From contig CAYGLK010000001.1 in assembly GCA_964350985.1 (NCBI GenBank), positions 158,636 to 222,635 of the forward strand: a stretch of DNA of 64,000 nt. Direction: 5' to 3'. Source of the DNA: an uncultured Candidatus Saccharibacteria bacterium (lineage in GTDB: Bacteria; Patescibacteriota; Minisyncoccia; Phycocordibacterales; UBA918). Below the pieces are notes generated by a model, which saw only the letters and a list, made by a program, of their open reading frames with translations, had not been told where the DNA came from and did no database searches. Positions 1-64,000 of this stretch are shown here, in pieces. The stretch's first letter is position 1. The number at the start of each line of letters is the position of its first letter. Both the position numbers and the translations under genes were made by a program.

Positions 1-3000
1 TGTGAGGTACTGGCCATTTCAAACGCAACGCTCCCAACTACTCGTTGCCAGGATCCAACATTTTCGCAGGTTGTGATCTTAGTGCCATATTCAAGCCGCA
101 GTCTTGTATCAGTTGCTGTAATACTTCCATCATTTGAAATAGCCACACGAAGTCTTTGAGTACTCTTTTGAAATACTCCATTTACTTGGGTATTCTCAAT
201 ACCATTAGTGGCAGACGAGGCTGTCGCTTCATTTCCATTGTCATTTCGCCAGTGATAATTAGCCTGAGTTAGTGAAGGGGCTGCAATACTTGTAGTACCG
301 TCGATTTCTATAGTACTTCCTGGTCCAATAGAACCAGTACTAGCAACAACATCAAGAGAAGGGTTATTAATAGAAAGGTCAATTGTTTGACCGTCGGTAA
401 CTGATTTGTTGACTGAATATACCGTGTAAACACAGAGTGCCGAAGTATCTGTAATAGCTACTGATTGGTTAAATGTAGCAGTACCATCTGCCCCTGAGAA
501 GCTACTGGCAGTACTACCATACTGGCTTTCAGTTCCAGAGTAAGACTCACTAACACAGTTGTAGGGAGCAGAGGTGTCGAGTTCATAAAATAATTTAACT
601 GAAGTTAAATTAGTAGCGTCAACGGTTCCTGATTCTGTCAGAGTGATCTCAGTAATGTCTCGACTACCTGAATTGTCTGTAATAGAAAATACTCCACCAC
701 TGTAATTATCGACTGAGTCACTGTTGACTGTTGCGATTTGGGTACCGCTAGCACCAACAGATACATCAGAACTGAGCGTGGCTTCTGGATACTCCGAATA
801 ATTTTTTAAGGGGGTTCCCGCATCAGTTACTCTAAAACAATAGCCAACACCTTCAGTAGCATTGTTTGTAGCTTGGATTGAATACTCAAGTTCGACAAAC
901 TGACTTAAAGAAGTAGTCTCAATAAAATTTCCATTTGATTGAAAACTGATAACAGCTACTTCTTCAGCAGCGTGACCACGATCAGCTCCAAGTCCGTCTT
1001 CATCAGTTGATAGGGTAACAGCTGAAGCTGTCGGCGCTGTATCGGTATCTACTTGCGCAAATCCGCCATCAGCCCCGAGTTGGGTTAAGGCCTGTACGAT
1101 GATTACGGATGGGGTAGTGGAAAAAGCTGAACTGTAATTAATAGTAATTGGCGTATTAGAAACATTGGCGCTCCCTGAGGTAATAAAGTCGAAGTTAATT
1201 GAGTTGTTGGTTCCGTTGCTCTCTTCAAAAACAATAAAATCAATATCTTCAGCGGCGGTGTGCCCATCTGCGTCCCAGTTGTCATTTAAGAAGGCGGTTA
1301 GTCCGGAGCTGGTGGGAGGATTATCGACATTGGTTCCGTCATAGACTGTAGCGAAAGTCCAGTCTGAGTCGTTAGTGGTCACAACAGAAGCAAGGACAGT
1401 TGGATTAGTAAAGGTGCTTGGATAGGTCACAGCTGCTCCGCCAGGATTATCTGGTAGGGCGCGCCCGGCTGAAACACTGGTGCTGGTGGTACTAGCAAAA
1501 ACTTTAGTTCCAGTCCCACCATCATCTATAGTCCATTCTCCAGCCTCAATAACTAAATAATCCACCGTTGAAGTACCAGCAGAAAGAGAGCCGTCAAAGT
1601 TATCAACCAACACATCAAAAGCAGAAGTTGTTTTGTTGGAAATACGAACCGTTCTTTGGGTTGAGGTTCTAGGGTATCTAACAGAAGCAACAACTATTGG
1701 GTCAGTATAAGTATTATCTAAATTAATCGTTGTTGTAATTCCATTTGTAACTGATACGTTTTTAAATTCTGCTAAATTTGGAAATACGTCACTGTCCAGA
1801 ATAATTGAGCCAGTTTGCGCGGAAGTGTCACGTACTCCTCCGTTGGGGCTTAAAAACAAATCTGCTCCGTCAGTTACTCCGCCTGAAGCAACAGAAATGT
1901 TTGTGGTATTACTTGCTTCTGTTAGGAAGCTTGAGTCAAACATATTCCAGTCACTACCACCTGTCCCGACTTCAGTCCAGCCTGTAGCTAACGAACAGGT
2001 GGTGACTTTTTCAGAGTACTCGAGACGATAGTTATTGGATTCTGACTCAGAACCAAGAGCTGCTAGTCCGATTCGTAAGCGTTGCGGTGTTGAGGTTGAG
2101 AAAGAAAGTCCTGGTGTGTTTTCAGTCCCCCCGGTTGCGGAAGTAGCACCGACTTCACTACCATCATCATTGCGCCAATGATATCCAGTTTGTGTTATAG
2201 CAGCATCAACAATGGTGGTCAGCGAATTACCAACTGAACCAGCTGGATTTACAGTACCTCCAGCAGTAACCACAACATCAGACGATGGGTTTCCAATCTC
2301 AACGTTTATAGTTTCGCCATTTTGGGCTGTTGCCAAAACATCTGCCAAGATGTATCCACAAAACGCTTGTGTCTGCGAAATAGATTCACTGCTGGTAAAA
2401 GTGATAGTTCCATCTGCTCCACTGAAGGTTGAGGTTGCACCAAACTGTGCTTCGCTGCCTCCGTATGATTCACTGGCACAGTTGTATGGAAGAGTGGTGT
2501 CTAAGTCGTAGTACAAACGTACATTCTCCAAGTTGTTCTCTGCATCAATTGTTCCGTTTTCAGTAAAGATTATGTTCGTAATATTTCGACCGCCTTGATT
2601 TTCGATGATTGCAAATTGTTCTCCTAGATACAAGTCATCGGCTGGAATTGTAGTTGTTAGTACTTGATCTCCTGAGACAGTGACATCGGTAGTTGCTTCT
2701 CCAATCAATGTAGAAATCTCTACGGCTTGCAAGGCAATACGATCGGCAATAAAGTTCGACACCGGAGTACCAGTTGTTTCATCTGATTGAATTAATTCAA
2801 CCACCTGACCAGCGGTCAGGTTAGGGAAGAGTGCACCACCAGAAGAACCACTAGTATAAGCATCTTCAGAACCTTCATCACCTCGGTTGTAGCTACCATG
2901 TCCTCCATAGTTTTGAACAGAGCCATCAATTCGCCAGTCAAGTTTGGGAACATCTCGACCAGTACCAGCACTTCTGCTGGTGTAGGCAGTAGACAAGAAG

Positions 3001-4214
3001 AGGTAGTTTCCGTCACTGGCGATTTCAATATTGTCGTTGTTGGTACTGGTAGAGTGGGTAAAATAACTTGAAGCAGTGCGAAGTTGCGAATTCCAAGTCA
3101 TCACACTTTGGGAGGTGGTTAGTGCCTGGTCACTAGAACTAGTCAAGGAAATTACTTCTGCTCCAGTAGGCAGAGCAACCATAGTCAAGGCAGTCTCACC
3201 GCCAACAATATTTGTTGCCCCTGCAGCTTGTCCAGCGTTTCTTACTTCCACATTGAAAGTTTGGTCACCCGCAGAACTTTTCTTAACTATCCCGACATAC
3301 TGCAAGGTTCCGTTTGTGGTTCCATTATCAAATCGCAAATAACTACTACTGCGTGTACCAACTACTTCTGTACCATCAAGAGTTAATCTCAGTTCGTAGT
3401 TTTGTCTTGGTCCACTGCCATCAGTAACGTTTAGCTTAACGTTGGCTGTGACTAAGAAAAGTTGTTCAGATCCGCCTTTTAGTGTTACGTCAGCGGCGGT
3501 TGGGGTAAATGCAAAAGACCCAGTGTCAACCTCGTCAGTAGTGTCCCAAGTAACATCAGTAAAACTTGAGTTAGCACTAATATCGCTACTGTTTGAAGCT
3601 TTGTGTATTCGTAAATAATCTAAGTCGTCATCAAGTTTCAGGACACTAACGCCGTTGCTGTTGGCTCTAATGGCTGTGCCGGCAGAAGGATTTGCATCAT
3701 CTCGTTCTAGCTCCACTCGTAAATTTTGATTGGTAGTCGCGTCAATTATGGCAGCTCCAGAGTTGTAGGCAGATAAATTATTCTCAGTATCACGGATGTA
3801 CCCAGTAGCCCAACCTGCTTCAATGGGAGTACCGTCAAGTGTTAGGTATGAAGAAATCGAACGACGATTTGTGCCCCCGGTAGATCCTTCTTCGGTGTAG
3901 GTGTTATAAAGCACTAAGTATTTTCCACCATCAGTGAGGGCAATGTCGGCATCATTTACATTGAGTACTATGTTGGTACTCTCAGACAAGGTGGTGTCCC
4001 ATTTGACGTCAAAGCCAGTTCCGGCTACGACCTCGCCACCAGCCGCTTGACGAAAAACTGAAAAATCTCCAGCTACCGCTCCAACTTTGGCTGCGTTAAA
4101 TAAACCATGTTCTAACAACAAAAACGCATCTGTAAATACCATTGAAAAAATAAGAACAAATGAACAGTATGTACGCAGCCAATTAGCTGAGTTTTTTCCC
4201 GTCACCTTTCGCAT
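1..4214 (-). CDS. Giant secreted repeat-containing surface protein, putative adhesin-like. Partial: the N-terminal ~1400 aa are in the window and the C-terminus lies beyond the window start.
   Basis: Own translation of the minus strand from the ATG near 4214 gives MRKVTGKNSANWLRTYCSFVLIFSMVF..., a signal/anchor-like hydrophobic N-terminus, followed by a very long open frame rich in T/S/G/N/D. There are internal ~640-aa repeats, e.g. YHWRNDDGSE.. near 2180 and YHWRNDNGNE.. near 255, and LYYDLDTTLPYNCASESYGGSEAQFG vs LFYELDTSAPYNCVSESYSGTEAQFG. The ORF track shows no complete ORF over 1-4.2 kb, consistent with one open frame running off the edge. Confidence 0.6.
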   Translation of the reverse strand, partial: MRKVTGKNSANWLRTYCSFVLIFSMVFTDAFLLLEHGLFNAAKVGAVAGDFSVFRQAAGGEVVAGTGFDVKWDTTLSESTNIVLNVNDADIALTDGGKYLVLYNTYTEEGSTGGTNRRSISSYLTLDGTPIEAGWATGYIRDTENNLSAYNSGAAIIDATTNQNLRVELERDDANPSAGTAIRANSNGVSVLKLDDDLDYLRIHKASNSSDISANSSFTDVTWDTTDEVDTGSFAFTPTAADVTLKGGSEQLFLVTANVKLNVTDGSGPRQNYELRLTLDGTEVVGTRSSSYLRFDNGTTNGTLQYVGIVKKSSAGDQTFNVEVRNAGQAAGATNIVGGETALTMVALPTGAEVISLTSSSDQALTTSQSVMTWNSQLRTASSYFTHSTSTNNDNIEIASDGNYLFLSTAYTSRSAGTGRDVPKLDWRIDGSVQNYGGHGSYNRGDEGSEDAYTSGSSGGALFPNLTAGQVVELIQSDETTGTPVSNFIADRIALQAVEISTLIGEATTDVTVSGDQVLTTTIPADDLYLGEQFAIIENQGGRNITNIIFTENGTIDAENNLENVRLYYDLDTTLPYNCASESYGGSEAQFGATSTFSGADGTITFTSSESISQTQAFCGYILADVLATAQNGETINVEIGNPSSDVVVTAGGTVNPAGSVGNSLTTIVDAAITQTGYHWRNDDGSEVGATSATGGTENTPGLSFSTSTPQRLRIGLAALGSESESNNYRLEYSEKVTTCSLATGWTEVGTGGSDWNMFDSSFLTEASNTTNISVASGGVTDGADLFLSPNGGVRDTSAQTGSIILDSDVFPNLAEFKNVSVTNGITTTINLDNTYTDPIVVASVRYPRTSTQRTVRISNKTTSAFDVLVDNFDGSLSAGTSTVDYLVIEAGEWTIDDGGTGTKVFASTTSTSVSAGRALPDNPGGAAVTYPSTFTNPTVLASVVTTNDSDWTFATVYDGTNVDNPPTSSGLTAFLNDNWDADGHTAAEDIDFIVFEESNGTNNSINFDFITSGSANVSNTPITINYSSAFSTTPSVIIVQALTQLGADGGFAQVDTDTAPTASAVTLSTDEDGLGADRGHAAEEVAVISFQSNGNFIETTSLSQFVELEYSIQATNNATEGVGYCFRVTDAGTPLKNYSEYPEATLSSDVSVGASGTQIATVNSDSVDNYSGGVFSITDNSGSRDITEITLTESGTVDATNLTSVKLFYELDTSAPYNCVSESYSGTESQYGSTASSFSGADGTATFNQSVAITDTSALCVYTVYSVNKSVTDGQTIDLSINNPSLDVVASTGSIGPGSTIEIDGTTSIAAPSLTQANYHWRNDNGNEATASSATNGIENTQVNGVFQKSTQRLRVAISNDGSITATDTRLRLEYGTKITTCENVGSWQRVVGSVAFEMASTS

Positions 4215-4564
4215 GGGCCTACCTATTATAGTAAAAAATGAGGCGAATGCGAAAAATAGCCTTATTTAGAGCCTTCTTTCTGTGTATAACTTACTTGACG
4301 GTGAGAGGTCCTTTTATACAAAAGCCCATAGAGGGATTGGTAAAAAATATGTAAAAATTGGTCACTTATGCCCGTTTAGTACACAAGTAAACCCCAAGTT
4401 ATCCCAAGAGTTATACAGCTGTCTCCACAGGATTTTCCACAGAGTAATCCACATTTTTTTATTTGAGTTTTTATGGAAAATTATTATTAATTCCTCTATT
4501 TATTTGTACCCTATGAACAGCTTTTGTATAATTAGCAAATTAGTATTGCTGTAACTCAAAATAT
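4215..4564. promoter_or_regulatory. AT-rich divergent intergenic region between the giant surface protein gene (minus) and the 4565 gene (plus); presumably holds both promoters.
   Basis: A 350-bp non-coding AT-rich stretch between divergently oriented starts. The only ORF here (4282..4554) is low-complexity and probably spurious. Confidence 0.3.
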
Positions 4565-5086
4565 ATGGACTTTGAAATTGGAGATGTGAGATCAGAAAGT
4601 GAAGCTAGTGTTTTAAAAAGAAATATTGAGATGTTAAGAGATGAAGAGGTAAATAAATTGTCATTGTCTAGATTGGCAATGTATCGAAAGAAAATTGATG
4701 AATTGGTTGATGGGGAAGAAGCAGTATTACTTAATGCTCAGTTAGAACAATACGCTTTTGATTACGTGTCACATGAATTATCTACTCTAAAAGTTTCTCA
4801 GTTAGATTATCTGTCACTTGAGACCATAAAGCTGCAATTAGAAGGAGAGTTTCCTTTGCAAGATAAGGAAAAACATACAACACTTTTGTTAGAAATAGAC
4901 AAAAAAGTTTTAGAATATCTCCAGTATGCGTTGTTGTCTCCTGACTACAAACCATTACTTGCTAACCCTGAGACCTACGAACGAGAAAAATCATTGATCG
5001 CAGAATTTCCTTTCCACGATGAAAGCAAAATGGTAGAAGCTTTGAGATTTATCGAGGAAGTTAAGAGAGTGAATCTGATTACTTAA
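4565..5086 (+). CDS. hypothetical protein (173 aa), acidic and probably helical
   Basis: Complete ORF in the track; no family recognised. Confidence 0.5.
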   Translation: MDFEIGDVRSESEASVLKRNIEMLRDEEVNKLSLSRLAMYRKKIDELVDGEEAVLLNAQLEQYAFDYVSHELSTLKVSQLDYLSLETIKLQLEGEFPLQDKEKHTTLLLEIDKKVLEYLQYALLSPDYKPLLANPETYEREKSLIAEFPFHDESKMVEALRFIEEVKRVNLIT

Positions 5087-5114
5087 TATATTTCAATTAA
5101 TAAACTTTATAATT

Positions 5115-5460
5115 TAAATAACCTGATTAATTAAACCTTTAAAAGCTCGCTGGTCAATATCGGTAACTGAGAATATTTTTATGTGTCTAATAAATTTTCC
5201 ATCACCCTGGAGTAACTTGCGAGAGTCTCTTAACTGAGAGCCAAGGTAAAAACCAAGTTGGATATGGTCTGGCTTACAATGAATAAAGAGCTTATGATTT
5301 TTACCCTCAGTCCAACAACCTTGTCCCCATTTAACAGTTTTTTCTAACTTAGGAGCTATAGAGGATATTGTTTTGAAACTTCTGTAATAAGTTTTATATT
5401 TTTGCTTGATTGGTCTTTCTTCCAGTCAGAAAAAGAGGTGTATGATTTCATTTTTGGCAT
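5115..5460 (-). pseudogene. DUF1801 (YdhG/YdeI-like) domain gene disrupted by a frameshift
   Basis: Minus-strand translation gives MPKMKSYTSFSDWKKDQSSKNIKLITEVSKQYPL and then a stop. A frame shifted by one continues ..APKLEKTVKWGQGCWTEGKNHKLFIHCKPDHIQLGFYLGSQLRDSRKLLQGDGKFIRHIKIFSVTDIDQRAFKGLINQVI. This matches the DUF1801 pattern (YGMP.Y..GK..v.f...K.h..lyF). There is no intact ORF of 60 aa or more in the track. Confidence 0.45.
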
Positions 5461-5495
5461 ATAAAATATTGTATCTAAGTGATATCGTCCTTATT

Positions 5496-5942
5496 TTATT
5501 CAACAATAATTGAAGAGCTAAAGCGCGTACCGCTAACAGCTGGTATGACTTCAAAGTTATATTGTCCAAATTGATAAATAGTAAATACTTCGTAGACACT
5601 ACCGTTTTCATCTGCAGTAACTGTTCTTACATTAGACCCGCCATCTGGCCCACCCATGGTAACTTTCACATCTTCGCCAGGCTGTGCAGCTGTAAAAGCA
5701 ACAAAGATTTCACTATATTCACCTGGTTTGGTGTGTTCGTAGGTAATCCGTAGTTCTCGACCAGATTCAGCTATATTATTTGCAAAATCTTCACCTAAGG
5801 CTGGTTCGTTTTCTTGTACTGATTCTACTTCTGTCTCTGTGTTATTAGTAAATAGTAATGTCGCAACTACTGCTATAGCAATTACGAATAAAACAAAAAA
5901 CAAAATATTTTTATTCATAATTTTAGTATACCAAAAGTTCAA
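5496..5942 (-). CDS. hypothetical exported or membrane-anchored protein. The start is ambiguous: the internal Met MNKNIL near 5918 is more likely.
   Basis: N-terminal hydrophobic helix ILFFVLFVIAIAVVATLLF followed by a soluble domain. Confidence 0.5.
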   Translation of the reverse strand: MNFWYTKIMNKNILFFVLFVIAIAVVATLLFTNNTETEVESVQENEPALGEDFANNIAESGRELRITYEHTKPGEYSEIFVAFTAAQPGEDVKVTMGGPDGGSNVRTVTADENGSVYEVFTIYQFGQYNFEVIPAVSGTRFSSSIIVE

Positions 5943-5965
5943 AAAGATTTCCTTTTGAAATCAAC

Positions 5966-7309
5966 TTAATATATTCTTTCCATATCCGCACCGTCTGAGT
6001 AAATGATCTGAGCTCTACTGTCCTTAATTCTCTTGAATGTAATTACTTCTCCTGGTGAACCGTAACCAATCTTGTCTTGGTTTTTGAACGAGTGTTGTTT
6101 AACTTTTTTATACTTTGACCAAGCTTGCACAGGATTAGGTGCTGAAGCCCCAAATCCAACCAAATCATCTCCTGTACTTACAATCACCTTGTCACCCCAT
6201 CGGTTGCGATACAAGCCTGAGTAGGGCTCATTAGAAATAGATTTTATATCCTTTGTGTTCTTGAGGTCATAAATTAACCTCATTAAATTATCACTAACAG
6301 CTCCAGCAGTGTTTGATTGTGTATTGGTAAGGACAATTACCTGAACATTATCCTCAATATGGCTGATGGCATTAGTTACATATCCTGCAAAACCTCCTGA
6401 GTGTCCGTAGGTCTGTTGACCTGTGACCGCTTCGATGCAAAGCCCTAATCCATACATTTCGTCCTTATTCACAATACTTTGTACCTGACGCATCGCTTTT
6501 CTAGACTCTCTATTGAGTGCGCTCTTCTTACTATCAGGATGTAAAGATGATAAAAACAAAGCCAAGTCTTGCACATTTGAAATAAATCCAGTTGCAGGAG
6601 CATAGGCATTTGTTTTAATGTTAGGCTCTTTTTGTCGGTCTGTCACATCTGGTGTCCAGCGTTCATACCCTATAGTTAGTTTTGCTGGTATCTTATCCGG
6701 TAAATCTGGAAGAGTATTTTTTAATCCGAGTGGTTTGGTGATATTTTCAGTGACATATTTATCATAAGAGTCACCAGATACTTTCTCTATAACAGCTCCA
6801 AGTATGGAGTACCCATGATTTGAGTACTTCATGGTTGTAGCATTATCAAACACAATTGCTTTTGAAGAGACCGTACCCTCAAGCTTAGTTGGAAACTTAT
6901 CATTTACCCATTGCTGTGCCTCACCATCTCGGAAGAGTCCAGCACTATGCGAGAGTAGCTGCCGGATAGTGATGTTAGAAAGATCAGTTTCTTTAGTCTT
7001 ACCCTTAAACCAAGATAAATAATCAGAGACTTTATCATCGAGTTGAAGTTTACCTTTTTCTTGGAGCTGCATGATACTTACAGCTGTAAACATTTTAGAC
7101 ATTGAAGCAACTCGAAATTGTGCATCTTTCTTCATCTCGACATCTTTTTCAATATCAGATAGTCCAAAGGCATTAATATATTTCGGTACACCATTAACCG
7201 CAATGCAAACTACCGCACCCGGAGTATGATCGTAACGGATCTTCATCGGTAGCCAGTTGTCTACAATTTTACCTGCTACTTTGATTGCTTCAGCTAATTC
7301 TTTTTTCAT
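5966..7309 (-). CDS. beta-lactamase-related serine hydrolase (class-C beta-lactamase/esterase family, PF00144-like), cytoplasmic
   Basis: SxxK motif FRVASMSKMF, YxN motif YSNHGY, HxG motif HSGGFAGY. The track ORF starts at 7369 (GTG) inside repeat A; the MKKELAEAIK Met at 7309 is the more likely start. No signal peptide. Confidence 0.75.
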   Translation of the reverse strand: MKKELAEAIKVAGKIVDNWLPMKIRYDHTPGAVVCIAVNGVPKYINAFGLSDIEKDVEMKKDAQFRVASMSKMFTAVSIMQLQEKGKLQLDDKVSDYLSWFKGKTKETDLSNITIRQLLSHSAGLFRDGEAQQWVNDKFPTKLEGTVSSKAIVFDNATTMKYSNHGYSILGAVIEKVSGDSYDKYVTENITKPLGLKNTLPDLPDKIPAKLTIGYERWTPDVTDRQKEPNIKTNAYAPATGFISNVQDLALFLSSLHPDSKKSALNRESRKAMRQVQSIVNKDEMYGLGLCIEAVTGQQTYGHSGGFAGYVTNAISHIEDNVQVIVLTNTQSNTAGAVSDNLMRLIYDLKNTKDIKSISNEPYSGLYRNRWGDKVIVSTGDDLVGFGASAPNPVQAWSKYKKVKQHSFKNQDKIGYGSPGEVITFKRIKDSRAQIIYSDGADMERIY

Positions 7310-7324
7310 AATAAAAAGTATACC

Positions 7325-7420
7325 AGAGGTTCGAACCTTCGATAAAGGTATAAAAAAGAACCGCCACACCTTGAGGAAGGTGGGACGGCTATGTCCTTTC
7401 TTCCACTAGTGTGGTGGCCT
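7325..7420 (+). repeat. Family-1 intergenic repeat, copy A: tRNA-3'-end-like palindrome GGTTCGAACC + TATAAAAAAG + long GC hairpin. It reads as a Rho-independent terminator on the minus strand, downstream of the 7423..7881 gene.
   Basis: Shares gaggttcgaaccttcgataaaggtataaaaaagaaccgcc with copies D and F. The hairpin arms ccgccacac/gtgtggtgg and the inner arms aggaca/tgtcct are compensatory relative to copy B. A-run 7351-7357 is the U-tract on the minus strand. Confidence 0.55.
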
Positions 7421-7422
7421 TG

Positions 7423-7881
7423 TTATCCGCGTTGCAATTTTTGCGAGACCCTCATTTCGGTCAATCGACCAAGCCCCTCGTCGTCAGGCACAAGCAAAGG
7501 GTCCTCTACTTTCCGTCGCCCACGTTCGTCGGTGCTGATGTACGTGAGGATCCTAAAATCTATCCTCCACAAGCCATAAGTCACTGGCATTTCGGCACCG
7601 AGAGGATCGGTAACCTTTCTGGGGAAGCGGTGTGTCATCTCTCGAAAAAGGCCACTGCCGATATCTTTGCGGAATTGATTATCTGTCGGATTTGACCAAA
7701 AGTGGCTGGTGTCGATAACGATTCGATTGGGACAATTCTTGTCCATAAAGTCGTAACTGGCAGTATTGCCAGTGGTTAGACTCTCAAGTAACGCCTCTGT
7801 AAACTCTTTTTTTCTTATATGTACAGAGACTGTCACCATAAAAAATCTACGATTGCGTAGGGCGAGAGAAGGCTCGTCCAT
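7423..7881 (-). CDS. hypothetical protein (152 aa), relatively GC-rich
   Basis: Track ORF; no family recognised. The overlapping plus-strand ORFs 7391..7579 and 7411..7695 are judged spurious. Confidence 0.5.
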   Translation of the reverse strand: MDEPSLALRNRRFFMVTVSVHIRKKEFTEALLESLTTGNTASYDFMDKNCPNRIVIDTSHFWSNPTDNQFRKDIGSGLFREMTHRFPRKVTDPLGAEMPVTYGLWRIDFRILTYISTDERGRRKVEDPLLVPDDEGLGRLTEMRVSQKLQRG

Positions 7882-8057
7882 AATGTACTCCCTAGTGTTG
7901 GTTAAAGAACCGATTTATTTTAATCCTTGCGGGCATAAAGCTGCAAAGAATCTAAAGTTAATATCGCAAAAAAGAAACTCATCGTCAATACACAAATCAA
8001 GCCTTTCATGTTCAAAAACCTCCATGTTGTTAATATTGCATGGATTTGTTTGTAGGT

Positions 8058-8082
8058 TAGGGAAGTTCGAACTTTCTGCATG
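8058..8082 (+). repeat. Family-1 repeat, copy C (core only: GGGAAGTTCGAACTTT)
   Basis: ggttagggaagttcgaactttctgcatgcag contains the perfect palindrome AAGTTCGAACTT shared with D, E and F. Confidence 0.5.
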
Positions 8083-8110
8083 CAGAATGACAGCGTTCTG
8101 ATGTAGAAGT

Positions 8111-8527
8111 CTAGTTCAAATATGAACGTAACTTTTCAGTAATATTTTTCACCTCTGATATATACGGCTCTACACTTCTTTCGGCAGTAGCTGCGTTCAT
8201 AATTGGACGTACAGATTCAATTTTTCTACCAAATTTCTCCATCCAATCATGTCGGGGAAAAATCCAAACATGGAACCCGTGTTCAGTGTCTTCATTTTGG
8301 AAAATGTATACATCTTTGATATTCAAGACATGCTCCATTGCGACTCGAACTTTCTTCAAAATATCTGCTAGCTCGCGGAGTTCTTCGTCTGAAAAATCAG
8401 AAAATGAGCGTTTTGTTTTATCATTTGCTCCAATTACAAAAAAAGCTTCAATTGGAGTTTCCCAATCCTGGCCCACATTGAATGTTTCTGTCTTGAGAAT
8501 TGTACTGTCTGGGAATAATACTTTCAT
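8111..8527 (-). CDS. HIT-like superfamily protein (degenerate histidine-triad region)
   Basis: ...FSDEELRELADILKKVRVAMEHVL...TEHGFHVWIFPRH resembles the HIT-family layout (..PHLHVHVIPR), but the triad is not canonical. Confidence 0.4.
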   Translation of the reverse strand: MKVLFPDSTILKTETFNVGQDWETPIEAFFVIGANDKTKRSFSDFSDEELRELADILKKVRVAMEHVLNIKDVYIFQNEDTEHGFHVWIFPRHDWMEKFGRKIESVRPIMNAATAERSVEPYISEVKNITEKLRSYLN

Positions 8528-8581
8528 AAGATAAGTATATCAGTCCCAGACAAATAAATATCTTGCTAAAAATAGAGTGGT

Positions 8582-9079
8582 CTATAGTGGAATTTCACAC
8601 TCAATGTCGCCTTGGTCTATCATTAAACGCAAAACATCAGAATTGACTACAATCTCTTGTTCTGTTGGGACAGATTCATCCGAGTAAACTTCATAATGAT
8701 GGTTACCTTCACAAAAATTTGCAGGATCTAGTACATAAATATATCCTTCACCATTAAGCTGAATATTGTTAGTTTCACTCCAGATCCTAGCCTGTCCGTT
8801 TCGCTCGGATATCCGCAAACCCATTCGTTGTTCAGGATCAAGTGGTTTTGCAAGAGATAGAACTAGAGGGAGTAAAAAGTCTCCTGGAGCTCCATAAACC
8901 ACTTTCATATGTTTGTTGTGTTTTGATGAGTGGTCAAAAGCTAGATCCGGATCTAGTTTATTTAATCCTTTCTTTTTTGAACCGTGAAAATTTTTTCCTT
9001 CAGCTTTAGCTCGTTCAAGTAAATTCAATGATTTTATAGGATCAAATTTTTCAGGAGTATTGAATTTTTCTTTATTCAT
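8582..9079 (-). CDS. hypothetical protein (165 aa)
   Basis: Track ORF; no family recognised. Confidence 0.5.
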   Translation of the reverse strand: MNKEKFNTPEKFDPIKSLNLLERAKAEGKNFHGSKKKGLNKLDPDLAFDHSSKHNKHMKVVYGAPGDFLLPLVLSLAKPLDPEQRMGLRISERNGQARIWSETNNIQLNGEGYIYVLDPANFCEGNHHYEVYSDESVPTEQEIVVNSDVLRLMIDQGDIECEIPL

Positions 9080-9099
9080 AACAAAATTATAGCAGAAGT

Positions 9100-9160
9100 A
9101 AAAACCACACTTGCGTGTGGCCTAACTTTTATATGCTCCACATAGTGGACGAGATTAGAA
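9100..9160 (+). repeat. Family-2 modular repeat, copy J: type-b hairpin module + GCTCC-N6-TGGACGAG. Lies in a divergent promoter region.
   Basis: accacacttgcgtgtggcctaacttttatatgctcc is identical to the module in copy I (15650-15690), followed by acatagtggacgagattagaaac. Confidence 0.55.
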
Positions 9161-9194
9161 ACAGTATATCTAGTGTATAATTAAGCTCACAGAT

Positions 9195-9980
9195 ATGAAG
9201 ATTTACTCCTGGAACGTCTTATTCAAGAATAAGAAGCTCGACAACGTTCTTGCTTTCATTGAAAAGCTAGATTTTGATATTCTCACTCTCCAAGAAGTCT
9301 CTGAAGAGTTGTTGGAAAGACTAAAACAGCTTCCTTATAGTCTTGCATCCAGCACAGATAAGGTTCGTATAGATGAATTTGGAAAAAATTTCACTGATTC
9401 GCTCGTGATCCTTTCTCGATATTCTATAGTCCAGCAAGAATCTATTTTATTTCCAGCGGAGTGGTATCAAGAACCTGTCGCATGGCAGTCGAAGCTAGCG
9501 AGAAAATTATTGAGTTGGAGGCATTCGTATAAAAGCAGAAGCGGTCTCCGTGTCGAAGTATTTTTACCAGATTCTAAACGTATCCAAATAGTCTGTGCTC
9601 ATCTCGCAATCGTATTTGCTACCCCTGAAACTCGTCAGATGGAGTTTGATTTTTTGATGCAGAAGCGGAATAATGAACTACCCGTTATCTTTTGTGGAGA
9701 TTTTAATATCTTGGAACTACCTCACATAACTCTTCTGAATTGGCTATCTGGTGGAAAGTTAAGTGATTGGATGTTCTGGTGGGGAGAGCGACAAACCTTC
9801 GAGAATAAATTTCAGGAATATTTTTTGCAAAATCCTCTCAAAGGGATGATGACCCATCCCATCGCCATATCTCAGATTGATCACATTCTTATTCCAAAAG
9901 ATTTCCAAGTCATCTCGAAAAAAGTCTTGCGTAGCAAGTTCGGTTCCGATCATAATCCGGTGATGGTGGAAGTGGACTAG
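9195..9980 (+). CDS. endonuclease/exonuclease/phosphatase (EEP) family protein
   Basis: N-terminus MKIYSWNVL..DILTLQEV and C-terminus GSDHNPVMVEV are the classic EEP (PF03372) terminal motifs. Confidence 0.8.
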   Translation: MKIYSWNVLFKNKKLDNVLAFIEKLDFDILTLQEVSEELLERLKQLPYSLASSTDKVRIDEFGKNFTDSLVILSRYSIVQQESILFPAEWYQEPVAWQSKLARKLLSWRHSYKSRSGLRVEVFLPDSKRIQIVCAHLAIVFATPETRQMEFDFLMQKRNNELPVIFCGDFNILELPHITLLNWLSGGKLSDWMFWWGERQTFENKFQEYFLQNPLKGMMTHPIAISQIDHILIPKDFQVISKKVLRSKFGSDHNPVMVEVD

Positions 9981-10030
9981 AGAGCAAAAAAGAAACACAA
10001 TAGCCAGAAAGAATGCTTTTCATGTTGGAT

Positions 10031-10112
10031 GCTCCGCTGGGTGAGGGAAGTTCGAACTTTAGTATAAAAAGAAACCGCTCGTGAAGACGCGGTGTCTTAC
10101 GAACGGTTTTGC
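10031..10112 (+). repeat. Family-1 repeat, copy D: GCTCCGCTGGGTGAGGGAAGTTCGAACTTTAGTATAAAAAG + hairpin. Acts as a bidirectional terminator between the convergent genes 9195..9980 (+) and 10120..10389 (-).
   Basis: Motif conserved in copies E and F. Hairpin aaaccg..gaagacgcggtgtcttc..cggtttt is followed by TTTT on the plus strand and preceded by an A-run, which gives a U-tract on the minus strand. Confidence 0.55.
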
Positions 10113-10119
10113 AGACTCT

Positions 10120-10389
10120 TTAGAACATCTGATACGGCACTGCATTTCCTGGAATTCGAGTGAGAATCATTCCGCAGCCATATCGACCTTTAATGGTCGG
10201 CACAACAATGCGAGAACTGATCTGTCTCTTTCCCAGTCCGATGACTTGGTAGCTGGCTGCAGATACTGGGAAAACGGTTGCTATTCCCAGGATTACCAGC
10301 CCTCCTTTTGGAAGTCGTTCTTGCGCAACCGCTCCTGATTGGTACCACTTGCGCCAAAAACGGCGATCAGTTTTTTTGCTCTGGTTCAT
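10120..10389 (-). CDS. hypothetical small protein (89 aa) in a GC-rich segment
   Basis: Track ORF. An overlapping plus-strand ORF of similar size (10081..10338) exists, so the strand assignment is uncertain. Confidence 0.35.
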   Translation of the reverse strand: MNQSKKTDRRFWRKWYQSGAVAQERLPKGGLVILGIATVFPVSAASYQVIGLGKRQISSRIVVPTIKGRYGCGMILTRIPGNAVPYQMF

Positions 10390-10451
10390 GACACATTCTC
10401 CCTTTGGACAAATTTAACAATAGCACAATAAATGTATTATGTCAATATTTG

Positions 10452-10553
10452 TCCCGCTGAGTCAGGGGAAATGACGACAAGTTTTGTATAAAAAACCGCC
10501 GCACCGTGGGGAAGTCAGGACAGTTGTCCTTTCTTCCACTAGGTGTGGCGGCA
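10452..10553 (+). repeat. Family-1 repeat, copy B (degenerate 5' part + TATAAAAAA + long hairpin). A minus-strand terminator for the 10626..11225 gene.
   Basis: gctgagtcaggggaaatgacgacaagttttgtataaaaaaccgccgcacc...gtggggaagtcaggacagttgtcctttcttccactaggtgtggcggc. The hairpin is homologous to copy A with compensatory base changes. Confidence 0.5.
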
Positions 10554-10625
10554 TGTGTCAGGAACTGCCGGACAGCCCCAGATAGAGCATTTTGTCATTA
10601 GCAGCTGCGGTACATCATCTCACAA

Positions 10626-11225
10626 CTAATCCTCGTCGCCGATTTCGGATTTGATGTTGATCGTAATGACGTGCGGGGCAGTCTGCTGTCCTGAAAGGAA
10701 CAAGAGCCAAGAAAGACCGACGAGCTGTTGCTTGGTGTGTTCAACCCCCAGCAAATCAAGAGCAAGCGACAGTTGATCAGGTGAGTAATTAACCTCACCA
10801 TTTCTGATTATCCCTGCGATCGCCGGGAAGAGAGGACCGTTTTTGAAGCCGTCAACATCGCCCTGATTCAAGTGATGCCGCAACTGTTCCTCCCTGGGTA
10901 CAGCAGCGTATTCCGCTGCCGCATCTTGAGCACCACCTCGCTCATGAGTGATCTCTTCACTGTACCAAGGAGGTACGTCTCCGTCGCAGTCGACCAAGAC
11001 ATTGTCTTTATGGCTCCAAATGAATGGATTACATCTCACGTCCGGCGCGGAAATCGGAAGTTCAGTCGATGGAAATGACAAAAAGACTTCACCTTGGTCG
11101 CCGACACGGAGTACTGTGACTTGAAACATCGTTGCTTCGTCTGCACTCGGATCTGGCTTGAAAGGTACAATCAGCAGATCACCTGCTGAAAGTGAGGTGA
11201 ACAACTTTTTTGGGCTCGTTGGCAT
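10626..11225 (-). CDS. hypothetical protein (199 aa), GC-rich relative to its surroundings
   Basis: Track ORF; no family recognised. Confidence 0.5.
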   Translation of the reverse strand: MPTSPKKLFTSLSAGDLLIVPFKPDPSADEATMFQVTVLRVGDQGEVFLSFPSTELPISAPDVRCNPFIWSHKDNVLVDCDGDVPPWYSEEITHERGGAQDAAAEYAAVPREEQLRHHLNQGDVDGFKNGPLFPAIAGIIRNGEVNYSPDQLSLALDLLGVEHTKQQLVGLSWLLFLSGQQTAPHVITINIKSEIGDED

Positions 11226-11344
11226 CAGATTTTCCTCTAGTTGTGGCTGAGATGGCTTTGATTACGTGCACCATAAGGAGCACTTTGTTTTTATACTATA
11301 ATTTATATCTAATGTCAATTTAACATTGTAATGTCTAAACACAT

Positions 11345-11480
11345 CTGTCACTTTCTCCATTGGAGCACAGAAAAATCCCCAAGAGGGGATTTGTTCAATG
11401 CTCCCTCAACTGGACGCATTCAGAACCTCAAACTGGAGGCGAATACAACAAGAATTGGAAATGAGTGGAATTTTAGGACA
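11345..11480 (+). repeat. Family-2 modular repeat, copy H: partial 5' module + type-a hairpin module + GCTCC-N6-TGGACG..TTCAGAAC + tail AAGAATTGGA..GAGTGGAATTTT
   Basis: gtcactttctccattggagcacagaaaaatccccaagaggggatttgttcaatgctcc is identical to the module in copy G. Its tail matches copy I (agaattgga...gagtgggatttt). Confidence 0.55.
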
Positions 11481-11588
11481 GTTTGAAAATGTTCAACTTC
11501 AGAACTCGTAATTGGAGGAAAGCTCAAATGTAATAAAATTCACTGAATTAATTCTGTAATCTATAGTGGCAAATGCTATTATTTAACT

Positions 11589-12278
11589 ATGAAACTAGAG
11601 CAACTATTACCCAAGAAAGAAACAGCGGAAAAACTTTCGGTAGATTTAGAAACAGTTCTGGATGATCTTGAGGGATTGGATGCAGAAGATTTAATAAATG
11701 CACCCCGTGAATATATTCTCAAAGGAAAAATACTAGCTAGACAGCTCAAACAGATTAGAACACTCGGGGTAGAATTTACAGTCTCTGGAGAAAAGGATCG
11801 TTTAGTTTTATCTACAGGTTCAGTCGGTTGTACTGAGCCTGACCCCAGAGCGTATATACAAGCTCTGATAGACGATAATAAAGAGTTCCCATCGGTTACA
11901 GAAAGAATTCAAACATCTCCACTCAGTATGCATTCACACGACTCTGAGATTGGGGTTGTTCCAAGTATTCCAGATATCATTGCCCTGAGAAACGCTGTAA
12001 ATTCTGCAAGTCTACTTTTTACCAGCGAGGGAATACTGTCATACTCTTGGAATAAAGATTTTGATGTGGAGCAAAAGTTCTTGTCTTTTTTAGAGATAAA
12101 ATACCCAGTTGAAAATATTTTTGACGTCGATACGTTTTATGAACTAGACAAACCAAGACAGATAGAACTCCTTTCTGACTTTTACAATAATTTTGACGTA
12201 CTCATCAAAAAAGCGACTTGGGATGAAGAAGAAAAGTGCCAAGCTATATTAGATCAATATTTTAGTCAGAATAGCTAA
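11589..12278 (+). CDS. hypothetical protein (229 aa)
   Basis: Track ORF; no family recognised. Confidence 0.55.
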   Translation: MKLEQLLPKKETAEKLSVDLETVLDDLEGLDAEDLINAPREYILKGKILARQLKQIRTLGVEFTVSGEKDRLVLSTGSVGCTEPDPRAYIQALIDDNKEFPSVTERIQTSPLSMHSHDSEIGVVPSIPDIIALRNAVNSASLLFTSEGILSYSWNKDFDVEQKFLSFLEIKYPVENIFDVDTFYELDKPRQIELLSDFYNNFDVLIKKATWDEEEKCQAILDQYFSQNS

Positions 12279-12305
12279 AGTAACACTTTACAATTCTTTA
12301 CAAAA

Positions 12306-12345
12306 GCTCCGCTGGGTGAGGGATGTTCGAACTTTAGTGTAAAAT
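12306..12345 (+). repeat. Family-1 repeat, copy E (core without the hairpin)
   Basis: gctccgctgggtgagggatgttcgaactttagtgtaaaatt, almost identical to copy D. Confidence 0.55.
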
Positions 12346-12449
12346 TAGAAAGCAATACATGAAGAATTGGGGTTTATTCGCACTTCAGAATCTGTTTGTA
12401 TACAAGCCACACTAGTCTGATATACTTTAATCATAAATAACATTAAATT

Positions 12450-13388
12450 ATGGAAGAATTTTCAAGATCATCTAAAGAAATGAAATCTAATTATGAGAGG
12501 GCTATGGTCAATTATGGTGATGAAGACTTATCAAAAGATGGAACAATGGAGAAGGACCAAGTCTTTCCAACTGCTTTTATCACATCACGTTGTTTTGCGG
12601 AGCAGACTGATATTCCAAATGCCAAAGAGTTATACGCCTCATTCTGCGATCAAATGGGTTTCGTGAAAGGAGAGAATGAACCAGATCAAATAGATACACC
12701 ACATTTTATGGAACTCAGGTATCTGTCTACTGAAAAAGTATTAAAAGAGGCGGTTAAAAATGAAGGAGTTACTCAGGTTGTTGAATTAGCTTCTGGTTTC
12801 ACTCCACACTCAGTAAATTTACTTACTTCAGTAGAGGGAATTAATAATTACATTGAAAATGACTTTGCTGTTAATCTTGATGTGAAAAAGAAAGCCGTAA
12901 ATGATTTTGTAGGAGGTATTCCCGTAGCCTTTGTTCCTGGAAATGCAGTGGAACAGGAAACTTGGGAAAAAATCGAAGCTCAGTTAACAGATGAACCAGT
13001 GGCAATATTTTGTGAGGGTTTAATGATGTATCTCTCTCGCGATCAGCAAATAGAGTTTTTTAATAACATCAAAGAAGTACTTAAGAAAAAGGGTGGTTTC
13101 TTTATGCATGAAGATATTCTTAAATACCATCCAGAACTAAAAGAAAATCCAAGATTTGCCAGGATAACAAACAAATTGAAAGCTATAAGTAGTAATACTG
13201 CTTTAGACGAAGCCTTTACTCAAGAAGGAGTGACTCAATTCTATGAAAGTCTCGGTTTTGTTGTTGACCGTGTTCCAGAAGATGTCCCGTTAAGTATTGA
13301 TAGCTACCCTGAACACACTCGAGAGAACGCAAGAGAATTACAGACAGCTGGCTTTCAGATGTGGAAACTAAGTTTGCCTAAGGAGTAA
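12450..13388 (+). CDS. class I SAM-dependent O-methyltransferase, leucine-carboxyl-methyltransferase (LCM/TcmP)-like
   Basis: VVELASGFTPHS resembles LCM motif I (VVNLGAGLDTR), and PVAIFCEGLMMYLSRDQQIEFFNNIKEVLKKGGFFMHE resembles the LCM (EGLLMYL) region. Confidence 0.5.
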   Translation: MEEFSRSSKEMKSNYERAMVNYGDEDLSKDGTMEKDQVFPTAFITSRCFAEQTDIPNAKELYASFCDQMGFVKGENEPDQIDTPHFMELRYLSTEKVLKEAVKNEGVTQVVELASGFTPHSVNLLTSVEGINNYIENDFAVNLDVKKKAVNDFVGGIPVAFVPGNAVEQETWEKIEAQLTDEPVAIFCEGLMMYLSRDQQIEFFNNIKEVLKKKGGFFMHEDILKYHPELKENPRFARITNKLKAISSNTALDEAFTQEGVTQFYESLGFVVDRVPEDVPLSIDSYPEHTRENARELQTAGFQMWKLSLPKE

Positions 13389-14090
13389 TTCAGCTATTGC
13401 CTCAGGGTTGGAAAACATAGCCTCATGATCTGCATCAATTGTCATTATTTCTGCAGCGTTTGGTAAAAGAGAAATTATTTCATCAAAGGTTTCTTTTTGT
13501 AATGAGATATCATTTTGACACTTTACATAAATAACTGGAACTTTTGTTTGCTGGAAAGAATCAAGTACAACTATCTCCTCGTAGGGTTTAATTGGTTGAG
13601 GTTCAAGTTTAGATAAGAAGTCATTTAATTCATCAGAGTCCGGGCTGCTGTTAAATAAACCTTGTCTTATTTTCTCTATGTTTGGAGGAATTGATTTGTC
13701 AGCACGATTGGACGCAATTTGTCTGTATTTTTCTTGAACTTCGGAAGGAAGGAGTGAGGAAAAGGCTTTATTTTTTAAGATAACCGAAGTGAGAAAAAAC
13801 GCCTTGTTTATCTTTTCTGGTATTTTTTCAATTACTTTAGAAATAGTTATTCCACCTAGGCTATGACTTACTAATACAATATCATTCAATTTATTTGAAT
13901 TTATATAATCTATTACATAGTTTATATAATCATCTATACAAACATCTTCTTTTTTAATTGAGTCATTCAATCCGTTTCCTGGTAAATCCAGAGTATGGCA
14001 AATGAATTTGTCATTTGGTATCAAATTTATTACCTCATTCCAACACCATCCAGCATGATACGCACCGTGGACGAAAAGTATATTTTGCAT
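13368..14090 (-). CDS. alpha/beta-hydrolase, SABP2/methylesterase-like
   Basis: N-terminus ILFVHGAYHAGWCW is the SABP2/MES-family signature. GxSxG nucleophile elbow VSHSLGG. Catalytic His region DADHEAMFSNPE. The 3' end overlaps the 12450..13388 gene convergently by about 20 nt. Confidence 0.75.
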   Translation of the reverse strand: MQNILFVHGAYHAGWCWNEVINLIPNDKFICHTLDLPGNGLNDSIKKEDVCIDDYINYVIDYINSNKLNDIVLVSHSLGGITISKVIEKIPEKINKAFFLTSVILKNKAFSSLLPSEVQEKYRQIASNRADKSIPPNIEKIRQGLFNSSPDSDELNDFLSKLEPQPIKPYEEIVVLDSFQQTKVPVIYVKCQNDISLQKETFDEIISLLPNAAEIMTIDADHEAMFSNPEAIAELLLRQT

Positions 14091-14167
14091 AAATATAATT
14101 ATATCAAAAGTTTTATGTTCTGTTTTAGTAACAAAAAATAACCTTGTTTTGCAAGGTTATTTTTGTT

Positions 14168-14250
14168 GCTCCGTCATGGGATGAAGTTCGAACTTTAATA
14201 TAAAAAGACCGCCCAAAGGAAGTCTTCCCTTAAGCGGTTGATTGTGAGAA
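14168..14250 (+). repeat. Family-1 repeat, copy F: GCTCCGTCATGGGATGAAGTTCGAACTTTAATATAAAAAG + hairpin. A minus-strand terminator for the 40-aa peptide gene.
   Basis: Hairpin accgc..aggaag tc ttccct..gcggt preceded by an A-run on the plus strand, which is a U-tract on the minus strand. Confidence 0.5.
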
Positions 14251-14253
14251 GAG

Positions 14254-14376
14254 CTAGCCATCATCGTCGTCGTCATTCCACAGAAGAGAAAGAGCGACAC
14301 CAATAGCCACTCCGACAGTGATATTGTCCATTGCAACCCCGATGGCTATGCCTACAGCTAATCCTAAGGGATTCAT
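14254..14376 (-). CDS. small hydrophobic glycine-zipper membrane peptide (40 aa) with a poly-Asp C-terminal tail
   Basis: Own translation: MNPLGLAVGIAIGVAMDNITVGVAIGVALSLLWNDDDDDG. A GGAGG Shine-Dalgarno sits 5 nt upstream of the ATG, and a TTGACA-17-TATATT promoter lies about 35-60 nt upstream. The peptide is below the track's 60-aa cutoff. Confidence 0.45.
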   Translation of the reverse strand: MNPLGLAVGIAIGVAMDNITVGVAIGVALSLLWNDDDDDG

Positions 14377-14409
14377 TCCAGACCTCCATAACTTTTCTTG
14401 ACTACTCAA

Positions 14410-14452
14410 AATATATCATATTATTGTCATATTGTCAATTTGCTCCGGCAGT
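14410..14452 (-). promoter_or_regulatory. sigma70-like promoter (TTGACAATA-N-TATATT) for the 40-aa peptide gene, abutting a degenerate tRNA-Asn 3'-end-like segment (GCTCCGGCAGTAAG)
   Basis: Minus-strand reading: TTGACA (14438-14433), 17-nt spacer, TATATT. The same arrangement (tRNA-3'-like GCTCCGGC.GTA.G next to TTGACAATA) recurs at 16143-16203. Confidence 0.4.
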
Positions 14453-14602
14453 AAGCAAAGCTTTCTATCCTACACTCACAAGAACTAAGTAAAAGTGAAC
14501 TTTGACTTAGCTTGTTCGTTTGAATAGTAGGAATTTCTCTTGTTACACAAGCAGTACACCTTTTGGATTTTCTTTTCGTAAACTCAAGAAAATACTCAAA
14601 AG

Positions 14603-14716
14603 CTTTTCGAATCCTAACGAAAGTGACTTATGTCACTTTCTCCGCCGAAGCACAGAAAAATCCCCAAGAGGGGATTTGTTCAATGCTCCGCGTGCTGGAC
14701 GAGTTTCGAACCTTGG
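14603..14716 (+). repeat. Family-2 modular repeat, copy G, full length: TTTCGAATCCTAACGAA + hairpin AAAGTGAC/GTCACTTT + CTCCGCCGAAGCAC + type-a hairpin AAATCCCC/GGGGATTT + GCTCC-N6-TGGACGAG-TTTCGAACC
   Basis: The 5' two-thirds align with copy I with compensatory hairpin changes (AAAGTGAC..GTCACTTT vs AACGTGAC..GTCACGTT). The central hairpin is identical to copy H. Confidence 0.55.
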
Positions 14717-14771
14717 ATTGGTTAAATATTGAAAACGATTTGAGGTATTTTGATATTGCTCTAACGAAATG

Positions 14772-14800
14772 AGACCCTGCGGTGTATTGCAGGGTCTCGT
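14772..14800 (-). terminator. stem-loop terminator candidate downstream of the 14824..15405 gene
   Basis: gagaccctgc-ggtgtattg-cagggtctc is a 10-bp perfect stem right after the gene's stop, followed by a T-rich stretch on the minus strand (atttcgtt). Confidence 0.4.
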
Positions 14801-14823
14801 GTCGGTCTTACCGACGGGGTTAT

Positions 14824-15405
14824 TCAGGCATATGGACGGCGCAGTGGGTTTTGTCCCAACGGAGCACGAAGGTGTTCAGGGACTTCATTACCGAACAGCT
14901 CGCGATACTCCATTGGAGCAAGGCCGTAACGCCGCACAATGTCAGCGAAGACCCGCAGACCTACCTCGCTGTCGATGTGATACGACGTGACGAAAGGCTT
15001 GCCTTCGCTGGAGGGATCATCGACGAACCTGTTGCCTTGAGACTCTAGCAAGTTGACGAGGCTTTCGTCCGTCGGGCGCTCTGAATTGGCATACAAGACA
15101 TGGCCTTGGTCATCAAGACGCGTGATCCACTCTTCGGGGGGCAGGCAACCGCAGTGGCCAGCGACCCGAATGTCGGTTTTGCCAACAGGGTCGGCGTAGA
15201 GTGCCCGTGCGATTTCGAGTGGTACGCGACAGTTGACGACCCAGTAGCACCAGCCACGCTTGAAGGTCATATCGCCTAGCTTGCCGATGACCGAGTAGGG
15301 CACTTCTGTATTACCCCTCTTGATGTCCACGGCGTCGATGTAACTGCGAGCAAGCTCGCGTCGGATATCTTCGTCGCAGGTTGCGACACCAGCCAGGTTC
15401 TTCAT
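14824..15405 (-). CDS. hypothetical protein (193 aa), markedly GC-rich; probably recently acquired
   Basis: Longest ORF in the segment. The plus-strand ORFs 14769..14990 and 14782..15048 overlap it and are judged spurious. Confidence 0.55.
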   Translation of the reverse strand: MKNLAGVATCDEDIRRELARSYIDAVDIKRGNTEVPYSVIGKLGDMTFKRGWCYWVVNCRVPLEIARALYADPVGKTDIRVAGHCGCLPPEEWITRLDDQGHVLYANSERPTDESLVNLLESQGNRFVDDPSSEGKPFVTSYHIDSEVGLRVFADIVRRYGLAPMEYRELFGNEVPEHLRAPLGQNPLRRPYA

Positions 15406-15587
15406 GGTGCAGTCCTCTCTGTGGTGAACGGAAAATCAAACCAAATAATTCACTATTTATAGTGTATTGTCAATAGTGCTCCGCAGGTGGGAATTTCGGT
15501 CACGAGTTACTAAGCTTTTTATTTCACTTAGCTCATAAAAATCTAAGTACTCTCGACCCCGGCTCATTCGCCTACGGCATCATTCCG

Positions 15588-15780
15588 CCTTTCGAATCCT
15601 AACGAACGTGACGTTTAGTCACGTTCTCCGCCGGAGCATATAAAAGCAAAGACCACACTTGCGTGTGGCCTAACTTTTATATGCTCCCTAAGCTGGACGG
15701 GTTCAGAACTCTTGGTGCAGGAATTTAGACGAGCAAATTGGTCACTAATTCAGAAAGAATTGGATCGGAGTGGGATTTTG
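15588..15780 (+). repeat. Family-2 modular repeat, copy I, full length with the type-b hairpin module and a long tail
   Basis: tttcgaatcctaacgaacgtgacgtttagtcacgttctccgccggagcata + taaaagcaaagaccacacttgcgtgtggcctaacttttata + tgctccctaagctggacgggttcagaac + tail agaattggatcggagtgggatttt. Confidence 0.55.
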
Positions 15781-15879
15781 TATTTTTATCAAAGTCAGGT
15801 ACTTCAGAACTATATTGTATAAAAGAAAGAGGCCCGTTGATGTTATCGCAGGGCCCCGTGACGGCAATACCGTCGGGCG

Positions 15880-16101
15880 TCAGAAGCTGATGATCTCGCC
15901 CTGCGGACCCCAAACCATTCCCATGGTCATGGTCATCGTCATGCCATGACTGGTGTGACTGGTCGATGTCAGAGCGGCGGCCGCACCATTGAAGCCTGCT
16001 TCAGTGAGGCGACGACGGATCTCGTCATGAGACCCTCCCTTGCACTTCTTGGCAAGATCGGTCGCTTCGTCCTTGGTGAGTTTGTGAAAGGGCTTATCGG
16101 C
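15880..16101 (-). CDS. small protein (73 aa from MADKPF..). The N-terminus resembles a Rho_N/HeH-like helical DNA/RNA-binding fold, and the C-terminus carries an MTMTMTMGM tract.
   Basis: A GGAGA Shine-Dalgarno sits 6 nt upstream of the ATG at 16101, and a TTGACA-17-TATAGT promoter lies upstream. The track's longer start (16137) falls inside the promoter palindrome. The LTKDEATDLAKK...EIRRRLTEAGF layout is only weakly family-like. Confidence 0.45.
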   Translation of the reverse strand, partial: ADKPFHKLTKDEATDLAKKCKGGSHDEIRRRLTEAGFNGAAAALTSTSHTSHGMTMTMTMGMVWGPQGEIISF

Positions 16102-16131
16102 CATTCGTGTTCTCCGAGTTAATGGGTGAAA

Positions 16132-16171
16132 TGACAATACCTACTATATCATATATAGTAGGTATTGTCAA
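16132..16171 (-). promoter_or_regulatory. 39-bp near-perfect palindrome containing the sigma70-like promoter TTGACA-17-TATAGT for the 15880..16101 gene; a possible operator
   Basis: tgacaatacctactatat-ca-tatatagtaggtattgtca: arms of about 17 bp are perfectly complementary. The -35 and -10 elements read off the minus strand. Confidence 0.45.
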
Positions 16172-16177
16172 TATAAA

Positions 16178-16203
16178 GCTCCGGCGGTAGGATTCGAACC
16201 TAC
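16178..16203 (-). repeat. Perfect 26-nt direct repeat of the tRNA-Asn 3' end (T-arm + acceptor 3' strand), att-site-like
   Basis: gctccggcggtaggattcgaacctac is identical to 16309-16334 inside and abutting the tRNA, 131 bp away, in the same orientation. Confidence 0.8.
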
Positions 16204-16276
16204 TTGGACAAACGAAAAAGGACCTGAAAGTTTATTTTCAAGTCACTTTTGAGTGCAGTTCAAGAAAGCTATGCTT

Positions 16277-16292
16277 ACGACCAACTCGTTAA
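16277..16292 (-). repeat. 16-nt duplicate of the tRNA-Asn anticodon-arm region
   Basis: acgaccaactcgttaa is identical to 16335-16350 within the tRNA gene. Confidence 0.5.
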
Positions 16293-16309
16293 GGGGAATC
16301 ATTTTTGGG

Positions 16310-16381
16310 CTCCGGCGGTAGGATTCGAACCTACGACCAACTCGTTAACAGCGAGCTGCTCTACCGCTGAGCTACGCCGGA
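16310..16381 (-). tRNA. tRNA-Asn (anticodon GTT), 72 nt; CCA not encoded
   Basis: Manual cloverleaf: TCCGGCG-TA-GCTC-AGCGGTA-GAGC-A-GCTCG-CTGTTAA-CGAGT-TGGTC-GTAGG-TTCGAAT-CCTAC-CGCCGGA-G. It has a 7-bp acceptor stem, a D-loop with GG, a TTCGAAT T-loop and anticodon GTT. Confidence 0.88.
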
Positions 16382-16501
16382 GCCCAAAAATTATTCATTA
16401 TTTAAATTTTAACAGCTCACCTTCTTACAGAAGCTGTTCAGGTTGTCGCCATTGTCATGGCTGGCAACCTCTTGCGAAAGCCTACAAGGCTTTCTCACTC
16501 C

Positions 16502-16520
16502 ACCGCTCCGCTACGCCGGA
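16502..16520 (-). repeat. Degenerate partial copy of the tRNA-Asn 5' half (acceptor 5' strand + D-arm), located upstream of the intact gene
   Basis: caccgctccgctacgccgga vs the tRNA's taccgctgagctacgccgga: about 17/20 identical. Confidence 0.45.
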
Positions 16521-16601
16521 AAATGCTCATGTTTAGCTATTCTTTAGCTGAACGTCACCATTGTACAGAAAAGTAATGATTATTCAACTATTACTGTAAT
16601 C

Positions 16602-16640
16602 CACAGGTGAGGGAATCAGTAAAACGTAGTATAATGAAAT
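16602..16640 (+). repeat. Degenerate family-1-like segment carrying a perfect TATAAT about 20 nt upstream of the glutaredoxin-like gene; a probable -10 promoter element
   Basis: cacaggtgagggaatcagtaaaacgtagtataatgaaa vs family-1 cgctgggtgagggaagttcgaactttagtataaaaaga. Confidence 0.35.
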
Positions 16641-16663
16641 TATTAAAAGGTTAAATGTATTAT

Positions 16664-16969
16664 ATGCTTACACTTTACTACAAACCAACTTGCGCATTCT
16701 GCCGTCGAGTTTTAGCGGTCATTGACCGTCTGGAGCTAGAGGCAGAGCTAAAAGATATCAGTGAAGATACAGCACTTGAAGCTGAACTGATTGCTCTTGG
16801 AGGCAAGAAGGCAGTGCCTTACTTGGTAGACGCAGATAAGGGTGTCTCGATGTACGAATCAGATGATATCGTGAACCACCTACAAACTACTTATGGAAAA
16901 GCGACCACCACAGCGACACGACCACGTATGCATATTGGCGATAATGTCTGTGTTTCTTGCGAAGGTTAA
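16664..16969 (+). CDS. glutaredoxin-like thiol-disulfide oxidoreductase
   Basis: YYKPTCAFCRRV carries a CxxC motif near the N-terminus of a thioredoxin-fold-sized protein. The start is taken at MLTLYY (the track ORF begins 9 nt earlier). Confidence 0.6.
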   Translation: MLTLYYKPTCAFCRRVLAVIDRLELEAELKDISEDTALEAELIALGGKKAVPYLVDADKGVSMYESDDIVNHLQTTYGKATTTATRPRMHIGDNVCVSCEG

Positions 16970-16975
16970 TCTTGC

Positions 16976-17221
16976 ATGTATATAAGAGTGGCGGTTTGGC
17001 CCGGATCTAAAAAGGAAGAAGTTAAAAAAACAAAAGAAAACTACTTTGAAATCAGGGTAAAAGAACCAGCAGAGAGGAACCTGGCTAATAAAAGATTAAA
17101 AGAAATACTAGCCCAAGAATTTGAAGTCAGCACAGGCTCTGTACGTTTAGTCTCAGGGCATCAGTCAAGCAGAAAAATATTTTCATTACCAGATGAGGTA
17201 ACCGATAATAAAAAACAATGA
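16976..17221 (+). CDS. DUF167/YggU family protein
   Basis: MYIRVAVWPGSKKEEV...ANKRLKEILAQEFEVSTGSVRLVSGHQSSRKIF matches the UPF0235 pattern. Confidence 0.65.
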   Translation: MYIRVAVWPGSKKEEVKKTKENYFEIRVKEPAERNLANKRLKEILAQEFEVSTGSVRLVSGHQSSRKIFSLPDEVTDNKKQ

Positions 17222-17586
17222 TCTTCAAAAATATAACATTCAAACATACCAATATAGAGACCGATCAAAAACTGGACGCTTTGGTAGAACAAAAATTAGT
17301 CTCACTAGAAAAATATCTAGACCAAGGACATGAAGTAAGGGCCGAAGTAGAGTTTGAAAAAATACCTTCGCATAAAACGGGACTAATCTGTCGTCTGGAA
17401 ATAAATGTTTGGTCAGGAGGAACTTTGTACCGAGCTGAGACAACCGAAGAAACTTTTGAGATGGCGATAGACGTAGTCAGAAATGAATTAGATCAAGAAA
17501 TGCGTCGAGCTCACAAAAAACACCACAGTCTTATCAGAAGAGGAGGACGAAAAATTAAAGAGATGATGCGCTGGGGAGGGAAGTAG
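17218..17586 (+). CDS. hpf: ribosome hibernation promoting factor / RaiA family
   Basis: The N-terminus MIFKNITFKHTNIETDQKLDALVEQKLVSLEKY.. follows the YfiA/HPF pattern. Size 122 aa, with a basic C-tail. Confidence 0.75.
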   Translation: MIFKNITFKHTNIETDQKLDALVEQKLVSLEKYLDQGHEVRAEVEFEKIPSHKTGLICRLEINVWSGGTLYRAETTEETFEMAIDVVRNELDQEMRRAHKKHHSLIRRGGRKIKEMMRWGGK

Positions 17587-17601
17587 AAAAGCTTAATAAA
17601 A

Positions 17602-17640
17602 ACCAGTCTAAGGAAACTCCTTAGACTGGTTTTTATTTTG
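17602..17640 (+). terminator. Rho-independent terminator after hpf
   Basis: ccagtctaagg-aaactc-cttagactgg followed by TTTTTATTTTG. Confidence 0.6.
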
Positions 17641-17687
17641 TCCCCATAACTTTAAGGACGACTTATTTAAAGGGGTATAATTAGTCA

Positions 17688-18350
17688 ATGAAGAAAATCC
17701 TATCTTTTATCACGACACTATCACTCTTAGGTGGTGTTTTTCCAACCTTGGTTGTGCCAGAGATAGTCACGGCGCAAGGTGATGATTATTGTGCCGAGTA
17801 TTATGGTGACTATGTTCCGAGTAGCTCAAACTTTACCGCCCATGGTTTAACTAAGGTAGAAGTAGCTTTCTCGGATATTTGGAGCGTAGAACCAGGTATG
17901 GGCGGTGGTAATACTATGCCAGTACCCGGTCCGTTCTTGCCAGAAACTCAAGGACATTATTTGACTATACCAATTGTCTTTACTGGTGATCAGATAGGGA
18001 ATGGATCAGTTCAGACAAACTTTTCATTTGTAGAATGGCAGCCCCGGCCAAATATAGATTACCCGGTTGTGACCCATTCAATTTCTTACTCAATTAGTCC
18101 ATGTCCTGGAGATTTTCGACCAGTAGTACAAAATTCACCTGATCCATATCTACGTTTTTCTTGTCGTGGTGGATCTCCTACGATTTCTGGTAATTTTTCT
18201 TTAAGTAGCATTGCTTCTTTGGCAGGCTGTCCGACACCTAAAGGAAAAAAGCTTTACTTAAATATTGCTACTTACAATATGTTTTTGTCAGATTTGCCAT
18301 TTGACCAGTACTGTACAAGTACTTGTGGGGTAGCCTTAAGAGTGCAATAG
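17688..18350 (+). CDS. hypothetical secreted protein with a signal peptide
   Basis: MKKILSFITTLSLLGGVFPTLVVPEIVTAQG is a signal-peptide-like N-terminus; there are several Cys residues. Confidence 0.5.
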   Translation: MKKILSFITTLSLLGGVFPTLVVPEIVTAQGDDYCAEYYGDYVPSSSNFTAHGLTKVEVAFSDIWSVEPGMGGGNTMPVPGPFLPETQGHYLTIPIVFTGDQIGNGSVQTNFSFVEWQPRPNIDYPVVTHSISYSISPCPGDFRPVVQNSPDPYLRFSCRGGSPTISGNFSLSSIASLAGCPTPKGKKLYLNIATYNMFLSDLPFDQYCTSTCGVALRVQ

Positions 18351-18367
18351 AATTTTTAATTGGATAT

Positions 18368-19225
18368 TTAAGAGAAATAGACAGAGAAGTCCATTTCTTT
18401 TTTACCTTCGGGAACGATGCTTCCGATAACTAAATGTCCTCGATTATCTATTTCAGCACTTTTGATTTTTATTCTTTTTCCTTCATGAATAAAAAATGTT
18501 TCTGGCCAACCAGCAAAAGCGCGAATCTTGAGTAACATTTGATAGGCGTCTTTACCACTAGGTAAGTTGCGTGGGTCTATTTCAAGTTGACTCATTTCTT
18601 TGGTGATCTTGGTACAAAAAGTTGCTTCTTCGTGGTTCTGTTCAGTTGGGGTAATTTCAGCATTTAAATATTCAGTCAAAGTAACTGAAAGTAGATCACC
18701 ACCAAGTTCAGCTAAAATCTGATCCAAGACTAGTCCATCCATTGGCCATTCAGTCTCCGGAATACGAGCCTTCTCTTGAGTCAAAATTGGTCCGTGATCC
18801 ATTTTTTCATCAAGTAGCATTACTGATACGCCAGTGTTTCTTTCGTCATTTAAAATTGCACTACGAATTGGACTAGCGCCACGAAATTTTGGTAGTAAGG
18901 AAGGATGTACATTCAAGACTCCTTTTTTAGGTAAGTCTAAAAGCCACTTAGGCAAAATCTTGCCATATGCAACTACGATAAAAACATCCCAGTTAGTTTT
19001 ACTTAATTCTGCAGCTACACTTTCGTCCTTTAGAGTTTCTGGCTGAAGCAGTGAGATTGAGTTTTCACGTGCATAGAAAGCAGCGGGTGGGGGAGTAAGG
19101 ATACCTTTCCTTCCTACCTTAGCATCAGGATTACTGATAATAAGATCTGGAATTATATTAGCTAACTTGAGTCTTTTTAAAACAGTGACAGCAATTTCCG
19201 GAGTGCCAAAAAAAGCTATTTTCAT
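18368..19225 (-). CDS. fmt: methionyl-tRNA formyltransferase
   Basis: MKIAFFGTPEIAV... and HPSLLPKFRGASPI are Fmt signatures. It sits immediately downstream of def with a 4-nt overlap. Confidence 0.85.
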   Translation of the reverse strand: MKIAFFGTPEIAVTVLKRLKLANIIPDLIISNPDAKVGRKGILTPPPAAFYARENSISLLQPETLKDESVAAELSKTNWDVFIVVAYGKILPKWLLDLPKKGVLNVHPSLLPKFRGASPIRSAILNDERNTGVSVMLLDEKMDHGPILTQEKARIPETEWPMDGLVLDQILAELGGDLLSVTLTEYLNAEITPTEQNHEEATFCTKITKEMSQLEIDPRNLPSGKDAYQMLLKIRAFAGWPETFFIHEGKRIKIKSAEIDNRGHLVIGSIVPEGKKEMDFSVYFS

Positions 19226-19755
19226 GTAAGTGGAGCTTCGCTTCGATCTTTATCTTTCATGTCTTCTTTAGTCCAAATTTTTTCAGCGCGATCAGTAAAT
19301 AAGATTCCATCCAAGTGATCAGTTTCGTGTTGAATAATTTGAGCTAAAAGCCCACCAGCGCCACGAGAAAATGGTTTTCCATTTTCATCTAGTGCCTCTA
19401 GAGTGACATTTGTAGATCTTTTGACAGTGCCGTAGCGGTCAGGAATTGAAAGACAACCCTCACCGACTATGTGGGTTTTTTTAGAAAACTTAGTAATTTT
19501 TGGATTAACAGCAATGATAGTTGGTAGCCGGTCCTCTTCACCACTTTGGTCTTCGATGATAAACAGACGCTTACTAACTCCAATTTGTGGGGAAGCAATA
19601 GCAACAGCAGTATAGCCGTCTATTTTATAGGTTTTAATAGCTTGCCTCAGGTCTTTAAGGAGTTTTTTTACACTACCGTCAGCAAACTCTGCTGGTGTGA
19701 TTTCCTCAGCAATAGTATGTAAAGCAGGATGGTTTTCTGGTACTAATTTAGCCAT
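19222..19755 (-). CDS. def: peptide deformylase
   Basis: EGCLSIP and QHETDHLDG are the conserved Def motifs. Confidence 0.9.
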   Translation of the reverse strand: MAKLVPENHPALHTIAEEITPAEFADGSVKKLLKDLRQAIKTYKIDGYTAVAIASPQIGVSKRLFIIEDQSGEEDRLPTIIAVNPKITKFSKKTHIVGEGCLSIPDRYGTVKRSTNVTLEALDENGKPFSRGAGGLLAQIIQHETDHLDGILFTDRAEKIWTKEDMKDKDRSEAPLT

Positions 19756-19798
19756 ATTTATGTGTCTTAATTATAGCAAACTAACATAAGGAGTGAAA

Positions 19799-21724
19799 TT
19801 AGACAATTCTGCCGGGGTCAATTTCAATTCGGATATACGGCGGTAATTTTTTTAATTTTGTCATAAAGTCCTCCGCTTCTTTTCCACTACGATTTATTTT
19901 AAAGAGAGCGTGTCTGAGGATTTTATCGTCACTAGAATTAGGGTTGTTGTAGTAACTGGCTGTGTGCGGGCTAGCGATAGTCTCAATAACTTTCTCAGTG
20001 TTAGTGACCACCTCTTTATTTCCGGTCCAGCTGAGTAAGACAAAAGTAACCACTGGAGGGTACTGAAGGGCTTCTCTTAGTTGAATCTCCTCATTATAAA
20101 AAGCTTCTAAGCTACCATGTTTAGCGCTCTCTAAAACGGAGTCTGGTTTGATTCTGGTTTGAACCATCACTTCTTGGTTAGATAACTCGCGGAGTTCTAA
20201 AAGTAGTTTAAAGATATTCTCATCAGCTCGCCAAGTCGGATTTGACCTAGCTGCATCAAGAGAGACTATGGTACTTAGATCAACTCCGTTTAAAGCAAGG
20301 TAGGGAAGACACATCTGCGTTCCCACTAAAATAGAACTACGATTTTCATAAAATTCGGCTATTATTTTTTCAGCCCGTTTACGGGTGGAACCCATAATGT
20401 GATCTAGGAGGAATATCTTACTATTTGGGAATTGAGTAACAGCTTCGTCGTAAACGTGTTGAATACCAATGCCACGTGCTCGCAACCTCCAAGAGCCACA
20501 AGAAGGACAAGTATCAGCAGCGCGAATTTTCTTACCAGAAGTACCAGAAACAAACCAACGCTCCTCCTCACCTGACTTGTTGATTGTTTTAACTAGAGAG
20601 TATGGTGTTTCGGAGTCAGGGCAACGAAAGATGTATCCACAGTCAATACAAGTAACTACCGGAGCGATACCCCTTCTGGCACCATAAATAAAGACACGTC
20701 CCTTACCTTCAAGAATACTATTAACCCGTGCTGTCAGTTCCTTTGAAAATAAGACAAAAGGTTTTTCTGGGGTGGATTTATCTTTTTGTTCAATAATGGT
20801 TAAGGGAGAAGAAAAAGCAATTCTTTTAGTTTCGCTGTTGAAAGTGTTGTAAGTTTCCATTCGCCTGCGGTACTCGTCTTCTGTTCTAGGTAAAACATCA
20901 CCAAGAAGAATACTGCGACCAGTGATGGCAGCGTAAGTAGTGAGGGCGGTACGGTGATCAAAGTAGGGACGTAACTGACTACGGTAGGTTTCGTTGGCTG
21001 ATTTTTCAACTACCACAGATATGAGATCAACTCGATCAAGATAAGCATGAGATGGGGTAGTGATGATAAGACGAGCTAGGGTTGTATCTTCAAAGGCGGC
21101 GTAGGCTTTTTCTTGCTCGTGTTTACTAGCAGAAGGTGAGAAGACCACAACTCTGTCTTCGATACCTTGAGCAAGATGTTTTTTGGCGTATGCGATATGA
21201 GCTGAAGTGGGGACAATAAACATCACTGATCCACGTCTAGCTAAGACACTACGGATATGGCTCCGATATGAAATATAACGATCAGCAATAGCTGCTGTTA
21301 GTAGTTGAGGCACTGTATCCTCGTCATGAACGAGAGAAGAAACAATTGGATACTGATATTGGCCAGTGCGAACGTCAGGTGGAAGTAGTTGATACAAAAT
21401 AGCACCGATTGAGCTAGGATATATTTTTGTCAGTTTTTCAGCAGTTAACTGAATATTTTTTGGGACAACTGACTCTGGTGTTTGTTCTGGTAGTTTACGA
21501 AGTGTAAAAGAAGCTGTTTTAAGTGAACTTTTACTTTCACTAACCGGCTTTACTTCAGTCACAACAGCTCGGTGAGTTTTTCCGCGGATGGGTATGTTGA
21601 GAAAAGTACCTATCTGGTACTCCACCTTACTGTAATACGACAGCGAGTCGATTTTTGTGCCGCGAATTAGGGGAATTACCTGAATAACAAACATGTGAAG
21701 GTCATTGTAACAGACTTCCGCCAA
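19799..21724 (-). CDS. priA: primosomal protein N' (PriA)-like, with non-canonical helicase motifs
   Basis: The N-terminal 3'-DNA-binding-domain-like region and the Cys4 zinc region (CIDCGY..CPDSE...CPSCGSW) are typical of PriA. The expected Walker A (GxxGxGKT) and DExH are not seen: the aligned segments read ...RGSVMFIVPTSAHIAYAKK... and VVVEKSANETY. The gene order is the conserved priA-def-fmt. Confidence 0.65.
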   Translation of the reverse strand: MAEVCYNDLHMFVIQVIPLIRGTKIDSLSYYSKVEYQIGTFLNIPIRGKTHRAVVTEVKPVSESKSSLKTASFTLRKLPEQTPESVVPKNIQLTAEKLTKIYPSSIGAILYQLLPPDVRTGQYQYPIVSSLVHDEDTVPQLLTAAIADRYISYRSHIRSVLARRGSVMFIVPTSAHIAYAKKHLAQGIEDRVVVFSPSASKHEQEKAYAAFEDTTLARLIITTPSHAYLDRVDLISVVVEKSANETYRSQLRPYFDHRTALTTYAAITGRSILLGDVLPRTEDEYRRRMETYNTFNSETKRIAFSSPLTIIEQKDKSTPEKPFVLFSKELTARVNSILEGKGRVFIYGARRGIAPVVTCIDCGYIFRCPDSETPYSLVKTINKSGEEERWFVSGTSGKKIRAADTCPSCGSWRLRARGIGIQHVYDEAVTQFPNSKIFLLDHIMGSTRKRAEKIIAEFYENRSSILVGTQMCLPYLALNGVDLSTIVSLDAARSNPTWRADENIFKLLLELRELSNQEVMVQTRIKPDSVLESAKHGSLEAFYNEEIQLREALQYPPVVTFVLLSWTGNKEVVTNTEKVIETIASPHTASYYNNPNSSDDKILRHALFKINRSGKEAEDFMTKLKKLPPYIRIEIDPGRIV

Positions 21725-21760
21725 GCGGTCAGATTTTAGCTTTTTATTCTAGAATAGAGA

Positions 21761-23260
21761 CTAAACTTCGTCCAAGTAAGACAGTTTGGCGCCGATAGAT
21801 GATAGACGTTCAACTAAGTTCTCGTATCCGCGTTTGATGCTGTAGATGTTGCGTAAGACACTATGTCCTTCAGCTCCAAGCATGGCTACTAGAAGAATAG
21901 TGGCTGGCCGTAGGGCAGGTGGGCAGATCAACTCTGTAGACTTTAGTTTTGTTGGTCCAGTTATATAGATACGGTGCGGGTCAGCCAAAGCGGTGTCAGC
22001 TCCAAGTTTTTCAAGTTCGGTAAAGTAGATAGCTCTTTTTTCATACATCCAATCATGAATTAGAGTTTGTCCTTCAGCTTGTGTGGCGATAGCTGCAAAG
22101 AAAGGAAGGTTGTCTGCATTTAGTCCTGGGTAGGGTCTAGAGTGAATTTTTTCTGGAGAAGCAGTGAGCTTGCTGTTTTTTATTTTAAGGTCCACTAGTT
22201 TAGTTACACCGTTGTGTGAGAAGTAAACTTTTGACTTTGTGTATTCGAGTCCCATTTTTTCTAACACTAGTAATTCCAGTTCCAGAAACTCTATCGGGCA
22301 GCGGGTGATAGTTAAGTTTGATTTGGTGACAATGGCTGCTGCAATAAAAAACATACTATCGGTTGGGTCTTCAGCTAAGTTGTATTCTATCGGGGTGTTG
22401 ATTTCAGCTATACCGGTAACTGTCAGTGTAGTAGTACCAATTCCTTCGATTTTTACTCCTAGTTTTTGTAAGAAAATACAAATCTCTTGCACCATGTAGT
22501 TGGCTGAGGCGTATTTGATTATGGTTGTGGTTGGTGTTTTCGCTGCGGCAAAAAGAGCATTTTCAGTTACTGTGTCACCAGACTCATAAAGAATGATCTC
22601 ACTAGGAGTTGCTGGTACTTTAGTAACGTTATAAGAGGTTGCAGTGGTTTCAATATTGACGCCAAAGTTCTCCAGGGCGTAGAAATGAGGACGTACTGTT
22701 CGACTGCCAAGTTTGCAGCCACCAGTTTGAGGAAGACTGAATTTATCCATTAAGTGGATTAGTGGTCCGATAAACATCACAATACTTCGAGTTTTTTTGG
22801 CAGCTTCGATATCAATTTTCTTTAGGTCGATTTTCTTTGGTGGAGTAATCTTGAGATTGTTTCCTTGCCATTCTATTTTTACACCAATACTTTCAAGTAC
22901 TTCGATAATACGATGAACTTCTTCAATCCGAGGCATGTGATGCAAGGTGGTGGAGCTTCTGTTTAGAAGGCTGGCACAAAGGAGTCCAACAGCACCGTTT
23001 TTTGAAGTGTTTGTTTCGATGGTTCCAGAGAGTTTTTTACCACCATCAATTTGAATATTATAGCCACCAGGTGAGAGGCTGATAATGTTTTGTCCCAGAG
23101 CCTGACTGACCTTGGATAAGGTGTCAGTACTGATGTTTTGTTTACCTGACTCTAGTCTGGCGATAGCGCTTTGAGTAGTTTTCATTTTTTTGGCTAAAGC
23201 TGCTTGGGTGATACCCTTACTTTCTCTAACCTTAGTAATACGTTGTCCGATATTTTTCAT
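21761..23260 (-). CDS. murA: UDP-N-acetylglucosamine 1-carboxyvinyltransferase (MurA) with an N-terminal XRE-type helix-turn-helix domain
   Basis: The HTH reads MKNIGQRITKVRESKGITQAALAKKMKTTQSAIARLESGKQNISTDTLSKVSQALG. MurA motifs are LSGTIETNTSKNGAVGLLCASLL and the active-site region LPQTGGCKLGSRTVRPH. The track ORF starts 87 nt further upstream; MKNIGQ at 23260 is the more likely start. Confidence 0.8.
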   Translation of the reverse strand: MKNIGQRITKVRESKGITQAALAKKMKTTQSAIARLESGKQNISTDTLSKVSQALGQNIISLSPGGYNIQIDGGKKLSGTIETNTSKNGAVGLLCASLLNRSSTTLHHMPRIEEVHRIIEVLESIGVKIEWQGNNLKITPPKKIDLKKIDIEAAKKTRSIVMFIGPLIHLMDKFSLPQTGGCKLGSRTVRPHFYALENFGVNIETTATSYNVTKVPATPSEIILYESGDTVTENALFAAAKTPTTTIIKYASANYMVQEICIFLQKLGVKIEGIGTTTLTVTGIAEINTPIEYNLAEDPTDSMFFIAAAIVTKSNLTITRCPIEFLELELLVLEKMGLEYTKSKVYFSHNGVTKLVDLKIKNSKLTASPEKIHSRPYPGLNADNLPFFAAIATQAEGQTLIHDWMYEKRAIYFTELEKLGADTALADPHRIYITGPTKLKSTELICPPALRPATILLVAMLGAEGHSVLRNIYSIKRGYENLVERLSSIGAKLSYLDEV

Positions 23261-23273
23261 AATAGAGTTGATT

Positions 23274-23289
23274 ATAGCATATATGCTAT
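23274..23289. promoter_or_regulatory. Perfect 16-bp palindrome ATAGCATATATGCTAT 14 nt upstream of the HTH-MurA start, in the divergent murA/mreB region; a candidate operator
   Basis: Seen directly; it is its own reverse complement. Confidence 0.35.
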
Positions 23290-23355
23290 AAGTTGTAACT
23301 TTGTTATGTGGAGGAAAAACGTAGTATAGTATAGGACCTAATAACATGATAAATA

Positions 23356-24372
23356 ATGTTCTGGAATAACTTAACTCCTAAAATCGGTATTGATCTTGGT
23401 ACAACTAGTATCTTGGTTTTTGTTCCTGGACAAGGGATTATTCTAAACGAACCATCGGTGGTAGCAGTGTCAGATGATAATCAAGTTTTGGCAGTAGGAG
23501 TCGAGGCTAAAAGAATGATTGGTAGAACCCCTGATAGCATTAGAGCGTATCGTCCTATGAAAGATGGAGTGATTGCTGACTACAGAGTAACTGAAGTGAT
23601 GTTGCGTTATTTTATCAGGAAGGCTCTAAGCCGCTACAACCTCTTTAAGCCAGACGTGATGGTCTCTGTACCAGCGGGGGTTACTTCTACTGAAAGAAGA
23701 GCGGTTGTAGAGGCGACCATAAAAGCTGGAGCCAGAAATGCTTATGTAGTTAAAGAGCCGATCTTGGCGGCTATTGGTGCAGGAGTACCTATATATGAAC
23801 CTCAAGGTCATATGATCGTCGACATTGGGGGAGGAACAATAGACGTGGCAGTAATTTCTCTTGGAGGAATAGTAGCCGCTAACTCCGTGAAGTGCGCTGG
23901 AAATAGAATAGACGCTGCGATTATCGACTACGTCAAAAAAACTCGTAATCTGTCGATTGGAGATAAGACCGCTGAAGAAATTAAAATTAAAATCGGTTCA
24001 GCTTTACCTTTGGAAGAAGAGTTAATGATGGAGGTCAAAGGGAGAGATGTTTTGTCGGGCCTACCGCGTACAGCTGAAGTTCGTACTAATGAAGTGGTGC
24101 GAGCAATTGGGCGTGAATTACGTGAGATGATTAAAGCGATCAAAGACGTGTTCCAAAACACACCACCTGAGCTTGCTGCCGATATTATTGACGGCGGAAT
24201 TATTATGACTGGAGGAACTTCACAATTACGCAATTTTCCTGAGTTAGTAAAAAGGCGTTCGGGGGTTAAAGCTTTCTTGGCCGATCAGGCACTATTTTGT
24301 GTAGCGACTGGTACTGGAATCGCACTGGAACACTTAGATACATATAAACGAACTGTTTTAGCAAAGAGATAA
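23356..24372 (+). CDS. mreB: rod shape-determining protein MreB (actin homolog)
   Basis: IGIDLGTTSILVF..., DIGGGTIDVAV and other actin-fold motifs. Confidence 0.9.
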   Translation: MFWNNLTPKIGIDLGTTSILVFVPGQGIILNEPSVVAVSDDNQVLAVGVEAKRMIGRTPDSIRAYRPMKDGVIADYRVTEVMLRYFIRKALSRYNLFKPDVMVSVPAGVTSTERRAVVEATIKAGARNAYVVKEPILAAIGAGVPIYEPQGHMIVDIGGGTIDVAVISLGGIVAANSVKCAGNRIDAAIIDYVKKTRNLSIGDKTAEEIKIKIGSALPLEEELMMEVKGRDVLSGLPRTAEVRTNEVVRAIGRELREMIKAIKDVFQNTPPELAADIIDGGIIMTGGTSQLRNFPELVKRRSGVKAFLADQALFCVATGTGIALEHLDTYKRTVLAKR

Positions 24373-24465
24373 ATAAAAGAATCGCAGCCTTTGGCTGCGA
24401 TTCTTTTATTAAGACAGGGGATTTCAGGCAGACATATATTACTCCCTCCTGCTACACTAGAGTGA

Positions 24466-27228
24466 ATGATAGAAGGAACACCACAACAGTTTTCTTCGGC
24501 AGAAGAAGAGTTGAAATATTTGCGCAATAAAGTAGCTGAGCGTGAGCGCGAGTTATTAATGCGCAATCCAGAAAGTGATCATTCTGATACCGAAACTATT
24601 GCCAGACAAGAGATCAGAGAATATTCCAGCTTTACTCCTAAGATGATTTTGGATCAAGAACACGCTTTAGATGAGCCGACTCTAGCCGCGTCAGTAGAAC
24701 AAATAGGAATCTCACATGATCCGGCTCAGGATATTATTGATTTGGCTGGAGAAAAAGGAATTAGGAATGCGTTGTCCGTCTTAGATAAAGTTGATAATCC
24801 TTATGTGATTGATGAAGTCCATCGTCGGTTAGTTGAGTTAATAAAAGGAGGAGCGCAAATACAAGATCTTAAAGAAGGAGTTGAACCTTGGCATATACTT
24901 CACATGACTCTATACGAAGTGACTTTGCCCGAAATCACTGGAGAAGGTGGTAAAGAATATCAGCTGTCTGAGCTTGTCGGTATGATGGAGCAACTTTTCG
25001 CTGGACTTAGAACTATCGGTGCAAATCAATCGGCAAATCATTTTGTGATTGAGTTGGCTGTGGCAGACAATAGTGACGATATCGTTTTTTATGTAGCCGT
25101 ACCAACCAAGTTCGTCTCACTGTTTGAAAAACAAACTCTTTCTCTTTTTCCTCATGCAGAGTTAGCAATCCAAGCCCATGACTACAATATCTTTGTCGAT
25201 CAGGGGACTACCTATGTGGCTGAAGCAAAACTCAAAAAGAATCCTATCTACCCACTTCGAACCGCGGATGGTTTTTCAGCTGATCCACTAGCAGTTATTT
25301 TAAATGCTTTCTCAAAGATTGAACGAGAAGGTGGTGGAGCAGCAGTGCAGTTTGTTATCCGTCATCCACAAAAGAAATATCGTAAGACCTACGAAGAGGT
25401 AATAAAAAATATTCAAAAAGGAATGAAAGCTAGTGAAGCGATATCTCGTAGTTCTATTGGAGGTGAGATTTTAGGATCAGTGTCAGACTTCCTGTTTAAG
25501 AAAGAGAAAAAAGATGAAGTTGATACGAGTTCAACAGATACTGACAAAATTGAAATATTCAATCGCAAAATAAAGACAGATTTAGTGGAGACAAATATTA
25601 GAATAGCTGTCTCAGCTCAGAATCCTGATCGAGCTGAACAAATTTTAACTGAGATTGAATCAACTTTTAATCAGTTTGATTTGGTAGAAGGTAATGCTTT
25701 TTCTTTTAAGCGAGCAAAGGGTAGTGCTCTAAAGCAGGCCCAGAAAGCCTTTTCTTTCCGTGAATTTAATAGGGGTGTCAATATACCTTTGTCTTTAAGT
25801 GAATTAGCGACGCTAATTCACTTCCCAAGCAATGGTATTAGTGGATCACCGCAGTTTAAACAGTCTCAGTCCAATACAGCCGCCGCACCAAACGACATGC
25901 CAACTAGCGGTACCATCTTGGGTATCAACAAACATAGAAATTCTGAGAAAGAGATTTATATGACCGAGCTTGATCGAATGCGTCACTTGTATGTCATTGG
26001 TCAAACAGGTACTGGTAAGTCAAAGTTTTTAACTAACTTGATCATTCAAGATATTCAAGCAGGAAACGGAGTTTGTATGATTGACCCTCACGGGACAGAT
26101 ATTGAAGATGTGCTGGGTGCGATACCGCCAGAGCGAGAAAAAGATGTAATTTACTTTGATCCTTCAAATCTAGACCACGTTGTTGGGTTAAACATGCTCG
26201 AGTATGACGAAAGTAAGCCAGAGCAGAAAACTTTTGTAGTCAATGAACTCTTCTCAATTTTTCAAAAACTTTATGGAGCCAATCCAGAAAGTATGGGGCC
26301 GATGTTTGAGCAGTATTTCCGTAACGCTACTTTACTCGTGATGGAAGACCCGTCTACTGGTAGTACTTTGATGGATATCTCCAGAGTAATGGTAGACGCT
26401 TCGTTTAGAAGAATGAAATTAGAAAAAGCTACTAACCCAGTAGTGGTTCAGTTTTGGAAAGAAATTGCGACTAAGGCGGGTGGGGAAGCAGCACTAGAAA
26501 ATATCGTTCCTTATATTGTGTCCAAGTTTGATGTATTTACTGCCAATGACTACATGCGTCCAATTATTGGACAGCAAAAATCCGCTTTCAACTTCAGGCA
26601 AGTAATGGATGAGCGAAAGATCTTGCTTGTAAATCTATCTAAGGGACGACTAGGAGAGATAAATGCCAATCTAATCGGAATGATTTTTGTAGGGAAGATT
26701 TTGATGGCAGCATTATCACGAGTAGATGATCCAACTAAAAGCTTTCCGCCTTTTTACTTACATATAGATGAGTTTCAAAACGTTTCTACTCCAGCTATCG
26801 CTTCGATTTTGTCTGAGGCCCGTAAGTACAAACTAAGTCTTACTGTAGCGCACCAGTTTATTGCGCAGCTAGATGAAAATATTCGTGATGCAGTTTTTGG
26901 TAACGTTGGTTCGATGGCTGCTTTCCGAGTTGGTTCGGAAGACGCTCAGTTCTTGGAGCAACAATTTTCTCCTGTCTTTGAAGCGAAGGATTTGATGAAT
27001 GTACCAAACTACAATGCCTTAGTCCGCATGTTGACAAATGGTACTCCAACCAAACCTTTCTCAATGGCCACCTTAGCTCCAATTGTATCTGACCCAGCAA
27101 GACTAGCTGAATTAATCAGACAAAGTGCTGAACGGTATGGACGACCACGAGCGGAAGTAGAAGCAGAGATTGCTGAGCGCTATGTAAAAAAGCCAATGAT
27201 GCCCCGAGACCCAAGTGCTATGATGTAG
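24466..27228 (+). CDS. HerA/FtsK-superfamily (DUF87/AAA_10, TraD/VirB4-like) P-loop NTPase with a ~500-aa N-terminal extension
   Basis: Walker A plus a HerA-like segment: LYVIGQTGTGKSKFLTNLIIQDIQAGNGVCMIDPHG. Walker B region: FYLHIDEFQNV...LTVAHQ. No TM segments. Confidence 0.6.
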   Translation: MIEGTPQQFSSAEEELKYLRNKVAERERELLMRNPESDHSDTETIARQEIREYSSFTPKMILDQEHALDEPTLAASVEQIGISHDPAQDIIDLAGEKGIRNALSVLDKVDNPYVIDEVHRRLVELIKGGAQIQDLKEGVEPWHILHMTLYEVTLPEITGEGGKEYQLSELVGMMEQLFAGLRTIGANQSANHFVIELAVADNSDDIVFYVAVPTKFVSLFEKQTLSLFPHAELAIQAHDYNIFVDQGTTYVAEAKLKKNPIYPLRTADGFSADPLAVILNAFSKIEREGGGAAVQFVIRHPQKKYRKTYEEVIKNIQKGMKASEAISRSSIGGEILGSVSDFLFKKEKKDEVDTSSTDTDKIEIFNRKIKTDLVETNIRIAVSAQNPDRAEQILTEIESTFNQFDLVEGNAFSFKRAKGSALKQAQKAFSFREFNRGVNIPLSLSELATLIHFPSNGISGSPQFKQSQSNTAAAPNDMPTSGTILGINKHRNSEKEIYMTELDRMRHLYVIGQTGTGKSKFLTNLIIQDIQAGNGVCMIDPHGTDIEDVLGAIPPEREKDVIYFDPSNLDHVVGLNMLEYDESKPEQKTFVVNELFSIFQKLYGANPESMGPMFEQYFRNATLLVMEDPSTGSTLMDISRVMVDASFRRMKLEKATNPVVVQFWKEIATKAGGEAALENIVPYIVSKFDVFTANDYMRPIIGQQKSAFNFRQVMDERKILLVNLSKGRLGEINANLIGMIFVGKILMAALSRVDDPTKSFPPFYLHIDEFQNVSTPAIASILSEARKYKLSLTVAHQFIAQLDENIRDAVFGNVGSMAAFRVGSEDAQFLEQQFSPVFEAKDLMNVPNYNALVRMLTNGTPTKPFSMATLAPIVSDPARLAELIRQSAERYGRPRAEVEAEIAERYVKKPMMPRDPSAMM

Positions 27229-27236
27229 ATAATAAT

Positions 27237-29885
27237 ATGGAGAATGAACCCAAAATAATAAATTCCAAACCAGAAAAAATAAATCGTCGTGAATTCGTAG
27301 GGGATTTGTTGATAGATTTTTCTGAGTATGACGATGACGGACCTGCTTTTCGTAGTTTTGATTCCATAAAAGGTGTCGTTGAAGCAGAGCTCGAAAATAC
27401 AGGATTAGACCCAGATAAGATAGCTGTTTTCAAAAAAGAAGTCTTAGATCGTACTGGTTACCAGGTCAGACAATTTGGCGACAAGCTTGGTTATGAAGAA
27501 TTAAGGCAACTTTATAAAAGTCTGGCTCAGAATCTAGTCCAATTAATTGAACAAAATGATGAGACTGAGAAAAAGGATGAAATTAATAATATACCAGATA
27601 ACCTACCAGGTGCAGATGAAGTAGAAATCACTTTACCTAAAAAATATGAAGTATCTCAGGAATACAAAGACTGGCGAGAGAATCTAATTAGTGCTAAGAG
27701 AGCATATTCAGAAACAGAAAGTAAATATAATCTAGCTTTACAAAAGTATTACCATAACTCTGTTATTTCTGATCTGAGAAGAATTGGCTCAGGAGTCAAG
27801 GATATATTTGGACTGAAAACAAAATTATCTCCTGAATTAGATAATCTCAAAAAAGAATTAATTTTACACAGACAGCAATATGCAGAATCCCTAAGTGCTG
27901 TTTTGCAGGCTCGTGGACTTAAAAATTTTGATTACGAAAGTGAAAAAACAAAAATACATTTTGTTGAAAAATTTATCATAAAACCAAATAAGAAGCTGTT
28001 GGAATATCAAGAGAACAATCAGTCAAAAGAAAATAGGTCAATAACAGCTAATATTTTAGAAAGGTTTGCGGGAGGTTTTAATAAAAACAAACAATTGATT
28101 CGATATGGTGCGATGACGATCGGAATCACTGCGGCAGGCGTGGCTGCTGCTGCCGTTGCTCCAACAGCAGCGGTAGGGGCTTTCATAGGAGGAGCTTCTT
28201 TTAAGGCTTCTAAAATATTCGCTTCTTTATATCTTGGAGCTGAGGTAGGTGTTAAAACTCATAACGCTATGGGTAAATTTGTCACTAAAGCAGAGAATGA
28301 GTTTGGTAATACAGAAAAGAAGATTAAGTCTGACTTCAGTCTTGATAATCTTAGTCGTGATGCAGAAATTTATGAAAAAACCAAAAAAGATATTAGAGTC
28401 GCACAAAAGCGGCAAACTGCGGCTACGGTTTTTTCTGGTGTGGCAGCTGGTGGCGCAACATATGGTTTGGGTAATGTACTTGAGTCGCAATTTTCAGGTC
28501 CAGAAGTAAGTGAGAAAATTACTTGGGAAACTGATACAGATTTCGAAGCAGAAACAAATATGATTGAGACTCAACAGACACTGCCTGGAGTCCAGGTCAC
28601 ATTAGACAACAGCTCTTTTGGTGAAAGTAACTATCTAATCTCTAGCGAAATAGGATTTAACGGTTCAGAACTACCGGAAGATGCTAAAGAACAGCTGGAT
28701 GATTTGATTAAAAAAGAAGTTACAAAAGCTCATATAGACAACCATCACTTTAATATAGATAGACTTGAAGGTGTTTTACCAGGAGAATTAGAAAGAAAGT
28801 TCGGTAAAATGGATTGGTGGCCAGAAGGTGGAGTTGTTGTTGATTTAGAGGCAAGGGAAGTAAGTAACCCGTTAGAAAATAATGCTGAAGAGACACCTCC
28901 AGTGCAAGCTGATTTACACGAGCCCGAACCAGAAACAGAACCTGAACCTGAACCTGAACCTGAAGCAGTATCTGAGCCTGAAAGTGCTGATATTCATGTA
29001 GTAGAAGAACTAGATACTTTATCTAAAATTGTAAATGATCATTTCAGGACCCAGTTAGATCAATTACCTAAAGAAGATTACAATAAAGTGCTTTATGAGT
29101 TATTGGATCGGGTAAAAGAAGACTCAGATTTGCGAGAATCTTTAGGGATGAGAAGCACTAACATAAATGAAATTTTTGTTGGTGAGGAATTAAATTTGTC
29201 TAGCTTAGATGCTGAATTTGCGGATATTATTTCTGAAGACAATCAGGTTGGAGCTCCAGAGGTTGAAACTGTTGAAAGTCCAAAAGTCGATGCAAATAAA
29301 TTTTACACCGGGGATATAGAACTTGAATCGACGGCTGCGCTCGAAGTAGATGATTCAAGGGTGTCAGATTCTGCTGAGACCATACCTTCTAGTGTAGAAA
29401 ATGAAGCAAAGTATACGCAGACAAACTATGAAGTTGAGCGATTAGTTCCACCTACCGGCAACTTTCCAATATCTGGTCAGTATTTAAATGATCCTGCATA
29501 CGTTGAATATAGGCAACAAATATTCCCAGACGAGAAATCTTTCCTTAAAGCAGTAGATCAATCTGCAAAGCTAATAGATAATTCTACCAGTGGTTTCCTG
29601 GATCGGTTTTTTGGAGAAAGTTATAAGAGTCCTTACGAAGTAATGTCATCTATGACTTTGTCTGAACTAGAAGAGCTAGAAGAAGCTCCGCGAGATCTTG
29701 CTCGAGGTTTTTGTGAGCAAAATAACCTCAAGTATGAATCTTACCGTAATTGGCAAGATCAGATTCAGCAAATGAAAGATCTTCCGCATCAGGACAGTAC
29801 GACCTTAAAAGATTTATTCTCTCGCCAGGTTGTACAAAATGCTGCGGAAAATTATGATCCTTTAAATAGAACAATAACTACATAA
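27237..29885 (+). CDS. large (882 aa) hypothetical protein with central hydrophobic segments and a highly acidic PE-rich region
   Basis: A/G-rich TM-like segments are GAMTIGITAAGVAAAAVAPTAAVGAFIGG and AATVFSGVAAGGATYGLG. The acidic tract is PEPETEPEPEPEPEAVSEPE. There is a 9-nt gap after the ATPase gene. Confidence 0.5.
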   Translation: MENEPKIINSKPEKINRREFVGDLLIDFSEYDDDGPAFRSFDSIKGVVEAELENTGLDPDKIAVFKKEVLDRTGYQVRQFGDKLGYEELRQLYKSLAQNLVQLIEQNDETEKKDEINNIPDNLPGADEVEITLPKKYEVSQEYKDWRENLISAKRAYSETESKYNLALQKYYHNSVISDLRRIGSGVKDIFGLKTKLSPELDNLKKELILHRQQYAESLSAVLQARGLKNFDYESEKTKIHFVEKFIIKPNKKLLEYQENNQSKENRSITANILERFAGGFNKNKQLIRYGAMTIGITAAGVAAAAVAPTAAVGAFIGGASFKASKIFASLYLGAEVGVKTHNAMGKFVTKAENEFGNTEKKIKSDFSLDNLSRDAEIYEKTKKDIRVAQKRQTAATVFSGVAAGGATYGLGNVLESQFSGPEVSEKITWETDTDFEAETNMIETQQTLPGVQVTLDNSSFGESNYLISSEIGFNGSELPEDAKEQLDDLIKKEVTKAHIDNHHFNIDRLEGVLPGELERKFGKMDWWPEGGVVVDLEAREVSNPLENNAEETPPVQADLHEPEPETEPEPEPEPEAVSEPESADIHVVEELDTLSKIVNDHFRTQLDQLPKEDYNKVLYELLDRVKEDSDLRESLGMRSTNINEIFVGEELNLSSLDAEFADIISEDNQVGAPEVETVESPKVDANKFYTGDIELESTAALEVDDSRVSDSAETIPSSVENEAKYTQTNYEVERLVPPTGNFPISGQYLNDPAYVEYRQQIFPDEKSFLKAVDQSAKLIDNSTSGFLDRFFGESYKSPYEVMSSMTLSELEELEEAPRDLARGFCEQNNLKYESYRNWQDQIQQMKDLPHQDSTTLKDLFSRQVVQNAAENYDPLNRTITT
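28926..28961 (+). repeat. Hexanucleotide tandem repeat, (GAACCT)x4 preceded by two degenerate units, inside the 882-aa gene (PE dipeptide repeat)
   Basis: gaaccagaaacagaacctgaacctgaacctgaacctgaa seen directly. Confidence 0.7.
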
Positions 29886-29888
29886 TGT

Positions 29889-30188
29889 ATGATAGACGAA
29901 ACTAATGACAACCTTCCGCCAATAATGCCAGATCTCTCTGAAGATGAACAAAACGCTTTCTTAGAAGAGGTTGGTACTTTGATTTTTAAAAGCACAGTGA
30001 TGCGTTATCTTTCGGTGTTATCTCCAGAGCAAGCGCAAGTTTTTGAAACTTTTGTAAAAGTGCATTCTGAGTCAGATAATTTTATTGAAGAACTGTCTAA
30101 ACAGTATCCAGAATTTAAAATACTACTAGACGAAGAGATGGAAGCGTTCAATAATGAACTTGGAGAAAATAATACACAGAAACTTTAA
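29889..30188 (+). CDS. small acidic hypothetical protein (99 aa)
   Basis: Track ORF, 3 nt after the previous gene. Confidence 0.4.
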   Translation: MIDETNDNLPPIMPDLSEDEQNAFLEEVGTLIFKSTVMRYLSVLSPEQAQVFETFVKVHSESDNFIEELSKQYPEFKILLDEEMEAFNNELGENNTQKL

Positions 30189-30225
30189 TGCTTAGCAGAG
30201 AGCGGGGTGTTATGATGTAGAAGTT

Positions 30226-31761
30226 ATGGACTCAAATAGTTCTTTAGGTTTTGATCTTAATTCTCAAAAAGGAGTTGCAGTTCTTTTGGCATCTTTACGT
30301 GCTAGTGATTTGACTGGTGCTCAAAAAAACGAGATTCGTGATTTAATTTTTTCATATACAAATGGTGGAGGAGACGTTTCAATAAAAATTGCTTTAGAAC
30401 AAAAACTACGCGCACACAATATTAAACCTGTTAGTCCAGTTGGTGGCGCTCAAACTTCAGCTGCAAAAATAGCACCTACACCGGTGTTGCCGTTTGGTAG
30501 TTCAAGGCCGTCTCCAGTCTTTAAGGTGCCCGTTTTTTCAAATGCTAATTCCAAACCATCACCAGCGCCAACTGAGCAAAAAACAGCACCAGAAATTAAA
30601 AAAGCTGAACCAGCTCCAGTAGTAGAGAAGAAAAATGAAGAAGTAAAAATACCAACTCCAACTCCAACCCCGCAGTCAAGGCCAGAACCTAAACCAGCGG
30701 CTACAAAAGTTGAGGTAAAGCCAGTAGTAAATGGCAGTAGTGTTGCTAATTCTAATGACTATATAGATAGAATTCGAGAAATAAAAAGTGCTGTTAACAG
30801 CAAGGTTGGTAATCCGGTAAATCTAGTAGATATAGACAACGAAGTTGGTCGTGAATACATGAATGCTCTACTTGAAGCGATGAAGCGTTTGAGCGGAGGA
30901 GCGTCTGGACAAATGGAGGCAGCTATGAAGAGACTAGAAACAGCTTTTTCTGCGGTTGAAAAAGCTGTAGAAGGACACAAACCAAAGGCTGACGTACCTC
31001 AAGTAGAACCAGCTCGTCCAATAACTCCAGCACCTGCACCTACCCACACTCAAGCGCCAGCGCCAAAACCAACAGCTCCAGAAGTAGATACATCACCGGT
31101 CTTGGGAAGTAATTTTGCAAGTGCTCCAAAACCTCCATCAATACCCACACCCACAGCTCCGGCTTCAAAACCACTTCCACCTCCTCCACCTCCTCCACAA
31201 ACCCAACCAAAGACAGAGCAAAAAAAAACTGATAGCGAATCAAACCCTTGGCAAGCAGCTAGAGAAACAGTTGCTGCAGCAGCAGTCGCTACACCACCTC
31301 CAGTAAAACCTGTAGCACAAGCACAAAGCCAAGCTCAAACTTATCAGGCTAAGTCTATCTTGGGGGAAGACCGTCTTGCTACACCAGCAGACCTTCCACT
31401 TAAACATGCTTCTGATACTAGTGATTCAACAGACCCTCTTTATAGTAATGAAGTAAATACTGGCCTTGATCAACTACTCTCTGACTGGAGTCTGTTTAAG
31501 AAAAGTGGGTTGTTTGGAACTGGCCCAAAAGGGAAAGACCACCCATTGTTTGTTAAGATTGCTGGACTCCAAATACCGCTACTATTAGCAGGACGCTTTG
31601 AAGGATCAACTCAAGAAATAAAACAGAGTATTACAGACTATATGAATGGTTGGCGCTATGAACAGGGAATTATCTACGAAAAAGGCGAGACTTTTGAGCG
31701 TTATCTAAGACGAGTCATTAAACTGATTCTAGATTTACAAAAAAAGCGCATACCTTCATAA
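30226..31761 (+). CDS. proline-rich hypothetical protein (511 aa) with a conserved-looking C-terminal ~130-aa domain
   Basis: PTPTPTPQSRPEPKP and PPPPPPPQTQP tracts. Last gene of the ATPase operon, immediately before the holB-like gene. Confidence 0.5.
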   Translation: MDSNSSLGFDLNSQKGVAVLLASLRASDLTGAQKNEIRDLIFSYTNGGGDVSIKIALEQKLRAHNIKPVSPVGGAQTSAAKIAPTPVLPFGSSRPSPVFKVPVFSNANSKPSPAPTEQKTAPEIKKAEPAPVVEKKNEEVKIPTPTPTPQSRPEPKPAATKVEVKPVVNGSSVANSNDYIDRIREIKSAVNSKVGNPVNLVDIDNEVGREYMNALLEAMKRLSGGASGQMEAAMKRLETAFSAVEKAVEGHKPKADVPQVEPARPITPAPAPTHTQAPAPKPTAPEVDTSPVLGSNFASAPKPPSIPTPTAPASKPLPPPPPPPQTQPKTEQKKTDSESNPWQAARETVAAAAVATPPPVKPVAQAQSQAQTYQAKSILGEDRLATPADLPLKHASDTSDSTDPLYSNEVNTGLDQLLSDWSLFKKSGLFGTGPKGKDHPLFVKIAGLQIPLLLAGRFEGSTQEIKQSITDYMNGWRYEQGIIYEKGETFERYLRRVIKLILDLQKKRIPS

Positions 31762-31765
31762 TAGG

Positions 31766-32386
31766 ATGATGTTAGATCATCATGCCTATCTATATCGACT
31801 CAAAGAAGTTGATATAACTAAAGTTACTCAAGCTGTAGAGAAATTTGAAATAAATGAAATCGAAAAGTTTGATCTAAGTAATTTTGGTATTGACGATTCA
31901 AGAGCGCTAGTAGAAACTGCTTACAAAAGACCAAATTCAGGAGAGAAAAAATTAATCATTGTCGCTTTAAAGAATATTACAGTTGAAGCACAGCAGGCTT
32001 TGCTTAAAATCCTCGAAGAGCCTCCAAAAACTGCCGTCTTTGTATTTTGTGTACCAGTAAGTTTATATCTTCTACCGACTCTTTTATCTCGTTTTTATAT
32101 AGATCAAGAGTTTGAATTTTTAGATCTAGAGAATGACCAACCTAACTTCTTAAGTTTTAAAACTCTCTCCAGAGCAGAAAGGATTACCGAAGTTACAGCC
32201 AGAATGACAGCTAAAGATACAGATTGGGTTGCTTCAATCAAGGCTGGTCTCATTAGTTACTTGTCTACTCAATCTTCCACAGACAAAGCTGATAATGGGG
32301 AAGTGTTGCTTTGGATCGCTAAGCATCTTCAGACCAGAGGCGCTTCAAATAAGCATCTTTTGGAAGAACTGGCTTTGACACTTTAA
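31766..32386 (+). CDS. holB: DNA polymerase III delta-prime-like clamp-loader subunit (degenerate, no P-loop)
   Basis: KLIIVALKNITVEAQQALLKILEEPPKTAVFVFCV matches the clamp-loader signature (NALLKtLEEPP). Confidence 0.55.
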   Translation: MMLDHHAYLYRLKEVDITKVTQAVEKFEINEIEKFDLSNFGIDDSRALVETAYKRPNSGEKKLIIVALKNITVEAQQALLKILEEPPKTAVFVFCVPVSLYLLPTLLSRFYIDQEFEFLDLENDQPNFLSFKTLSRAERITEVTARMTAKDTDWVASIKAGLISYLSTQSSTDKADNGEVLLWIAKHLQTRGASNKHLLEELALTL

Positions 32387-32446
32387 GTCAGCTGCAGAAA
32401 AATGAGAAAATGTTACACTGTATTAAATTGATAAAATAATGTTTTT

Positions 32447-32989
32447 ATGAACCCGGAAATTAAAAAAAGACTAGATGAGGTCGTGGTGTGGTTACAAAAA
32501 GAATACTTAGGAATTAGAACTGGACAAGCTAGTCCTAGCTTGCTTGATTCAGTAAAAGTTGAGACTTATGGATCTTTTTTACCAATTCAGCAAGTTGGAT
32601 CTGTTGGGATTGAGGACGCCCGAACTATCCGTGTCTCAGTATGGGACGTTAGTCAGGTAGCTGCAGTAGAGAAGGCTATTAGAGACGCTGACTTGGGTGT
32701 TTCTGTTGTCGGGGATTCTTCTGGTTTACGAGTTATTTTTCCTGAGTTAACTAGCGAGAGAAGAGTTCAGTTACTGAAGTTGGCCAAAGCGAAGTTAGAG
32801 GATAGTCGTATCTCTGTTCGAGCTGTGCGTGACGAAGAAATGAAAGAACTAGAAAGAGCTTTTAAAGCAAATGAGTTTGGTGAGGATGAAAAATTCACTC
32901 GTAAAGAACAGATTCAAAAGAATGTTGAAGAGACAAATTCAAAACTAGAAAGTCTGTTTATGAGTAAAGAACGAGAGCTTCAGCAATAG
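32447..32989 (+). CDS. frr: ribosome recycling factor
   Basis: VRDADLGVSVVGDSSGLRVIFPELTSERRVQL...RAVRDEEMKEL is the RRF pattern; size 180 aa. Confidence 0.9.
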   Translation: MNPEIKKRLDEVVVWLQKEYLGIRTGQASPSLLDSVKVETYGSFLPIQQVGSVGIEDARTIRVSVWDVSQVAAVEKAIRDADLGVSVVGDSSGLRVIFPELTSERRVQLLKLAKAKLEDSRISVRAVRDEEMKELERAFKANEFGEDEKFTRKEQIQKNVEETNSKLESLFMSKERELQQ

Positions 32990-32998
32990 GTTAGTTAT

Positions 32999-34099
32999 AT
33001 GTCAATTATTATATTTTTTCTCGTTCTCTTTGTTTTGATTTTGGTCCATGAATGGGGGCATTACATTACTGCTAAAAAAACCGGCATGCGAGTTGATGAG
33101 TTTGGTATTGGTTTTCCACCAAAACTCTTTGGTATTAAAAAAGGAGAAACTGAATACACTTTTAATGCTCTACCGATAGGTGGTTTTGTGAGAATATTTG
33201 GCGAGAATCCAGAAGCTTTACTCGATGAGGAACAGTCCGATAAAGATCGCTCTTTTGGTTCTAGACCACTTTGGGCACAAGCTGTCGTTTTAGTGGCTGG
33301 AGTTACCATGAACGTGATCTTTGCTTGGTTTCTGTTTGTCATTACTTTTATGATCGGTGTACCGACGGCTGTTGAGGAGAGCACAGCTTCAGATGAAGCT
33401 GTCTTATATGTATCTGGTGTTTTAGCTAGCAGTCCACTCTCTGGTCAAATTCCTCCTGGTTCAGAGATTGTGAGCCTCGCTAGTAGCCAAGGAGAATTAA
33501 TGGCACCAAGCCCAAGTCAATTTAGTGAGTTTATTCAAAACAGTGCTGACGAAGAAGTTGAAATTACTTACAAATCAAATGAAGTTGAGAGTACTATCAG
33601 CGTACAACCGGTATCAGGACTAATAGAAGGTGATCAAGAGAAAGCAGCTGTTGGTGTTGCCTTAGCTTATGTAGAGACGAGAAATTATTCTTTTCTTGAA
33701 TCGCTTGTAGCAGCAAGTTCAGCTACCTATAATGGACTAATAAACATTACTGTCGGTCTTGGTACACTCTTAGCTAATACTTTCATGGGAACAGCTGACT
33801 TTTCTCAAGTAGCTGGTCCAGTAGGAATTGTTGGTATGGTGGGTGATGCTGCTGCTTTTGGTTTGACAGCTCTTCTGACTTTCACGGCCATGATTTCACT
33901 TAACTTAGCGGTAATAAACTTACTTCCAATTCCAGCTCTGGATGGCGGTCGTTTAGTTTTTGTCGCTTATGAAGCTATAACTTCAAAGAAATTAAACCCA
34001 GTCTGGGTAGGGCGAATGAACTTAATTGGCTTTGTATTACTAATGGCTTTGATGATTGCAGTGACTTATAGCGACGTTCTCAGAATTATTAATTCCTAG
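32999..34099 (+). CDS. rseP: RIP metalloprotease RseP (site-2 protease, M50)
   Basis: HExxH motif in LVHEWGHYITAK; multiple TM segments; C-terminal LNLLPIPALDGG. Confidence 0.85.
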   Translation: MSIIIFFLVLFVLILVHEWGHYITAKKTGMRVDEFGIGFPPKLFGIKKGETEYTFNALPIGGFVRIFGENPEALLDEEQSDKDRSFGSRPLWAQAVVLVAGVTMNVIFAWFLFVITFMIGVPTAVEESTASDEAVLYVSGVLASSPLSGQIPPGSEIVSLASSQGELMAPSPSQFSEFIQNSADEEVEITYKSNEVESTISVQPVSGLIEGDQEKAAVGVALAYVETRNYSFLESLVAASSATYNGLINITVGLGTLLANTFMGTADFSQVAGPVGIVGMVGDAAAFGLTALLTFTAMISLNLAVINLLPIPALDGGRLVFVAYEAITSKKLNPVWVGRMNLIGFVLLMALMIAVTYSDVLRIINS

Positions 34100-34131
34100 A
34101 AGTATTATTAGATTTCTTTAACTTATTATTT

Positions 34132-35397
34132 ATGCGACAGTCACAACTATTTACCAAGACAAGAAAAGAGGCTCCAGCTGATGAGGTGTCAAAAAATGCA
34201 CAACTCTTGATCAGAGCTGGTTATATTTCTAAAGAAATGGCTGGGGTGTACGCATACTTACCGCTAGGTTTAAGAGTACAAGAAAAAATAAAACAAATAG
34301 TTAGAGAAGAAATGGATGCTATCGGTGGCCAAGAGCTGATCATGACTGCGCTACAAAATAAGCAGATCTGGGAACAGACTGGGCGTTGGGACGATAAGGC
34401 TGTTGATGTTTGGTTTAAGTCAGAATTAAATGCCGGTGGTGAAGTTGGTTTTGGCTGGAGTCATGAAGAACCAATCGGTAACATGATGAAGACTTACATC
34501 AGTAGTTACAAAGATTTACCAAAAACTGTCTATCAGTTTCAAACTAAACTCCGCAATGAATTAAGAGCAAAAAGTGGCATTATGCGCGGCCGGGAGTTCG
34601 TCATGAAAGATGCTTACTCATTTTCTGTGGGCGAAGAAGACCATAATGTTATCTACGAAGCGATGAAAGTTTCTTATATGAATGTTTTTAGGCGAACAGG
34701 AGTAGGTGATGACACCTTCATTACTTTTGCTTCAGGTGGAGCTTTCACGGAGTTCAGTCATGAATTTCAAACTATTTGTGACGCAGGGGAAGATATTTGT
34801 TATGTTTCAAAAGAAAAAAACATCGCTATTAATGAGGAGGTATATTCACCGGAGACTTTAAAGGAGCTCGGAGTTAGCGAGTCAGAATTAGAAAAAACTA
34901 GCACTGCAGAAGTTGGTAACATCTTCAATTTCGGCAGACAAAAAGGTGAAGATATCGGACTTCATTACAAAAATGAAGCAGGAGAAAATGTGGCTGTTTG
35001 GATGGGTTCATACGGAATTGGAATTACTAGACTCATGGGTGTGATCGCTGAAAAATTTGCTGACGAAAAGGGATTAGTATGGCCAGAGAGCATCGCTCCA
35101 TTTAAGGTTCATTTAGTAGCTTTAAATACTGATAACCAAGAACTGGTTGACTGGGCTGATGGTCTTTATACTTCTCTTAAAGAAAAGGGAGTTGAGGTTC
35201 TATACGATGACCGTGATGCTAGGGCCGGGGAAAAGTTTGCTGACAGTGACTTGATCGGTATCCCTTACCGGATTGTGGCTAGCAAAAAGAATAAAGAGGA
35301 GGGAAAATTTGAGGTTGTCACACGAGCTACTGGTGAAGTTAGAAACTTAACTGAAGAGGAAATATTTACTGATTTTGATAGTAATCCAGATACGTAG
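34132..35397 (+). CDS. proS: proline--tRNA ligase (short form, 421 aa)
   Basis: The N-terminus MRQSQLFTKTRKEAPADEVSKNAQLLIRAGYI and the class II motifs are typical of ProRS. Confidence 0.85.
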   Translation: MRQSQLFTKTRKEAPADEVSKNAQLLIRAGYISKEMAGVYAYLPLGLRVQEKIKQIVREEMDAIGGQELIMTALQNKQIWEQTGRWDDKAVDVWFKSELNAGGEVGFGWSHEEPIGNMMKTYISSYKDLPKTVYQFQTKLRNELRAKSGIMRGREFVMKDAYSFSVGEEDHNVIYEAMKVSYMNVFRRTGVGDDTFITFASGGAFTEFSHEFQTICDAGEDICYVSKEKNIAINEEVYSPETLKELGVSESELEKTSTAEVGNIFNFGRQKGEDIGLHYKNEAGENVAVWMGSYGIGITRLMGVIAEKFADEKGLVWPESIAPFKVHLVALNTDNQELVDWADGLYTSLKEKGVEVLYDDRDARAGEKFADSDLIGIPYRIVASKKNKEEGKFEVVTRATGEVRNLTEEEIFTDFDSNPDT

Positions 35398-35411
35398 TAC
35401 AATCCTTACCC

Positions 35412-36485
35412 ATGAGTCGCATCTCCAAATACTTAAATAAAATACTAGCCTCAGTCTCTACTGATATTGCTATTGACCTAGGGACTGCAAATACTTTGGT
35501 TTATGTAAAAGGAAAAGGGATTGTTTTAAATGAACCTACTATTGTAGCGATCAATAAAAAAACCGGACAATTAGTAGCAGTTGGCCATGAAGCGAAGACA
35601 ATGCAAGGAAGAACCCCGCAGCATATTGAAGTAGTGCGCCCACTAGTAGACGGAGTGATTTCTGACTTTGAAGTTACAGAAGAAATGCTTGGTTATTTAA
35701 TTAATAAAGTTCATAGCGATATCCGAACTTTTATTGCACCAAGAATTCTAATTGGTGTACCTTCTGGTATTACAAATGTAGAAATGCGTGCCGCTAGAGA
35801 TGCTGCCAAGAATGCTGGAGCACGCGAAGTACTTTTGATTGAAGAACCAATGGCAGCTGCTATTGGAGCAAAGCTTCCTATTGGTAAGGCAGTCGGAAGC
35901 ATGATTATTGATATTGGTGGAGGCACTACTGATATTGCGGTAATTTCTCTAAGTGGACTGGTGGTTTCTAAGAACTTGCGTGTCGCTGGGGATCATCTAA
36001 GTGCTTCAATAACTTCATATGTCCGAGATCAGTTTAAGATTTATGTTGGTGAAAAGACGGCCGAGGAAGCGAAAATAAACTTAGCCAATGTTAGAGAGAC
36101 TAATGAAAGTGGAGAAATGGTTGTTCGTGGTAGAGACGTTATGACAGGACTTCCACGAGAAGTAATTATTACCGCTAGAGATATTCATGACGCTATCGAA
36201 AATCAAGTTGATATTATTGTTGAATCTGTGAAGTTGGTCTTAGAAAAAACACCACCAGAAGTTCTGGCTGATATAATGCAGAGAGGTATTCATCTCTCTG
36301 GTGGAGGAGCTCTTATTCCAGGCCTAGCTTCTTTCTTGGAAGAAGCTCTTGAAGTACCAGTGATCGTTGTGCCTGACCCACTGCGAGCAGTGATCCGAGG
36401 GGCTGGTATCGTAATTGAAAACCTAGAATTATATGAACAAGTACTCATCGACAACGAAGGCGAACTATCGCCACAACTCAACTAA
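35412..36485 (+). CDS. mreB: rod shape-determining protein MreB (second paralog)
   Basis: IAIDLGTANTLVYVKGKGIVLNEPTIVAI, DIGGGTTDIAV. Confidence 0.9.
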   Translation: MSRISKYLNKILASVSTDIAIDLGTANTLVYVKGKGIVLNEPTIVAINKKTGQLVAVGHEAKTMQGRTPQHIEVVRPLVDGVISDFEVTEEMLGYLINKVHSDIRTFIAPRILIGVPSGITNVEMRAARDAAKNAGAREVLLIEEPMAAAIGAKLPIGKAVGSMIIDIGGGTTDIAVISLSGLVVSKNLRVAGDHLSASITSYVRDQFKIYVGEKTAEEAKINLANVRETNESGEMVVRGRDVMTGLPREVIITARDIHDAIENQVDIIVESVKLVLEKTPPEVLADIMQRGIHLSGGGALIPGLASFLEEALEVPVIVVPDPLRAVIRGAGIVIENLELYEQVLIDNEGELSPQLN

Positions 36486-37365
36486 GACCAAGTCAAAATC
36501 AAGGTGGTTAATTATATTGATTGGCTTGGTTATTCTGGGGCTTATTTTCCCGTGGTTTTTCCCTAAGATCTCAGCTGTAATTCTTTATCCCTTTCACGCT
36601 ACTTCTACATGGATAAAGACATCAGAAGGAGTATTTCCATTGTATTTAAGATCAAGAGGTGAGTTACTTCAGGAGGTTGAGGATATGCGAGTGCAGTTAT
36701 CGACTGGGGTTGGTACACAGCAATCAATTCAACGTCTGCTGGAAGAAAATATGAGCCTACGTTCTTTACTTAAGATGGGTAAGGATGAGGAGCGTCTTGT
36801 AGCTCGTGTATTGCAGAGACCAAATATCTTACCTTATGATTTATTACAGATTGATCAAGGTAGTCAAAATGGAGTTGTATTAGGAGCACCAGTTTATAGT
36901 GGAGTCGATTCACTAATCGGTATTGTGGTTAGTGTGGACACAACTTATTCTTTCGTTGATTTGTTTACTTCTCCTGGTTTTATTTCTACGGCCTATATCT
37001 TTGGCCCTGATGTTTTTGCACCTTTAGAGGGTGTTGGTGGTGGTGTAGCTAGGGTAAAACTGCCTCAAGGTGTACCGATTGAAGTTGGTCAGTTGGTTAT
37101 CTTACCTGGAGTCTCAAGTGCTATTTATGGTGAAATTATTGAAGTTCAAAATGAACCAACTCAACCAGAACAGTATGGATACATCACACCTCCGTTGGCG
37201 ATCAATAATTTACTATATGTATCAGTTGGAAGACAGTCAGTGACTGAAACCGATAATGTGATTATTGATGATGAGGTTAGAAAATCTTTGCGCCAAGAAA
37301 CTATTATTACAAACGCTTCAACAACCGCTGCAACGACAAGTACTACGACTGTACCTGAGAATTAA
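36433..37365 (+). CDS. mreC: rod shape-determining protein MreC
   Basis: N-terminal TM, a coiled-coil, a beta-domain motif (GAPVYSGVDSLIGIVVSV), and its position after mreB. The start may be downstream of the track start; the 5' end overlaps mreB. Confidence 0.65.
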   Translation: MNKYSSTTKANYRHNSTKTKSKSRWLIILIGLVILGLIFPWFFPKISAVILYPFHATSTWIKTSEGVFPLYLRSRGELLQEVEDMRVQLSTGVGTQQSIQRLLEENMSLRSLLKMGKDEERLVARVLQRPNILPYDLLQIDQGSQNGVVLGAPVYSGVDSLIGIVVSVDTTYSFVDLFTSPGFISTAYIFGPDVFAPLEGVGGGVARVKLPQGVPIEVGQLVILPGVSSAIYGEIIEVQNEPTQPEQYGYITPPLAINNLLYVSVGRQSVTETDNVIIDDEVRKSLRQETIITNASTTAATTSTTTVPEN

Positions 37366-37366
37366 T

Positions 37367-37621
37367 ATGAACATGATTACTCGACTAATATTTATTTTAA
37401 TTATTATTTGGAGCTTAGTTGCAGGGTTTCTTTGGTTGAGCGCACCTTTGGTTATTTGGTATCTATTTAAATATGACGCCGTGGAGTTACTTTTTGTTGG
37501 GGTATTAATAGATGCTTATTATCAACTCTTCTACCAAGTGCCAATTTTTACCATAACTATGACCGGACTCTATCTTTTCTTTGATTTTATCAAGCCTCAA
37601 TTATTGATGTATACTGAATAG
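37367..37621 (+). CDS. mreD: MreD-like small polytopic membrane protein
   Basis: MNMITRLIFILIIIWSLVAGFLWLSAPLVIWYLF...; identified only by its position between mreC and pbp2 and its hydrophobicity. Confidence 0.35.
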   Translation: MNMITRLIFILIIIWSLVAGFLWLSAPLVIWYLFKYDAVELLFVGVLIDAYYQLFYQVPIFTITMTGLYLFFDFIKPQLLMYTE

Positions 37622-39313
37622 ATGAAGTGGTTTTTCAAAAAGAAAAAAATCAACCTAGATCTTGAAGAAGTTTTGTTAGATTCTTCTAATATTCCTGCTT
37701 TTAATCAAGCTCGTCTAGAAGGAAAGCGGGAACTGCCAATCCTGCCAAGAACTGTTGGTTTTGTAGGTTTGGTGGCCATTATGTTTGGCTTGCTTTTCTT
37801 TGGTAAAATTTTTGACCTCCAGGTAACTCAAGGAGCTGAGTTTAAACAAATTGCTGAAAGAAATAGTGTCGATAAAGCACTTATCATTGCAGAACGAGGA
37901 GTTATTTATGATCGAAATGGAGAGTTGGTTGTCTGGAACGAAGTAGACCAGCGGGGGATTCATGACTTTCCGATTAGAGCTTACACCAACCGTCTAGGTC
38001 TAGGCCAAGTTTTAGGTTATGTAAGTTATCCAAAGACAGATAGTCGAGGTTTTTATTTTAGAACAGAGTACCTGGGTCGAAGTGGGGTGGAGCTAGCCTA
38101 TGACGATCAGCTCAGAGGCCAGAATGGTGGAAAGATTGTGGTGGTAGATGCGCTCTCTGATGTGGTCGGCGAACATGCTATTTCTGGCGCACTGCCAGGT
38201 AAGGCCATTAATTTATCCATTGATGCTGAGCTTTCTGAGGCGATGTATCAGATTATCTCTACTTCAACCACTCAAGCAAACTTTCGTAGCGGTGCCGGAG
38301 CGATTATGGATATCTACACGGGTGAATTGATAGCCATGACTAGTTTTCCTACTTATGACCCTGAAGTAATGGCTAATGGTTTTGATGTTGAGACTATTGA
38401 TTCATACAATAACGATGACAGGTTACCGTTTTTAAATAAGATGATCAGCGGCGCTTATACTCCTGGATCTGTAGTAAAGCCTTTTTTGGCTTATGCAGCT
38501 TTAGCTGAAGATGTTATTGATCCTAACAAAGAGATTGTCAGTACCGGCGAGATCATAGTTCCAAACCGTTTTAATCCAAGCAACCCAGCTCACTTTACGG
38601 ACTGGCGGGCACACGGAGTAATGACTATGCGTGAAGCTATCGCTTTTTCATCAAATGTCTATTTTTATATTATTGGTGGAGGTTTCGGTGATCAAAAAGG
38701 TCTAGGTATTACAAAAATGGCTGAGTACTACAGACTCTTTGGTTTAGGTACAACAACCGGCATTACTATCGCTCCTGAGCAAGCTGGAGTCGTGCCAGAC
38801 CCAGAATGGAAACAAGAAGTTTTCCAAGATGATTGGCGGCTCGGCGACACCTACTTCACTGCCATTGGACAGTTTGGTTTTCTAACAACTCCAATACAAA
38901 TGTTAAGAGCATATGCAGCACTGGCAAATGGAGGCATGCTTGTCGAGCCACATGTCATAAAAGACAAACAGGGAACTGTCAAAAATTTAGCTTTAGACAA
39001 ATCTTATCTAAAGATTGTTCACGAAGGAATGAGAAAGACAGTAAATTTTGATGGTGGTACAGCTAGAGCCTTTGATCGTAAAGATGTAGCTATAGCAGCT
39101 AAGTCTGGAACAGCCGAAGTTGGCGCCGGAAACGCCTATGTTAACTCTTGGGCAGCCGGATTTTTTCCATACGAAGAGCCTCGTTACGCTTTTATTTTGA
39201 TGATGGATAAAGCACCAAGAAGTAATGCACTTGGAGCTACTCGGATCATGGGAGATGTGGTGGAATGGATGTCAAAAAATCGTCCAGAATATTTAGGAAT
39301 AGAAATTGAGTAG
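37622..39313 (+). CDS. mrdA: penicillin-binding protein 2 (elongasome transpeptidase)
   Basis: SxxK in GSVVKPF, SxN in SSNVYF, KSG in KSGTAE; N-terminal TM anchor. Confidence 0.85.
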   Translation: MKWFFKKKKINLDLEEVLLDSSNIPAFNQARLEGKRELPILPRTVGFVGLVAIMFGLLFFGKIFDLQVTQGAEFKQIAERNSVDKALIIAERGVIYDRNGELVVWNEVDQRGIHDFPIRAYTNRLGLGQVLGYVSYPKTDSRGFYFRTEYLGRSGVELAYDDQLRGQNGGKIVVVDALSDVVGEHAISGALPGKAINLSIDAELSEAMYQIISTSTTQANFRSGAGAIMDIYTGELIAMTSFPTYDPEVMANGFDVETIDSYNNDDRLPFLNKMISGAYTPGSVVKPFLAYAALAEDVIDPNKEIVSTGEIIVPNRFNPSNPAHFTDWRAHGVMTMREAIAFSSNVYFYIIGGGFGDQKGLGITKMAEYYRLFGLGTTTGITIAPEQAGVVPDPEWKQEVFQDDWRLGDTYFTAIGQFGFLTTPIQMLRAYAALANGGMLVEPHVIKDKQGTVKNLALDKSYLKIVHEGMRKTVNFDGGTARAFDRKDVAIAAKSGTAEVGAGNAYVNSWAAGFFPYEEPRYAFILMMDKAPRSNALGATRIMGDVVEWMSKNRPEYLGIEIE

Positions 39314-39374
39314 TAGTTTTACCTGTTATTTACTAGATATTATATTTCTTAAAAAGCAATATATTTATCAAAAT

Positions 39375-39402
39375 TTGACCTATGGTTTCAAGTGCGTATA
39401 AT
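39375..39402 (+). promoter_or_regulatory. sigma70-like promoter for greA: TTGACC-16-TATAAT
   Basis: Seen directly, about 20 nt upstream of the greA ATG. Confidence 0.45.
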
Positions 39403-39422
39403 TGGGTAAATTAAATTGTATT

Positions 39423-39893
39423 ATGAATGACACACAAGCTTTTTTAACCGCTGAAAAGTTCGAGGAATTAAAAAAAGAGCTCGACCACTTAAAAACAGTA
39501 AGACGAAAAGAAGTCGCTGAATCTTTAGAATACGCACGTAGTTTGGGAGACTTATCAGAAAATGCTGAATATCAAGAAGCTCGCGATATGCAGGCTGCTA
39601 TCGAAGAAAGAATTGGTTACCTAGAAAAGACAATCAAAGAAGCAAAGATTGTTGCTCACGAAAAGAAAGGAGGTGTAATTGGTTTAGGGTCAGTTGTAAC
39701 AATAGAAAAGGATAAGGAAAAAGGTGGAAGAGTTTACACTATTGTTGGTTCAGACGAAGCTAATATTCACGAAAAGAAGCTTTCATATCTTTCACCGCTT
39801 GGAGAAGCTTTAATGGGAAAGAGTAAGGGAGATGATTTTAATTTTGAGACGCCAGCAGGGAAGCAGAAATATAAAGTATTAAAGGTCGAGTAG
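39423..39893 (+). CDS. greA: transcription elongation factor GreA
   Basis: LTAEKFEELKKELDHLKTVRRKEVAESLEYARSLGDLSENAEYQEARD is the GreA N-terminal coiled-coil signature. The track start at 39402 is a TTG; the ATG at 39423 is preferred. Confidence 0.85.
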   Translation: MNDTQAFLTAEKFEELKKELDHLKTVRRKEVAESLEYARSLGDLSENAEYQEARDMQAAIEERIGYLEKTIKEAKIVAHEKKGGVIGLGSVVTIEKDKEKGGRVYTIVGSDEANIHEKKLSYLSPLGEALMGKSKGDDFNFETPAGKQKYKVLKVE

Positions 39894-40055
39894 TTTAAAC
39901 TATTCAAAATTCCCATCTACTTTGTTGCGTTCGTCGCTCACAAATTCACTGTACACTTGTACACCTCATGTGTTTGCTCCTCCGCGCCGCGTAGCTGGAA
40001 ATTTTTAATTAGTTTAAATAACTTGCGAATCGTAAAATTCTTTGTTGCACCAAGA

Positions 40056-40094
40056 AAAAGACCGGCGCCTTACGGCGCCGGTCTTTTGCGTTTC
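40056..40094 (+). terminator. Rho-independent terminator about 160 nt after greA and 30 nt before lysS
   Basis: aaaagaccggcgcc-ttac-ggcgccggtctttt followed by GCGTTTCG. Confidence 0.6.
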
Positions 40095-40124
40095 GATCAT
40101 TAACACGCTATCATTGAGCTACTT

Positions 40125-42011
40125 ATGTCAGGATTAGATGAAGTGCGCGCAGAGCGCCTCAAAAAACTAGAATTACTAAAATCAAAAGGAATTAACCCTT
40201 ATCCAGGAAAGGTAAATCGCACACACGAAATCAGTCAATTATTGGCTGACTTTAGTAAGATTGAAGCCAATAAAGAAATCGTTACTATTGCGGGAAGAGT
40301 TATGGTTGTTCGAGGTCAAGGAGCAATCATGTTTGTAGTGCTTCAGGACGCCTCAGGTAAGCTCCAAGCAGTTTTTAAGGAAGATGGTATCGATGCTGAG
40401 CTATTCCAACTTTTTAAGGATGTGGTTGATGGTGGGGACTTTATCGAAGTAACCGGAAGTCTCTTTGTTACCCAAAGAGGAGAGAATTCTGTCTTAGTAG
40501 AATCATGGCGCATGATCACAAAGAGTATTTTACCTTTACCTGACAAATACCATGGTCTGCAAAACGAAGAAGAACGTTTTCGTAAGCGTTACCTAGATCT
40601 TCTTGGGCGAGACGAATTAAGAGAGATGTTCAAACGAAAAGAAAAGTTCTGGGATGTTACTCGGTCGTTCTTGAAGGATCAGGGCTTTACTGAAGTTGAA
40701 ACACCAACTCTAGAGATAACTACTGGCGGAGCTGAAGCTAGACCTTTTGCAACCCATCACAATGACTTCGATCTTGAGGTCTATCTCCGGATCTCTATCG
40801 GTGAACTTTGGCAGAAGAGACTACTGGCTGCTGGTTTTGAAAAAATATTCGAAATAGGACGAGCTTACCGAAATGAAGGCAGTAGTCCAAACCATCTACA
40901 AGAATTTACGAACCTAGAATTCTATCAAGCTTTTGCTGATTACGAAGATGGTATGAGGTTAGTTGAAAGCCTGTATCGGACAGTAGCCGAAGAGGTTTAC
41001 GGTACAACTAAATTCACTAGAGGGGAGCATACTTTTGATCTAGCAGATGACTGGGTACGAGTTGACTATGCTGGTGAAATCAAAAAACAAACTGGAGTAG
41101 ATATTACTACTGCCACTGAAGCAGAAATAAAAGAGAAGCTCAATACACTAAATGTAAAATACGATGGCGAAAATCTAGAAAGATTAACTGACTCTTTGTG
41201 GAAGTATTGTCGAAAGAATATTTCTGGACCAGCTTTCTTAATTAATCATCCAAAGTTAGTTTCACCACTAGCTAAAGCAGTCGTCGGTAATGAAACAGCC
41301 ACGCAACGTTTCCAACCGATCATTGCCGGAACAGAAGTAGGGAATGGGTACTCAGAGCTGAATGACCCAATAGATCAGCGGGCACGGTTTGAAGAACAAC
41401 AAACTCTGATTGATCGAGGTGACGCTGAAGCGATGATGCCTGACTTCGAATTTGTTGAGATGCTTGAGCATGGAATGCCGCCGGCATGTGGGTTTGGTTT
41501 CGGTGAAAGACTCTTCTGTATCTTTGAAGATAAGCCAATTCGCGAGACACAATTTTTCCCGTTGATGAAGCCAAAGGAATCAGAATCAGCTTTGTTAAAC
41601 AAGGAAAAAGAAGTTGCTGTAGTGATAATTGACACTAGTAAGTTAACAGAATCCTGGCAAATATTAAATACAGTGGCTCATCTTTCTGCATCTTTTGCAG
41701 CTCGCGATGGTAAAAAACTTTTTTTCACAGATAGCGCTAAAACAAGTGACGGAAAAAATGTTCCAATGAATATTCAACATGCAATTATGATAAAAAAAGG
41801 AGTTGGATTATCTTTAAATATTTCCGATTTACCAGCGAACTGTGATTTTTTCCCATTTACTCGTGAAATGATCGAAACAACAAATGATAAAAAAATTATC
41901 ATTTCTTTGAAAGAAAAAAAATCTGCTGATGTTGAGTTACTGGGAGTGTTAATCTTTGGACCACGAAGTGTAGTAGAGAATTATACAAAAGATTACGAAC
42001 TATATTCTTAA
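40125..42011 (+). CDS. lysS: lysine--tRNA ligase (class II) with a ~140-aa C-terminal extension of unknown function
   Basis: N-terminal anticodon-binding OB fold (GRVMVVRGQGAIMFVVLQDASGKLQAVF) and class II motifs. The protein is 628 aa vs about 500 aa typical. The C-terminal tail is not similar to anything recognised. Confidence 0.85.
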   Translation: MSGLDEVRAERLKKLELLKSKGINPYPGKVNRTHEISQLLADFSKIEANKEIVTIAGRVMVVRGQGAIMFVVLQDASGKLQAVFKEDGIDAELFQLFKDVVDGGDFIEVTGSLFVTQRGENSVLVESWRMITKSILPLPDKYHGLQNEEERFRKRYLDLLGRDELREMFKRKEKFWDVTRSFLKDQGFTEVETPTLEITTGGAEARPFATHHNDFDLEVYLRISIGELWQKRLLAAGFEKIFEIGRAYRNEGSSPNHLQEFTNLEFYQAFADYEDGMRLVESLYRTVAEEVYGTTKFTRGEHTFDLADDWVRVDYAGEIKKQTGVDITTATEAEIKEKLNTLNVKYDGENLERLTDSLWKYCRKNISGPAFLINHPKLVSPLAKAVVGNETATQRFQPIIAGTEVGNGYSELNDPIDQRARFEEQQTLIDRGDAEAMMPDFEFVEMLEHGMPPACGFGFGERLFCIFEDKPIRETQFFPLMKPKESESALLNKEKEVAVVIIDTSKLTESWQILNTVAHLSASFAARDGKKLFFTDSAKTSDGKNVPMNIQHAIMIKKGVGLSLNISDLPANCDFFPFTREMIETTNDKKIIISLKEKKSADVELLGVLIFGPRSVVENYTKDYELYS

Positions 42012-42030
42012 TTAATCATTACTTAAAAAA

Positions 42031-42072
42031 CAGCCGGATTTTCTTTCAGAAAATCCGGCTGTTTTTTATTTT
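42031..42072 (+). terminator. Rho-independent terminator after lysS
   Basis: cagccggattttct-ttc-agaaaatccggctg followed by TTTTTTATTTT. Confidence 0.65.
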
Positions 42073-42100
42073 CCAAAATATATTGCTACTTATACACAGA

Positions 42101-42167
42101 AAGTGTGAATAAGTGATTGCTTGTGGGTTGAAGTGGTATACAATGTAGGAGTGGTGGGAGATAGTGG
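42101..42167 (+). promoter_or_regulatory. mraZ promoter (TTGCTT-16-TACAAT) with a series of about 10-bp-spaced (A)GTG(G/T) direct repeats; a candidate MraZ operator
   Basis: gaAAGTGTGaatAAGTGATtgcttGTGGGttgaAGTGGTatacaatgtaggaGTGGTGGGagatAGTGGaa seen directly, about 40 nt upstream of mraZ. Confidence 0.4.
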
Positions 42168-42201
42168 AATAAACGGCGCAAGTCGTATAGACTAGTCGAA
42201 T

Positions 42202-42636
42202 ATGTTAATAGGTGAATACAAACATACGTTGGATCCCAAAAAACGGCTGTCCTTGCCGTCTAGATGGCGCAAGGAACTTGGGAAAAAGCTTGTAGTCACC
42301 CGTGGACTCGACAACTGTCTCTTTGTATATCCGCTCCGGGAGTGGCAGAAGATCACTGAAAAAATTGGTCAACTGCCGCTCGGACAGGCGGATACAAGAA
42401 GTTTCAATCGATTCTTCTTATCAGGAGCTGTGGAAGTGGAGGTAGATTCAGTTGGACGTATTCTCGTGCCAGACTTTTTGAAAGACTTTGCAACCTTGAG
42501 TACCGGAGTGGTACTTGCAGGAATCCATAGTCGGATCGAAATTTGGGATGAGAACAAATGGACAGAGTATAAACGCAAAATCGAATCACAAGCTGATGCA
42601 CTCGCAGAGAAGCTTGGAGAAATTGGCGTCCTTTAA
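42202..42636 (+). CDS. mraZ: transcriptional regulator MraZ
   Basis: MLIGEYKHTLDPKKRLSLP... with the duplicated DXXXR-type MraZ domains; first gene of the dcw cluster. Confidence 0.9.
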   Translation: MLIGEYKHTLDPKKRLSLPSRWRKELGKKLVVTRGLDNCLFVYPLREWQKITEKIGQLPLGQADTRSFNRFFLSGAVEVEVDSVGRILVPDFLKDFATLSTGVVLAGIHSRIEIWDENKWTEYKRKIESQADALAEKLGEIGVL

Positions 42637-42648
42637 CTCATCTACACC

Positions 42649-43548
42649 ATGAAGCACATCACAGTACTACAGCAAGAAGCGGTAGAGTCTCTATCACTTA
42701 AATCAAACAGTGTCATCGTTGACGCTACGTATGGTGCTGGTGGTCACGCAAAACTAATTTGCGAAGAGTTAGGGAAGAAGGGAGTTTATGTCGGCATAGA
42801 TGCTGATAAGCAAGCATTTGCAGAAAATTCTTTGTCAGAAATAAAAAATGGACCGACGGTTCATTTAGTTAATGACAATTTTGCAAATTTATCGAACATA
42901 TTAAGTTCTTTGAATATTAAAGAAGTAGACGGGATTCTGGCTGACCTTGGTTGGCGTACTGATCAATTCACTGATGGAGGAAAAGGTTTCTCTTTCAATG
43001 CTGATGAGTCGCTACTGATGACTTATGGTAACCCAGAAGACTATATTTTCACTGCCCTAGATATTGTAAATTCTTGGGACGAAGAAAATATAGCTGACAT
43101 CATCTACGGCTACGCTGAAGAGCGTCACTCAAGAAGAATTGCAAAGAGTATCGTTGAGGCTCGCAAGAAAATTGAGATAAAGACATCAAGCCAGTTAGCC
43201 AAGATAATCAATGACTCAGTACCAGGGTTTTATAGGGCAGGGAAGATCCATCCTGCTACAAAAACTTTTCAGGCTCTACGGATTGCGGTTAACGACGAAT
43301 TCGGAGTACTAGAAAAATTCATCAATCAAGCTTTGGATTCATTGAAAGATAATGGCGTCCTATCAATCATTAGCTTCCATAGCCTAGAAGACAGAATCAT
43401 TAAGCTACGTTTTAGAGAAGCGGCTAAGAGTGAAGATTTTATTTTAATCAACAAGAAGCCGATTGTAGCCAGTAGAGAAGAGCTAGTAGAGAACCCAAGA
43501 GCTAGAAGCGCAAAGTTAAGAACAATTATGAAGATAGCCTCCACTTAA
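42649..43548 (+). CDS. rsmH: 16S rRNA (cytosine1402-N4)-methyltransferase RsmH
   Basis: HITVLQQEAVESL...VDATYGAGGHA is the RsmH/MraW signature. Confidence 0.9.
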   Translation: MKHITVLQQEAVESLSLKSNSVIVDATYGAGGHAKLICEELGKKGVYVGIDADKQAFAENSLSEIKNGPTVHLVNDNFANLSNILSSLNIKEVDGILADLGWRTDQFTDGGKGFSFNADESLLMTYGNPEDYIFTALDIVNSWDEENIADIIYGYAEERHSRRIAKSIVEARKKIEIKTSSQLAKIINDSVPGFYRAGKIHPATKTFQALRIAVNDEFGVLEKFINQALDSLKDNGVLSIISFHSLEDRIIKLRFREAAKSEDFILINKKPIVASREELVENPRARSAKLRTIMKIAST

Positions 43549-43551
43549 TTC

Positions 43552-43866
43552 ATGAAAATATCATTTACACATAAACAAAATAATCACTTAATTACATCAG
43601 TCTGTATCGCTTTCTTTATTGTAAGTGTCATAGCTTATATGTATTTTTTAAGTCTTTCGGTTGTTCATGTGGTAATGCGTAAAGAAGCTGATCAAAAAAT
43701 CAGTCTAATGCGCTCAGAAATCTCAAACCTAGAATCTTCATACATCGAAGCAAAACACCAAATAAGTGCTAAGGTTGCTAGTTTAGATGGATACAAGAAT
43801 AATCAAGAAAAAATATTTATCAGTCGTGTTGAGCCGAGTTTGGTACTTCGGACTCCAAATTTTTAG
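43552..43866 (+). CDS. ftsL: FtsL-like cell division protein (bitopic membrane protein with a coiled-coil)
   Basis: Position between rsmH and ftsI; one TM helix followed by a helical region. No sequence signature. Confidence 0.4.
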   Translation: MKISFTHKQNNHLITSVCIAFFIVSVIAYMYFLSLSVVHVVMRKEADQKISLMRSEISNLESSYIEAKHQISAKVASLDGYKNNQEKIFISRVEPSLVLRTPNF

Positions 43867-43872
43867 TACTCC

Positions 43873-45591
43873 ATGAGAAAACAAATGGTTCTTCGGATAC
43901 GTATCATAACCGGCGCCATTTTGCTTTTGGTAATTTTGTTGATTGGTAGACTTTACCAAGTTCAGGTAATGAACAATGACCACTATACTGATTTGGCTGA
44001 AAGTCAGTATGTTTATACTAAACAAGATCTTTATTCCAGAGGTTCTATTTTTTTTACAACTAAAGAAGGAGAGAAGGTGTCAGCGGCCTCTATCCGGTCT
44101 GGTTTTGTTTTAGCTTTAAATCCAAAACTAATTAAAGACGCTAATAGTCTTTGTGAGCAGATCATTCCACATTTAGATATAAGCCAAGAAAAATGTATCG
44201 ACAGAGCGAGTTTAAGCGAAAGAACCTATGTTGAAGTCGCTACCACTCTATCTAAAGAGGCATCTGACGAAATAGATAAACTAGACTTAGATGGCGTTAG
44301 TTTGTATCGCAATCAATGGCGCTATTATCCTGGCGACAGTATGTCAGCTAGAAGTATTGGTTTTGTCGGCTATACGGACAAATCTGACAATGAACTTTAT
44401 GGAAAGTACGGCTTAGAAAGGTATTACGACTCAGTCCTAGTCAAAGAAAAAGAAGAAAGATCGGTTAACTTTTTTGCTGAGATTTTTAGTAATCTAGGTG
44501 ATTTGGTTTACCGCAAAGATAAGACATCACAAGGAGACATCATCACAACCATGGAACCGACAGTGGCGCGAATGTTGGACTCGGTCTTACTTGAGACAAA
44601 TGATAAATACGATTCAAAATTAACTGGCGCGATTATTATGAATCCGCAAAATGGGGAGATCTACGCCATGAATGCTGTCCCAGGATTTGATTTAAATGAT
44701 CGTGGCACTAGTACAGTAGAGCACTTTCAGAATCCAATGGTTGAAAACGTTTATGAGTTTGGTTCGACTATTAAGGCACTGACAGTGGCTGCTGGGCTAG
44801 ATAGTGGAGCTATCACTGCCAGATCAACTTACTACGACGCTGGTTTTATTACCTTAGATAAATTTACTATCAAGAACTATGATGGTCGGGGAAGAGGTAC
44901 AGTAGAAATGCAAGAGATCTTAAACCAATCTCTTAATACGGGAGTTTCTCATATTGTCCAAAAAATGGGCAAGGAAAAATTCCGTGATTATTTTCTTAAT
45001 TTAAAATTAGGGAGTGAAACTGGTATTGATTTACCAAACGAAGCTTATGGTCTAGTTGATAACCTTCAGTCTCCACGGGATGTTGAGTACGCCACTGCCT
45101 CTTTCGGACAGGGAATTGCCTTTACGCCAATCGCTGCAACTAGAGCATTGGCCACCTTAGGTAACGGGGGTTATTTAGTGACTCCACACTTAGTTAAAAA
45201 GATTGAGTATCAAGATGGAACTAGTAGGGATGTGTTGTATCCTAAAGGTAGTCAGGTATTTTCTGAAGAGACTAGTGAAGAAATATCGCGCATGTTAGTT
45301 GAGGTGGTGGACGACGCCCTAGGTGGTGGTAAGTTTGCTTTACCAAACCATACTATCGGAGCTAAGACAGGAACTGCTCAAATCTCTGACTCAGTCGGAG
45401 GAGGGTACTATGAAGATAAGTTCTTGCACTCATTTTTTGGCTATTTTCCTGCCTTTAATCCACAATTTATCGTCTTCATGTATACTGTAGAGCCACAGGG
45501 GGTAAAATATGCGTCAGAGACTTTAAGTGAGCCGTTTATGGATATTACTCGTTTCTTGATCAATTATTACTCAGTACCACCTGATAGATAA
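43873..45591 (+). CDS. ftsI: penicillin-binding protein, FtsI/PBP3-like (divisome transpeptidase)
   Basis: SxxK in FGSTIKAL, SxN in NQSLNTG, KTG in KTGTAQ; N-terminal TM. Confidence 0.8.
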   Translation: MRKQMVLRIRIITGAILLLVILLIGRLYQVQVMNNDHYTDLAESQYVYTKQDLYSRGSIFFTTKEGEKVSAASIRSGFVLALNPKLIKDANSLCEQIIPHLDISQEKCIDRASLSERTYVEVATTLSKEASDEIDKLDLDGVSLYRNQWRYYPGDSMSARSIGFVGYTDKSDNELYGKYGLERYYDSVLVKEKEERSVNFFAEIFSNLGDLVYRKDKTSQGDIITTMEPTVARMLDSVLLETNDKYDSKLTGAIIMNPQNGEIYAMNAVPGFDLNDRGTSTVEHFQNPMVENVYEFGSTIKALTVAAGLDSGAITARSTYYDAGFITLDKFTIKNYDGRGRGTVEMQEILNQSLNTGVSHIVQKMGKEKFRDYFLNLKLGSETGIDLPNEAYGLVDNLQSPRDVEYATASFGQGIAFTPIAATRALATLGNGGYLVTPHLVKKIEYQDGTSRDVLYPKGSQVFSEETSEEISRMLVEVVDDALGGGKFALPNHTIGAKTGTAQISDSVGGGYYEDKFLHSFFGYFPAFNPQFIVFMYTVEPQGVKYASETLSEPFMDITRFLINYYSVPPDR

Positions 45592-45594
45592 AAT

Positions 45595-46884
45595 ATGAAA
45601 AATCTTTTTAAGAAAATTGTTGTTTCTATCCTAAATTTTGAAGCTAAGATTTTATTGGCTCGACATAAGCCGAAGATTATCGCTATTACCGGAAGTGTCG
45701 GCAAAACTTCCATGAAAGATGCTATCTACAGTATCTTAAAAAAGCATTACCCAACTCGTAAGAGTGAAAAAAGTTTCAACTCTGATATTGGAGTCCCTTT
45801 AACTATTCTTGGTCTACCAAATGCGTGGAGTAATCCTCTCTTATGGATTAAGAATATTATTGATGGTTTTTTTACCGCTTTCTTTAGTCGTGAATATCCA
45901 ACTCACTTAATTCTAGAAACCGGTGTTGATCGCCCGGGGGACATGCAAAAGTTAGCTAAGTGGATTAAGCCAGAAATAGTGGTCTTGACTCGTTTTCCAG
46001 ACGTTCCAGTGCATGTTGAATTTTTTAGTACTCCAGAGGCTGTTGTTGAAGAAAAGATGGCTCTTGTTGGAGCTCTAAAACCAGACGGTGTTGTGGTCTA
46101 TAACAGCGACGATCAGATCATTCTTTCACAGTTACCAAACATAAGACAACAAGCAATAGGATATGGTCGTTACCTTAATTCTCATTTTAAAGCGACATCA
46201 GATAAGATTGTTTACCGTGACGATGTACCAACAGGAGTTGAGTTTTTAATAGAGCACATTGAAGAACAAGTACCCGTTAGAGTCCTTGGTGCTATCGGTG
46301 AACCGGTAGTTTATACCTGTGCTGGAGCAATAGCCGTAACAGTGCAGTGTGGTATCTCGCTTACAGATGCAGCAGAAGCTTTAAAAACACATGAACCCCC
46401 ACGTGGCCGGCTTCGAATCATAAGTGGCTTAAAAGGGAGTGTTATAATCGACGATACATACAACTCTTCACCAATTGCAGTAGCAAATGCGCTTTCAACC
46501 TTAGGTGAGATGAAATACGCCAAAAGAAAGATTGCTGTTTTAGGAGACATGTTAGAGCTGGGTCGGTTTTCTGCACGTGAGCATGAAAAGGCTGGAGAAT
46601 TAGCAGCTAAGAGTGTTGATGTGCTTTTTACTCTTGGCATCCGAGCCAGAAAAATTGCTGAAGCGGCTTTAGCTCACGGTATGGATGAAGCTAAAATTTT
46701 TCAGTATGAAGATGTAATGAAGGCCGGGAAAGAACTTCAAGTTTTTCTCAAGGCTGGAGATGTGGTTTTAGTAAAAGGCTCGCAAAGTATTAGAGCAGAG
46801 AAAGTAATCGAAGAGGTGATGGCTGAACCAGAACTGGCTTCTAGTCTACTGGTACGACAAGACAGAGCTTGGCAAAAACGTTAG
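45595..46884 (+). CDS. murF: UDP-N-acetylmuramoyl-tripeptide--D-alanyl-D-alanine ligase (Mur ligase)
   Basis: Mur ligase P-loop IIAITGSVGKTSMK; SFNSDIGVPLTILGL; the C-terminus DDTYNSSPIAVANAL is typical of MurF. Confidence 0.75.
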   Translation: MKNLFKKIVVSILNFEAKILLARHKPKIIAITGSVGKTSMKDAIYSILKKHYPTRKSEKSFNSDIGVPLTILGLPNAWSNPLLWIKNIIDGFFTAFFSREYPTHLILETGVDRPGDMQKLAKWIKPEIVVLTRFPDVPVHVEFFSTPEAVVEEKMALVGALKPDGVVVYNSDDQIILSQLPNIRQQAIGYGRYLNSHFKATSDKIVYRDDVPTGVEFLIEHIEEQVPVRVLGAIGEPVVYTCAGAIAVTVQCGISLTDAAEALKTHEPPRGRLRIISGLKGSVIIDDTYNSSPIAVANALSTLGEMKYAKRKIAVLGDMLELGRFSAREHEKAGELAAKSVDVLFTLGIRARKIAEAALAHGMDEAKIFQYEDVMKAGKELQVFLKAGDVVLVKGSQSIRAEKVIEEVMAEPELASSLLVRQDRAWQKR

Positions 46885-46894
46885 TCATATTTAA

Positions 46895-46948
46895 AAAAGC
46901 TCTGCTGAAAAAATAAATTTTGACAGCAGAGCTTTTCAGATTTATAAT
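46895..46948 (+). promoter_or_regulatory. Consensus sigma70 promoter TTGACA-17-TATAAT for grpE-dnaK-dnaJ, overlapped by a 13-bp inverted repeat (AAAAGCTCTGCTG-N16-CAGCAGAGCTTTT). The transcript would be nearly leaderless.
   Basis: -35 at 46920-46925 and -10 at 46943-46948; the grpE ATG is at 46955. The inverted repeat could double as the murF terminator and/or an operator. No CIRCE consensus is seen. Confidence 0.5.
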
Positions 46949-46954
46949 GCTGTC

Positions 46955-47554
46955 ATGGTGAATAAAAGCAATAAAGATACACATCAGGACGACGTAAATA
47001 TCACCACGGAAGACATTGAAATTACCGAACCTGATCTTGAAGAGGTTGAGGCAAAACAAGATTCATTTAACAATACCTTAAGAGACAAGCTTAAAGCTTG
47101 CGAAGCTGAAAAGCGGGAAATTTTAGAAGAAACCCAAAGAGCTAAAGCTGACTTTCTCAACGCTAGACGCAGACTGGAAGAAGAAAAGAAGCGAGAACGT
47201 GAAAAGACAACTGTAAAACATATCGAGGATCTTATACCTCTGTGTGACAGCTTTCATGTCGCTATGTCAAACAAAGAAGTTTGGGAGAAGGCTGACGAAA
47301 ACTGGCGTAAAGGAATCGAAGGAATTAATTCTCAGTTACAGAAAATTCTTTCAAACAATAAAGTTTTAGCTATTGATCCGATCGGAGAAAAATTTGATCC
47401 GCATCAACATGAAGCTCTATCTACAGTTAAAGCCAGCGAGGCAGAGAACGATAAGGTAATGACAGTAATTCAGATGGGTTACGTATTAAAGAGAGATGAC
47501 AACACCACAGAACTGATCAGGCCAGCACGAGTCATAATCGGAAGTCACGAATAA
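46955..47554 (+). CDS. grpE: nucleotide exchange factor GrpE
   Basis: Coiled-coil N-terminus and the C-terminal GYVLKRDDNTTELIRPARVIIGS pattern; located upstream of dnaK. Confidence 0.85.
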   Translation: MVNKSNKDTHQDDVNITTEDIEITEPDLEEVEAKQDSFNNTLRDKLKACEAEKREILEETQRAKADFLNARRRLEEEKKREREKTTVKHIEDLIPLCDSFHVAMSNKEVWEKADENWRKGIEGINSQLQKILSNNKVLAIDPIGEKFDPHQHEALSTVKASEAENDKVMTVIQMGYVLKRDDNTTELIRPARVIIGSHE

Positions 47555-47594
47555 AATTAGTATTGAAAACTTAAACATTGAATAAAAAATTATT

Positions 47595-49496
47595 ATGGCA
47601 AAAATTTTAGGAATTGACCTTGGAACAACAAACTCAGCAATCGCAATCATTGAAGCTGGGGAACCGACAATTATTGAAAACGCAGAAGGGAATCGAACTA
47701 CACCATCTATTGTAGCGATTTCTAAAACCAACGAGCGCCTAGCGGGACAAATCGCTAAGAGACAAGCTGTCACAAACCCAACCAACACTATCTACGGTAT
47801 CAAGCGCTTCATGGGACATACTTATGAAGAAGAAGCAGTCCAGAAAGATAAAGCGATTGTGCCTTATGAAGTAAAGAGAGGAGCTGATGGCGGGGCAGTG
47901 GTAGTTATGGGTGGAAAGGAATATCGTCCAGAAGAAGTTTCAGCGATGATCCTGTCTAAGCTTAAGGCAGATGCGGAAGCAAAGCTTGGTGAAAAAATCA
48001 CTGAAGCGGTTATTACTGTACCAGCGTACTTTAACGATACACAACGAAAGGCTACTCAAGACGCTGGTAAGATCGCTGGACTAACAGTTCGACGAATCAT
48101 CAATGAACCAACAGCAGCTGCGCTAGCTTACGGCTTTAATAAAAAGAAAGACGAAAAGATAGTAGTTTACGACTTTGGAGGTGGAACTTTTGATGTCTCA
48201 GTCCTTGAAGTAGGTGACGATGTTATCGAAGTACAGTCTACTGACGGAGACGCTCACATGGGAGGGCGTGACATTGACCAAGAAATCGTTCGCTTTTTGA
48301 TTGCAGAATTTAAAAAGAGTAGTGGTGTTGATCTAAGTAAAGACAAGCTAGCGCTACAACGTCTAGACGAAGCAGCTGAAAAAGCGAAGCATGATCTTTC
48401 TTCAACTCCAGAATCAGATATCAATATTCCATTTATCTCACAAGGAGCTGATGGCCCACTACACATGGATGTTAAACTTTCTCGCGCAAAGCTTGAAGAA
48501 ATTTCACATGAATACATTGATCGTTCTATCGAGATCACTAAAAGAGCTCTGGAAGCTTCTGGTATTAAAAAAGAAGATGTAGACGAGATTATTCTAGTCG
48601 GAGGTCAGACACGAATGCCAGCTATTCAGAAGGCTGTTAAAGATCTCTTTGGTAAGGAGCCAAACAAGAGTGTAAACCCTGACGAAGTAGTGGCTTTAGG
48701 AGCAGCTATTCAAGCTGGTATTTTCCAGGGAGATGTTCAAGATATTACTCTTGTAGATGTTATTCCACTTTCTCTTGGTATCGAAACTATGGGAGGAGTA
48801 AATACTAAGTTGATTGAAAAGAATACTCACATCCCAACAAAGAAGCAGCAAGTCTTTTCAACTGCTGCTGACAACCAAACTTCAACTGAAATTCACATCG
48901 TTCAAGGTGAGCGACCAATGTCAGTAGACAACAAGTCACTGGGTAAGTTTGTTCTAGATGGCATCCCACCAGCACCACGGGGCGTACCACAAGTAGAAGT
49001 TACTTTTGACGTTGATAGTAACGGAGTCTTAAATGTAACTGCTAAAGATAAATCGACTGGAAAAGAACAATCTATCCGTATTGAAGCAAGTTCAGGTTTA
49101 ACAGAAGAAGAGATTGAGCGAATGAAAAAAGAAGCTGAAGAACATGCTTCAGATGACGAAGCTAAGAAAGCTTTAATTGATTCTCGAAACATGGCTGAAC
49201 AATTAATCTACACTGCTGAAAAATCTCTAAAGGATCATGGAGAAAAAGTACCAGCTGAAACAAAAACTGAGATTGAAGGAAAGGTTTCAGCTCTGAAAGA
49301 AGCACGAGAGAAAGATGATAAGGCTGTTATCGACACTAAGACAGAAGAGCTTTCAGCTGCACTACAAAAAATCGGTGAGATTATGCAAAAAGAAGCTGAG
49401 GCAGCTAGTAAAGAAGCCGCTCCAGATCAGGCAACAGCTACTGACGCAGAAGTAAAAGAAGAAGAGAAGCCAAAAGACGCTGACGAGACAAAATAG
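47595..49496 (+). CDS. dnaK: chaperone DnaK (Hsp70)
   Basis: [18 protein letters not shown]..., [10 protein letters not shown] and other Hsp70 signatures throughout. Confidence 0.95.
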
Positions 49497-49566
49497 GAAG
49501 CTGTTTTGCAGACACTGGCTATCTGTGCCATAATCGCCCGTATATTAAGATCTAAGCCACTGTACT

Positions 49567-50646
49567 ATGAATGACTACTACAAAGTTCTTGGACTACAAA
49601 AAGGAGCTTCAAAAGATGAAGTAAAGAAGGCTTTTCGTAAGCTGGCTGCTCAGTATCACCCAGATAAAAAGACTGGTGACGAAGCTAAATACAAAGAGAT
49701 AACAGAAGCTTATTCTGTCCTAGGTGACGATAAGAGAAAGGCTGAATACGATAGCTACGGACATGCTTTCAATGGGCAAGGAGGAGGTGGGGCAGCTGGA
49801 GGCTTCGGTGGCTTCAACTGGTCAGACTTTGCTCAGCAAGGTGGTTTTGGTAACGGACAAGGTTTTGAGTTTGATATCAATGATATCTTTCAGAATTTTG
49901 GTTTTGGAGGAGGACAGGCCAAGCAAGCACGTGGACGCGATATTTCAATTGAGATTAATCTAAACTTTAAAGAAGCTGTCTTTGGTGTAGCTCGAAAAGT
50001 TTTGATTACTAAGAATTCACTTTGTGATACTTGTAAAGGAACAGGAGGGAAACCTGAGAGTGGCACCACTGACTGTACTACTTGTAGTGGTAACGGAAAG
50101 ATCCGCGAGACTAGACAAAGTGTCATGGGAAGCTTTACAACTGTACGTGAATGTAATGTTTGTCACGGAAAAGGAAAAATACCAAAAGAGCGTTGTGCCA
50201 AATGTGCTGGAGCAGGTATTCTCCGAGCTCAAGAGGAAATTGAAGTTAAGGTTCCTGCTGGAATTGAAAATGGGGAAGTGATCCGTATGACAGGACGCGG
50301 AGAAGCGATGCCTAACGGACAGCCCGGAGATCTATATATTAAGATTCATGTAGAGGGACACCAGACAATCAAACGAGACGGTACGACTTTATTCACTACA
50401 CTACCAGTAAAGCTTACAGATGCGATGTTGGGCGGAGATTATTCAGTTGAAACTTTAGATGGACCAGTTCAGATTAAAGTACCAGCCGGGATCACTCACG
50501 GAGAATTACTCCGCATTCGAGAGAAAGGAGTACCGACAGAAAGAGGTCGTGGTGACTTTATGGTCAAAATCAATATTGAGATCCCAAAAAAGTTATCCAG
50601 AAAAGCAGAGAAATTAGTCGAAGAATTGAGGGAAGAGGGAATATAA
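49567..50646 (+). CDS. dnaJ: chaperone DnaJ
   Basis: J-domain ([31 protein letters not shown]), G/F region and four CxxCxGxG zinc-finger repeats. Confidence 0.9.
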
Positions 50647-50648
50647 TA

Positions 50649-50676
50649 GAAGGGCGGGCACAAGTGCCCGCCCTTC
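50649..50676 (+). terminator. GC hairpin after dnaJ; weak terminator with no clear U-tract
   Basis: aagggcgggcac-aa-gtgcccgccctt. Confidence 0.35.
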
Positions 50677-50686
50677 CTCGTATATC

Positions 50687-51172
50687 ATGGACACAGCTAC
50701 TATTCTTACATTTCTATCTGAGTCAGCTTACTTACTTATAGTTCTCGGAGTCTTCATGTTCTTGGCTTTACTGAAAGGGAGACAAGCCTTGATCAATATT
50801 ATTTGCGGTCTATACCTAGCGCTTTTGATTACAATCCAATTTCCATACTACGATGTCTTGCTTGGTAACATTTCCCAAACTTCAGTCTTGGCAGCAGTGA
50901 AGTTAATCTTTTTTGGTATCATCGCTTTCCTCAGTACTCTTCTATTCAAACGAATCATGCCCGACGAGTATCGTGAAGGGAAGTTTGAAAGTTTTGGTAA
51001 AAAGCTAATGCTCTCTACGGGAGCGACTATTTTAGTGATGATCTTTAGCTTTAATGTTCTACCAGTAACTGAGTTCCTAACTCCCGGCACCCCAATTCAG
51101 AACCTCTTTGCAGCTGAGCAATTCTACTTCTGGTGGCTGATGGTCCCGCTGGTGTTTTTGTATATAAATTAA
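50687..51172 (+). CDS. hypothetical polytopic membrane protein (161 aa)
   Basis: Four or five hydrophobic helices; no family recognised. Confidence 0.45.
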   Translation: MDTATILTFLSESAYLLIVLGVFMFLALLKGRQALINIICGLYLALLITIQFPYYDVLLGNISQTSVLAAVKLIFFGIIAFLSTLLFKRIMPDEYREGKFESFGKKLMLSTGATILVMIFSFNVLPVTEFLTPGTPIQNLFAAEQFYFWWLMVPLVFLYIN

Positions 51173-51307
51173 GATATACAGTTTTTTAGTTATAGTATTT
51201 AACATATTAAAATTTAAACTTGAATTATGTTAATATCACCTAGTGTTAATCAAAACTCCACAGATGTTACTAAAGGTAATGTAAAATAGGAGCAATATCT
51301 TATTCAT

Positions 51308-52123
51308 ATGAAATTTTCTGATCAATACAGCAACATAAGTGATGAGATTCTAATGATCCGAAAGAAAATTTTTACTCCATTAGATCAAGCTGTGGAGCAG
51401 ATCGCCATAAACCGAAGTCAGAGTAAAGTCTTGGAGAGTGTAAAAGACTTTTTAGATAATGACATACCGATCCATTTTGACAACGATGAGTTTGTTTTTT
51501 ATCTATCAAGGTTTATAGCGACGCCAAATTTGGAGCTTCTTAAAACACTTTCATTAATAAATTCTTACCCCAACAAGCTTGTGATAGGTGAAGATTTAGA
51601 CAGCATCTTTGTTAGTAATAATAAATTAAAAAAAGCTTTAGGTAAATTATCAGTGATCGCTAAGTCTACGAATAGAAAAGATGATATTTTAGAAAATTTC
51701 ACAATACTAGATTTCCATAATTCGAATGGGAAAAAGATCTCAACTTTAAAGAATAATCATGGTGAAAACTTAGTTAATTTTCACCATGATTTGTTTAAAC
51801 AAATTAATTTTAAGAATGAAATACGTATTTGTGACGAATCGAAATGGATCGACAGGAATTTTAGAGATGATATCTCAAAACAGTATGAACGTATGTTAGC
51901 CTTGCTATGTTACCACGGTATTATGTTTGAATCATATCCTACAGAAGAACACAATTTTCTAAAAACAATCGTTTATCCCGCCTTTATGAAAGTTTATGAA
52001 AAAACAGGAGTCAAACCTTTGATCGTAGAGCATATATCTGATGAAGAGGAATTAGATACAAATTGGAATGCTTATCCTATTGAATTGTATGAGACGATAA
52101 AAATTAAATCATTATTACTATGA
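51308..52123 (+). CDS. hypothetical protein (271 aa), AT-rich
   Basis: Track ORF; no family recognised. Confidence 0.45.
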   Translation: MKFSDQYSNISDEILMIRKKIFTPLDQAVEQIAINRSQSKVLESVKDFLDNDIPIHFDNDEFVFYLSRFIATPNLELLKTLSLINSYPNKLVIGEDLDSIFVSNNKLKKALGKLSVIAKSTNRKDDILENFTILDFHNSNGKKISTLKNNHGENLVNFHHDLFKQINFKNEIRICDESKWIDRNFRDDISKQYERMLALLCYHGIMFESYPTEEHNFLKTIVYPAFMKVYEKTGVKPLIVEHISDEEELDTNWNAYPIELYETIKIKSLLL

Positions 52124-53037
52124 GTTGGTTTCTGATAGCCCTGTTAGCTCCATTTTTATACTCAATTACTAACCATATTGATAAAGTTTTGCTTGAAAAG
52201 CATTTCAAGGAAGGTGGTGTTGGTACATTAATTCTATTTTCCTCACTCCTAACAGCAGTTGCTTTACCTGTCTTATATTTCATAGACCCCGCAGTTATAG
52301 ATGTCGGATTAATTAATGGACTTATATTGTTATTTGTCGGCTTTTTAAATATTTTAGTTCTATGGCTTTATTTAATTGCCTTAAAGGACGAAGAAGCCTC
52401 AATTATTGTTGTGTTTTACCAATTAGTTCCTGTAATCGCTCTTATTCTCGGTTATTTTATTTTAGGAGAAACTCTTACTGTAAGTGAACTTTTTGCAATG
52501 GCAGTTATTATTTTCGGAACGACGTTAGTGTCGTTTGAAATTGATGACGACAATAATTTTAAGTTACGCAAGCAAACAATCTACCTGATGACAGCGGCAT
52601 CATTTTTTTGGGCCGCCGAATCAGTTATTTTTAAGATGGTAGCACTTGAGGAAAATCTTTGGCGTTCCTTATTTTGGGAGCATGTTGCGATGACTGTAAT
52701 TGGTATCATTATATTTATTGCAGCCGCAAAATATCGAGAACATTTTATGCGAGCAATTAAACATAACTCACAAGCGGTTTTGTCATTAAATTTTGCAAAT
52801 GAGGGCATCTACATGATAGGGAATTGGATCAGCTCTTATGCGTACTTCTTGGCACCGATCGCCTTAATTCTTTTGACAGAATCTTTTCAACCAATATTTG
52901 TATTCATGATCGGTATTTTTATGACTGTTTTCTTTCCAAAAATTACTTCTGAAAAAATTATACTTAGGGACATCATCCAAAAGTTAGTAGCAATCTTAAT
53001 AACAGGAATTGGTACCTACTTACTTCTAGGATTCTAG
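52120..53037 (+). CDS. EamA-like drug/metabolite transporter (DMT superfamily), about 10 TM
   Basis: Duplicated 5-TM hydrophobic pattern; N-terminus MSWFLIALLAPFLYSITNHIDKVL. Confidence 0.5.
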   Translation: MSWFLIALLAPFLYSITNHIDKVLLEKHFKEGGVGTLILFSSLLTAVALPVLYFIDPAVIDVGLINGLILLFVGFLNILVLWLYLIALKDEEASIIVVFYQLVPVIALILGYFILGETLTVSELFAMAVIIFGTTLVSFEIDDDNNFKLRKQTIYLMTAASFFWAAESVIFKMVALEENLWRSLFWEHVAMTVIGIIIFIAAAKYREHFMRAIKHNSQAVLSLNFANEGIYMIGNWISSYAYFLAPIALILLTESFQPIFVFMIGIFMTVFFPKITSEKIILRDIIQKLVAILITGIGTYLLLGF

Positions 53038-53091
53038 TTTATTCACCTAAAGACACATTCCCTCCATCCCCTAGTGTTATAATTTAGCTAA

Positions 53092-53487
53092 ATGAAAAAA
53101 GATCCATCACTATTTAGCAGACACTTTTTAACTATCGTACTCGTTCCTTTTTTGATACTAGCTGTAGTGACTAGTTTTTATCGTTTTATGATCTTAGGTG
53201 ATTATGAAGTCACATATGAAGTTGAGTGCGATCCCTATGGTCAGAGTTGTTATGTTTGGTGTGAAGATGATGTGTGTGAAGAGCCTTTTTATTATAGTTA
53301 TGTATCCAGGTCAGCGAATGATGTTGAACAACTTTGTGGAGAAGATATAACTGATTGTGAGTTGGCGTCCGTGTGTACATCTACCGAATCGTCATGTCTT
53401 ATTACATATTGTGATGATGAGGAGTGTGACACACTGTCCCCCGAAGATGAGTCATTAGAAGAATTTAGTAGCGAAAATAATATCTAA
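53092..53487 (+). CDS. membrane-anchored Cys-rich acidic protein (131 aa, about 12 Cys)
   Basis: N-terminal TM helix, then CDPYGQSCYVWCEDDVCEEP...CGEDITDCELASVCTSTESSCLITYCDDEECD. It ends 1 nt before the histidine kinase gene. Confidence 0.45.
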   Translation: MKKDPSLFSRHFLTIVLVPFLILAVVTSFYRFMILGDYEVTYEVECDPYGQSCYVWCEDDVCEEPFYYSYVSRSANDVEQLCGEDITDCELASVCTSTESSCLITYCDDEECDTLSPEDESLEEFSSENNI

Positions 53488-53488
53488 T

Positions 53489-55168
53489 ATGATTTGTCAT
53501 TACTACGAAGCTCCAACCTATCTTTTCTTTGCGGCGGACTTGCCAGCTCTTTTGTATTACTCACATATTCCAACCGCAATCCTAGCCTTACTGATAGGCA
53601 TGGTTTTACTAGTAAACAACCCCGGTAGACTAGTAAACAGACTCCTTTTCTCAGTTACTGCATTATTCGGAGTGTGGACTATCCTGAACTTAATTACTTG
53701 GACAGCCATTAATAGCGGCATGATCCTTTTCTCATGGTCAATGATGGCAGTCGTAGATTCGTTAATTGCAATTTTTTCAATTTATTTTGTATATGTTTTT
53801 ACGCACGAAAAGGATGCCCCTCTGCGACTAAAGGCCGCGTTAGTTGCGTTAGTTCTGCCGGTAATTTTATTTGTTCATACAAATTTAAATTTAAGTGGCT
53901 TTAATATCTCTGATTGTGACGCTTTTGGTTATGAGGGTTTTTGGTATGATATTTATTACACCTCGCTCAGCGCTGTAGCTATAATATGGTCACTGTACTT
54001 TTTTATTAAAAGATATAAACAGGCCGACAGACAATTTAGAAAACAAATTATAATGATGGCTGTTGGAATCAATTTTTTCCTGCTTACCTTTTTCTCAGTT
54101 GTTTGGTTAGCAGGGTATCTAACCACTATCGGAGTTTTTGAGGATTCAGATCTTGAATTGTACGGAATGTTTGGAATGTCAGTTTTTATGGTCTTAATTG
54201 GAGTGTTGGTGGTAAAATTTAAGACCTTTAGAGTAGGTATATTAGCTTCACAAGCATTGGTTGTCTTACTCTTGATATTGTTAGGAGCCCAATTTACCTA
54301 CCTTGATCTTAGCTTGACCTCAAGTATTCTCAATGGTGTTGCACTCATAATCACTGCAGTGATTGGGTTCTTGTTGGTTAAGAGTGTAAAGAAAGAAGTT
54401 CAACAGCGTAAAAATTTACAGAATCTAACAGAAGAATTAGCATTTGCTAATGAAAAACTGATGAAAATAGATAAACTTAAATCAGAGTTCGTTTCAATAG
54501 CTTCTCACCAATTACGTAGCCCTCTTACAACAATCAGAGGTTACGCCTCACTATTGGTAGAAGAAAGTTTTGGTAAGTTGCCTGAAAAAGCTTTAGAATC
54601 AGTTAACCGAATTGCTGAATCAGCAAGGCTTATGACCCTGTCTATTGAGGATTTCTTGAACGTTTCTCGAATTGAGTCAGGAAATATGAAGTACAATTTA
54701 AGCGAATTTAACGTTCGAGATAAAGCAGAAGAGGTTTGTGATGATTTACGTCCAGTTGCCTTGAAGAAAAGTTTAATATTACTATTCAAAAATGACCTTA
54801 AGGGTAGAGGTCTGGTAAATGCAGACGTTGGTAAAACTGTACAAATTATTCATAATCTTATAAATAATTCAATAAAATATACGGAAAAAGGGACTATCAC
54901 TGTATTTGTCCACGACGAAGAAAAGAATAAAAAAATCTTTATTGAAATTATTGATACTGGTATTGGAATGAGTCAAAAGACCATTAGTTCCTTGTTTGGT
55001 AAATTTTCAAGAGCAGATAATGCTAATTCTGTTAATGTATCTGGTACAGGCTTAGGTCTTTTCGTTGCAAGGAGAATGGCAGAAGCCATGGGGGGTGATA
55101 TTACTGCATACTCTGAAGGAGACGGAAAAGGCTCTCGCTTTGTCCTGACAATGCCTTACGTGATGTAA
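53489..55168 (+). CDS. sensor histidine kinase with an N-terminal multi-TM (about 7-8 helices) sensor domain; no adjacent response regulator
   Basis: HisKA H-box FVSIASHQLRSPLTTIRGY; HATPase_c motifs IIDTGIGM and GTGLGLFVARRMAEAMGG. Confidence 0.85.
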   Translation: MICHYYEAPTYLFFAADLPALLYYSHIPTAILALLIGMVLLVNNPGRLVNRLLFSVTALFGVWTILNLITWTAINSGMILFSWSMMAVVDSLIAIFSIYFVYVFTHEKDAPLRLKAALVALVLPVILFVHTNLNLSGFNISDCDAFGYEGFWYDIYYTSLSAVAIIWSLYFFIKRYKQADRQFRKQIIMMAVGINFFLLTFFSVVWLAGYLTTIGVFEDSDLELYGMFGMSVFMVLIGVLVVKFKTFRVGILASQALVVLLLILLGAQFTYLDLSLTSSILNGVALIITAVIGFLLVKSVKKEVQQRKNLQNLTEELAFANEKLMKIDKLKSEFVSIASHQLRSPLTTIRGYASLLVEESFGKLPEKALESVNRIAESARLMTLSIEDFLNVSRIESGNMKYNLSEFNVRDKAEEVCDDLRPVALKKSLILLFKNDLKGRGLVNADVGKTVQIIHNLINNSIKYTEKGTITVFVHDEEKNKKIFIEIIDTGIGMSQKTISSLFGKFSRADNANSVNVSGTGLGLFVARRMAEAMGGDITAYSEGDGKGSRFVLTMPYVM

Positions 55169-55198
55169 TAAGACGGAAACTTTGCTAAGATACTGGAT

Positions 55199-56161
55199 AT
55201 GGTAAAAAAACGAGTCCTAACAGGATTACAGCCTTCTGGCGTATTGCATATCGGAAACTACTTCGGTTCACTTAAACCTTTGGTTGATTTAGCTGGCGAT
55301 AAGAATAATGAGACCTTCTTAATGGTGGCTGATTATCACGCTTTAACTTCACTTAAGGATGCTGAACTCCTCCGAAAATATATTTACGATATAGTAAAAG
55401 ATTATCTCGCTGCCGGAGTAAATCCTGACGAGGTTGTCCTCTTTAGACAATCTGATAATCCAGACCATATGGAATTAGGTTGGATTTTAAACTGTCTAGT
55501 AACAGTACCTTTTTTGATGCAAGCACACTCATATAAAGATAAGGTGGCTAAGGGCTTAGATGCTAATGCTGGACTCTTTACTTACCCGATGCTCATGGCT
55601 GCAGACATCTTGCTCTACGATACAGATATGGTTCCAGTGGGCGAAGACCAGAGGCAGCATATTGAATACGCACGTGAAGCAGTGACTAAATTTAATAATG
55701 CATTCGGTGAAGTCTTAAAAGAGCCAAAAGAATTGATTGTTCAAGGAGTCGGTGTTGTTCCTGGCACAGACGGACAGAAAATGAGCAAGAGTTACAAAAA
55801 CACTATCCCTCTTTTTGGTACTAAAGATGAAATAGAAAAAGCAGTTATGAGTATTGTGACTGATTCATCTGGAGAGCGTCCTCAGCACGTCTATAACATT
55901 CATAATGTTATTTACCGAGCCTTAGGTAAAAGTCAAAGTGATTTAGTTACTCTATACGAAGACCATAAAGGGAAGTACAAGATTCTTAAATATATCCTAG
56001 TAGAAGATATTGAAACTGTTGTTGGACCAATGCGAGAAAAACGAAATACAATTACTGATGAAGAGGTTAAAGAGTTGCTAGAAAAAGGAGCTAAAAAGGC
56101 TAGAGCAGTCTCTAAGGAAAAGATGGAGACAATTAGAAAAGCTGTTGGTATATCGCTTTAG
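55199..56161 (+). CDS. trpS: tryptophan--tRNA ligase
   Basis: Class I motifs: the HIGH region (GLQPSGVLHIGNY) and KMSKS. Confidence 0.9.
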   Translation: MVKKRVLTGLQPSGVLHIGNYFGSLKPLVDLAGDKNNETFLMVADYHALTSLKDAELLRKYIYDIVKDYLAAGVNPDEVVLFRQSDNPDHMELGWILNCLVTVPFLMQAHSYKDKVAKGLDANAGLFTYPMLMAADILLYDTDMVPVGEDQRQHIEYAREAVTKFNNAFGEVLKEPKELIVQGVGVVPGTDGQKMSKSYKNTIPLFGTKDEIEKAVMSIVTDSSGERPQHVYNIHNVIYRALGKSQSDLVTLYEDHKGKYKILKYILVEDIETVVGPMREKRNTITDEEVKELLEKGAKKARAVSKEKMETIRKAVGISL

Positions 56162-56168
56162 TTTCTCC

Positions 56169-56197
56169 TTGACCAAGTACAGTTCTGTTTATACAAT
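56169..56197 (+). promoter_or_regulatory. sigma70-like promoter TTGACC-17-TACAAT driving the aspS leader
   Basis: Seen directly; it places the transcription start about 187 nt upstream of the aspS ATG. Confidence 0.5.
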
Positions 56198-56203
56198 CAA
56201 GTA

Positions 56204-56391
56204 AACCAAAGAAGCAGCTGACACTGCTGAGGTGAGAGCAGAAAAGCCTGTCGGGCTTAGTAGACCTCTCCGTCTTTTGCACGAAACGCATATCTCAAAG
56301 CGCTCTACCTTATAAGTAGAGAAGTAGGGTGGCACCGCGGTTCTACCGCCCCTATATTACTAACTAGTTAATATACAAACCCTAAAAAGAT
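56204..56391 (+). ncRNA. T-box riboswitch-like leader upstream of aspS
   Basis: AGGGTGGCACCGCGG at about 56326-56340 is an exact match to the conserved T-box sequence AGGGUGGNACCGCG. N=C would pair with the G discriminator of tRNA-Asp/Asn. It is immediately preceded by a perfect stem III-like hairpin (ctctac-cttataa-gtagag). Upstream helices contain a GAC (Asp) codon in a loop. A small hairpin gcggt-tct-accgc follows; no strong U-tract terminator is seen. Confidence 0.55.
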
Positions 56392-57789
56392 ATGCAAAGA
56401 ACAATGATAAGCTCACTCAGTGAGCAGGTAGGAAAGGAAGTTAAAATCTGTGCCTGGGTAGACGTATCACGTCTGCAAGGGAAGATGGCTTTTTTTGATT
56501 TTCGAGATCGAAGTGGGAAAGTGCAAGGAGTTGTTTTCGGAAAGCCTGAAGTATTGGAGGTGGCTAAGTCTCTTAGAACAGAGTTCGTGGTGGCAGTTAC
56601 CGGAATGGTTAATGCTCGTCCAGAAAAAATGCGAAATGATAAAGTTCAGAATGGTGACATTGAACTTGAGATTACTGGAATTGAAGTACTAAACGAAGCA
56701 GAAACAACACCATTTGAAATTACTGAGAATTCTATCAATAAAGATGAGGAAATGCGTTTAAAGTATCGCTACCTTGATCTTCGGACTGAGAGAATGCAAA
56801 AGAATATAAAAGTTAGAAGTGAGTTCGTACGACGCTGTCGAGAGTTTTTGATGAAGCAAGACTTTGTTGAAATTGAGACACCACTTTTGACAGAATCAAC
56901 ACCAGAAGGTTCACGTGACTTTGTGGTACCAAGTCGTCATCATCCAGGTAAGTTTTACGCATTGCCACAATCACCGCAACAGTACAAGCAGCTCCTAATG
57001 AATGCTGGTTTTGAACGCTATGTACAAATTGCTCGTGCTATCCGTGACGAAGACCTCCGAGCTGATCGAGGATATGAACATACTCAAGTCGACGTTGAAA
57101 TGTCTTTTGTTGAGCGCGATGACGTGATGCAGATGATTGAGGACATGATTACAGAAGTAGTTGAATCAATGGGTCATACAATCAAACAAAAGCCTTTTCC
57201 ACGTGTTACTTATGCTGAGTCAATGGCAAAATATGGAGCCGATAAGTTTGATATGCGAGACGAAGAGGATAAAAAGAATGGAGTGCTGGCTTATGCTTGG
57301 GTAATTGATTTCCCTTTCTTTGAAAAGACTGATAAAGGTACTTGGACATTTACACACAATCCATTCTCAATGCCAAAGGAAGAACATCTTTCAGACTTGA
57401 TGGAAGGAAAGAATATCGAGAATATTTTAACCTCTCAGTACGACTTGGTTTGTAATGGATTTGAAGCTGGAGGGGGAAGTATCCGTTCACATAAACCAGA
57501 GATCTTAAAAGCAGTTTACAAAGTGATGGGTAATACAGACGAAGAGACGGCAGAAAAGATCGGACACATTCTAGAAGCATTTACTTTTGGTACTCCACCA
57601 CATGGAGGTATCGCTCTTGGGGTTGAAAGAAATGTTATGAATCTAACTGGAGAAGATGCCTTACGTGAAGTTCAGGCTTTCCCAATGACACGAAAAGGAC
57701 AAACCGCTGTGATGAATGCTCCTAAAGCGCTGACTGTTGAACAGATGCTAGAGCTGGGTCTTTCAGTTAATAAAAAGAAAGGGGAGTAG
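56392..57789 (+). CDS. aspS: aspartate--tRNA ligase, short form lacking the GAD insertion
   Basis: ARAIRDEDLRADRGYEHTQVDVEMSF matches the bacterial AspRS motif-2 region (FRDEDLRADRQPEFTQID.EMSF). 465 aa. Confidence 0.8.
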   Translation: MQRTMISSLSEQVGKEVKICAWVDVSRLQGKMAFFDFRDRSGKVQGVVFGKPEVLEVAKSLRTEFVVAVTGMVNARPEKMRNDKVQNGDIELEITGIEVLNEAETTPFEITENSINKDEEMRLKYRYLDLRTERMQKNIKVRSEFVRRCREFLMKQDFVEIETPLLTESTPEGSRDFVVPSRHHPGKFYALPQSPQQYKQLLMNAGFERYVQIARAIRDEDLRADRGYEHTQVDVEMSFVERDDVMQMIEDMITEVVESMGHTIKQKPFPRVTYAESMAKYGADKFDMRDEEDKKNGVLAYAWVIDFPFFEKTDKGTWTFTHNPFSMPKEEHLSDLMEGKNIENILTSQYDLVCNGFEAGGGSIRSHKPEILKAVYKVMGNTDEETAEKIGHILEAFTFGTPPHGGIALGVERNVMNLTGEDALREVQAFPMTRKGQTAVMNAPKALTVEQMLELGLSVNKKKGE

Positions 57790-57874
57790 AGATCTAGTGG
57801 GGTAGAAAAAGGGTGTCAGGCTTTGCCTGACACCCTTTTCTCGTTTATAAGCGACATAGGGTATAATCTTCAAT

Positions 57875-59305
57875 ATGCTTAAAATCCAGACATCAAACAA
57901 ATCAATTGATCAACTTCCAAAAAATATTTGCCGCTTTATTTTTACTGAAAATCCAGCTACGTACCACCGTTTTGTTGAAACTAGCTCAGGTGAGACAGAA
58001 TATAGAATGGGTCTAGGTAAATGGAACAAAATTAATCAGCGAACTTTTCGAACGCTAGTTCGAACAATTATCCAGACAGCCAAAAGCCATAAAGTAGAAT
58101 CTCTTGCTCTAGATTTTTCTGCTTTAAATTTCCCTAAACTAGAAAATTACGGCGATAAGTGGCTTGCTTCAACCTTGGTAGAAAATCTTCTTTTGGCTGA
58201 CTATGAGTTTACTACCTACAAAACTAAAACAAAGGACAAAGAATCTCTTAAACAAGTCACTGTTACTAACTTAACTAGCAAAGAAGCAAAAGCTGGTTTT
58301 GCTCGAGGTTTAGTTTTGGGTGAACAAATAAATAAGGTCCGGGATATCGCCAATGCTCCAGGGTGCGATATGACTCCAACTCAATTTGGAGAAGCAGCCA
58401 AAGATTTAGCTAAAGGAACTAAAGTATCTATAAAAGTTCTCGGCGAAAAAGAAATCAAAAAACTAAAAATGGGTGCATTGTTGGCGGTGGGGCAAGGAAC
58501 CAAGAGTGAGACTAAATTTATCATTGCTGAATACTGGGGAGCAGGGAAGGCGGCTGGTAAAAATATTCCTGACTCAAAGAAGCCAATTGTCTTGATTGGA
58601 AAAGGAATTACCTACGATAGTGGAGGACTAAATGTAAAACCTTCAGGTTTTATGCATGAAATGCACATGGATATGTCTGGCGGTGCTTCAGTCTTGGCAG
58701 CGATAGTTGCAGCGGCAAAGCTTGGCCTAAAAAAGAATATTGTGGCGCTAGTTCCTTCTGCTGAGAACGCTATTTCAGATGATTCTATGCGGGCTGGAGA
58801 TATTGTTACTTCAATGAGTGGTAAAACGATTGAGGTGCTCCACACAGACGCTGAGGGGAGAATGGTCTTGGCAGACGCTCTTACATACAGTGAGAGATAT
58901 TCACCAAAAGTTATTTTAGATGTGGCTACTTTAACTGGAGCAGCGTTGTCAGCTTTAGGTCAGATGGCTAGTGCTGTTATGACTAAAGATGATGCTTTGG
59001 CAGCAAAGCTAGTTACCTTAGGTGAAACCAGTGGAGATTTAACTTGGCCATTGCCACTATGGGAAGAATATAAGCAAGCCCTAAAAGGTTATAGAGCTGA
59101 TGTTAGCAATATAGCCACAAACTTCTCACGTTTCGGCGGTGCGATTGAGGGAGGTACATTTTTGTCATTTTTTGCACCAAAAAATGTTTCTTGGGCACAT
59201 ATTGATATGGCACCACGAATGAATAGTGTGACTGGAGATAAACTTGCCAAAGGCTCAACCGGAGAACCAGCAAGACTACTTGTAGCTTTTATTGAACAGG
59301 CTTAA
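57875..59305 (+). CDS. pepA: leucyl aminopeptidase (M17 family)
   Basis: HTDAEGRMVLADAL is the M17 signature (NTDAEGRL); two-domain size. Confidence 0.85.
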   Translation: MLKIQTSNKSIDQLPKNICRFIFTENPATYHRFVETSSGETEYRMGLGKWNKINQRTFRTLVRTIIQTAKSHKVESLALDFSALNFPKLENYGDKWLASTLVENLLLADYEFTTYKTKTKDKESLKQVTVTNLTSKEAKAGFARGLVLGEQINKVRDIANAPGCDMTPTQFGEAAKDLAKGTKVSIKVLGEKEIKKLKMGALLAVGQGTKSETKFIIAEYWGAGKAAGKNIPDSKKPIVLIGKGITYDSGGLNVKPSGFMHEMHMDMSGGASVLAAIVAAAKLGLKKNIVALVPSAENAISDDSMRAGDIVTSMSGKTIEVLHTDAEGRMVLADALTYSERYSPKVILDVATLTGAALSALGQMASAVMTKDDALAAKLVTLGETSGDLTWPLPLWEEYKQALKGYRADVSNIATNFSRFGGAIEGGTFLSFFAPKNVSWAHIDMAPRMNSVTGDKLAKGSTGEPARLLVAFIEQA

Positions 59306-59317
59306 AATAATCCTATA

Positions 59318-59932
59318 ATGAATTTAGAAAACTATACACCTGAAGTTATTATGGAGGATCTTAAAAGACTCCAGTATCTTTATGGTTTAAAAAGGGAGGT
59401 TCGCTATGCTCAAACAAGGACTCAAGAAGATAGTACAGAGTCTGTAGCTGAGCATGTCTACGGGATGCATATTTGTGCACTGTATTTTTTACACCTTGAA
59501 AATCCTGAAGGTAATTGGGATAAGACTCGTATTTACGAAATGATGACCCTGCATGATATTGATGAGATCGAAACTGGCGATATATTAGGTTACTTGAAAA
59601 ACGATGCTATGAAAGCCGCTGAAGTAGATGCGATGCGTATAGTATTGGAGAAAGCACCAAACAACATGAGGGAGCAAATGACAGGATTAATAAATGAGTA
59701 TTCTGCCAGAGAGACCCCTGAGGCGAAATTTGCTAAGGCGATAGATAAGATTGAGCCAATGGTACATTGCTACAATGAAAAGGGTAAGGCAATCTTCTTA
59801 AAAAACAAGACAACTGAAAAAGACTCACGATCAATGAAGGAACCATATTTTGATGATTTTCCATATATCACTGCTTTTAGTGAAGCTATACATTCAGCAA
59901 TGGTTAACGAAGGTTTTTTCTACAAAGATTAA
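59318..59932 (+). CDS. HD-domain phosphohydrolase (YfbR-like 5'-deoxynucleotidase family)
   Basis: H...HD motif: AEHVYGMHICALYF ... MTLHDIDEIETGD. Confidence 0.6.
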   Translation: MNLENYTPEVIMEDLKRLQYLYGLKREVRYAQTRTQEDSTESVAEHVYGMHICALYFLHLENPEGNWDKTRIYEMMTLHDIDEIETGDILGYLKNDAMKAAEVDAMRIVLEKAPNNMREQMTGLINEYSARETPEAKFAKAIDKIEPMVHCYNEKGKAIFLKNKTTEKDSRSMKEPYFDDFPYITAFSEAIHSAMVNEGFFYKD

Positions 59933-59968
59933 TTTTGGAACAAAAGAGCGTGGTATTATTAATCCATT

Positions 59969-60718
59969 ATGACAGCTGCTATAGCTAATTCTAATTCTGC
60001 GTTTTCAGTAAAAACCTCAGTCTTTGAGGGGCCGCTTGAGCTATTACTTGATTTAGTTGAGAGACGCAAGCTTCTTATCAATGACATTTCTTTGGCTGCG
60101 GTAACTGATGAATACATGCGACAGGTAAGTGAGATGCAGGAACTTTCACTTCCTAACACGGCTCAGTTTATCACTCTAGCGGCAACGTTACTTTTAGTTA
60201 AGTCAAAGTCACTTCTTCCAGTACTCGAGCTCACTGAAGAAGAGGAGTCTAGTATTGAAGATTTAGAGGAGAGATTACGTTACTATCAAATTATTCGTGA
60301 CGCTTCTTTGGTATTGCAGGAAAATTTTGGAAAAAATATTTTATACACACCTCAATTCACTCCAATCAAAGAACCTCTCTTTGTTCCAGATGATTACTGT
60401 AATTTAGAAAATCTAAAAGAAGCAATTTTTAACGTGCTCCGAGATCTACCAAAAAAAGAAGCTCCGGCCAAAGCTCAGATCAAGATAACTATCTCACTAG
60501 AAGACATGATGCTTCGACTTCAAGATCGTATTTCCAAACAACTCCAAGTCCGTTTTTCTGAATTACACATCGGTGAACCAGAAAGGAAAATAGTCATTGT
60601 CGGTTTTTTGGCAGTATTAGAGCTATTCAAACAAGGAAACTTACTCATTCGACAAGACAGCCTGTTTTCTGACATGGAAATTGAGCTAGATAAGGGCCAA
60701 ACTCCTTCATACCACTAA
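59969..60718 (+). CDS. scpA: segregation and condensation protein A
   Basis: FEGPLELLLDLVERRKLLINDISLAAVTDEYM is the ScpA N-terminal signature. Confidence 0.8.
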   Translation: MTAAIANSNSAFSVKTSVFEGPLELLLDLVERRKLLINDISLAAVTDEYMRQVSEMQELSLPNTAQFITLAATLLLVKSKSLLPVLELTEEEESSIEDLEERLRYYQIIRDASLVLQENFGKNILYTPQFTPIKEPLFVPDDYCNLENLKEAIFNVLRDLPKKEAPAKAQIKITISLEDMMLRLQDRISKQLQVRFSELHIGEPERKIVIVGFLAVLELFKQGNLLIRQDSLFSDMEIELDKGQTPSYH

Positions 60719-60809
60719 ATTTAGCTATCCTAGGGTGCTAGGGACTACCTTATTATTTAAGTGGTTAATTACTTAAAATAAGGCTATTTCTTGTGTTAGA
60801 ATATAACAT

Positions 60810-61352
60810 ATGCCTATAGACGTCCTGATAGAAGGATTGCTTTTTTATAAATCTGCTCCGCAAAAAAAGCAGACTATTTTGAAGTTGTTTGAAATTTCTC
60901 CTGAAGAAATGACAAGTGCTATTGCTGTATTACATGAAAGACTTTCAACTGGCGCTACTAGACTAGTAGAAACAAATGAAGAATTACAGTTGGTTACTTG
61001 TTCAGAATTAGCGCCAGTGATCGAAGCTTTACGAAAAAGTGAAATGAAAGCTGATATTGGAAAGGCAGGTGCAGAAACTTTGGCAATTATTTTATACCAA
61101 GAGCCAGTATCTCGAGCTGAGATAGATCGTATTCGTGGTGTGAACTCTTCTTTTATTTTACGCAACCTAATGATCAGAGGATTGGTCGATAGAACTCATA
61201 ATAAAAATCGAGGTGCTTTTGAGTTTACTATTAGTCCAGCACTGTTAAATTACTTGAGTATTACTCAGAAACATGAATTGCCTGACTTTGCTGTTATAGC
61301 TAATGCCTTGGAAAAATTTAACCAAAGTAATACTGAGGTAGAAAATGTATGA
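60810..61352 (+). CDS. scpB: segregation and condensation protein B
   Basis: IEGLLFYKSAP...ILYQEPVSRAEIDRIRGVNSSFILRNLMIRGLV is the ScpB winged-helix pattern; it follows scpA. Confidence 0.8.
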   Translation: MPIDVLIEGLLFYKSAPQKKQTILKLFEISPEEMTSAIAVLHERLSTGATRLVETNEELQLVTCSELAPVIEALRKSEMKADIGKAGAETLAIILYQEPVSRAEIDRIRGVNSSFILRNLMIRGLVDRTHNKNRGAFEFTISPALLNYLSITQKHELPDFAVIANALEKFNQSNTEVENV

Positions 61353-62383
61353 TAGACGAAGAAAACTACATTATTGAAAGTCCGGAAGAGGTTACCGAAG
61401 ATCCGGAGCCAGAGAAAGGAAAACCTCGATTTCCTGTTAAAAAGCAACTTATTTTAATAGCTGCTTTTCTGCTTATTTTGTTTGGTAGTGTAGTGATTCC
61501 ACAGACCATGGCCATTTTTGATGGTACTAATAATGAACTCAAAGTGCCACAAAATTCTACTTTAACAATTGATACAGAAGTGGTGTCGGTACCACAAAAA
61601 ATTGAGTCAGTAAATCTTCGGGCTAAGTCAGCCTATGTTTGGGATATTGTTGGTCAAAGAATGTTGTACGAAAAAAATCCAGATGAAGTTTTACCACTAG
61701 CTTCAATTACAAAGTTGATGACAGCCTTGGTGGCTTATGAATTAGTTCCAGATGAGACTCTGGTAACTATCTCTAGTTCTGCTGCAGCTGAACAAAGTGG
61801 GGGAGGTATTGCCGCTGGGGAAGTCTTTGTTGTAAAAGAGTTGGCGGACTTTGCGCTAGTGTCTTCGTATAATAGTGCTGCTCATACTTTGGCTGAGTCT
61901 GTGGGAAAAAAACTTGGTAGCGGAGACCCAATGGCACAGTTTGTCGCAGCAATGAACATTAAAGCAGAAGAATTAAGTCTAAAAAGTCTAGAATATTTAA
62001 GTACTACTGGCTTAGATATTTCAACTACTAAAGCTGGTGCATATGGTAGCGCTAGAGATACTAGTTTTCTAATGGAATATATTTATTTAACTTATCCTGA
62101 AATATTATTGCCGACAGTTTCTCCTAGTACTCGGTTGTATAACCAATCTGGAAAACATCATGACGCTGATAATACTAATGACATTATTGGTGAAATTCCA
62201 AATCTGCTTGGATCTAAAACTGGCTACACTGATTTGGCTGGGGGTAATTTAACTATAATTTTTGATACTGGATTTAATCGACCAATAGTCGTGACTGTCC
62301 TTGGTTCTACTCGAAACGAAAGATTTGCCGATATAAAAAAGTTAGTAGCAGCGGTACAAGACTCAATGTTTAATTCACAATAA
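61349..62383 (+). CDS. D-alanyl-D-alanine carboxypeptidase (S11 family, low-molecular-weight PBP)
   Basis: SxxK in ASITKLMTA; KTG in KTGYTDLAGGNL; N-terminal TM anchor. Confidence 0.75.
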   Translation: MIDEENYIIESPEEVTEDPEPEKGKPRFPVKKQLILIAAFLLILFGSVVIPQTMAIFDGTNNELKVPQNSTLTIDTEVVSVPQKIESVNLRAKSAYVWDIVGQRMLYEKNPDEVLPLASITKLMTALVAYELVPDETLVTISSSAAAEQSGGGIAAGEVFVVKELADFALVSSYNSAAHTLAESVGKKLGSGDPMAQFVAAMNIKAEELSLKSLEYLSTTGLDISTTKAGAYGSARDTSFLMEYIYLTYPEILLPTVSPSTRLYNQSGKHHDADNTNDIIGEIPNLLGSKTGYTDLAGGNLTIIFDTGFNRPIVVTVLGSTRNERFADIKKLVAAVQDSMFNSQ

Positions 62384-62389
62384 ATTATT

Positions 62390-63448
62390 ATGGAAACTCT
62401 CATCATCAAACTACTTTTACCCTCTGTAATGACTTTTTGTGTTGGGATTCTTATTTCTCCGATTTTGACTCATTACCTTTATAAATATAAAGTTTGGAAA
62501 AAGGAAGGTGGCAAGTTAGCTATCGGTGGACACACGGCCGTTGAATTTAACCGACTTAAAGGAGTTAATGAAACAAAAACACCTAGAATGGGAGGTATAG
62601 TTATTTGGGGAAGTGTTTTTATTACTTTTGCATTACTTTATATCTTGGCTGCACTTAGTAGTAATACCTTTTTCTCAGAATTATTTTTCTTGAGCCGCTC
62701 ACAAAACTGGATACCGGTAGCTAGTCTGTTAGTAGGAGCACTACTAGGTTTTTTGAATGATTTTTATGATGTTCAACATGGGGGTAATGGAGTTAGGCTG
62801 TCTGTACGTTTAGGCTTAATTACTCTCTTGTCTACTTTTATGGGGTGGTGGTTTTATGCAAAACTAGGAGTAGATAGCATCGGAATTCCATTTTTTGATC
62901 CGCTTTACATTGGCTTTTTAATTATCCCTTTCTTTGTCCTGCTGACAATGGGACTTTATGCTAGTGGAGTGATTGATGGAATTGACGGCCTGTCAGGCGG
63001 AGTCTTTGCTATTATATTTTTTGCTTATGGTGGAGTGGCAGTACTTCAGTCTCAGTTTGATCTAGCTGCTTTCTGTTTGATGGTTACTGGTGGAATTTTA
63101 GCTTTTCTTTGGTTTAACGTTCCTCCGGCTCGTTTTTGGATGACTGAGACAGGTTCGATGGCCTTAACGCTGTCACTCGCCGCGGTGGTGATGATGACAG
63201 ATGATTTGGTCTCAGGTCATGGGATCGCATTGTTGCCTGTAATTGGTTTCCTTTTAGTACTTACTGTTTTGTCCAATGTGGTTCAGATTTTTTATCGAAA
63301 ATTAACTGGTAAGAAACTACTCCGAATCGCACCTTTACATCATCATTTTGAAGCTATTGGTTGGCCGTCATATAAAGTAACCATGCGGTATTGGATTATA
63401 AGTATGATCTGCGCTGGTGCCGGACTGGTTTTAGTCGCTATTATCTAG
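62390..63448 (+). CDS. mraY: phospho-N-acetylmuramoyl-pentapeptide-transferase
   Basis: Polytopic; conserved DG(I/L)DGL region (VIDGIDGLSGG) and C-terminal PLHHHFE motif. Confidence 0.9.
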   Translation: METLIIKLLLPSVMTFCVGILISPILTHYLYKYKVWKKEGGKLAIGGHTAVEFNRLKGVNETKTPRMGGIVIWGSVFITFALLYILAALSSNTFFSELFFLSRSQNWIPVASLLVGALLGFLNDFYDVQHGGNGVRLSVRLGLITLLSTFMGWWFYAKLGVDSIGIPFFDPLYIGFLIIPFFVLLTMGLYASGVIDGIDGLSGGVFAIIFFAYGGVAVLQSQFDLAAFCLMVTGGILAFLWFNVPPARFWMTETGSMALTLSLAAVVMMTDDLVSGHGIALLPVIGFLLVLTVLSNVVQIFYRKLTGKKLLRIAPLHHHFEAIGWPSYKVTMRYWIISMICAGAGLVLVAII

Positions 63449-63449
63449 T

Positions 63450-64000
63450 ATGAGTAGTCGCAATCCAAAAGCAGTAGATTCAACTTTAGCTATATTGGTT
63501 GTTTTGCTAGTGGTTGGTGGCTTTTTTATTTTCTCTTCAGCCTCACTTGGTTTACTCGCTAGAGGTGGAGCTAGTTTTGGATCTGTGGCATTTAGTCAAT
63601 TTTTCTTTGGGATTGTTGGCGGGGGACTGGCGATGCTGGTTACTAGCAATATCTACTATCGTAACTGGCGACAATATGCTTTTTATATTTTTGTCGCTAC
63701 TGCTCTATTTACCTTAGCGGTTTTTATTCCGGGCTTGGGTATGTCACATGGTGGAGCGACTAGGTGGATTGACCTCGGTTTTACAACAATCCAACCATCA
63801 GAGTTATTTAAGATTGGCTTCATTATTTACGTGGCAACACTATTTTCTGGAACTCATCGTCAGATTGAAACTTGGCGATATGGAGTAGTACCATTCGTAG
63901 GAGTATTGTTTGTCACTGCTTTGATAATGCTAGCCTTACCAGATACAGATACTTTTCTGCTAATGGCTACAGCTGGAGTAGCAATGTTTGTTACAGCCGG
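63450..64000 (+). CDS. ftsW: SEDS-family peptidoglycan glycosyltransferase FtsW/RodA (partial; continues beyond the window end)
   Basis: Own translation from the ATG at 63450: MSSRNPKAVDSTLAILVVLLVVGGFFIFSSASLG... is the typical FtsW/RodA N-terminus. The frame is open to the window end and is not in the track because it is incomplete. Confidence 0.7.
   Translation, partial: MSSRNPKAVDSTLAILVVLLVVGGFFIFSSASLGLLARGGASFGSVAFSQFFFGIVGGGLAMLVTSNIYYRNWRQYAFYIFVATALFTLAVFIPGLGMSHGGATRWIDLGFTTIQPSELFKIGFIIYVATLFSGTHRQIETWRYGVVPFVGVLFVTALIMLALPDTDTFLLMATAGVAMFVTA

Follow-up and report, generated by a model that had tools for sequence, protein, structure and literature searches.

The genomes of Patescibacteria (CPR) are tiny, and to our knowledge the acquisition of accessory genes by these bacteria is not well described. 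Serine-recombinase cassettes stacked on the 3' end of a single essential gene, as is probable at the locus studied here, are familiar from the SCC and psi-SCC elements at rlmH (CcrAB), some of which have no recombinase of their own and depend on its supply in trans, a further likeness to the units described below; their target is, however, protein-coding, the cassettes are much larger and they carry no tRNA mimic. The T arm and the anticodon loop are the classical sublocations of tyrosine integrases in tRNA genes. In the Islander work (PMC4383910), the integration of islands into tRNA and tmRNA genes is described as usually catalysed by enzymes of this type. The ssrA islands of Dehalococcoides (PMC3146451) share several traits with the loci of our study: the target runs from the T-loop to the 3' end of a tRNA-like gene, the gene for a serine recombinase of roughly 540 aa (the large serine recombinase, LSR, DsiB) stands immediately at attL in reverse orientation, several islands follow one another in tandem with copies of the target 3' end as their borders, a conserved motif foreign to the target lies just upstream of each repeat, and some islands have no integration module and are considered cis-mobilizable. 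The tycheposons of Prochlorococcus (10.1101/2020.12.28.424599) likewise form islands beside tRNA genes, with elements flanked by partial tRNAs, new arrivals that push older elements outward, degenerate remnants and extra partial tRNAs scattered in the islands, and a minority of elements that use LSRs.

Here we analyse a 64-kb stretch of DNA (hereafter, the window) from a genome of the Paceibacteria (CPR), in which a 12-kb stack of foreign cassettes has probably been docked at a tRNA-Asn gene by serine recombinases.

The tRNA-Asn gene and its partial copies

The tRNA-Asn gene of the window is intact, and its neighbours encode a glutaredoxin-like protein, DUF167, HPF, Fmt and Def; the genes on its 5' side are syntenic in relatives. 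Its promoter lies upstream of a leader element (Table 1) and belongs to a motif, GTTGAATA...TTTTCTGTACAAT, which is also found ahead of tRNA-Asn in nine related loci (L005, L007, L010, L011, L013, L082-L084 and L086). A reading of the sequence alone had claimed that this gene is flanked by three fragments of itself. Its perfect 26-nt direct repeat was borne out: 16178-16203 is identical to 16309-16334, at a start-to-start distance of 131, it consists of the T arm, the 3' strand of the acceptor and GC, and it was matched in 0 of 100 shuffles. The middle copy is also real and exact, but measures 17 nt (16276-16292, identical to 16332-16348) instead of the 16 nt proposed, and extends from the anticodon loop (4 nt) through the 3' strand of the anticodon stem and the variable loop into the T stem (first 3 nt). 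The degenerate copy of the 5' half proposed upstream was found as well (16498-16520 against 16359-16381), with 20/23 nt identical, a match that no shuffle reached. All three tRNA-Asn fragments are real, and none is expected by chance. A link of the fragments to the group I introns of the relatives' tRNA-Asn genes was considered and discarded, since these introns sit at positions 35/36, a site that does not match the ends of the fragments.

The 17-nt and 26-nt pieces overlap by 3 nt (TAC) in tRNA coordinates and therefore amount to one colinear copy of 40 nt from the tRNA 3' half, interrupted by 72 nt. This intervening segment holds an intrinsic-terminator-like hairpin (16221-16244), the first after the tRNA in the terminator scan, and has an inverted partner at 14451-14523 which is the best in the window (score 38 versus a null of 13.8 +/- 2.2). 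The promoter of the first cassette begins 6 nt after the 26-nt copy, giving an attL-like junction GGAGC/N6-TTGACA; this promoter (TTGACA-17-TATAGT on the minus strand, 11/12 in the promoter scan) is contained in a perfect palindrome that also bears a weaker mirror promoter on the plus strand. The 74-aa protein of cassette 1 had no confident family match, and a look-up of the exact protein found the same sample only.

Table 1. Features of the tRNA-Asn locus and its cassette array, ordered from the tRNA promoter outward (TLE, tRNA-Asn-derived element; X_A and X_B, putative P-type half-sites)
Position	Strand	Feature	Evidence
16560..16587	-	tRNA-Asn promoter, TTGAAT-16-TACAAT	promoter scan
16411..16520	-	upstream structured element, tRNA leader	model R1, fold z, homologues
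16306..16382	-	tRNA-Asn (GTT)	ARAGORN, Rfam 73 bits, site table
16276..16292	-	17-nt exact copy, first part of pseudo 3' half	repeat search
16204..16275	-	72-nt segment splitting pseudo 3' half	terminator scan, inverted alignment
16178..16203	-	26-nt exact copy, putative B-type site	repeat search, site table, promoter scan
16132..16171	.	perfect 18+18-nt palindrome (inverted repeat I6)	repeat search
15880..16104	-	cassette 1 gene, 74 aa, Met/Thr/His-rich	ORF call
15683..15815	-	conserved cassette right end, about 130 nt	repeats, homologous ends
15478..15671	-	cassette 2 left end: terminator 15650-15671, then TLE copy 15478-15637 (R1 54 bits) terminating in ...CCTGCGGAGC	terminator scan, model R1
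14824..15473	-	cassette 2: promoter 15445-15473, 193-aa gene	ORF call, promoter scan
14685..14798	-	cassette 2 terminator (14771-14798) and right end, X_B 14685-14711	site and terminator scans
14442..14679	-	cassette 3 left end: hairpin about 14656-14679, then best TLE copy 14518-14651 (R1 99.5 bits), inverted partner 14451-14523 and acceptor-3'-like TGCCGGAGC (14442-14450)	model R1, repeat and inverted alignments
14254..14438	-	cassette 3: promoter 14410-14438, 51-aa hydrophobic ORF	ORF call, promoter scan
14134..14193	-	degenerate X_A 14168-14193, then terminator-like hairpin 14134-14164	inverted repeat I19, repeats
12306..12332	-	X_A, putative P-type half-site GTTCGAAC-ATCCCTCACCCAGC-GGAGC	site pattern
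11330..11426	-	X_B 11400-11426, terminator, truncated TLE 5' part	repeats, site pattern
10031..10057	-	X_A, putative P-type half-site	site pattern
9096..9160	-	degenerate X_B 9135-9160 and terminator; 85% identity to 15644-15708	repeats
8055..8075	-	truncated X_A-like motif without GGAGC; most distal recognisable site	repeats

Cassette ends, putative half-sites and recombinases

The 3' side of tRNA-Asn, from about 4.3 to 16.3 kb of the window (12 kb), is a succession of unique accessory cassettes with one or two genes each, several of them with their own promoter and terminator and at least three reaching 10-11/12 promoter matches. The GC content is mixed (0.51 at 15001-16000, 0.34-0.45 in most of the window), and none of the 14 proteins tested between positions 3 and 16104 had a homologue in roughly 88 related loci. 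Searches of the island genes by tblastx and tblastn against about 88 loci retrieved no common cargo, only the non-coding right ends. That of cassette 1, with homologues in L002, L006, L030 and L064, terminates in X_B (GTTCTGAAC-CC-GTCCAG-N7-GGAGC, 15683-15709), a P-type half-site by its spacing, and X_A has homologues in L013 and L031. The 193-aa gene of cassette 2, with no function assigned, lies in a GC-rich stretch, and the exact protein was found in the same sample only, on a 986-nt contig broken at both ends; a terminator near-identical to the one that opens this cassette follows tRNA-Asn in L012. Elsewhere, units with their own terminator occur in L064, L012 and L013, and L070 holds a clean single-gene unit.

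From the GTTCnnAAC-type motif to the GGAGC end there are 13 nt in the tRNA (GTTCGAATC) versus 18 nt in the X sites, and an RTCC motif stands at an equal distance from GGAGC in the tRNA and in X_A and X_B. It has been published as a rule for LSRs that the ZD motif is placed 5 bp further inward in attB than in attP (PMC3783163). As read from the sequence, the 5-bp offset matches this attP versus attB half-site geometry, the right half-sites B' and P' being only loosely defined; the T-loop-to-3'-end stretch of tRNA-Asn (GTTCGAATC plus 13 nt, last bases GGAGC) would be an attB-type left half-site. The X_B pattern has 21 matches (2 probably by chance) in 13 loci and the window against 0-3 in shuffles, and the X_A pattern 5 against 0, both patterns having been derived from the same loci on which they were counted. 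In all loci with a located tRNA, the X sites stand downstream of this gene and share its orientation. Beyond GGAGC, the motif reads N4-7-[GT]GA[CT] in LSR elements and N3-7-TTGAC in cassettes, and the X_B right end is common to LSR-bearing elements (L002, L030) and the cassettes of the window.

The sequence-only reading had taken the nested copies for scars of repeated integration, excision or imprecise recombination at an attB overlapping the tRNA. This stands in so far as tRNA-Asn is an integration hotspot in the clade and the 3' side of the window is a foreign cassette stack with att-like junctions. LSR-encoding islands abut the 3' end of tRNA-Asn in 12 related loci by tblastn (L002, L008, L010, L016, L024, L029, L030, L039, L058, L066, L082 and L084), Pfam Resolvase, Recombinase and Zn_ribbon_recom domains being detected in L002 and L082, and the comparison across relatives revealed that three near-identical strains (L082, L083, L084) have the same sequence up to ...GGAGC and diverge beyond it. 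It has to be revised in other respects. No LSR or LSR remnant was found in the 64-kb window, even by a relaxed search, nor any recombinase domain (tyrosine and IntI included) in the 18 ORFs between 4.5 and 18.4 kb. Neither a circular or empty-site form nor any other sign of excision came up for this genome, and the enzyme of the relatives is a serine recombinase whose crossover would fall inside GGAGC. The downstream pieces are better read as a module derived from the tRNA 3' half that forms the left end of cassette 1, and the upstream "5' half" as the start of a structured element of the tRNA leader that recurs in relatives. An LSR crossover inside GGAGC would not alone duplicate 26 nt; it leaves unexplained the perfect 26+17-nt copy 131 bp from the tRNA, and blocks of perfect identity are seen more typically with tyrosine integrases or gene conversion.

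It seems reasonably likely that the array is a hypervariable island which grows by stacking, with tRNA-Asn as its docking site (attB) on the chromosome. In such a model, an LSR would cut inside GGAGC and join to the tRNA end a circular unit composed of a terminator (plus TLE), a promoter, the cargo and a right end of roughly 130 nt with an X site. Since each unit carries its own terminator, the tRNA/terminator junction would be regenerated, and newer units would displace older ones outward. The units of the window may have lost, or never had, a recombinase, so that any movement would take place in trans. The 17-nt piece, the 72-nt insert and the 26-nt piece could then be the tRNA-derived left-end module of the first unit, occupying the position of a TLE and ending in a GGAGC/N3-7-TTGACA junction.

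tRNA-like elements at cassette ends and in the tRNA leader

The TLE is a 135-nt tRNA-Asn-like element found after the terminator at the left end of many cassettes and, in many genomes, after tRNA-Asn itself. RNAalifold placed compensatory changes at 30/37 pairs, and across 23 copies 92% of cells were paired, compared with 64% in shuffles and 39-46% in slid controls, with 28 G.U against 9 A.C pairs, counts that come from an alignment (A5) fitted to the model. Single-sequence folds gave z-scores of -8.6, -6.4 and -4.7, and the closing helix P1 is present. Rfam searches of the window and 8 TLE-bearing loci returned only tRNA matches, with no family reaching the gathering score for the TLE, and a permissive scan of the TLE region of L014 gave weak, unrelated matches only. 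Judged by this modelling, the TLE is a well-supported structured element, previously undescribed and without an Rfam match; since it folds on the sense strand of the tRNA, it is probably a tRNA-like RNA. A scan of viral contigs with the TLE pattern, which picks up only 5 of the known copies, yielded 0 matches.

Other interpretations of the TLE were considered. HUH/IS200-type hairpin ends and IS110 bridge-RNA-like guides were weighed because the element holds both a copy and the complement of the tRNA end, and were set aside as the scanned ORFs yielded no transposase of either type; copy and complement pair together as helix P1. The idea that the TLE 5' end pairs with the tRNA 3' end and so lengthens the terminator hairpin of the tRNA was likewise rejected, given that the first TLE of L031 is matched to its own 3' end and not to the tRNA beside it.

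The leader of tRNA-Asn contains, in this order, the degenerate copy of tRNA positions 1-23 (16498-16520), hairpins P2, P4 and P5 and an anticodon-loop-like G-CTGTTAA; model R1 scores 35 bits at 16415-16506 and the fold has a z of -3.6. Homologues are present in L014, L031 and L067, the one in L031 including 24 nt identical to the 5' end of the tRNA, and the recurrence argues that the upstream element is not a random scar. The upstream piece may be part of a structured element related to the TLE and transcribed in the tRNA leader.

The stable hairpins of this leader element, its position between a conserved promoter and the tRNA and its recurrence in three relatives, together with the strong covariation of the TLE on the tRNA sense strand, would also be expected if the fragments were not products of recombination but functional components, kept by selection, of structured RNAs that are transcribed together with tRNA-Asn and form tRNA-like domains in its leader and trailer. 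In L013, moreover, the tRNA-proximal TLE is intact and the displaced copy decayed (98 versus 52 bits), displaced copies being the ones that decay. We nonetheless regard this explanation as unlikely: the segment that holds the downstream pieces (16178-16305) has no structural signal, being unrecognised by model R1 (5.9 bits) and folding over about 16170-16310 no better than shuffles (z = -1.3), the terminator precedes the 26-mer, and TLE copies lie between unrelated cassettes and move between genomes, as illustrated by the first TLE of L031, which has a foreign-type 3' end. Selection on such RNAs is compatible with the stacking model.

Within the stacking model, TLEs may either be carried one per unit or represent a pre-existing scaffold, and the TLE 3' end may offer a second, tRNA-like docking sequence. 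It is tempting to speculate further, and we do so tentatively, that the TLE is a new family of tRNA-Asn-mimicking structured RNAs borne on recombinase-less cassettes, which together with the serine-recombinase half-sites could constitute an integron-like system of CPR bacteria with the recombinase acting in trans. If so, each unit would supply a tRNA terminator and a portable tRNA-like docking end, perhaps also a punctuation signal for RNase P/Z, and arrays of promoter-bearing single genes could grow at, and behind, one tRNA gene.

Other origins of the fragments and comparison with known systems

Recombination by another class of enzyme would account for the perfect identity blocks of 26 and 17 nt and for breakpoints at the T arm and the anticodon loop: elements would have been integrated by tyrosine integrases at these two positions, their identity blocks restoring the tRNA, and the two copies would be the displaced originals left after element decay or deletion. 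The exact copies stand 131 bp (26-nt) and 56 bp (17-nt) from their originals, start to start, and enclose no element. An origin of this kind is quite unlikely, as the "element" between the repeats would measure only 13-105 nt, the ORFs scanned beside the tRNA yielded no domain of a tyrosine recombinase, and the recombinases actually present at the tRNA-Asn of relatives are of the serine type. No tyrosine recombinase figured either among the 25 most frequent of 87 Pfam families in 75 downstream ORFs of relatives, a weak test.

Duplication without site specificity, through replication slippage, unequal crossing-over or microhomology-mediated joining at a highly transcribed tRNA gene, would fit the 3-nt TAC overlap of the two downstream pieces and the TTAA overlap of the upstream and downstream pseudo-halves, both as microhomology joins. 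We hold such a chance origin to be highly unlikely in view of an architecture that many genera have in common (a tRNA-like module with GGAGC at its end, a cassette promoter and P-type cassette ends) and of strain differences that begin exactly at GGAGC. Least credible of all is an assembly artefact from collapsed or mis-joined reads, since homologous arrangements occur in unrelated MAGs and all three pieces are reproduced by an independent assembly, the Logan one of run ERR3534985 (L001), which shows 100% identity to the window over 15658-26322, 15658-16660 included, even though both assemblies come from the same run and sample and the Logan contigs break inside repeats of the array, at 15658 and, for the 986-nt contig, on either side.

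Returning to docking and stacking by serine recombinases, the data point to one tRNA gene as an entry port shared across many Paceibacteria genera and served by LSRs, through which mini-cassettes bring in beta-lactamase-fold, nuclease, methyltransferase, hydrolase and restriction-modification genes. If our reading of the half-sites is right, these loci provide natural attB/attP pairs for diverse uncharacterised serine integrases, of interest for genome engineering. The link between TLE and cassettes raises, in addition, the testable question of why cassettes would carry a tRNA mimic.

The likeness to the ssrA islands of Dehalococcoides has its limits. The target here is tRNA-Asn instead of tmRNA, each unit is very small (0.5-2 kb with one or two genes), the window is without any recombinase, the boundaries are putative P-type half-sites where the ssrA islands have exact 20-bp repeats, and many units carry the 135-nt folded tRNA-like element. 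A tRNA-Gly-like locus reported in the ssrA islands differs from the TLE in that it is 76 bp long and located inside a gene about 4.4 kb from attL (PMC3146451). Most tycheposons, for their part, use tyrosine recombinases and carry replication genes, and neither a structured tRNA-like element nor P-type geometry has been described for them. The TLE itself resembles the tRNA-like domain of tmRNA and YrlA in its acceptor-like closing helix, T-stem, UUCGAA T-loop motif and tRNA derivation, but it has no anticodon arm, contains a large two-hairpin insertion in the T-loop and is linked to mobile cassettes. With integrons the array shares a start at one fixed site, mostly single-gene cassettes and structured repeats that are better conserved in fold than in sequence. 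A true integron with attC sites was nevertheless rejected, since the ORFs scanned yielded no IntI, the cassettes come with promoters of their own and the sites resemble a tRNA, with GGAGC at the end; moreover, neither attC R/L boxes nor a GTTRRRY core were seen by eye, several cassettes carry both promoter and terminator, and the junction geometry fits serine, not tyrosine, recombinases. A hotspot of this type is already known; its new variants here are the TLE and the mini-cassettes without a recombinase.

Partial copies of tRNA-Asn around the gene

The tRNA-Asn is flanked by partial copies of itself, as the sequence-only reading had described. The 26-nt exact downstream repeat was borne out (16178-16203 equals 16309-16334; matched in 0 of 100 shuffles), and the exact copy lying between it and the tRNA was also recovered, at a length of 17 nt (16276-16292, equal to 16332-16348) instead of the 16 nt first counted. 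The upstream copy agrees with the tRNA at 20 of 23 nt (16498-16520 versus 16359-16381), which no shuffle reached, and is longer than the 16502-16520 originally delimited. Such repeats could be assembly artefacts, but run ERR3534985 as assembled by Logan gives the identical sequence across 15658-26322; the repeats are thus shared by two assemblies and not specific to one assembler. In tRNA coordinates the two downstream pieces share 3 nt, and together they reproduce colinearly the final 40 nt of the tRNA (anticodon loop to GGAGC), interrupted by 72 nt; their perfect identity may reflect recent origin or gene conversion.

The upstream piece is not a random scar. The conserved tRNA promoter (16587-16560) is followed by a 110-nt leader element, related to the tRNA-like element (TLE) found at many cassette left ends. 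In this element the degenerate tRNA 5' copy comes first, then hairpins resembling P2, P4 and P5, and G-CTGTTAA closes it. Among the related loci from other genomes (L-numbers), L031 carries an element of this type that matches the 5' end of its own tRNA exactly over 24 nt, and homologues occur in L014 and L067; this conservation of a hairpin-bearing element argues against a random scar. Further partial copies lie 5' of the tRNA in relatives, at L014:11930-11975 (GC-TCCGGTG-TA plus a hairpin) and L027:5400-5470 (a miniature pseudo-tRNA with D arm and anticodon loop).

The acceptor stem of the real tRNA is lengthened by ~15 bp through complementary flanks (16296-16317 with 16375-16396), and the gene is flanked by two pseudo halves, the 5' one ending in ...CTGTTAA and the 3' one starting with TTAACGAG. 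The region 16293-16411 has the appearance of 118 nt inserted, with a TTAA overlap, into the anticodon loop of an earlier tRNA-like gene. A 95-aa ORF at 16249-16536 (+) is an artefact of the stop-free tRNA antisense strand (...GFEPTTNS...).

Left-end modules and the TLE family

Read on the minus strand, 16305-16178 comprises a 13-nt spacer, the 17-nt piece, a 72-nt insert holding the first terminator 3' of the tRNA (16244-16221), the 26-nt piece and 6 nt before the cassette-1 promoter. From this arrangement we read it as the putative left-end module of the first unit, derived from the tRNA, because it stands where other units have a terminator plus TLE and terminates, like the heads of other cassettes (15478 and 14442 in the window; L013, L031, L034), in GGAGC followed by N3-7-TTGACA. 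It does not qualify as a canonical TLE, scoring 5.9 bits with the TLE model and folding with z = -1.3. The ~72-nt segments 16204-16278 and 14451-14523 are mutual inverted copies (score 38 versus a null of 13.8 +/- 2.2), each adjoining a tRNA-derived piece, an acceptor-3' piece in the case of 14451-14523. This pair points to nesting or inversion; it might represent a long hairpin that has been split, or the trace of an inversion.

The TLE, 135 nt long, first stood out as a block of conserved sequence following the tRNA terminator in L004, L011, L013, L014, L019, L027, L031 and L034; no promoter was found between terminator and TLE, and no Rfam family matches it. In tRNA sense it consists of GC plus the acceptor 5' strand, a P2 hairpin, GU, the T-stem 5' strand and UUCGAAA, followed by a long hairpin P4, UACWG, a P5 hairpin (loop UGUAA), GAGAAAC, the T-stem 3' strand and the acceptor 3' strand plus GC. 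The structure is strongly supported: from a MAFFT alignment RNAalifold derived 37 pairs, 30 of them with compensatory changes, and across 23 copies 92.3% of cells are paired (64% in shuffles, 39-46% in slid controls), with both sides changing in 33 of the 37 pairs. The excess of G.U (28) over A.C (9) identifies the tRNA sense strand as the one that folds, and single sequences adopt this architecture too, closing helix P1 included (z = -8.6, -6.4, -4.7). The 3'-terminal 15-18 nt usually equal the end of the host's own tRNA-Asn; the exception, L031 TLE1, has a foreign-type 3' end pairing with its own 5' end; hence P1 forms within one molecule, and the TLE passes from genome to genome. The P5 loop, almost always UGUAA with a C-G or A-U closing pair (e.g. 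window 14541-14553; L004, L027), is similar to the anticodon loops (U33-G34-U35) of Asn, Tyr, His and Asp tRNAs, a likeness raising the possibility that an anticodon-loop-binding enzyme or toxin recognises it.

Junction geometry and the tRNA-Asn locus in relatives

All junctions were aligned on GGAGC. The tRNA reads GTTCGAATC plus 13 nt up to the GGAGC end. The outer ends of elements and cassettes carry two recurring families of site, X_A and X_B, which share GTTCnnAAC plus 18 nt, X_B being GTTCTGAAC-NN-GTCCA-N7-GGAGC and X_A GTTCGAAC-...-CCAGCGGAGC. An RTCC motif lies 12 nt from the GGAGC end in both tRNA and X_B. To the right of GGAGC, elements with a large serine recombinase (LSR) show N4-7-[GT]GA[CT] and cassettes N3-7-TTGAC, which doubles as -35 box. 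In the loci from which the patterns were derived, both patterns are strongly enriched over shuffles, X_B with 21 matches (0-3 in shuffles) and X_A with 5 (0), and in each locus whose tRNA could be placed the X sites lie downstream of it in the same orientation. In LSR systems the recombinase-domain motif is fixed and the zinc-ribbon-domain motif lies 5 bp nearer the centre in attB than in attP (PMC3783163). The sites fit this rule with the tRNA as putative B half-site, X as putative P half-site and a predicted crossover inside GGAGC. Upstream of X_B, ~130 nt are conserved and occur both in LSR-bearing elements (L002, L030) and in the cassettes of the window, which lack a recombinase.

An LSR gene (Resolvase + Recombinase + Zn_ribbon_recom, 524-553 aa) is present at tRNA-Asn in 12 loci, convergent with the tRNA and reading into its 3' end, and the element cargo includes HaeII-type restriction-modification and GmrSD genes. 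The metagenome contigs L082, L083 and L084 are near-identical 5' of and inside the tRNA and differ from the base after ...GGGGAGC, where L082 has one LSR element, L084 a different one and L083 a terminator and a 135-nt element. Strains are here polymorphic at an exactly defined junction. Units bringing their own left-end terminator also occur in L064 (tRNA-terminator, then successive X_B-terminator junctions, at least two with recognisably related terminators), L012 (terminator after the tRNA nearly the same as that following X_B twice in the window) and L013 (tRNA, terminator-TLE1, cassette-X_A, terminator'-TLE2, the last a decayed copy). L070 holds a clean single-gene unit between tRNA-TTGAC and X_B-terminator.

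The LSR ORFs of L002 and L082 read through antisense tRNA, with C-terminal tails ...GRIRTYD... and ...GQDSNLRP... The LSR 3' coding region of L082 (8155-9816), L024 and L039 holds two copies of AGGTTCGA(A/G)C ~120 nt apart, at ~+70 and ~+190 from the tRNA end; as they lie in different reading frames in L082, this is a DNA-level rather than a peptide motif. Group I introns (RF00028) interrupt tRNA-Asn genes missed by ARAGORN at L049:12759-13028, L067:11808-12051 and L051:18961-19253 (-), with 88, 80 and 65 bits, between anticodon positions 35 and 36 in L067 and L051; L012 (~4480-4730) shows the same arrangement by eye.

The array and its known counterparts

Features of the tRNA-Asn array, read on the minus strand outward from the tRNA
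Feature	Position or left end	Genes	Right end
tRNA-Asn(GTT), - strand, sole tRNA of the window	16306-16382		
Unit 1	module 16305-16178 after tRNA GGAGC	promoter; 74-aa gene	X_B at 15683
Unit 2	terminator; TLE 15637-15478	promoter; 193-aa gene	X_B at 14685
Unit 3	hairpin; TLE 14651-14518; extra sequence; TGCCGGAGC 14450-14442	promoter; 51-aa ORF	X_A at 14168
Next segment	terminator	two convergent genes	X_A at 12306
Next segment		one + strand gene	X_B at 11400
Next segment	terminator; truncated TLE	two genes	X_A at 10031
Next segment		one + strand gene	X_B at 9135
Outermost recognised segment	terminator	two genes	X_A-like motif at 8055

A fmt-based scan assigns the window to Patescibacteria/Paceibacteria (top fmt identity 63%). 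Dozens of loci show synteny with tRNA-Asn on its 5' side, which in the window carries glutaredoxin-like, DUF167, HPF, fmt, def and priA-like genes. The 3' side is unlike it throughout: the 14 proteins tested between 3 and 16104 have homologues in none of ~88 related loci, GC ranges from 0.34 to 0.51, and genes encode single accessory functions (beta-lactamase fold, EEP nuclease, LCM methyltransferase, alpha/beta hydrolase, several unknowns). The scanned 3'-side ORFs contain no recombinase domain, which excludes tyrosine recombinases among these ORFs, and no LSR homologue or remnant was found anywhere in the 64-kb window. Seven MAG contigs stop at or just past tRNA-Asn and Logan contigs from the same sample break within the array repeats, a pattern typical of variable, repeated DNA.

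A perfect 18+18-nt palindrome at 16132-16171 (TTGACA-17-TATAGT on the minus strand, ATGACA-17-TATAGT on the plus strand) may be a bidirectional promoter or operator of the 74-aa gene, and a similar palindromic promoter (TTGACATAGCACAC...GTGTGCTATTGT) follows the TLE in L013 and L031. The 74-aa protein (15880-16104, -), whose sole family match is a weak DUF3012, has a C-terminal TSHTSHGMTMTMTMGM stretch that might, speculatively, bind metal. A giant ORF at 3-4265 (-), >1420 aa, runs off the window start and has no homologue among the related loci.

Tandem serine-recombinase islands at a tRNA-like gene, with recombinase-less members and a conserved non-target motif ahead of each repeat, are already known from the Dehalococcoides ssrA islands (PMC3146451), and stacking with partial tRNAs is known from tycheposons (10.1101/2020.12.28.424599). 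The tRNA-Asn hotspot is therefore of a known kind; what is new is the clade and target, the cassettes that are very small, bear promoters and lack a recombinase, the TLE family and the explicit, predicted B-type versus P-type geometry at every boundary.

Follow-up and report, generated by a model that had tools for sequence, protein, structure and literature searches.

The window (the whole 64-kb stretch of DNA that was analysed, from an ultra-small bacterium of the CPR/Patescibacteria) carries a gene for an HTH-MurA protein of 499 aa on the minus strand (21761..23260; stop codon 21761-21763), flanked by priA and by the divergent mreB (23356..24372, plus strand; Pfam MreB_Mbl, E 2e-127), with no toxin gene adjacent. 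HTH and MurA are encoded in a single open reading frame with no internal stop, confirming the fusion proposed in the preliminary description. The start codon ATG (23258..23260, minus strand) occupies a conserved position in 79 related loci, where an in-frame stop often lies 1–8 codons 5' of it, and lacks a Shine-Dalgarno motif, as do most genes of the window; indeed, the window scan indicates a genome essentially without Shine-Dalgarno sites and with promoters of leaderless type. The conserved ATG and the stops shortly upstream of it in relatives leave a longer, 528-aa ORF from an ATG at 23347, whose extension is unconserved, without support. Together with the genome's lack of Shine-Dalgarno sites, they also argue against a true start downstream of the HTH segment, and a separate small HTH ORF is ruled out by the continuous reading frame and by the fusion in all homologs.

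The N-terminal XRE/Cro-C1-type HTH domain spans aa 4–55 (23096..23251, minus strand) and is matched by Pfam HTH_3 (PF01381) over aa 10–56 (E 4e-13, 49.5 bits against a cutoff of 23), with helices in the AlphaFold model at aa 4–14, 19–25, 30–38 and 45–55. The recognition-helix region TTQSAIARLES (aa 28–38; 23147-23179, minus strand) includes the third of these helices and lies within a segment, TTQSAiAR.EsG.QN, with conservation of at least 90% across 80 species. The nearest solved relatives of the domain are HigA (6AF3), the 434 repressor and HipB. With a mean pairwise identity of 0.675 and a near-invariant recognition helix, the HTH is, as judged from the alignment, under purifying selection. 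An identity as a type II antitoxin of the HigA/Y4mF-like kind was considered and rejected, as the HTH is fused to MurA, no toxin lies nearby and the TIGR03070 score of 40.6 bits falls below the cutoff of 71.65.

A flexible linker of ~12 residues (aa 56–67; 23060..23095, minus strand), modelled with low pLDDT (<50 at residues 61–65), connects the HTH to the MurA enzyme domain (aa 68–499; 21764..23059, minus strand), which is matched by Pfam EPSP_synthase (PF00275) over aa 72–486 (E 9e-45). The AlphaFold model of the whole protein, a single-chain monomer model, has a pLDDT of 86.7, and Foldseek matches it to more than 40 MurA structures with TM(target) values of 0.86–0.93. As previously proposed, the active-site cysteine is present, with Cys182 (codon 22715-22717) aligning with the catalytic-loop Cys115 of MurA. 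In total, eight catalytic residues, K87, N88, R158, C182, R187, D383, R409 and R451, correspond to E. coli K22, N23, R91, C115, R120, D305, R371 and R397, and all are invariant in an alignment of 34 homologs. The protein exceeds the cutoff of the NCBIfam MurA subfamily NF006873 (313 against 297 bits) but lies below those of the TIGR01072 equivalog (301 against 392.7) and NF009470 (210 against 552). By these residues and scores it is a divergent MurA, and it is predicted to combine a catalytically competent enzyme and a DNA-binding domain on one polypeptide. No second EPSP-family ORF was noticed within the 64-kb window.

The fusion is widespread. Among homologs selected in public data, where thousands of candidates were scored, HTH and EPSP domains are fused in all 120 best homologs, and so are they in 120 of 120 homologs of a 36%-identical member, which extend to Lipton-, Taylor-, Colwell- and Doudnabacteria; the full catalytic signature is kept in 113 of the 121 members of that distant set. 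Database labels of these homologs read only ‘MurA’ or ‘HTH domain-containing protein’. The HTH-MurA fusion is real and, as indicated by this distribution, ancient. A minority branch without the cysteine (P0132, P0135, P0141, P0225 and others) has lost the catalytic residues and kept the HTH together with a putative operator, and adjoins canonical murA-murB, mur-ligase and ddl genes.

Upstream of the start codon, within the murA/mreB divergent region as previously described, lies the perfect 16-bp palindrome ATAGCA-TATA-TGCTAT (23274..23289), a putative operator whose sequence, ATAGCATATATGCTAT, is its own reverse complement and whose two half-sites (ATAGC and GCTAT) are spaced 11 bp from centre to centre. 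The palindrome itself is as first reported, but it is separated from the ATG by 13 nt (23261-23273) rather than 14. It is single-copy in the window even with three mismatches allowed, although 22 of 100 shuffled windows also gave a match with ≤3 mismatches. The murA site is the only ATAGC-N6-GCTAT in the window at 0 or 1 mismatch, and two-mismatch palindrome sites are rarer than in shuffles. A regulon is likewise not apparent, as no second site with ≤1 mismatch occurs in the 64 kb, which include the mraW-ftsI-mur ligase and PBP2 genes. The window holds four perfect 16-bp palindromes against 1.1 expected, and a perfect palindrome of this length is by itself unremarkable and not significant. Its significance derives instead from conservation and position.

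The right arm of the palindrome is overlapped by an extended -10 element of murA, TGCTATAAT (23271..23279, minus strand; 10/12 matches in the promoter scan, with TG), of which the hexamer TATAAT occupies 23271-23276. An alignment of 78 sequences shows conserved TG and TATAmT positions. Between the -10 and the ATG lie 10 nt, a distance from which we infer that the murA mRNA is leaderless or nearly so. A -35-like hexamer, GTTACA (23294..23299, minus strand), is located 17 nt upstream of the -10 and is unconserved in relatives, which fits an extended -10 promoter. By contrast, the left arm ATAGCA is invariant in the alignment of relatives, yet lies outside both the -10 and the -35 and between unconserved flanks, and by this placement it has no promoter role. 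In addition, the def promoter in the window contains TGCTATAAT and lacks the left arm. Since the promoter fully accounts for the right arm, the argument for an operator rests on the 5–6 bases of the left arm.

The palindrome follows the fused gene through its close relatives. Of 80 species loci, 77 have ATAGC-N6-GCTAT in front of murA, against an expectation of 0.49 occurrences in the 494 kb examined, and these loci contain no further copies. The suggested survey of orthologs thus recovers both fusion and palindrome in close relatives. Four relatives encode a MurA that is HTH-less; the left arm is absent from all four, and the -10 is kept in two. One of the latter is 75% identical and nested inside the fused clade (L079), the other 59% identical (L082), and both retain the divergent mreB and TGCTATACT with a decayed left arm; neither of the other two unfused relatives has such a site. 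HTH presence and palindrome are therefore associated (77/78 against 0/4; Fisher p = 3e-6, a value that ignores kinship, the four unfused sequences being a small sample and not phylogenetically independent of the clade structure). In more distant fused lineages, the same position carries altered, symmetric forms of the site. ATATCA-N4-TGATAT is present in L083, L089 and L212, ATAaCA-TATA-TGCTAT is found in L211, and ATCTCA-TATG-TGAGAT is identical in three Nonomuraea species whose flanks diverge. No clear operator was found at two distant fused genes that lie inside operons (P0144 and P0147), and among the few lineages compared, no clear code links recognition helix to operator.

When metagenomes were scanned without bias for the exact 16-mer, 120 matches were obtained, of which 13 lie at murA and 41 belong to an unrelated eukaryote-like interspersed repeat, the others being largely other XRE operons. 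At least 35 of the 79 non-repeat loci have an XRE homolog 17–620 nt downstream of the 16-mer, and several of these homologs carry the helix GTTQSAIARLESG or GTKQSVISRLESG. ATAGCATATATGCTAT also lies in front of small, unrelated XRE/antitoxin genes whose products have an almost identical recognition helix, and in these operons the palindrome coincides with a -10 behind TTGACA. Scans of viral contigs, aimed at a helix-to-operator code, yielded adjacent XRE genes at 0 of 55 ATAGCA.. palindromes, searched as the same 16-mer, and at 3 of 120 ATATCA.. palindromes; being nearly devoid of adjacent XRE genes, they are usable only as a negative control.

Taken together, these observations suggest that the conserved palindrome is very probably the binding site of MurA's own HTH domain, in which case MurA likely acts as the repressor of its own gene. 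We put at roughly 70% the probability that HTH-MurA is a bifunctional trigger enzyme that binds and represses its own promoter. Transcriptional autoregulation, as raised in the preliminary description, gains support at the sequence level from the overlap of the palindrome with the extended -10, from the loss of the left half-site exactly where the HTH is absent, from the symmetric variants in distant fused lineages, and from the small XRE genes that share both recognition helix and palindrome. Two HTH-MurA molecules would occupy the half-sites on the same face of the helix, where they would cover the spacer and the -10, exclude RNA polymerase and repress murA, so that negative autoregulation would set the amount of the first committed enzyme of peptidoglycan synthesis. 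XRE domains bind palindromes as dimers, whereas MurA is generally regarded as a monomer, a point against self-binding.

Control of mreB through the same site, which had also been envisaged, is not borne out. A divergent mreB accompanies murA in 76 of 79 related loci, usually within 63–100 nt, but the palindrome remains with murA where mreB is 400–1359 nt away, the HTH-less relatives keep a divergent mreB without the left arm, and the left flank forms no conserved reverse -10. mreB is therefore probably outside the operator's control. The same data bear on the idea that the palindrome represents two overlapping, back-to-back extended -10 elements of a bidirectional murA/mreB promoter served by no dedicated protein. 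The frequent proximity of mreB favours such an arrangement, as does the plus strand of the window, which reads TGCTATAAG, a fair -10. However, the reverse hexamer is unconserved, with the base required for its final T correct in only 21 of 78 sequences, and a separate conserved block nearer mreB resembles an mreB promoter; given also the persistence of the palindrome beside murA genes with a distant mreB and the missing left arm beside divergent mreB genes of HTH-less relatives, we consider a bidirectional promoter very unlikely. An RNA hairpin in the 5' UTR, acting in stability, translation or termination, appears more improbable still. An 8-bp stem with a 4-nt loop could form (-7 kcal/mol), and A-to-G changes at position 6 would keep G-U pairing, but the fold is weak (z = -2.0; 9 of 200 shuffles are as good), no Rfam family matches, the stems are invariant rather than covarying, and the same sequence forms part of a -10 behind TTGACA in unrelated XRE operons. 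Moreover, with the -10 inside the palindrome, the hairpin would fall outside a murA transcript made from this promoter.

The two other alternatives concern which protein, if any, reads the site. The palindrome could be the operator of another XRE regulator that acts in trans, such as an antitoxin-like protein from elsewhere in the genome, with the HTH of MurA serving another purpose; the small XRE/antitoxin proteins that have almost the same recognition helix and are encoded behind the identical palindrome in other bacteria provide a precedent, and our view of this genome spans 64 kb. We regard this reading as unlikely, given that neither the window nor the 494 kb of the 80 related loci encode a further XRE homolog (E ≤ 1), that the left arm disappears precisely in relatives whose MurA is HTH-less, and that the operator changes symmetrically along with the lineage of the fused protein. 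Slightly less probable again is that the HTH is not a sequence-specific repressor and acts in MBF1-like bridging, nucleoid tethering or localisation, the palindrome being promoter architecture. The domain does score against aMBF1 and other non-repressor HTH models, and the right arm amounts to no more than an extended -10. Yet 77 species share an invariant left arm despite its place in a normally unconstrained spacer, this arm decays upon loss of the HTH while the -10 stays, and the def promoter has the same -10 with no left arm.

Beyond simple repression by HTH-MurA, and more speculatively, the MurA body may act as a ligand sensor that modulates DNA binding, with UDP-GlcNAc, PEP or UDP-MurNAc as candidate ligands that would drive its open/closed transition. 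This idea is suggested by the catalysis-less branch, which keeps HTH and operator beside murA-murB and mur-ligase genes. In its fullest form, the open or closed state of MurA, set by UDP-GlcNAc, PEP, the UDP-MurNAc ‘dormant’ complex or fosfomycin adducts, would decide whether the tethered HTH pair occupies the operator, and the murA promoter would be the place where CPR bacteria directly sense the flux of cell-wall precursors. The scaffold may then have given up catalysis repeatedly and turned into a transcription factor dedicated to sensing peptidoglycan precursors, one that would control divergent murA-murB and mur-ligase/ddl operons and could have spread horizontally to actinomycetes (Nonomuraea). 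That all parts of this metabolite-gated, one-protein feedback loop hold jointly seems to us possible but rather doubtful.

Entry into peptidoglycan synthesis passes through MurA, the target of fosfomycin. Control of the MurA level is an active topic, with ClpCP/ReoM proteolysis described in Firmicutes and partner proteins in Proteobacteria; we know of no case that operates via a built-in DNA-binding domain. The searchable literature, whose coverage is incomplete such that absence from it does not equate to nonexistence, yielded no description of the HTH-MurA fusion or of the operator sequence. If the proposal is correct, a MurA with its own repressor domain would represent a third, minimalist solution to the control of MurA levels, and would be the default state across a very large group of uncultivated bacteria with few regulators (Parcubacteria/Paceibacteria and relatives). 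The locus also provides a concrete, predicted protein-operator pair for gene regulation in CPR bacteria, illustrates the leaderless, extended -10 promoters found there, and presents enzyme, enzyme-repressor and pseudoenzyme regulator as successive stages of a natural series. A Nonomuraea homologue, such as WP_214634277.1 with its putative operator ATCTCATATGTGAGAT, comes from a cultured organism and makes the hypothesis directly testable.

Compared with canonical MurA (EC 2.5.1.7; E. coli 1UAE, C. jejuni 5UJS), the window protein shares the fold (TM about 0.9) and all catalytic residues, but differs in its divergent sequence, below the TIGR01072 equivalog cutoff, and in an HTH extension of ~67 residues that is absent from every MurA structure solved to date (Foldseek). 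With XRE antitoxins and repressors (HigA-like, Y4mF/HipB-coupled, RstR-like) it has in common the HTH type, a near-identical helix T[TK]QSxI[AS]RxE and the identical ATAGCATATATGCTAT, placed on an extended -10 that frequently follows TTGACA and is combined with a start of leaderless type. Those proteins, however, comprise ~75–120 aa and are toxin-paired or stand alone, whereas here the HTH is fused, toxin-free, to a presumably essential enzyme of 430 aa. MocR/GabR-type regulators join an HTH to a sensor domain that derives from an enzyme and is often inactive. The Cys-less branch resembles these in keeping HTH and operator after the loss of catalysis, next to murA, murB, mur ligases and ddl, but its sensor fold is an enolpyruvyl transferase rather than a PLP aminotransferase and its HTH is XRE rather than GntR; the window HTH-MurA itself, unlike such pseudoenzymes, is not one. 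Trigger enzymes include BirA (biotin ligase and bio repressor), PutA (RHH and proline dehydrogenase) and NadR (HTH and NMN adenylyltransferase). HTH-MurA differs from them in its XRE/Cro-C1 fold, as opposed to a winged HTH or RHH, in the enzyme concerned, MurA at the first committed step of peptidoglycan synthesis, and in its occurrence mainly in uncultivated CPR bacteria. Like them, it unites a metabolic enzyme and an N-terminal DNA-binding domain in one polypeptide, with a palindromic, here putative, operator overlapping the promoter of its own or pathway genes and negative feedback on the pathway as the predicted outcome.

The HTH-murA gene runs on the minus strand from an ATG at position 23260 down to a stop codon at 21761–21763 and encodes a 499-aa protein beginning MKNIGQRITKVRESKGITQ. 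The N-terminus belongs to the XRE HTH family (HTH_3, aa 10–56, E = 4e-13 with Pfam) and is followed by an EPSP_synthase domain (aa 72–486, E = 9e-45). The C-terminal 430 aa match the MurA subfamily model NF006873 of NCBIfam with 313 bits (cutoff 297) and score 301 against the cutoff of 392.7 of the stricter equivalog model TIGR01072, indicating a divergent MurA. Judged by fold and catalytic residues, and with the equivalog cutoff missed, the protein falls within the MurA family. Alignment with solved MurA sequences and relatives reveals the full catalytic set, where K87, N88, R158, C182, R187, D383, R409 and R451 correspond to K22, N23, R91, C115, R120, D305, R371 and R397 of E. coli, bearing out the active-site cysteine noted in the preliminary description. 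An AlphaFold model computed from an alignment of 34 homologs (pLDDT 86.7, pTM 0.84) has four helices at aa 4–55 and a low-confidence linker at aa 56–67. Its MurA body can be superposed on over 40 crystal structures of MurA (TM about 0.9), and none of these has an N-terminal HTH. A toxin–antitoxin component was rejected as the identity of HTH-MurA.

The fusion itself, also part of the preliminary description, is widespread: both domains are present in all of the best 120 database homologs (76–90% identical; Paceibacteria, Kaiserbacteria, Nomurabacteria), as well as in all of the best 120 homologs of one 36%-identical member (Lipton-, Taylor-, Colwell- and Doudnabacteria), whose set retains the complete catalytic signature in 113/121 cases. 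The HTH, with a mean pairwise identity of 0.675, is conserved nearly as well as the enzyme (0.761), and its recognition region TTQSAiAR.EsG.QN is at least 90% conserved. The murA ATG is kept at, or a few codons from, the same position in 79 related loci from species-representative genomes, which rules out a start downstream of the HTH segment and, together with an in-frame stop 1–8 codons 5′ of the ATG in many of these loci, a 528-aa reading from 23347. Within the window, Shine-Dalgarno sequences are nearly absent (a match as short as a 4-mer is seen for only ~6 of the 56 long ORFs) and a TATAAT-like box ends 6–9 nt before the ATG of many genes, so that leaderless mRNAs appear from sequence to be the default expression mode of this CPR genome; the murA start matches this pattern. 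Examples of such boxes precede the genes at 8582–9079, 13368–14090 and 19222–19755 on the minus strand, and 17688–18350, 46955–47554, 53092–53487 and 57875–59305 on the plus strand.

The palindrome ATAGCATATATGCTAT is located at 23274–23289 as the sole copy in the window. It had been described as a perfect 16-bp self-complement 14 nt upstream of the start codon; the self-complementarity holds, but the distance to the ATG is 13 nt. With four perfect 16-bp palindromes in the window, against 1.1 expected from first-order Markov simulations, the palindrome by itself is not beyond chance; rather, the case rests on its position and conservation. The other three, CTAGATCCGGATCTAG, ATTTGTTTAAACAAAT and AATCACTGCAGTGATT, lie at 8941–8956, 51789–51804 and 54349–54364. 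A survey of MurA orthologs had been proposed, and such a survey places the palindrome upstream of murA in 77 of 80 loci: ATAGC-N6-GCTAT lies within 200 nt 5′ of the ATG in 76 loci and 254 nt from it in a 77th, the other three being L044 (only 16 nt of upstream sequence), L078 (one mismatch) and L079 (no HTH). From composition, 0.49 occurrences would be expected across the 494 kb covered, and none was found elsewhere in these loci.

The extended -10 occupies motif-aligned positions 11–12 (TG) and 14–19 (TATAmT), and an independent promoter scan of the window identifies GTTACA-17-TGnTATAAT on the minus strand with 10/12 matches. Promoter spacers are normally unconstrained. The left arm ATAGCA, although within the spacer, is as invariant as the right, while the flanks, the -35 position included, are unconserved. 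The def promoter in the same window (tTGCTATAAT) lacks the left arm and provides an internal control, indicating that the -10 has no need of a mirror half. The palindrome ends 9–14 nt, and the -10 ends 6–11 nt, before the murA ATG in 57/76 loci, suggesting a leaderless or near-leaderless transcript. In L015, L034, L042, L062 and L066, palindrome and promoter lie 110–130 nt from the ATG, with an SD-like GGAGG/GGG just 5′ of the start; by these features, murA mRNA seems to have switched from leaderless to leadered in some lineages.

The left arm disappears together with the HTH. The MurA of L079, a Kaiserbacteria genome, is 75% identical and nested within the fused clade, starts MNVRIEGGKKL and has no HTH; the divergent mreB and the promoter sequence TATGCTATACT are retained, but the left arm is AGACC. 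Similarly, L082 encodes an unfused, 59%-identical MurA with divergent mreB, where TGCTATACT is kept and AATGC replaces ATAGC. Two further unfused relatives have tRNA genes upstream of murA and no such site, and no HTH gene is seen near any of the four unfused loci. The palindrome is present in 77/78 fused and 0/4 unfused loci (Fisher p = 3e-6, counting loci and ignoring shared ancestry). We read these four loci as natural loss experiments pointing to MurA's own HTH as the binder.

Distant fused lineages carry symmetric variants of the operator, always 0–13 nt upstream of the start: L083 and L089 have ATATCA-TATA-TGATAT following a perfect TTGACA, L212 has ATATCA-GATA-TGATATAAT, L211 has ATAaCA-TATA-TGCTATACT, and Nonomuraea has ATCTCA-TATG-TGAGAT, identical in three species whose GC-rich flanks differ. 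At half-site positions 3–4, a change in one arm is mirrored in the other, the pattern expected for a dimer-binding site. Cultured Nonomuraea (Actinomycetota, about 70% GC) encode a catalytically intact HTH-MurA that is 52% identical to the CPR enzyme (L081 3001–4530, L388 2501–4030, L390 2501–3997), has its own conserved AT-rich palindrome (ATCTCATATGTGAGAT) and falls into a cluster of 246 members. The gene neighbours a formyltransferase/enoyl-CoA hydratase fusion gene and a phage-type integrase, the latter suggesting that Nonomuraea may have acquired HTH-MurA horizontally.

An unbiased scan of metagenome contigs recovered the exact 16-mer at no fewer than 120 loci, where the matches listed include 13 at HTH-murA and 41 in an interspersed repeat that is eukaryote-like and unrelated. 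Outside the repeat, 79 loci are listed, and at least 35 of them have an XRE homolog 17–620 nt downstream in the same orientation. Many of these homologs resemble antitoxins, are about 100 aa long and have GTTQSAIARLESG, GTKQSVISRLESG or TTQSAVARIE as their helix; here a TTGACA-N17-TGCTATAAT promoter with a leaderless-type start often carries the palindrome. Nine further loci (L091, L103, L113, L116, L137, L158, L165, L177, L201) have a more divergent 77-aa XRE gene directly 3′ of the palindrome. In viral contigs, the 16-mer has no XRE neighbour at any of 55 loci, which argues against composition as the source of the association. We also note toxin–antitoxin-like operons, a Gp49/RelE-like toxin with an XRE antitoxin or the antitoxin alone, behind such promoters (L092, L099, L120, L124, L143, L144, L150, L153, L156, L159, L164, L178, L179, L186, L203), with recognition helices nearly identical to that of MurA's HTH. 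The palindrome looks like an operator/extended -10 module that has been reused widely. The 77-aa XRE protein of the nine loci (MSRNPEEPVYNRIEEAR...) is encoded right behind two tandem palindromes, the GCATTAATGC-containing TGTTGCATTAATGCTAC and then ATAGCATATATGCTAT. The 41-locus repeat (including L093, L094, L098, L106, L107, L110–L112, L121, L123 and L125–L133; samples Ga0056131/Ga0056132, Ga0209681 and Ga0209788) has the 16-mer as its core, ...TTTTTAGCGCGCG-ATAGCATATATGCTAT-AGCGCGCTATATGCCATCGCCCGTCCGTCCGTC..., with (GTCC/GTCT)n tails, and is probably a transposon or satellite of eukaryotic hosts, unrelated to murA.

Could the palindrome serve something other than MurA? As an RNA hairpin, it would fold weakly (−7 kcal/mol, z = −2.0), has no Rfam match and lies upstream of the predicted TSS. 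A separate XRE protein acting in trans could be the binder only if its gene lies beyond the regions seen; the 64-kb window and the 80 loci contain no further XRE homolog (E ≤ 1), and such a protein would leave the co-loss of left arm and HTH unexplained. A regulon search of the window found no second site at ≤1 mismatch, despite PBP2, mraW, ftsI and a mur ligase.

The preliminary description had also proposed co-regulation of mreB (Pfam; start 23356, plus strand, divergent from murA). The synteny is old, since mreB is divergent in 76/79 loci and priA follows murA in 73/79. The palindrome tracks murA where the spacer grows to 400–1359 nt, the hexamer read through the left arm on the reverse strand is not conserved, and relatives without the HTH retain divergent mreB with the left arm absent. 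A separate conserved T/C-rich block (TTTTCCCCAA; reverse complement TTGGGGAAAAGCGGTACTATG) lies between palindrome and mreB, about 18–28 nt upstream of the palindrome (window 23300–23355 and the equivalent region of L002–L040). Thus, mreB co-regulation is unsupported. The block is probably mreB's own promoter, its spacer unusually conserved, and the abutting -35 regions of the two genes could interact. Many relatives have a near-leaderless mreB start after the block. Directly 3′ of mreB, 24466–31761 (+) holds three large ORFs (920, 882 and 511 aa), for which the sole Pfam match is a weak HerA/DUF87 ATPase in the first.

At the sequence level, the comparison establishes that the fusion is real, that the active site is intact, and that the conserved palindrome overlaps the extended -10 and co-occurs with the HTH. 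The proposed autoregulation gains strong comparative support from the conserved palindrome, the co-loss with the HTH, the symmetric variants and the XRE association, and we assign a probability of roughly 0.7 to HTH-MurA binding the operator and repressing its own promoter. We suggest that two HTH-MurA molecules would occupy the two half-sites, with centres 11 bp (one helical turn) apart, covering the spacer and -10 of the leaderless promoter and so blocking RNA polymerase and repressing murA. A weak point is the predicted dimerisation, MurA usually being described as monomeric. The cultured Nonomuraea homologue makes autoregulation experimentally accessible. More speculatively, the enzyme body might gate DNA binding through its ligand-driven open/closed transition, as hinted by a Cys-less minority branch that has lost Cys115, R120 and R397 and kept a highly conserved HTH (P0132, P0135, P0141, P0144, P0147, P0225, P0227 and 8/121 in the 36%-identical member's set). 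In L083 and L211, the Cys-less gene is divergent from canonical murA-murB, with the palindrome in the 60–84 nt intergenic region, and mur-ligase or ddl genes come after it; the arrangement in L089 is similar. A palindromic operator is also kept across these regions (L083 2624–5503, L211 2558–5530, L089 95–5003, L212 1474–2952). From this arrangement, the branch appears to consist of pseudoenzymes that act as transcription factors for cell-wall precursor genes.

HTH-MurA proteins, which came up among thousands of scored candidates, are already present in public databases under the label 'UDP-N-acetylglucosamine 1-carboxyvinyltransferase' or 'helix-turn-helix domain-containing protein', and a full-text literature search that included the operator sequence turned up no account of either the fusion or the operator. 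The XRE antitoxins that share the operator display the same geometry as proposed for HTH-MurA on its half-sites. HTH-MurA would work like the trigger enzymes BirA, PutA and NadR, here combining an XRE HTH with the enzyme MurA, whereas the Cys-less branch parallels enzyme-derived regulators of the MocR/GabR type.

Follow-up and report, generated by a model that had tools for sequence, protein, structure and literature searches.

What does a secretion-type motor ATPase do on a bacterial chromosome where none of its customary partners is encoded beside it? The question is raised by four closely spaced plus-strand genes in a 64,000-nucleotide stretch of DNA, here called the window, from an uncultured Candidatus Saccharibacteria bacterium. 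The original prediction took these genes to encode a HerA/FtsK-superfamily ATPase with three partners and proposed that they form an uncharacterized translocation or cell-surface apparatus. Our follow-up analysis leaves the ATPase gene as a real, only partly novel candidate for an uncharacterized translocation machine.

The genes lie where they had been placed. The ATPase gene (920 aa) occupies positions 24466–27228. It is followed by ORF2 (27237–29885), encoding an 882-aa acidic membrane protein, ORF3 (29889–30188), encoding a 99-aa acidic protein related to Pfam DUF5663, and ORF4 (30226–31761), encoding a 511-aa basic protein with Pro-rich linkers. The run continues into a holB-like gene (31766–32386, also on the plus strand), specifying a short, 206-aa DNA polymerase III delta' subunit that matches PF13177 DNA_pol3_delta2 (E 7e-13). 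Consecutive genes are separated by 8, 3, 37, and 4 nt; the first three gaps had been given as 9, 4, and 38, each one too high. As judged from sequence comparison, the four ORFs are genes rather than chance ORFs, because the ATPase has hundreds of full-length homologs and ORF2, ORF3, and ORF4 each have syntenic homologs elsewhere. Upstream, directly after the mreB1 stop codon, a perfect palindrome with an 18-bp stem (24372–24410) resembles a terminator, having a GC core and then TTTTATT on the plus strand. This hairpin sets mreB1 apart from the ATPase transcription unit. A weak sigma-70-like promoter match, by consensus only, precedes the ATPase gene on the plus strand (AAGACA-18-TATATT, 24411–24440); such sites are no more numerous in the region than in shuffled sequence. 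From 24466 to 33170, the plus strand carries no terminator-like site. The holB-like gene, which we regard as context, is probably transcribed together with ORF4.

The ATPase is a soluble motor of the VirB4/VirD4 (type IV secretion) branch of the FtsK–HerA superfamily, with the architecture of VirB4. Residues 1–145 (24466–24900) form a lineage-specific helical extension, present in a "long form" of approximately 910–930 aa and missing from relatives of approximately 790–840 aa and from plasmid and phage homologs. Residues 146–470 (24901–25875) constitute an alpha/beta domain, Pfam DUF8128, whose fold is that of the N-terminal domain in VirB4/TrwK; the N-terminal half had earlier been called unknown, a description that no longer holds. 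Residues 471–920 (25876–27228) form a RecA-type motor of the TrwB/VirB4 and DUF87/TraG kind, interrupted by an all-alpha insert at approximately residues 586–715 (26221–26610). The three predicted motifs are all found in it: Walker A, GQTGTGKS, at residues 512–519 (25999–26022); IDPHG at 539–543 (26080–26094); and a DEFQ-containing Walker B, HIDEFQ, at 766–771 (26761–26778). No transmembrane helix is predicted in the protein. Across residues 495–825, Pfam DUF87 (29.3 bits), T4SS-DNA_transf (24.1), and TraG-D_C (23.2) all score above their curated cut-offs, and NCBIfam returns weak TraD/VirD4 matches. A Foldseek search with the full-length structure model (pLDDT 82) ranks TrwK/VirB4 best (approximately 900 alignment columns, E 4e-14), followed by HerA and TrwB; the C-terminal motor is about equally close in structure to HerA and DptH. 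The superfamily assignment is borne out, with the TraD/VirD4/VirB4 branch as the more precise location. In keeping with the original proposal of something uncharacterized, the ATPase falls firmly with neither canonical VirB4 nor canonical VirD4, and in the inspected loci it never adjoins a type IV secretion system (T4SS).

How does this motor compare to known ones? Unlike VirB4 (TrwK of R388; VirB4 of Thermoanaerobacter pseudethanolicus), it has no CagE_TrbE_VirB or AAA_10 match and no adjoining VirB3, VirB6, or VirB8 genes; its family profile retrieves no VirB4 proteins, and sequence profiles favor TraD/VirD4. Unlike the type IV coupling proteins TrwB, VirD4, TraD, DotL, and Cag-beta, it carries a VirB4-like domain in place of the N-terminal transmembrane domain, has no relaxase/T4SS linkage, and shows atypically high conservation. 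On sequence evidence, the proteins most closely related to it outside Patescibacteria are "DUF87" ATPases that lack transmembrane segments and are encoded on conjugative plasmids of Firmicutes and Archaea. Specifically, WP_121549396.1 of a Bacillus subtilis MH-1 plasmid aligns over 743 aa (BLASTP E 4e-35, 22% identity) and likewise has no transmembrane segment. A profile of the ATPase N-terminal half matches this protein with an hhalign probability of 97% and HVO_RS19425 of Haloferax volcanii pHV1, annotated as a T4SS DNA-binding protein, with 91%, compared to 0.2% and 0.1% for the VirB4-like proteins of the same Bacillus and Haloferax plasmids. Both halves of the plasmid ATPases are homologous to ours, and they too match DUF87 or TrwB_AAD_bind. 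The Bacillus gene sits in the coupling-protein position, directly upstream of a Replic_Relax relaxase, TcpC, TcpE, and an AAA_10 VirB4; the Haloferax gene adjoins one for a VirB4-like "transfer complex protein." Both ATPases are separate from their element's own VirB4. Because these relatives lie in conjugation-type modules, we infer that the lineage derives from T4SS ATPases and is not a separate invention. The window ATPase differs from the plasmid proteins in being chromosomal, in having no conjugation neighbors, in its extra 145-aa helical extension, and in being far more conserved.

In Paceibacteria, which are ultra-small "CPR" bacteria, the ATPase is chromosomal, vertically inherited, and under housekeeping-level constraint. 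Its gene is present in at least 580 species-representative genomes. Homologs are 50–84% identical to the window protein and synteny is conserved within clades; thus, the gene has been inherited vertically since before the class diversified. In group A, the closer genomes (group B comprises the more distant ones), the ATPase has a median identity of 66% to its window counterpart, and the medians for frr, proS, and holB are 63%, 65%, and 36%. Neighbors are always housekeeping genes: mreB/holB/frr/rseP, secY/adk/map/ndk, or FKBP/tgt/uvrB. In several loci, the ATPase gene stands alone between them. The predicted absence of usual partners extends from the window cassette to the 80 related genome loci inspected: none of the usual partners of HerA/FtsK-like ATPases occurs in those loci, and among the window ORFs no T4SS component, pilus gene, or defense effector adjoins the cassette.

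If the motor is soluble, what could hold it at a membrane? ORF2 is the candidate. Its protein (pI 4.6) has the predicted features, namely hydrophobic Ala/Gly-rich segments (residues 290–339 and 395–415) and a PEPEPE tract, found in the EPEPE spacer EPEPETEPEPEPEPE (residues 562–576; 28920–28964). The N-terminal region (residues 1–286) is predicted to be cytoplasmic, and a conserved core (residues 150–420; 27684–28496) contains the Ala/Gly-rich hairpin at 290–339, a Lys-rich loop, and the third transmembrane segment at 395–415. The acidic C-terminal region with the EPEPE spacer probably lies outside in the predicted topology. Beside the extremely conserved ATPase, ORF2 evolves very fast: identity is 22–31%, length ranges from 268 to 1847 aa across loci, and the sequence is hypervariable. 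ORF3 (pI 4.05) and ORF4 (pI 9.3, 62 Pro) have neither a signal peptide nor a transmembrane segment, so the "cell-surface" label fits at most the C-terminal part of ORF2. As predicted, no partner has a recognizable enzymatic domain. ORF4, in which no known domain was found, does contain the expected linkers (PTPTPTP at residues 143–149; PPPPPPP at 318–324), and hypervariable Pro-rich linkers separate its three conserved modules (approximately residues 10–65, 175–245, and 400–505).

The four genes do not form the conserved cassette that had been supposed. Downstream of the ATPase, the ORF2 core and ORF3 are present in approximately 45% of group-A and 13% of group-B genomes; among loci with 7 kb or more of sequence downstream, both are missing from the ATPase neighborhood in 12 of 22 group-A and 27 of 31 group-B loci. 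Thus, most genomes either carry the two genes at another site or have an ATPase that functions without them. In group A, ORF3 never appears without the ORF2 core, and the two are together in nine of ten loci by HMM and in the tenth by tblastn. The pair also follows the ATPase in a second synteny context. Specifically, four group-B loci have an ORF3-like gene after the ATPase, three of them with a large acidic membrane ORF in between. Aligned together, large group-B membrane ORFs match the ORF2 family (hhalign probability 94%, E 9.5e-8); taken singly against the ORF2 core, L058 scores 95%, L078 scores 54%, and the other three of the five give no signal. ORF4 is limited to a group-A subclade and without exception sits downstream of the ATPase region and ahead of holB, which directly follows it in 71 of 71 loci. 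Consequently, its link to the ATPase is inseparable from its link to holB, and ORF4, a modular scaffold of one subclade, may belong to the ATPase machine or to the holB/replication genes.

The reading that we favor, to which we assign about an even chance, is that a coupling-type or VirB4-type motor has been exapted into core function and docks at the membrane through ORF2. The notion is that the ATPase would assemble as a ring, presumably a hexamer, at the cytoplasmic membrane face. Because it has no membrane anchor of its own, we propose recruitment by a separate membrane protein, a part that the conserved juxtamembrane core of ORF2 could play here. ORF2 would have its N-terminus inside, three transmembrane segments, and its acidic C-terminal half outside; ORF3, small and acidic, could serve as an adaptor, as a chaperone, or as a substrate. 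ATP hydrolysis would then power or gate the export of a substrate, whether protein or nucleic acid, and the route would be either a Patescibacteria T4SS whose genes lie elsewhere in the genome or a conduit based on ORF2. Coupling to a T4SS is drawn from literature about other genomes, since the window has no T4SS gene. There is a recognized subclass of coupling proteins that lack a transmembrane domain and depend on a separate small membrane protein; TraJ/TraI of pIP501 is an example (PMC7434980). By analogy, TraJ/TraI and the TraG–TraJ pairs would operate on the principle that we propose: a neighboring membrane protein recruits a coupling ATPase that is itself soluble or weakly anchored (PMC7434980), although ORF2 is approximately 880 aa long, has large predicted cytoplasmic and external regions, and is unrelated to TraI/TraJ in sequence. 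A census of Patescibacteria, which counted 5,713 VirD4-like genes with just 148 of them near virB4, raised exaptation as a possibility (PMC12102498). Weighing against our reading are the many loci that lack ORF2 and ORF3, the rapid evolution of ORF2, the three single group-B ORFs that give no hhalign signal, the structural closeness of the motor to HerA and DptH, and a report that in Saccharibacteria the VirD4-like gene is non-essential whereas the T4SS genes are essential (PMC12102498).

A serious contender, albeit one we consider doubtful, is that the ATPase is the dispersed coupling protein of a canonical Patescibacteria T4SS located elsewhere, typically near dnaA, and that ORF2–ORF4 are unrelated lineage-specific fillers ahead of holB. 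The plasmid relative in the coupling-protein position fits this idea, as do the hypervariability of ORF2, the loci in which the ATPase lacks ORF2 and ORF3 or stands alone, and the tie of ORF4 to holB, as tight as that to the ATPase. The literature also describes Patescibacteria T4SS clusters without a recognizable coupling protein and many unlinked VirD4-like genes. However, identity of 50–84% throughout a class would be atypical of coupling proteins, which normally diverge strongly (PMC7434980), and these genomes contain no known relaxase or other substrate of conjugation. Moreover, the ORF2-core/ORF3 pair recurs directly downstream of the ATPase in two unrelated contexts with few-nucleotide gaps, which makes chance insertion hard to accept.

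It is improbable that the ATPase is instead a housekeeping FtsK- or HerA-like DNA translocase or helicase for segregation, replication restart, or repair, its role reflected in its holB, uvrB, and ndk neighbors. Its conservation would suit such a role, neighbors at some loci do include holB, uvrB/uvrA, PIF1 helicase, and ndk, and ORF4 is invariably coupled to holB. But those neighbors vary between clades and therefore probably represent generic core-genome synteny, the N-terminal domain has the VirB4 fold and not the HerA HAS-barrel, and the closest sequence relatives sit in conjugation modules. FtsK_SpoIIIE matches only around Walker A, at 20.3 bits against a Pfam cut-off of 24, and no scanned locus supplies a NurA, Mre11, or Rad50 partner.

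HerA and DptH act on DNA in repair and defense, and an antiphage ATPase of the HerA/DUF87 kind (Sir2-HerA, DUF4297-HerA, Dnd/Dpt, MADS) could account for the match of the motor domain to PADLOC mad8 (E 2.6e-16) and its weak matches to HerA models. We consider a defense role very unlikely. Genes for defense typically have a patchy distribution, vary in sequence, and sit together in islands, whereas this gene is distributed like a core gene, with at least 580 species representatives encoding it, changes slowly, and keeps its synteny with housekeeping genes. It also differs from HerA and DptH/DndH in its N-terminal domain, no Sir2, DUF4297, nuclease, or methylase partner adjoins it, its partners have no PADLOC match, and the base composition of the region is unremarkable. 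The sole nuclease-family match in a Pfam scan of the approximately 46 window ORFs is an Exo_endo_phos protein at 9195–9980, about 15 kb upstream.

It is scarcely credible that the ATPase gene is left over from an integrated conjugative element or phage. Plasmids of Bacillus, Streptomyces, Staphylococcus, haloarchaea, and Sulfolobus do carry homologs, as do SPO1-like phages and phage G, but neither the window nor the 80 inspected loci showed an integrase, relaxase, T4SS, or phage gene, synteny and sequence identity point to vertical inheritance, and GC content matches that of the flanking sequence. Among the phage proteins, PHROG 5156 (gp27.4 of Bacillus phage SPO1) gives a near full-length profile match to ATPase residues 199–905 (E 3.7e-80), with 21–25% identity by tblastn; these proteins lack the first approximately 195 aa and are uninformative about role. 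Phage G gp156 is probably a PHROG 5156 protein as well.

The 920-aa ATPase is encoded on the plus strand at 24466-27228, and three genes follow it on the same strand: ORF2 (27237-29885, 882 aa), ORF3 (29889-30188, 99 aa), and ORF4 (30226-31761, 511 aa), all four as given by a mechanical listing of open reading frames. Next comes a plus-strand holB-like gene (31766-32386, 206 aa) specifying a short DNA polymerase III delta' (PF13177, E 7e-13; NCBIfam PRK08485, E 7e-19). The original prediction was that the four genes might form a translocation or cell-surface cassette running directly into holB. The layout stands; the predicted gaps of 9, 4, and 38 nt were each one too high, and the distances from the ATPase gene through to holB are 8, 3, 37, and 4 nt. 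The quoted motifs are in place, namely Walker A GQTGTGKS (aa 512-519), IDPHG (aa 539-543), and HIDEFQ (aa 766-771) in the ATPase, and so are the EPEPE, PTPTPTP, and PPPPPPP tracts quoted for the downstream proteins. Because the ATPase has hundreds of full-length homologs, and ORF2, ORF3, and ORF4 have syntenic homologs elsewhere, sequence comparison indicates that all four are genuine genes.

A perfect palindrome at 24372-24410 (AATAAAAGAATCGCAGCC-TTT-GGCTGCGATTCTTTTATT, 18-bp stem, T-rich tail) is located 3' of the mreB1 stop and 5' of the ATPase start and looks like a bidirectional intrinsic terminator. On the plus strand, a consensus scan finds no terminator-like site 3' of the ATPase start until ~33170. 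Judging from such scans, which are not proof, the ATPase probably heads a long transcript extending through ORF2, ORF3, ORF4, holB, and frr, and mreB is probably transcribed apart from this unit.

Profile searches place aa ~495-825 of the ATPase in the TraD/VirD4/HerA group. Specifically, DUF87, T4SS-DNA_transf, and TraG-D_C all exceed their Pfam cutoffs, NCBIfam returns weak TraD/VirD4 matches, and TrwB is the best PDB match by sequence. The predicted membership in the HerA/FtsK superfamily is thus borne out. PF01580 (FtsK_SpoIIIE) reaches 20.3 bits against a cutoff of 24, over aa 494-527 only. The N-terminal half, originally described as long and unknown, is Pfam family PF26449 (DUF8128) with a VirB4-like fold. 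The family call comes from precomputed annotation of an identical protein (P0001) and of all close homologs, and a search with this half yields 845 clusters (50% identity) at E<=1e-3. When an AlphaFold2 model of the whole ATPase (mean pLDDT 82) is compared with the PDB by Foldseek, R388 TrwK/VirB4 ranks top (E 4e-14, ~900 aligned columns), followed by HerA and TrwB, so the model points to a VirB4 architecture. The ATPase has no transmembrane segment and no hydrophobic stretch outside the ATPase core. A helical extension (aa 1-145) is extra to the ATPase and missing from shorter relatives, and the model places a helical insert (aa ~586-715) within the motor.

Relatives of the ATPase exist in phages and on plasmids. 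PHROG 5156 matches aa 199-905 (E 3.7e-80), and tblastn identifies near full-length relatives (21-28% identity) in 56 phage records and also in 333 plasmid records (Bacillus, Streptomyces, Staphylococcus, haloarchaea, Sulfolobus). Examples are phage G gp156 and, from the SPO1-like Bacillus phages, SPO1 gp27.4 (5743-8463 of L085, a fetched locus), at 21-25% identity by tblastn. A 24.7-kb Bacillus subtilis plasmid encodes one such relative, an 886-aa DUF87 protein with no transmembrane segment. Its gene lies directly upstream of that for a Replic_Relax relaxase, followed by TcpC, TcpE, and a separate AAA_10 VirB4, and occupies the coupling-protein position. BLASTP aligns this protein with the window ATPase over 743 aa covering both halves (E 4e-35). 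In hhalign, the DUF8128 profile scores 97% against the 886-aa protein and 91% against a Haloferax pHV1 protein annotated as T4SS DNA-binding, versus only 0.2% and 0.1% against the VirB4-like proteins of those B. subtilis and Haloferax plasmids. Thus, the ATPase belongs to a distinct clade that is coupling-type by sequence and by position on the Bacillus plasmid, has a VirB4-like fold, and has no transmembrane domain. We note that the 24.7-kb B. subtilis plasmid (MH-1, L083) is classified as 'non-mobilizable' by MOB-suite, yet it carries, at 8833-19941, a compact conjugation-like module in which the coupling-type DUF87 ATPase and the Replic_Relax relaxase are accompanied by TcpC, TcpE, the AAA_10 VirB4, and a 784-aa 'conjugal transfer protein'.

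The ATPase lacks defining features of coupling proteins, VirB4, HerA, and FtsK, and belongs to DUF8128. It shares with coupling proteins (VirD4/TraG/TraD/TrwB) a TraG/VirD4-type nucleotide-binding domain, with Walker A and Walker B, and an all-alpha domain inserted into it; 361 of 420 TrwB residues align, and PF10412 is weak and sub-threshold (17.8 versus 20.5 bits). Unlike canonical coupling proteins, the ATPase has no N-terminal transmembrane domain, and no relaxase or T4SS is linked to it in the window or in the 80 genome loci, read to at most 10 kb on each side. A coupling-protein subclass without a transmembrane domain is recognized (PMC7434980). With VirB4, the ATPase shares a VirB4-fold N-terminal domain and a C-terminal RecA-type motor, but not the sequence family or the neighbors. 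PF03135 (CagE_TrbE_VirB) and PF12846 (AAA_10) give no match at E<=0.1, a PDB search with the ATPase family profile brings up no VirB4 at E<=10, and ORF2, ORF3, and ORF4 match none of VirB3, VirB6, and VirB8. The likeness to HerA is confined to DUF87, the generic central domain; in place of a HAS-barrel, the ATPase has a VirB4-like N-terminal domain, and no gene for NurA or another nuclease or effector is adjacent. Measured against FtsK/SpoIIIE, which has a PF01580 motor, a membrane anchor, and a gamma domain, the ATPase stays below the PF01580 cutoff and has no transmembrane segment. The original prediction that the usual partners of such ATPases are missing is therefore confirmed for the window and the 80 loci. 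Our literature search found no paper on DUF8128 or DUF5663.

The distribution of the ATPase is that of a core gene. A scan of one genome per species confirmed 580 among more than 599 pattern matches. We fetched the best 80 loci, and group sizes refer to these 80 rather than to the whole family. The sequence read comprises the window plus flanks of at most 10 kb around homologs, with ORFs in fetched loci called mechanically. All 80 loci are from Paceibacteria/Parcubacteria-type MAGs. Group A, the closer homologs (33 loci, 58-79% identity to the window ATPase, several labeled Kaiserbacteria), has the same gene order as the window, namely HTH-MurA-like (minus strand), mreB, ATPase, variable region, holB, frr, rseP, proS. 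Group B, the more distant homologs (47 loci at ~50% identity, with Nomura-, Campbell-, Taylor-, and Zambryskibacteria among the labels), has other housekeeping surroundings, for example secY-adk-map-ATPase-ndk-RNase J-like or ATPase-FKBP-tgt-uvrB. In group A, the ATPase has a median identity to the window of 66%, compared with 63% for frr, 65% for proS, 56% for rseP, and 36% for holB. Because ATPase identity is on par with that of frr and proS, the gene behaves, at the level of sequence, as a vertically inherited core gene and not as a mobile or defense gene. Its surroundings in the window include def, fmt, two mreB genes, mreC, PBP2, mraW, ftsI, a Mur ligase gene, dnaK, dnaJ, aminoacyl-tRNA synthetase genes, and scpA, and the window contains no T4SS-like, pilus-like, or defense effector-like gene. 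Record titles such as 'uncultured Candidatus Saccharibacteria bacterium' were kept out of the taxonomy; many MAGs bearing this title (TPA_asm; L005, L006, L014, L018, and others) have a Paceibacteria-type ATPase and synteny, and the labels look generic.

Immediately upstream of the ATPase, mreB1 (23356-24372) stands alone, and it is adjacent to the ATPase in 27 of 28 group-A loci. We considered MreB as an operon partner and rejected it, given the strong terminator hairpin between the genes and an adjacency limited to group A. Divergently upstream of mreB1, the minus-strand gene at 21761-23347 encodes an unusual fusion of a MurA/EPSP-synthase-family protein with an N-terminal HTH_3 (Cro/C1-type) DNA-binding domain; the fusion is kept in this position throughout group A.

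ORF2 is acidic (pI 4.6). By the positive-inside rule, it is predicted to have a cytoplasmic N-terminus, an Ala/Gly-rich hairpin (aa 290-339), a cytoplasmic loop rich in Lys, a third transmembrane segment (aa 395-415), and an external, acidic C-terminal half with an EPEPE spacer. Across loci, ORF2 varies in length between 268 and 1847 aa and is 22-31% identical, with good conservation limited to a core at aa ~150-420 (core HMM E values between 1e-37 and 1e-91 at 13 loci of group A). The core (271 aa, 27684-28496) gave zero matches in a large protein database, its own protein included; either the gene is missing from that collection or a composition filter intervened. The distribution of ORF2 is therefore inferred from the fetched loci only. 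ORF3 is acidic as well. Within the ORF3 family, 8 of 16 members match Pfam DUF5663 (PF18908; best E 1.6e-5); the window ORF3 gives no match.

The association of these two genes with the ATPase is partial but recurrent. Among the 22 group-A loci with at least 7 kb of downstream sequence, 10 have the ORF2 core, and ORF3 is detected in nine of those by HMM and in the tenth by tblastn. At other group-A loci, short ORFs stand in place of ORF2, and no ORF3 comes after them. In group B, four loci (L051, L058, L067, L078) have an ORF3-like gene 3' of the ATPase in a different synteny, before FKBP. In three of the four, a large acidic membrane ORF separates the two genes; in L051, no long ORF was called between them. 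Seven ORFs of this kind from group B, aligned together, match the ORF2 family by hhalign (94%, E 9.5e-8, aa 159-408); taken singly, the ORFs of L058 and L078 score 95% and 54%, and three others give no signal. For large acidic ORFs upstream of the ATPase (L038, L057, L069) and short ORFs downstream of it (L012, L015, L016, L020), hhalign shows no signal against the ORF2 core. That the ORF2-core/ORF3 pair recurs beside the ATPase in two contexts speaks for a functional connection between them. That the pair is missing at most loci suggests that the connection is not obligatory or that the pair is located elsewhere in those genomes. Two loci depart from the group-A layout. L029 has ATPase, ORF2 (1404 aa), ORF3, and holB and no ORF4; in L056 (51% identity, yet group-A-like synteny), the ATPase is separated from holB by two genes, one for a 456-aa polytopic membrane protein and one for a 1623-aa protein.

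ORF4 is basic, with three conserved modules separated by hypervariable Pro-rich linkers, and has no Pfam or PDB match. Of 22 group-A loci, 20 have it, and no locus of group B does. At all 71 loci of an independent metagenome scan seeded with ORF4, holB comes directly next, and the ATPase lies upstream in all seven loci with enough upstream sequence. ORF4 may belong with the ATPase or with holB. Thus, the predicted cassette survives in part: among the fetched loci, the ORF2-core/ORF3 pair recurs beside the ATPase, and a fixed four-gene unit is not found, with the ORF2 core at fewer than half of the informative group-A loci and ORF4 restricted to that group. The partners were also predicted to be without recognizable enzymatic domains, and searches of Pfam, NCBIfam, PADLOC, PHROGs, and PDB profiles with ORF2, ORF3, and ORF4 agree, returning only the partial DUF5663 signal of the ORF3 family. 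By hhalign, the three are unrelated to each other. Marginal matches (TonB on the EPEPE tract, PspA, KMP-11, IcmW at E 0.075, DUF5331) were set aside as compositional or chance. We likewise rejected a reading of the ORF4 C-terminal module (GLFGTGPKGKDHPLF) as a degenerate P-loop or missing delta' N-terminus, because the Lys is not conserved and the holB-like protein fits the naturally short delta' model PRK08485. In L023, an extra 213-aa ORF (12754-13395) directly upstream of full-length ORF4 has the N-terminal and middle modules only and looks like a partial duplication.

VirB4 proteins are anchored via VirB3 and VirB8. We propose that the ATPase would form a ring at the membrane's inner face, as do VirB4 and TrwB, and would be docked there by a separate membrane protein, the cytoplasmic and juxtamembrane core of ORF2. 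Docking of this type would resemble that of VirB4 or of pIP501 TraJ, a coupling protein without a transmembrane domain that docks with TraI (PMC7434980). ORF3, small and acidic, could serve as adaptor, chaperone, or substrate. Macromolecule transfer, driven or gated by ATP hydrolysis, would take place either through a Patescibacteria T4SS encoded elsewhere or by a route based on ORF2. As a whole, this model of a transfer motor docked by ORF2 seems to us evenly balanced between right and wrong. A bolder notion, which we regard as improbable, is that the DUF8128 ATPase and its ORF2-type and DUF5663-type partners are an unrecognized minimal envelope-translocation machine of Paceibacteria, descended from conjugative VirB4/coupling ATPases and independent of canonical T4SSs. 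Such a machine could be indispensable for host-dependent life, for instance in macromolecule export or import at host-cell contact.

The main rival, which we consider doubtful, is that the ATPase is merely a dispersed coupling protein and ORF2-4 are fillers. The loci without the pair accord with this explanation, and the recurrence of the pair in two syntenies accords with docking by ORF2. A DNA-housekeeping role is quite improbable; core-gene constraint fits it, and kinship with plasmid ATPases in the coupling position speaks for transfer. A defense function is unlikely: PADLOC mad8 and HerA models match the motor domain only, and the ATPase sits in core-genome synteny, not in a variable island with a cognate effector. 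The mad8 match (methylation-associated defense system MADS; aa 500-859, E 2.6e-16) we take as shared ancestry of the ATPase domain only. Finally, a mobile-element remnant, which the phage and plasmid relatives might suggest, is unlikely for a gene as constrained as frr and proS.

A large part of bacterial diversity belongs to Patescibacteria, whose T4SS was the first found to be essential for growth of the bacterium that carries it and has no known substrate. The T4SS genes are typically near dnaA, most clusters have no relaxase, and the Saccharibacteria cluster studied by Tn-seq has no recognizable coupling protein or relaxase (PMC12102498, PMC10633639). A 2025 census reported thousands of unlinked VirD4-like genes in Patescibacteria, for which exaptation "cannot be ruled out"; the ATPase architecture and ORF2/ORF3-type partners are not described there (PMC12102498). 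The components analyzed here derive from T4SS ATPases. What is new is that they are deployed on the chromosome, throughout the class, and under high constraint, and that ORF2/DUF5663 is associated with them. Specifically, one VirD4-like family is now defined (DUF8128 plus DUF87, no transmembrane domain, VirB4-like N-terminal fold, class-wide conservation at housekeeping level), its nearest relatives are named as coupling-position ATPases of conjugative plasmids of Firmicutes and Archaea, and a candidate membrane partner pair is named, the ORF2 core and a DUF5663-like protein. These are the first structural assignment for DUF8128 and the first genomic association for a DUF5663-like protein. The ATPase, ORF2, and DUF5663 proteins offer concrete targets for interaction modeling, cryo-ET, and genetics in those few Paceibacteria that can be cultivated. 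If the ATPase feeds the T4SS, it provides a way to find the T4SS substrate; if it works alone, it represents a new minimal translocation system.

We note further features of the window. Between def/fmt and the MurA-like gene, a minus-strand gene (19799-21724) encodes a 641-aa protein with no Pfam match, in the same position in 22 group-A loci. After the second MreB paralog (35412-36485) come genes for MreC (36433-37365) and a transpeptidase of the PBP2 type (37622-39313). Finally, a tRNA-synt_2 enzyme without DUF2000 is encoded at 56392-57789, second to the class II (Asp/Lys/Asn-type) aminoacyl-tRNA synthetase at 40125-42011, which has a C-terminal DUF2000 domain (E 2.8e-13).
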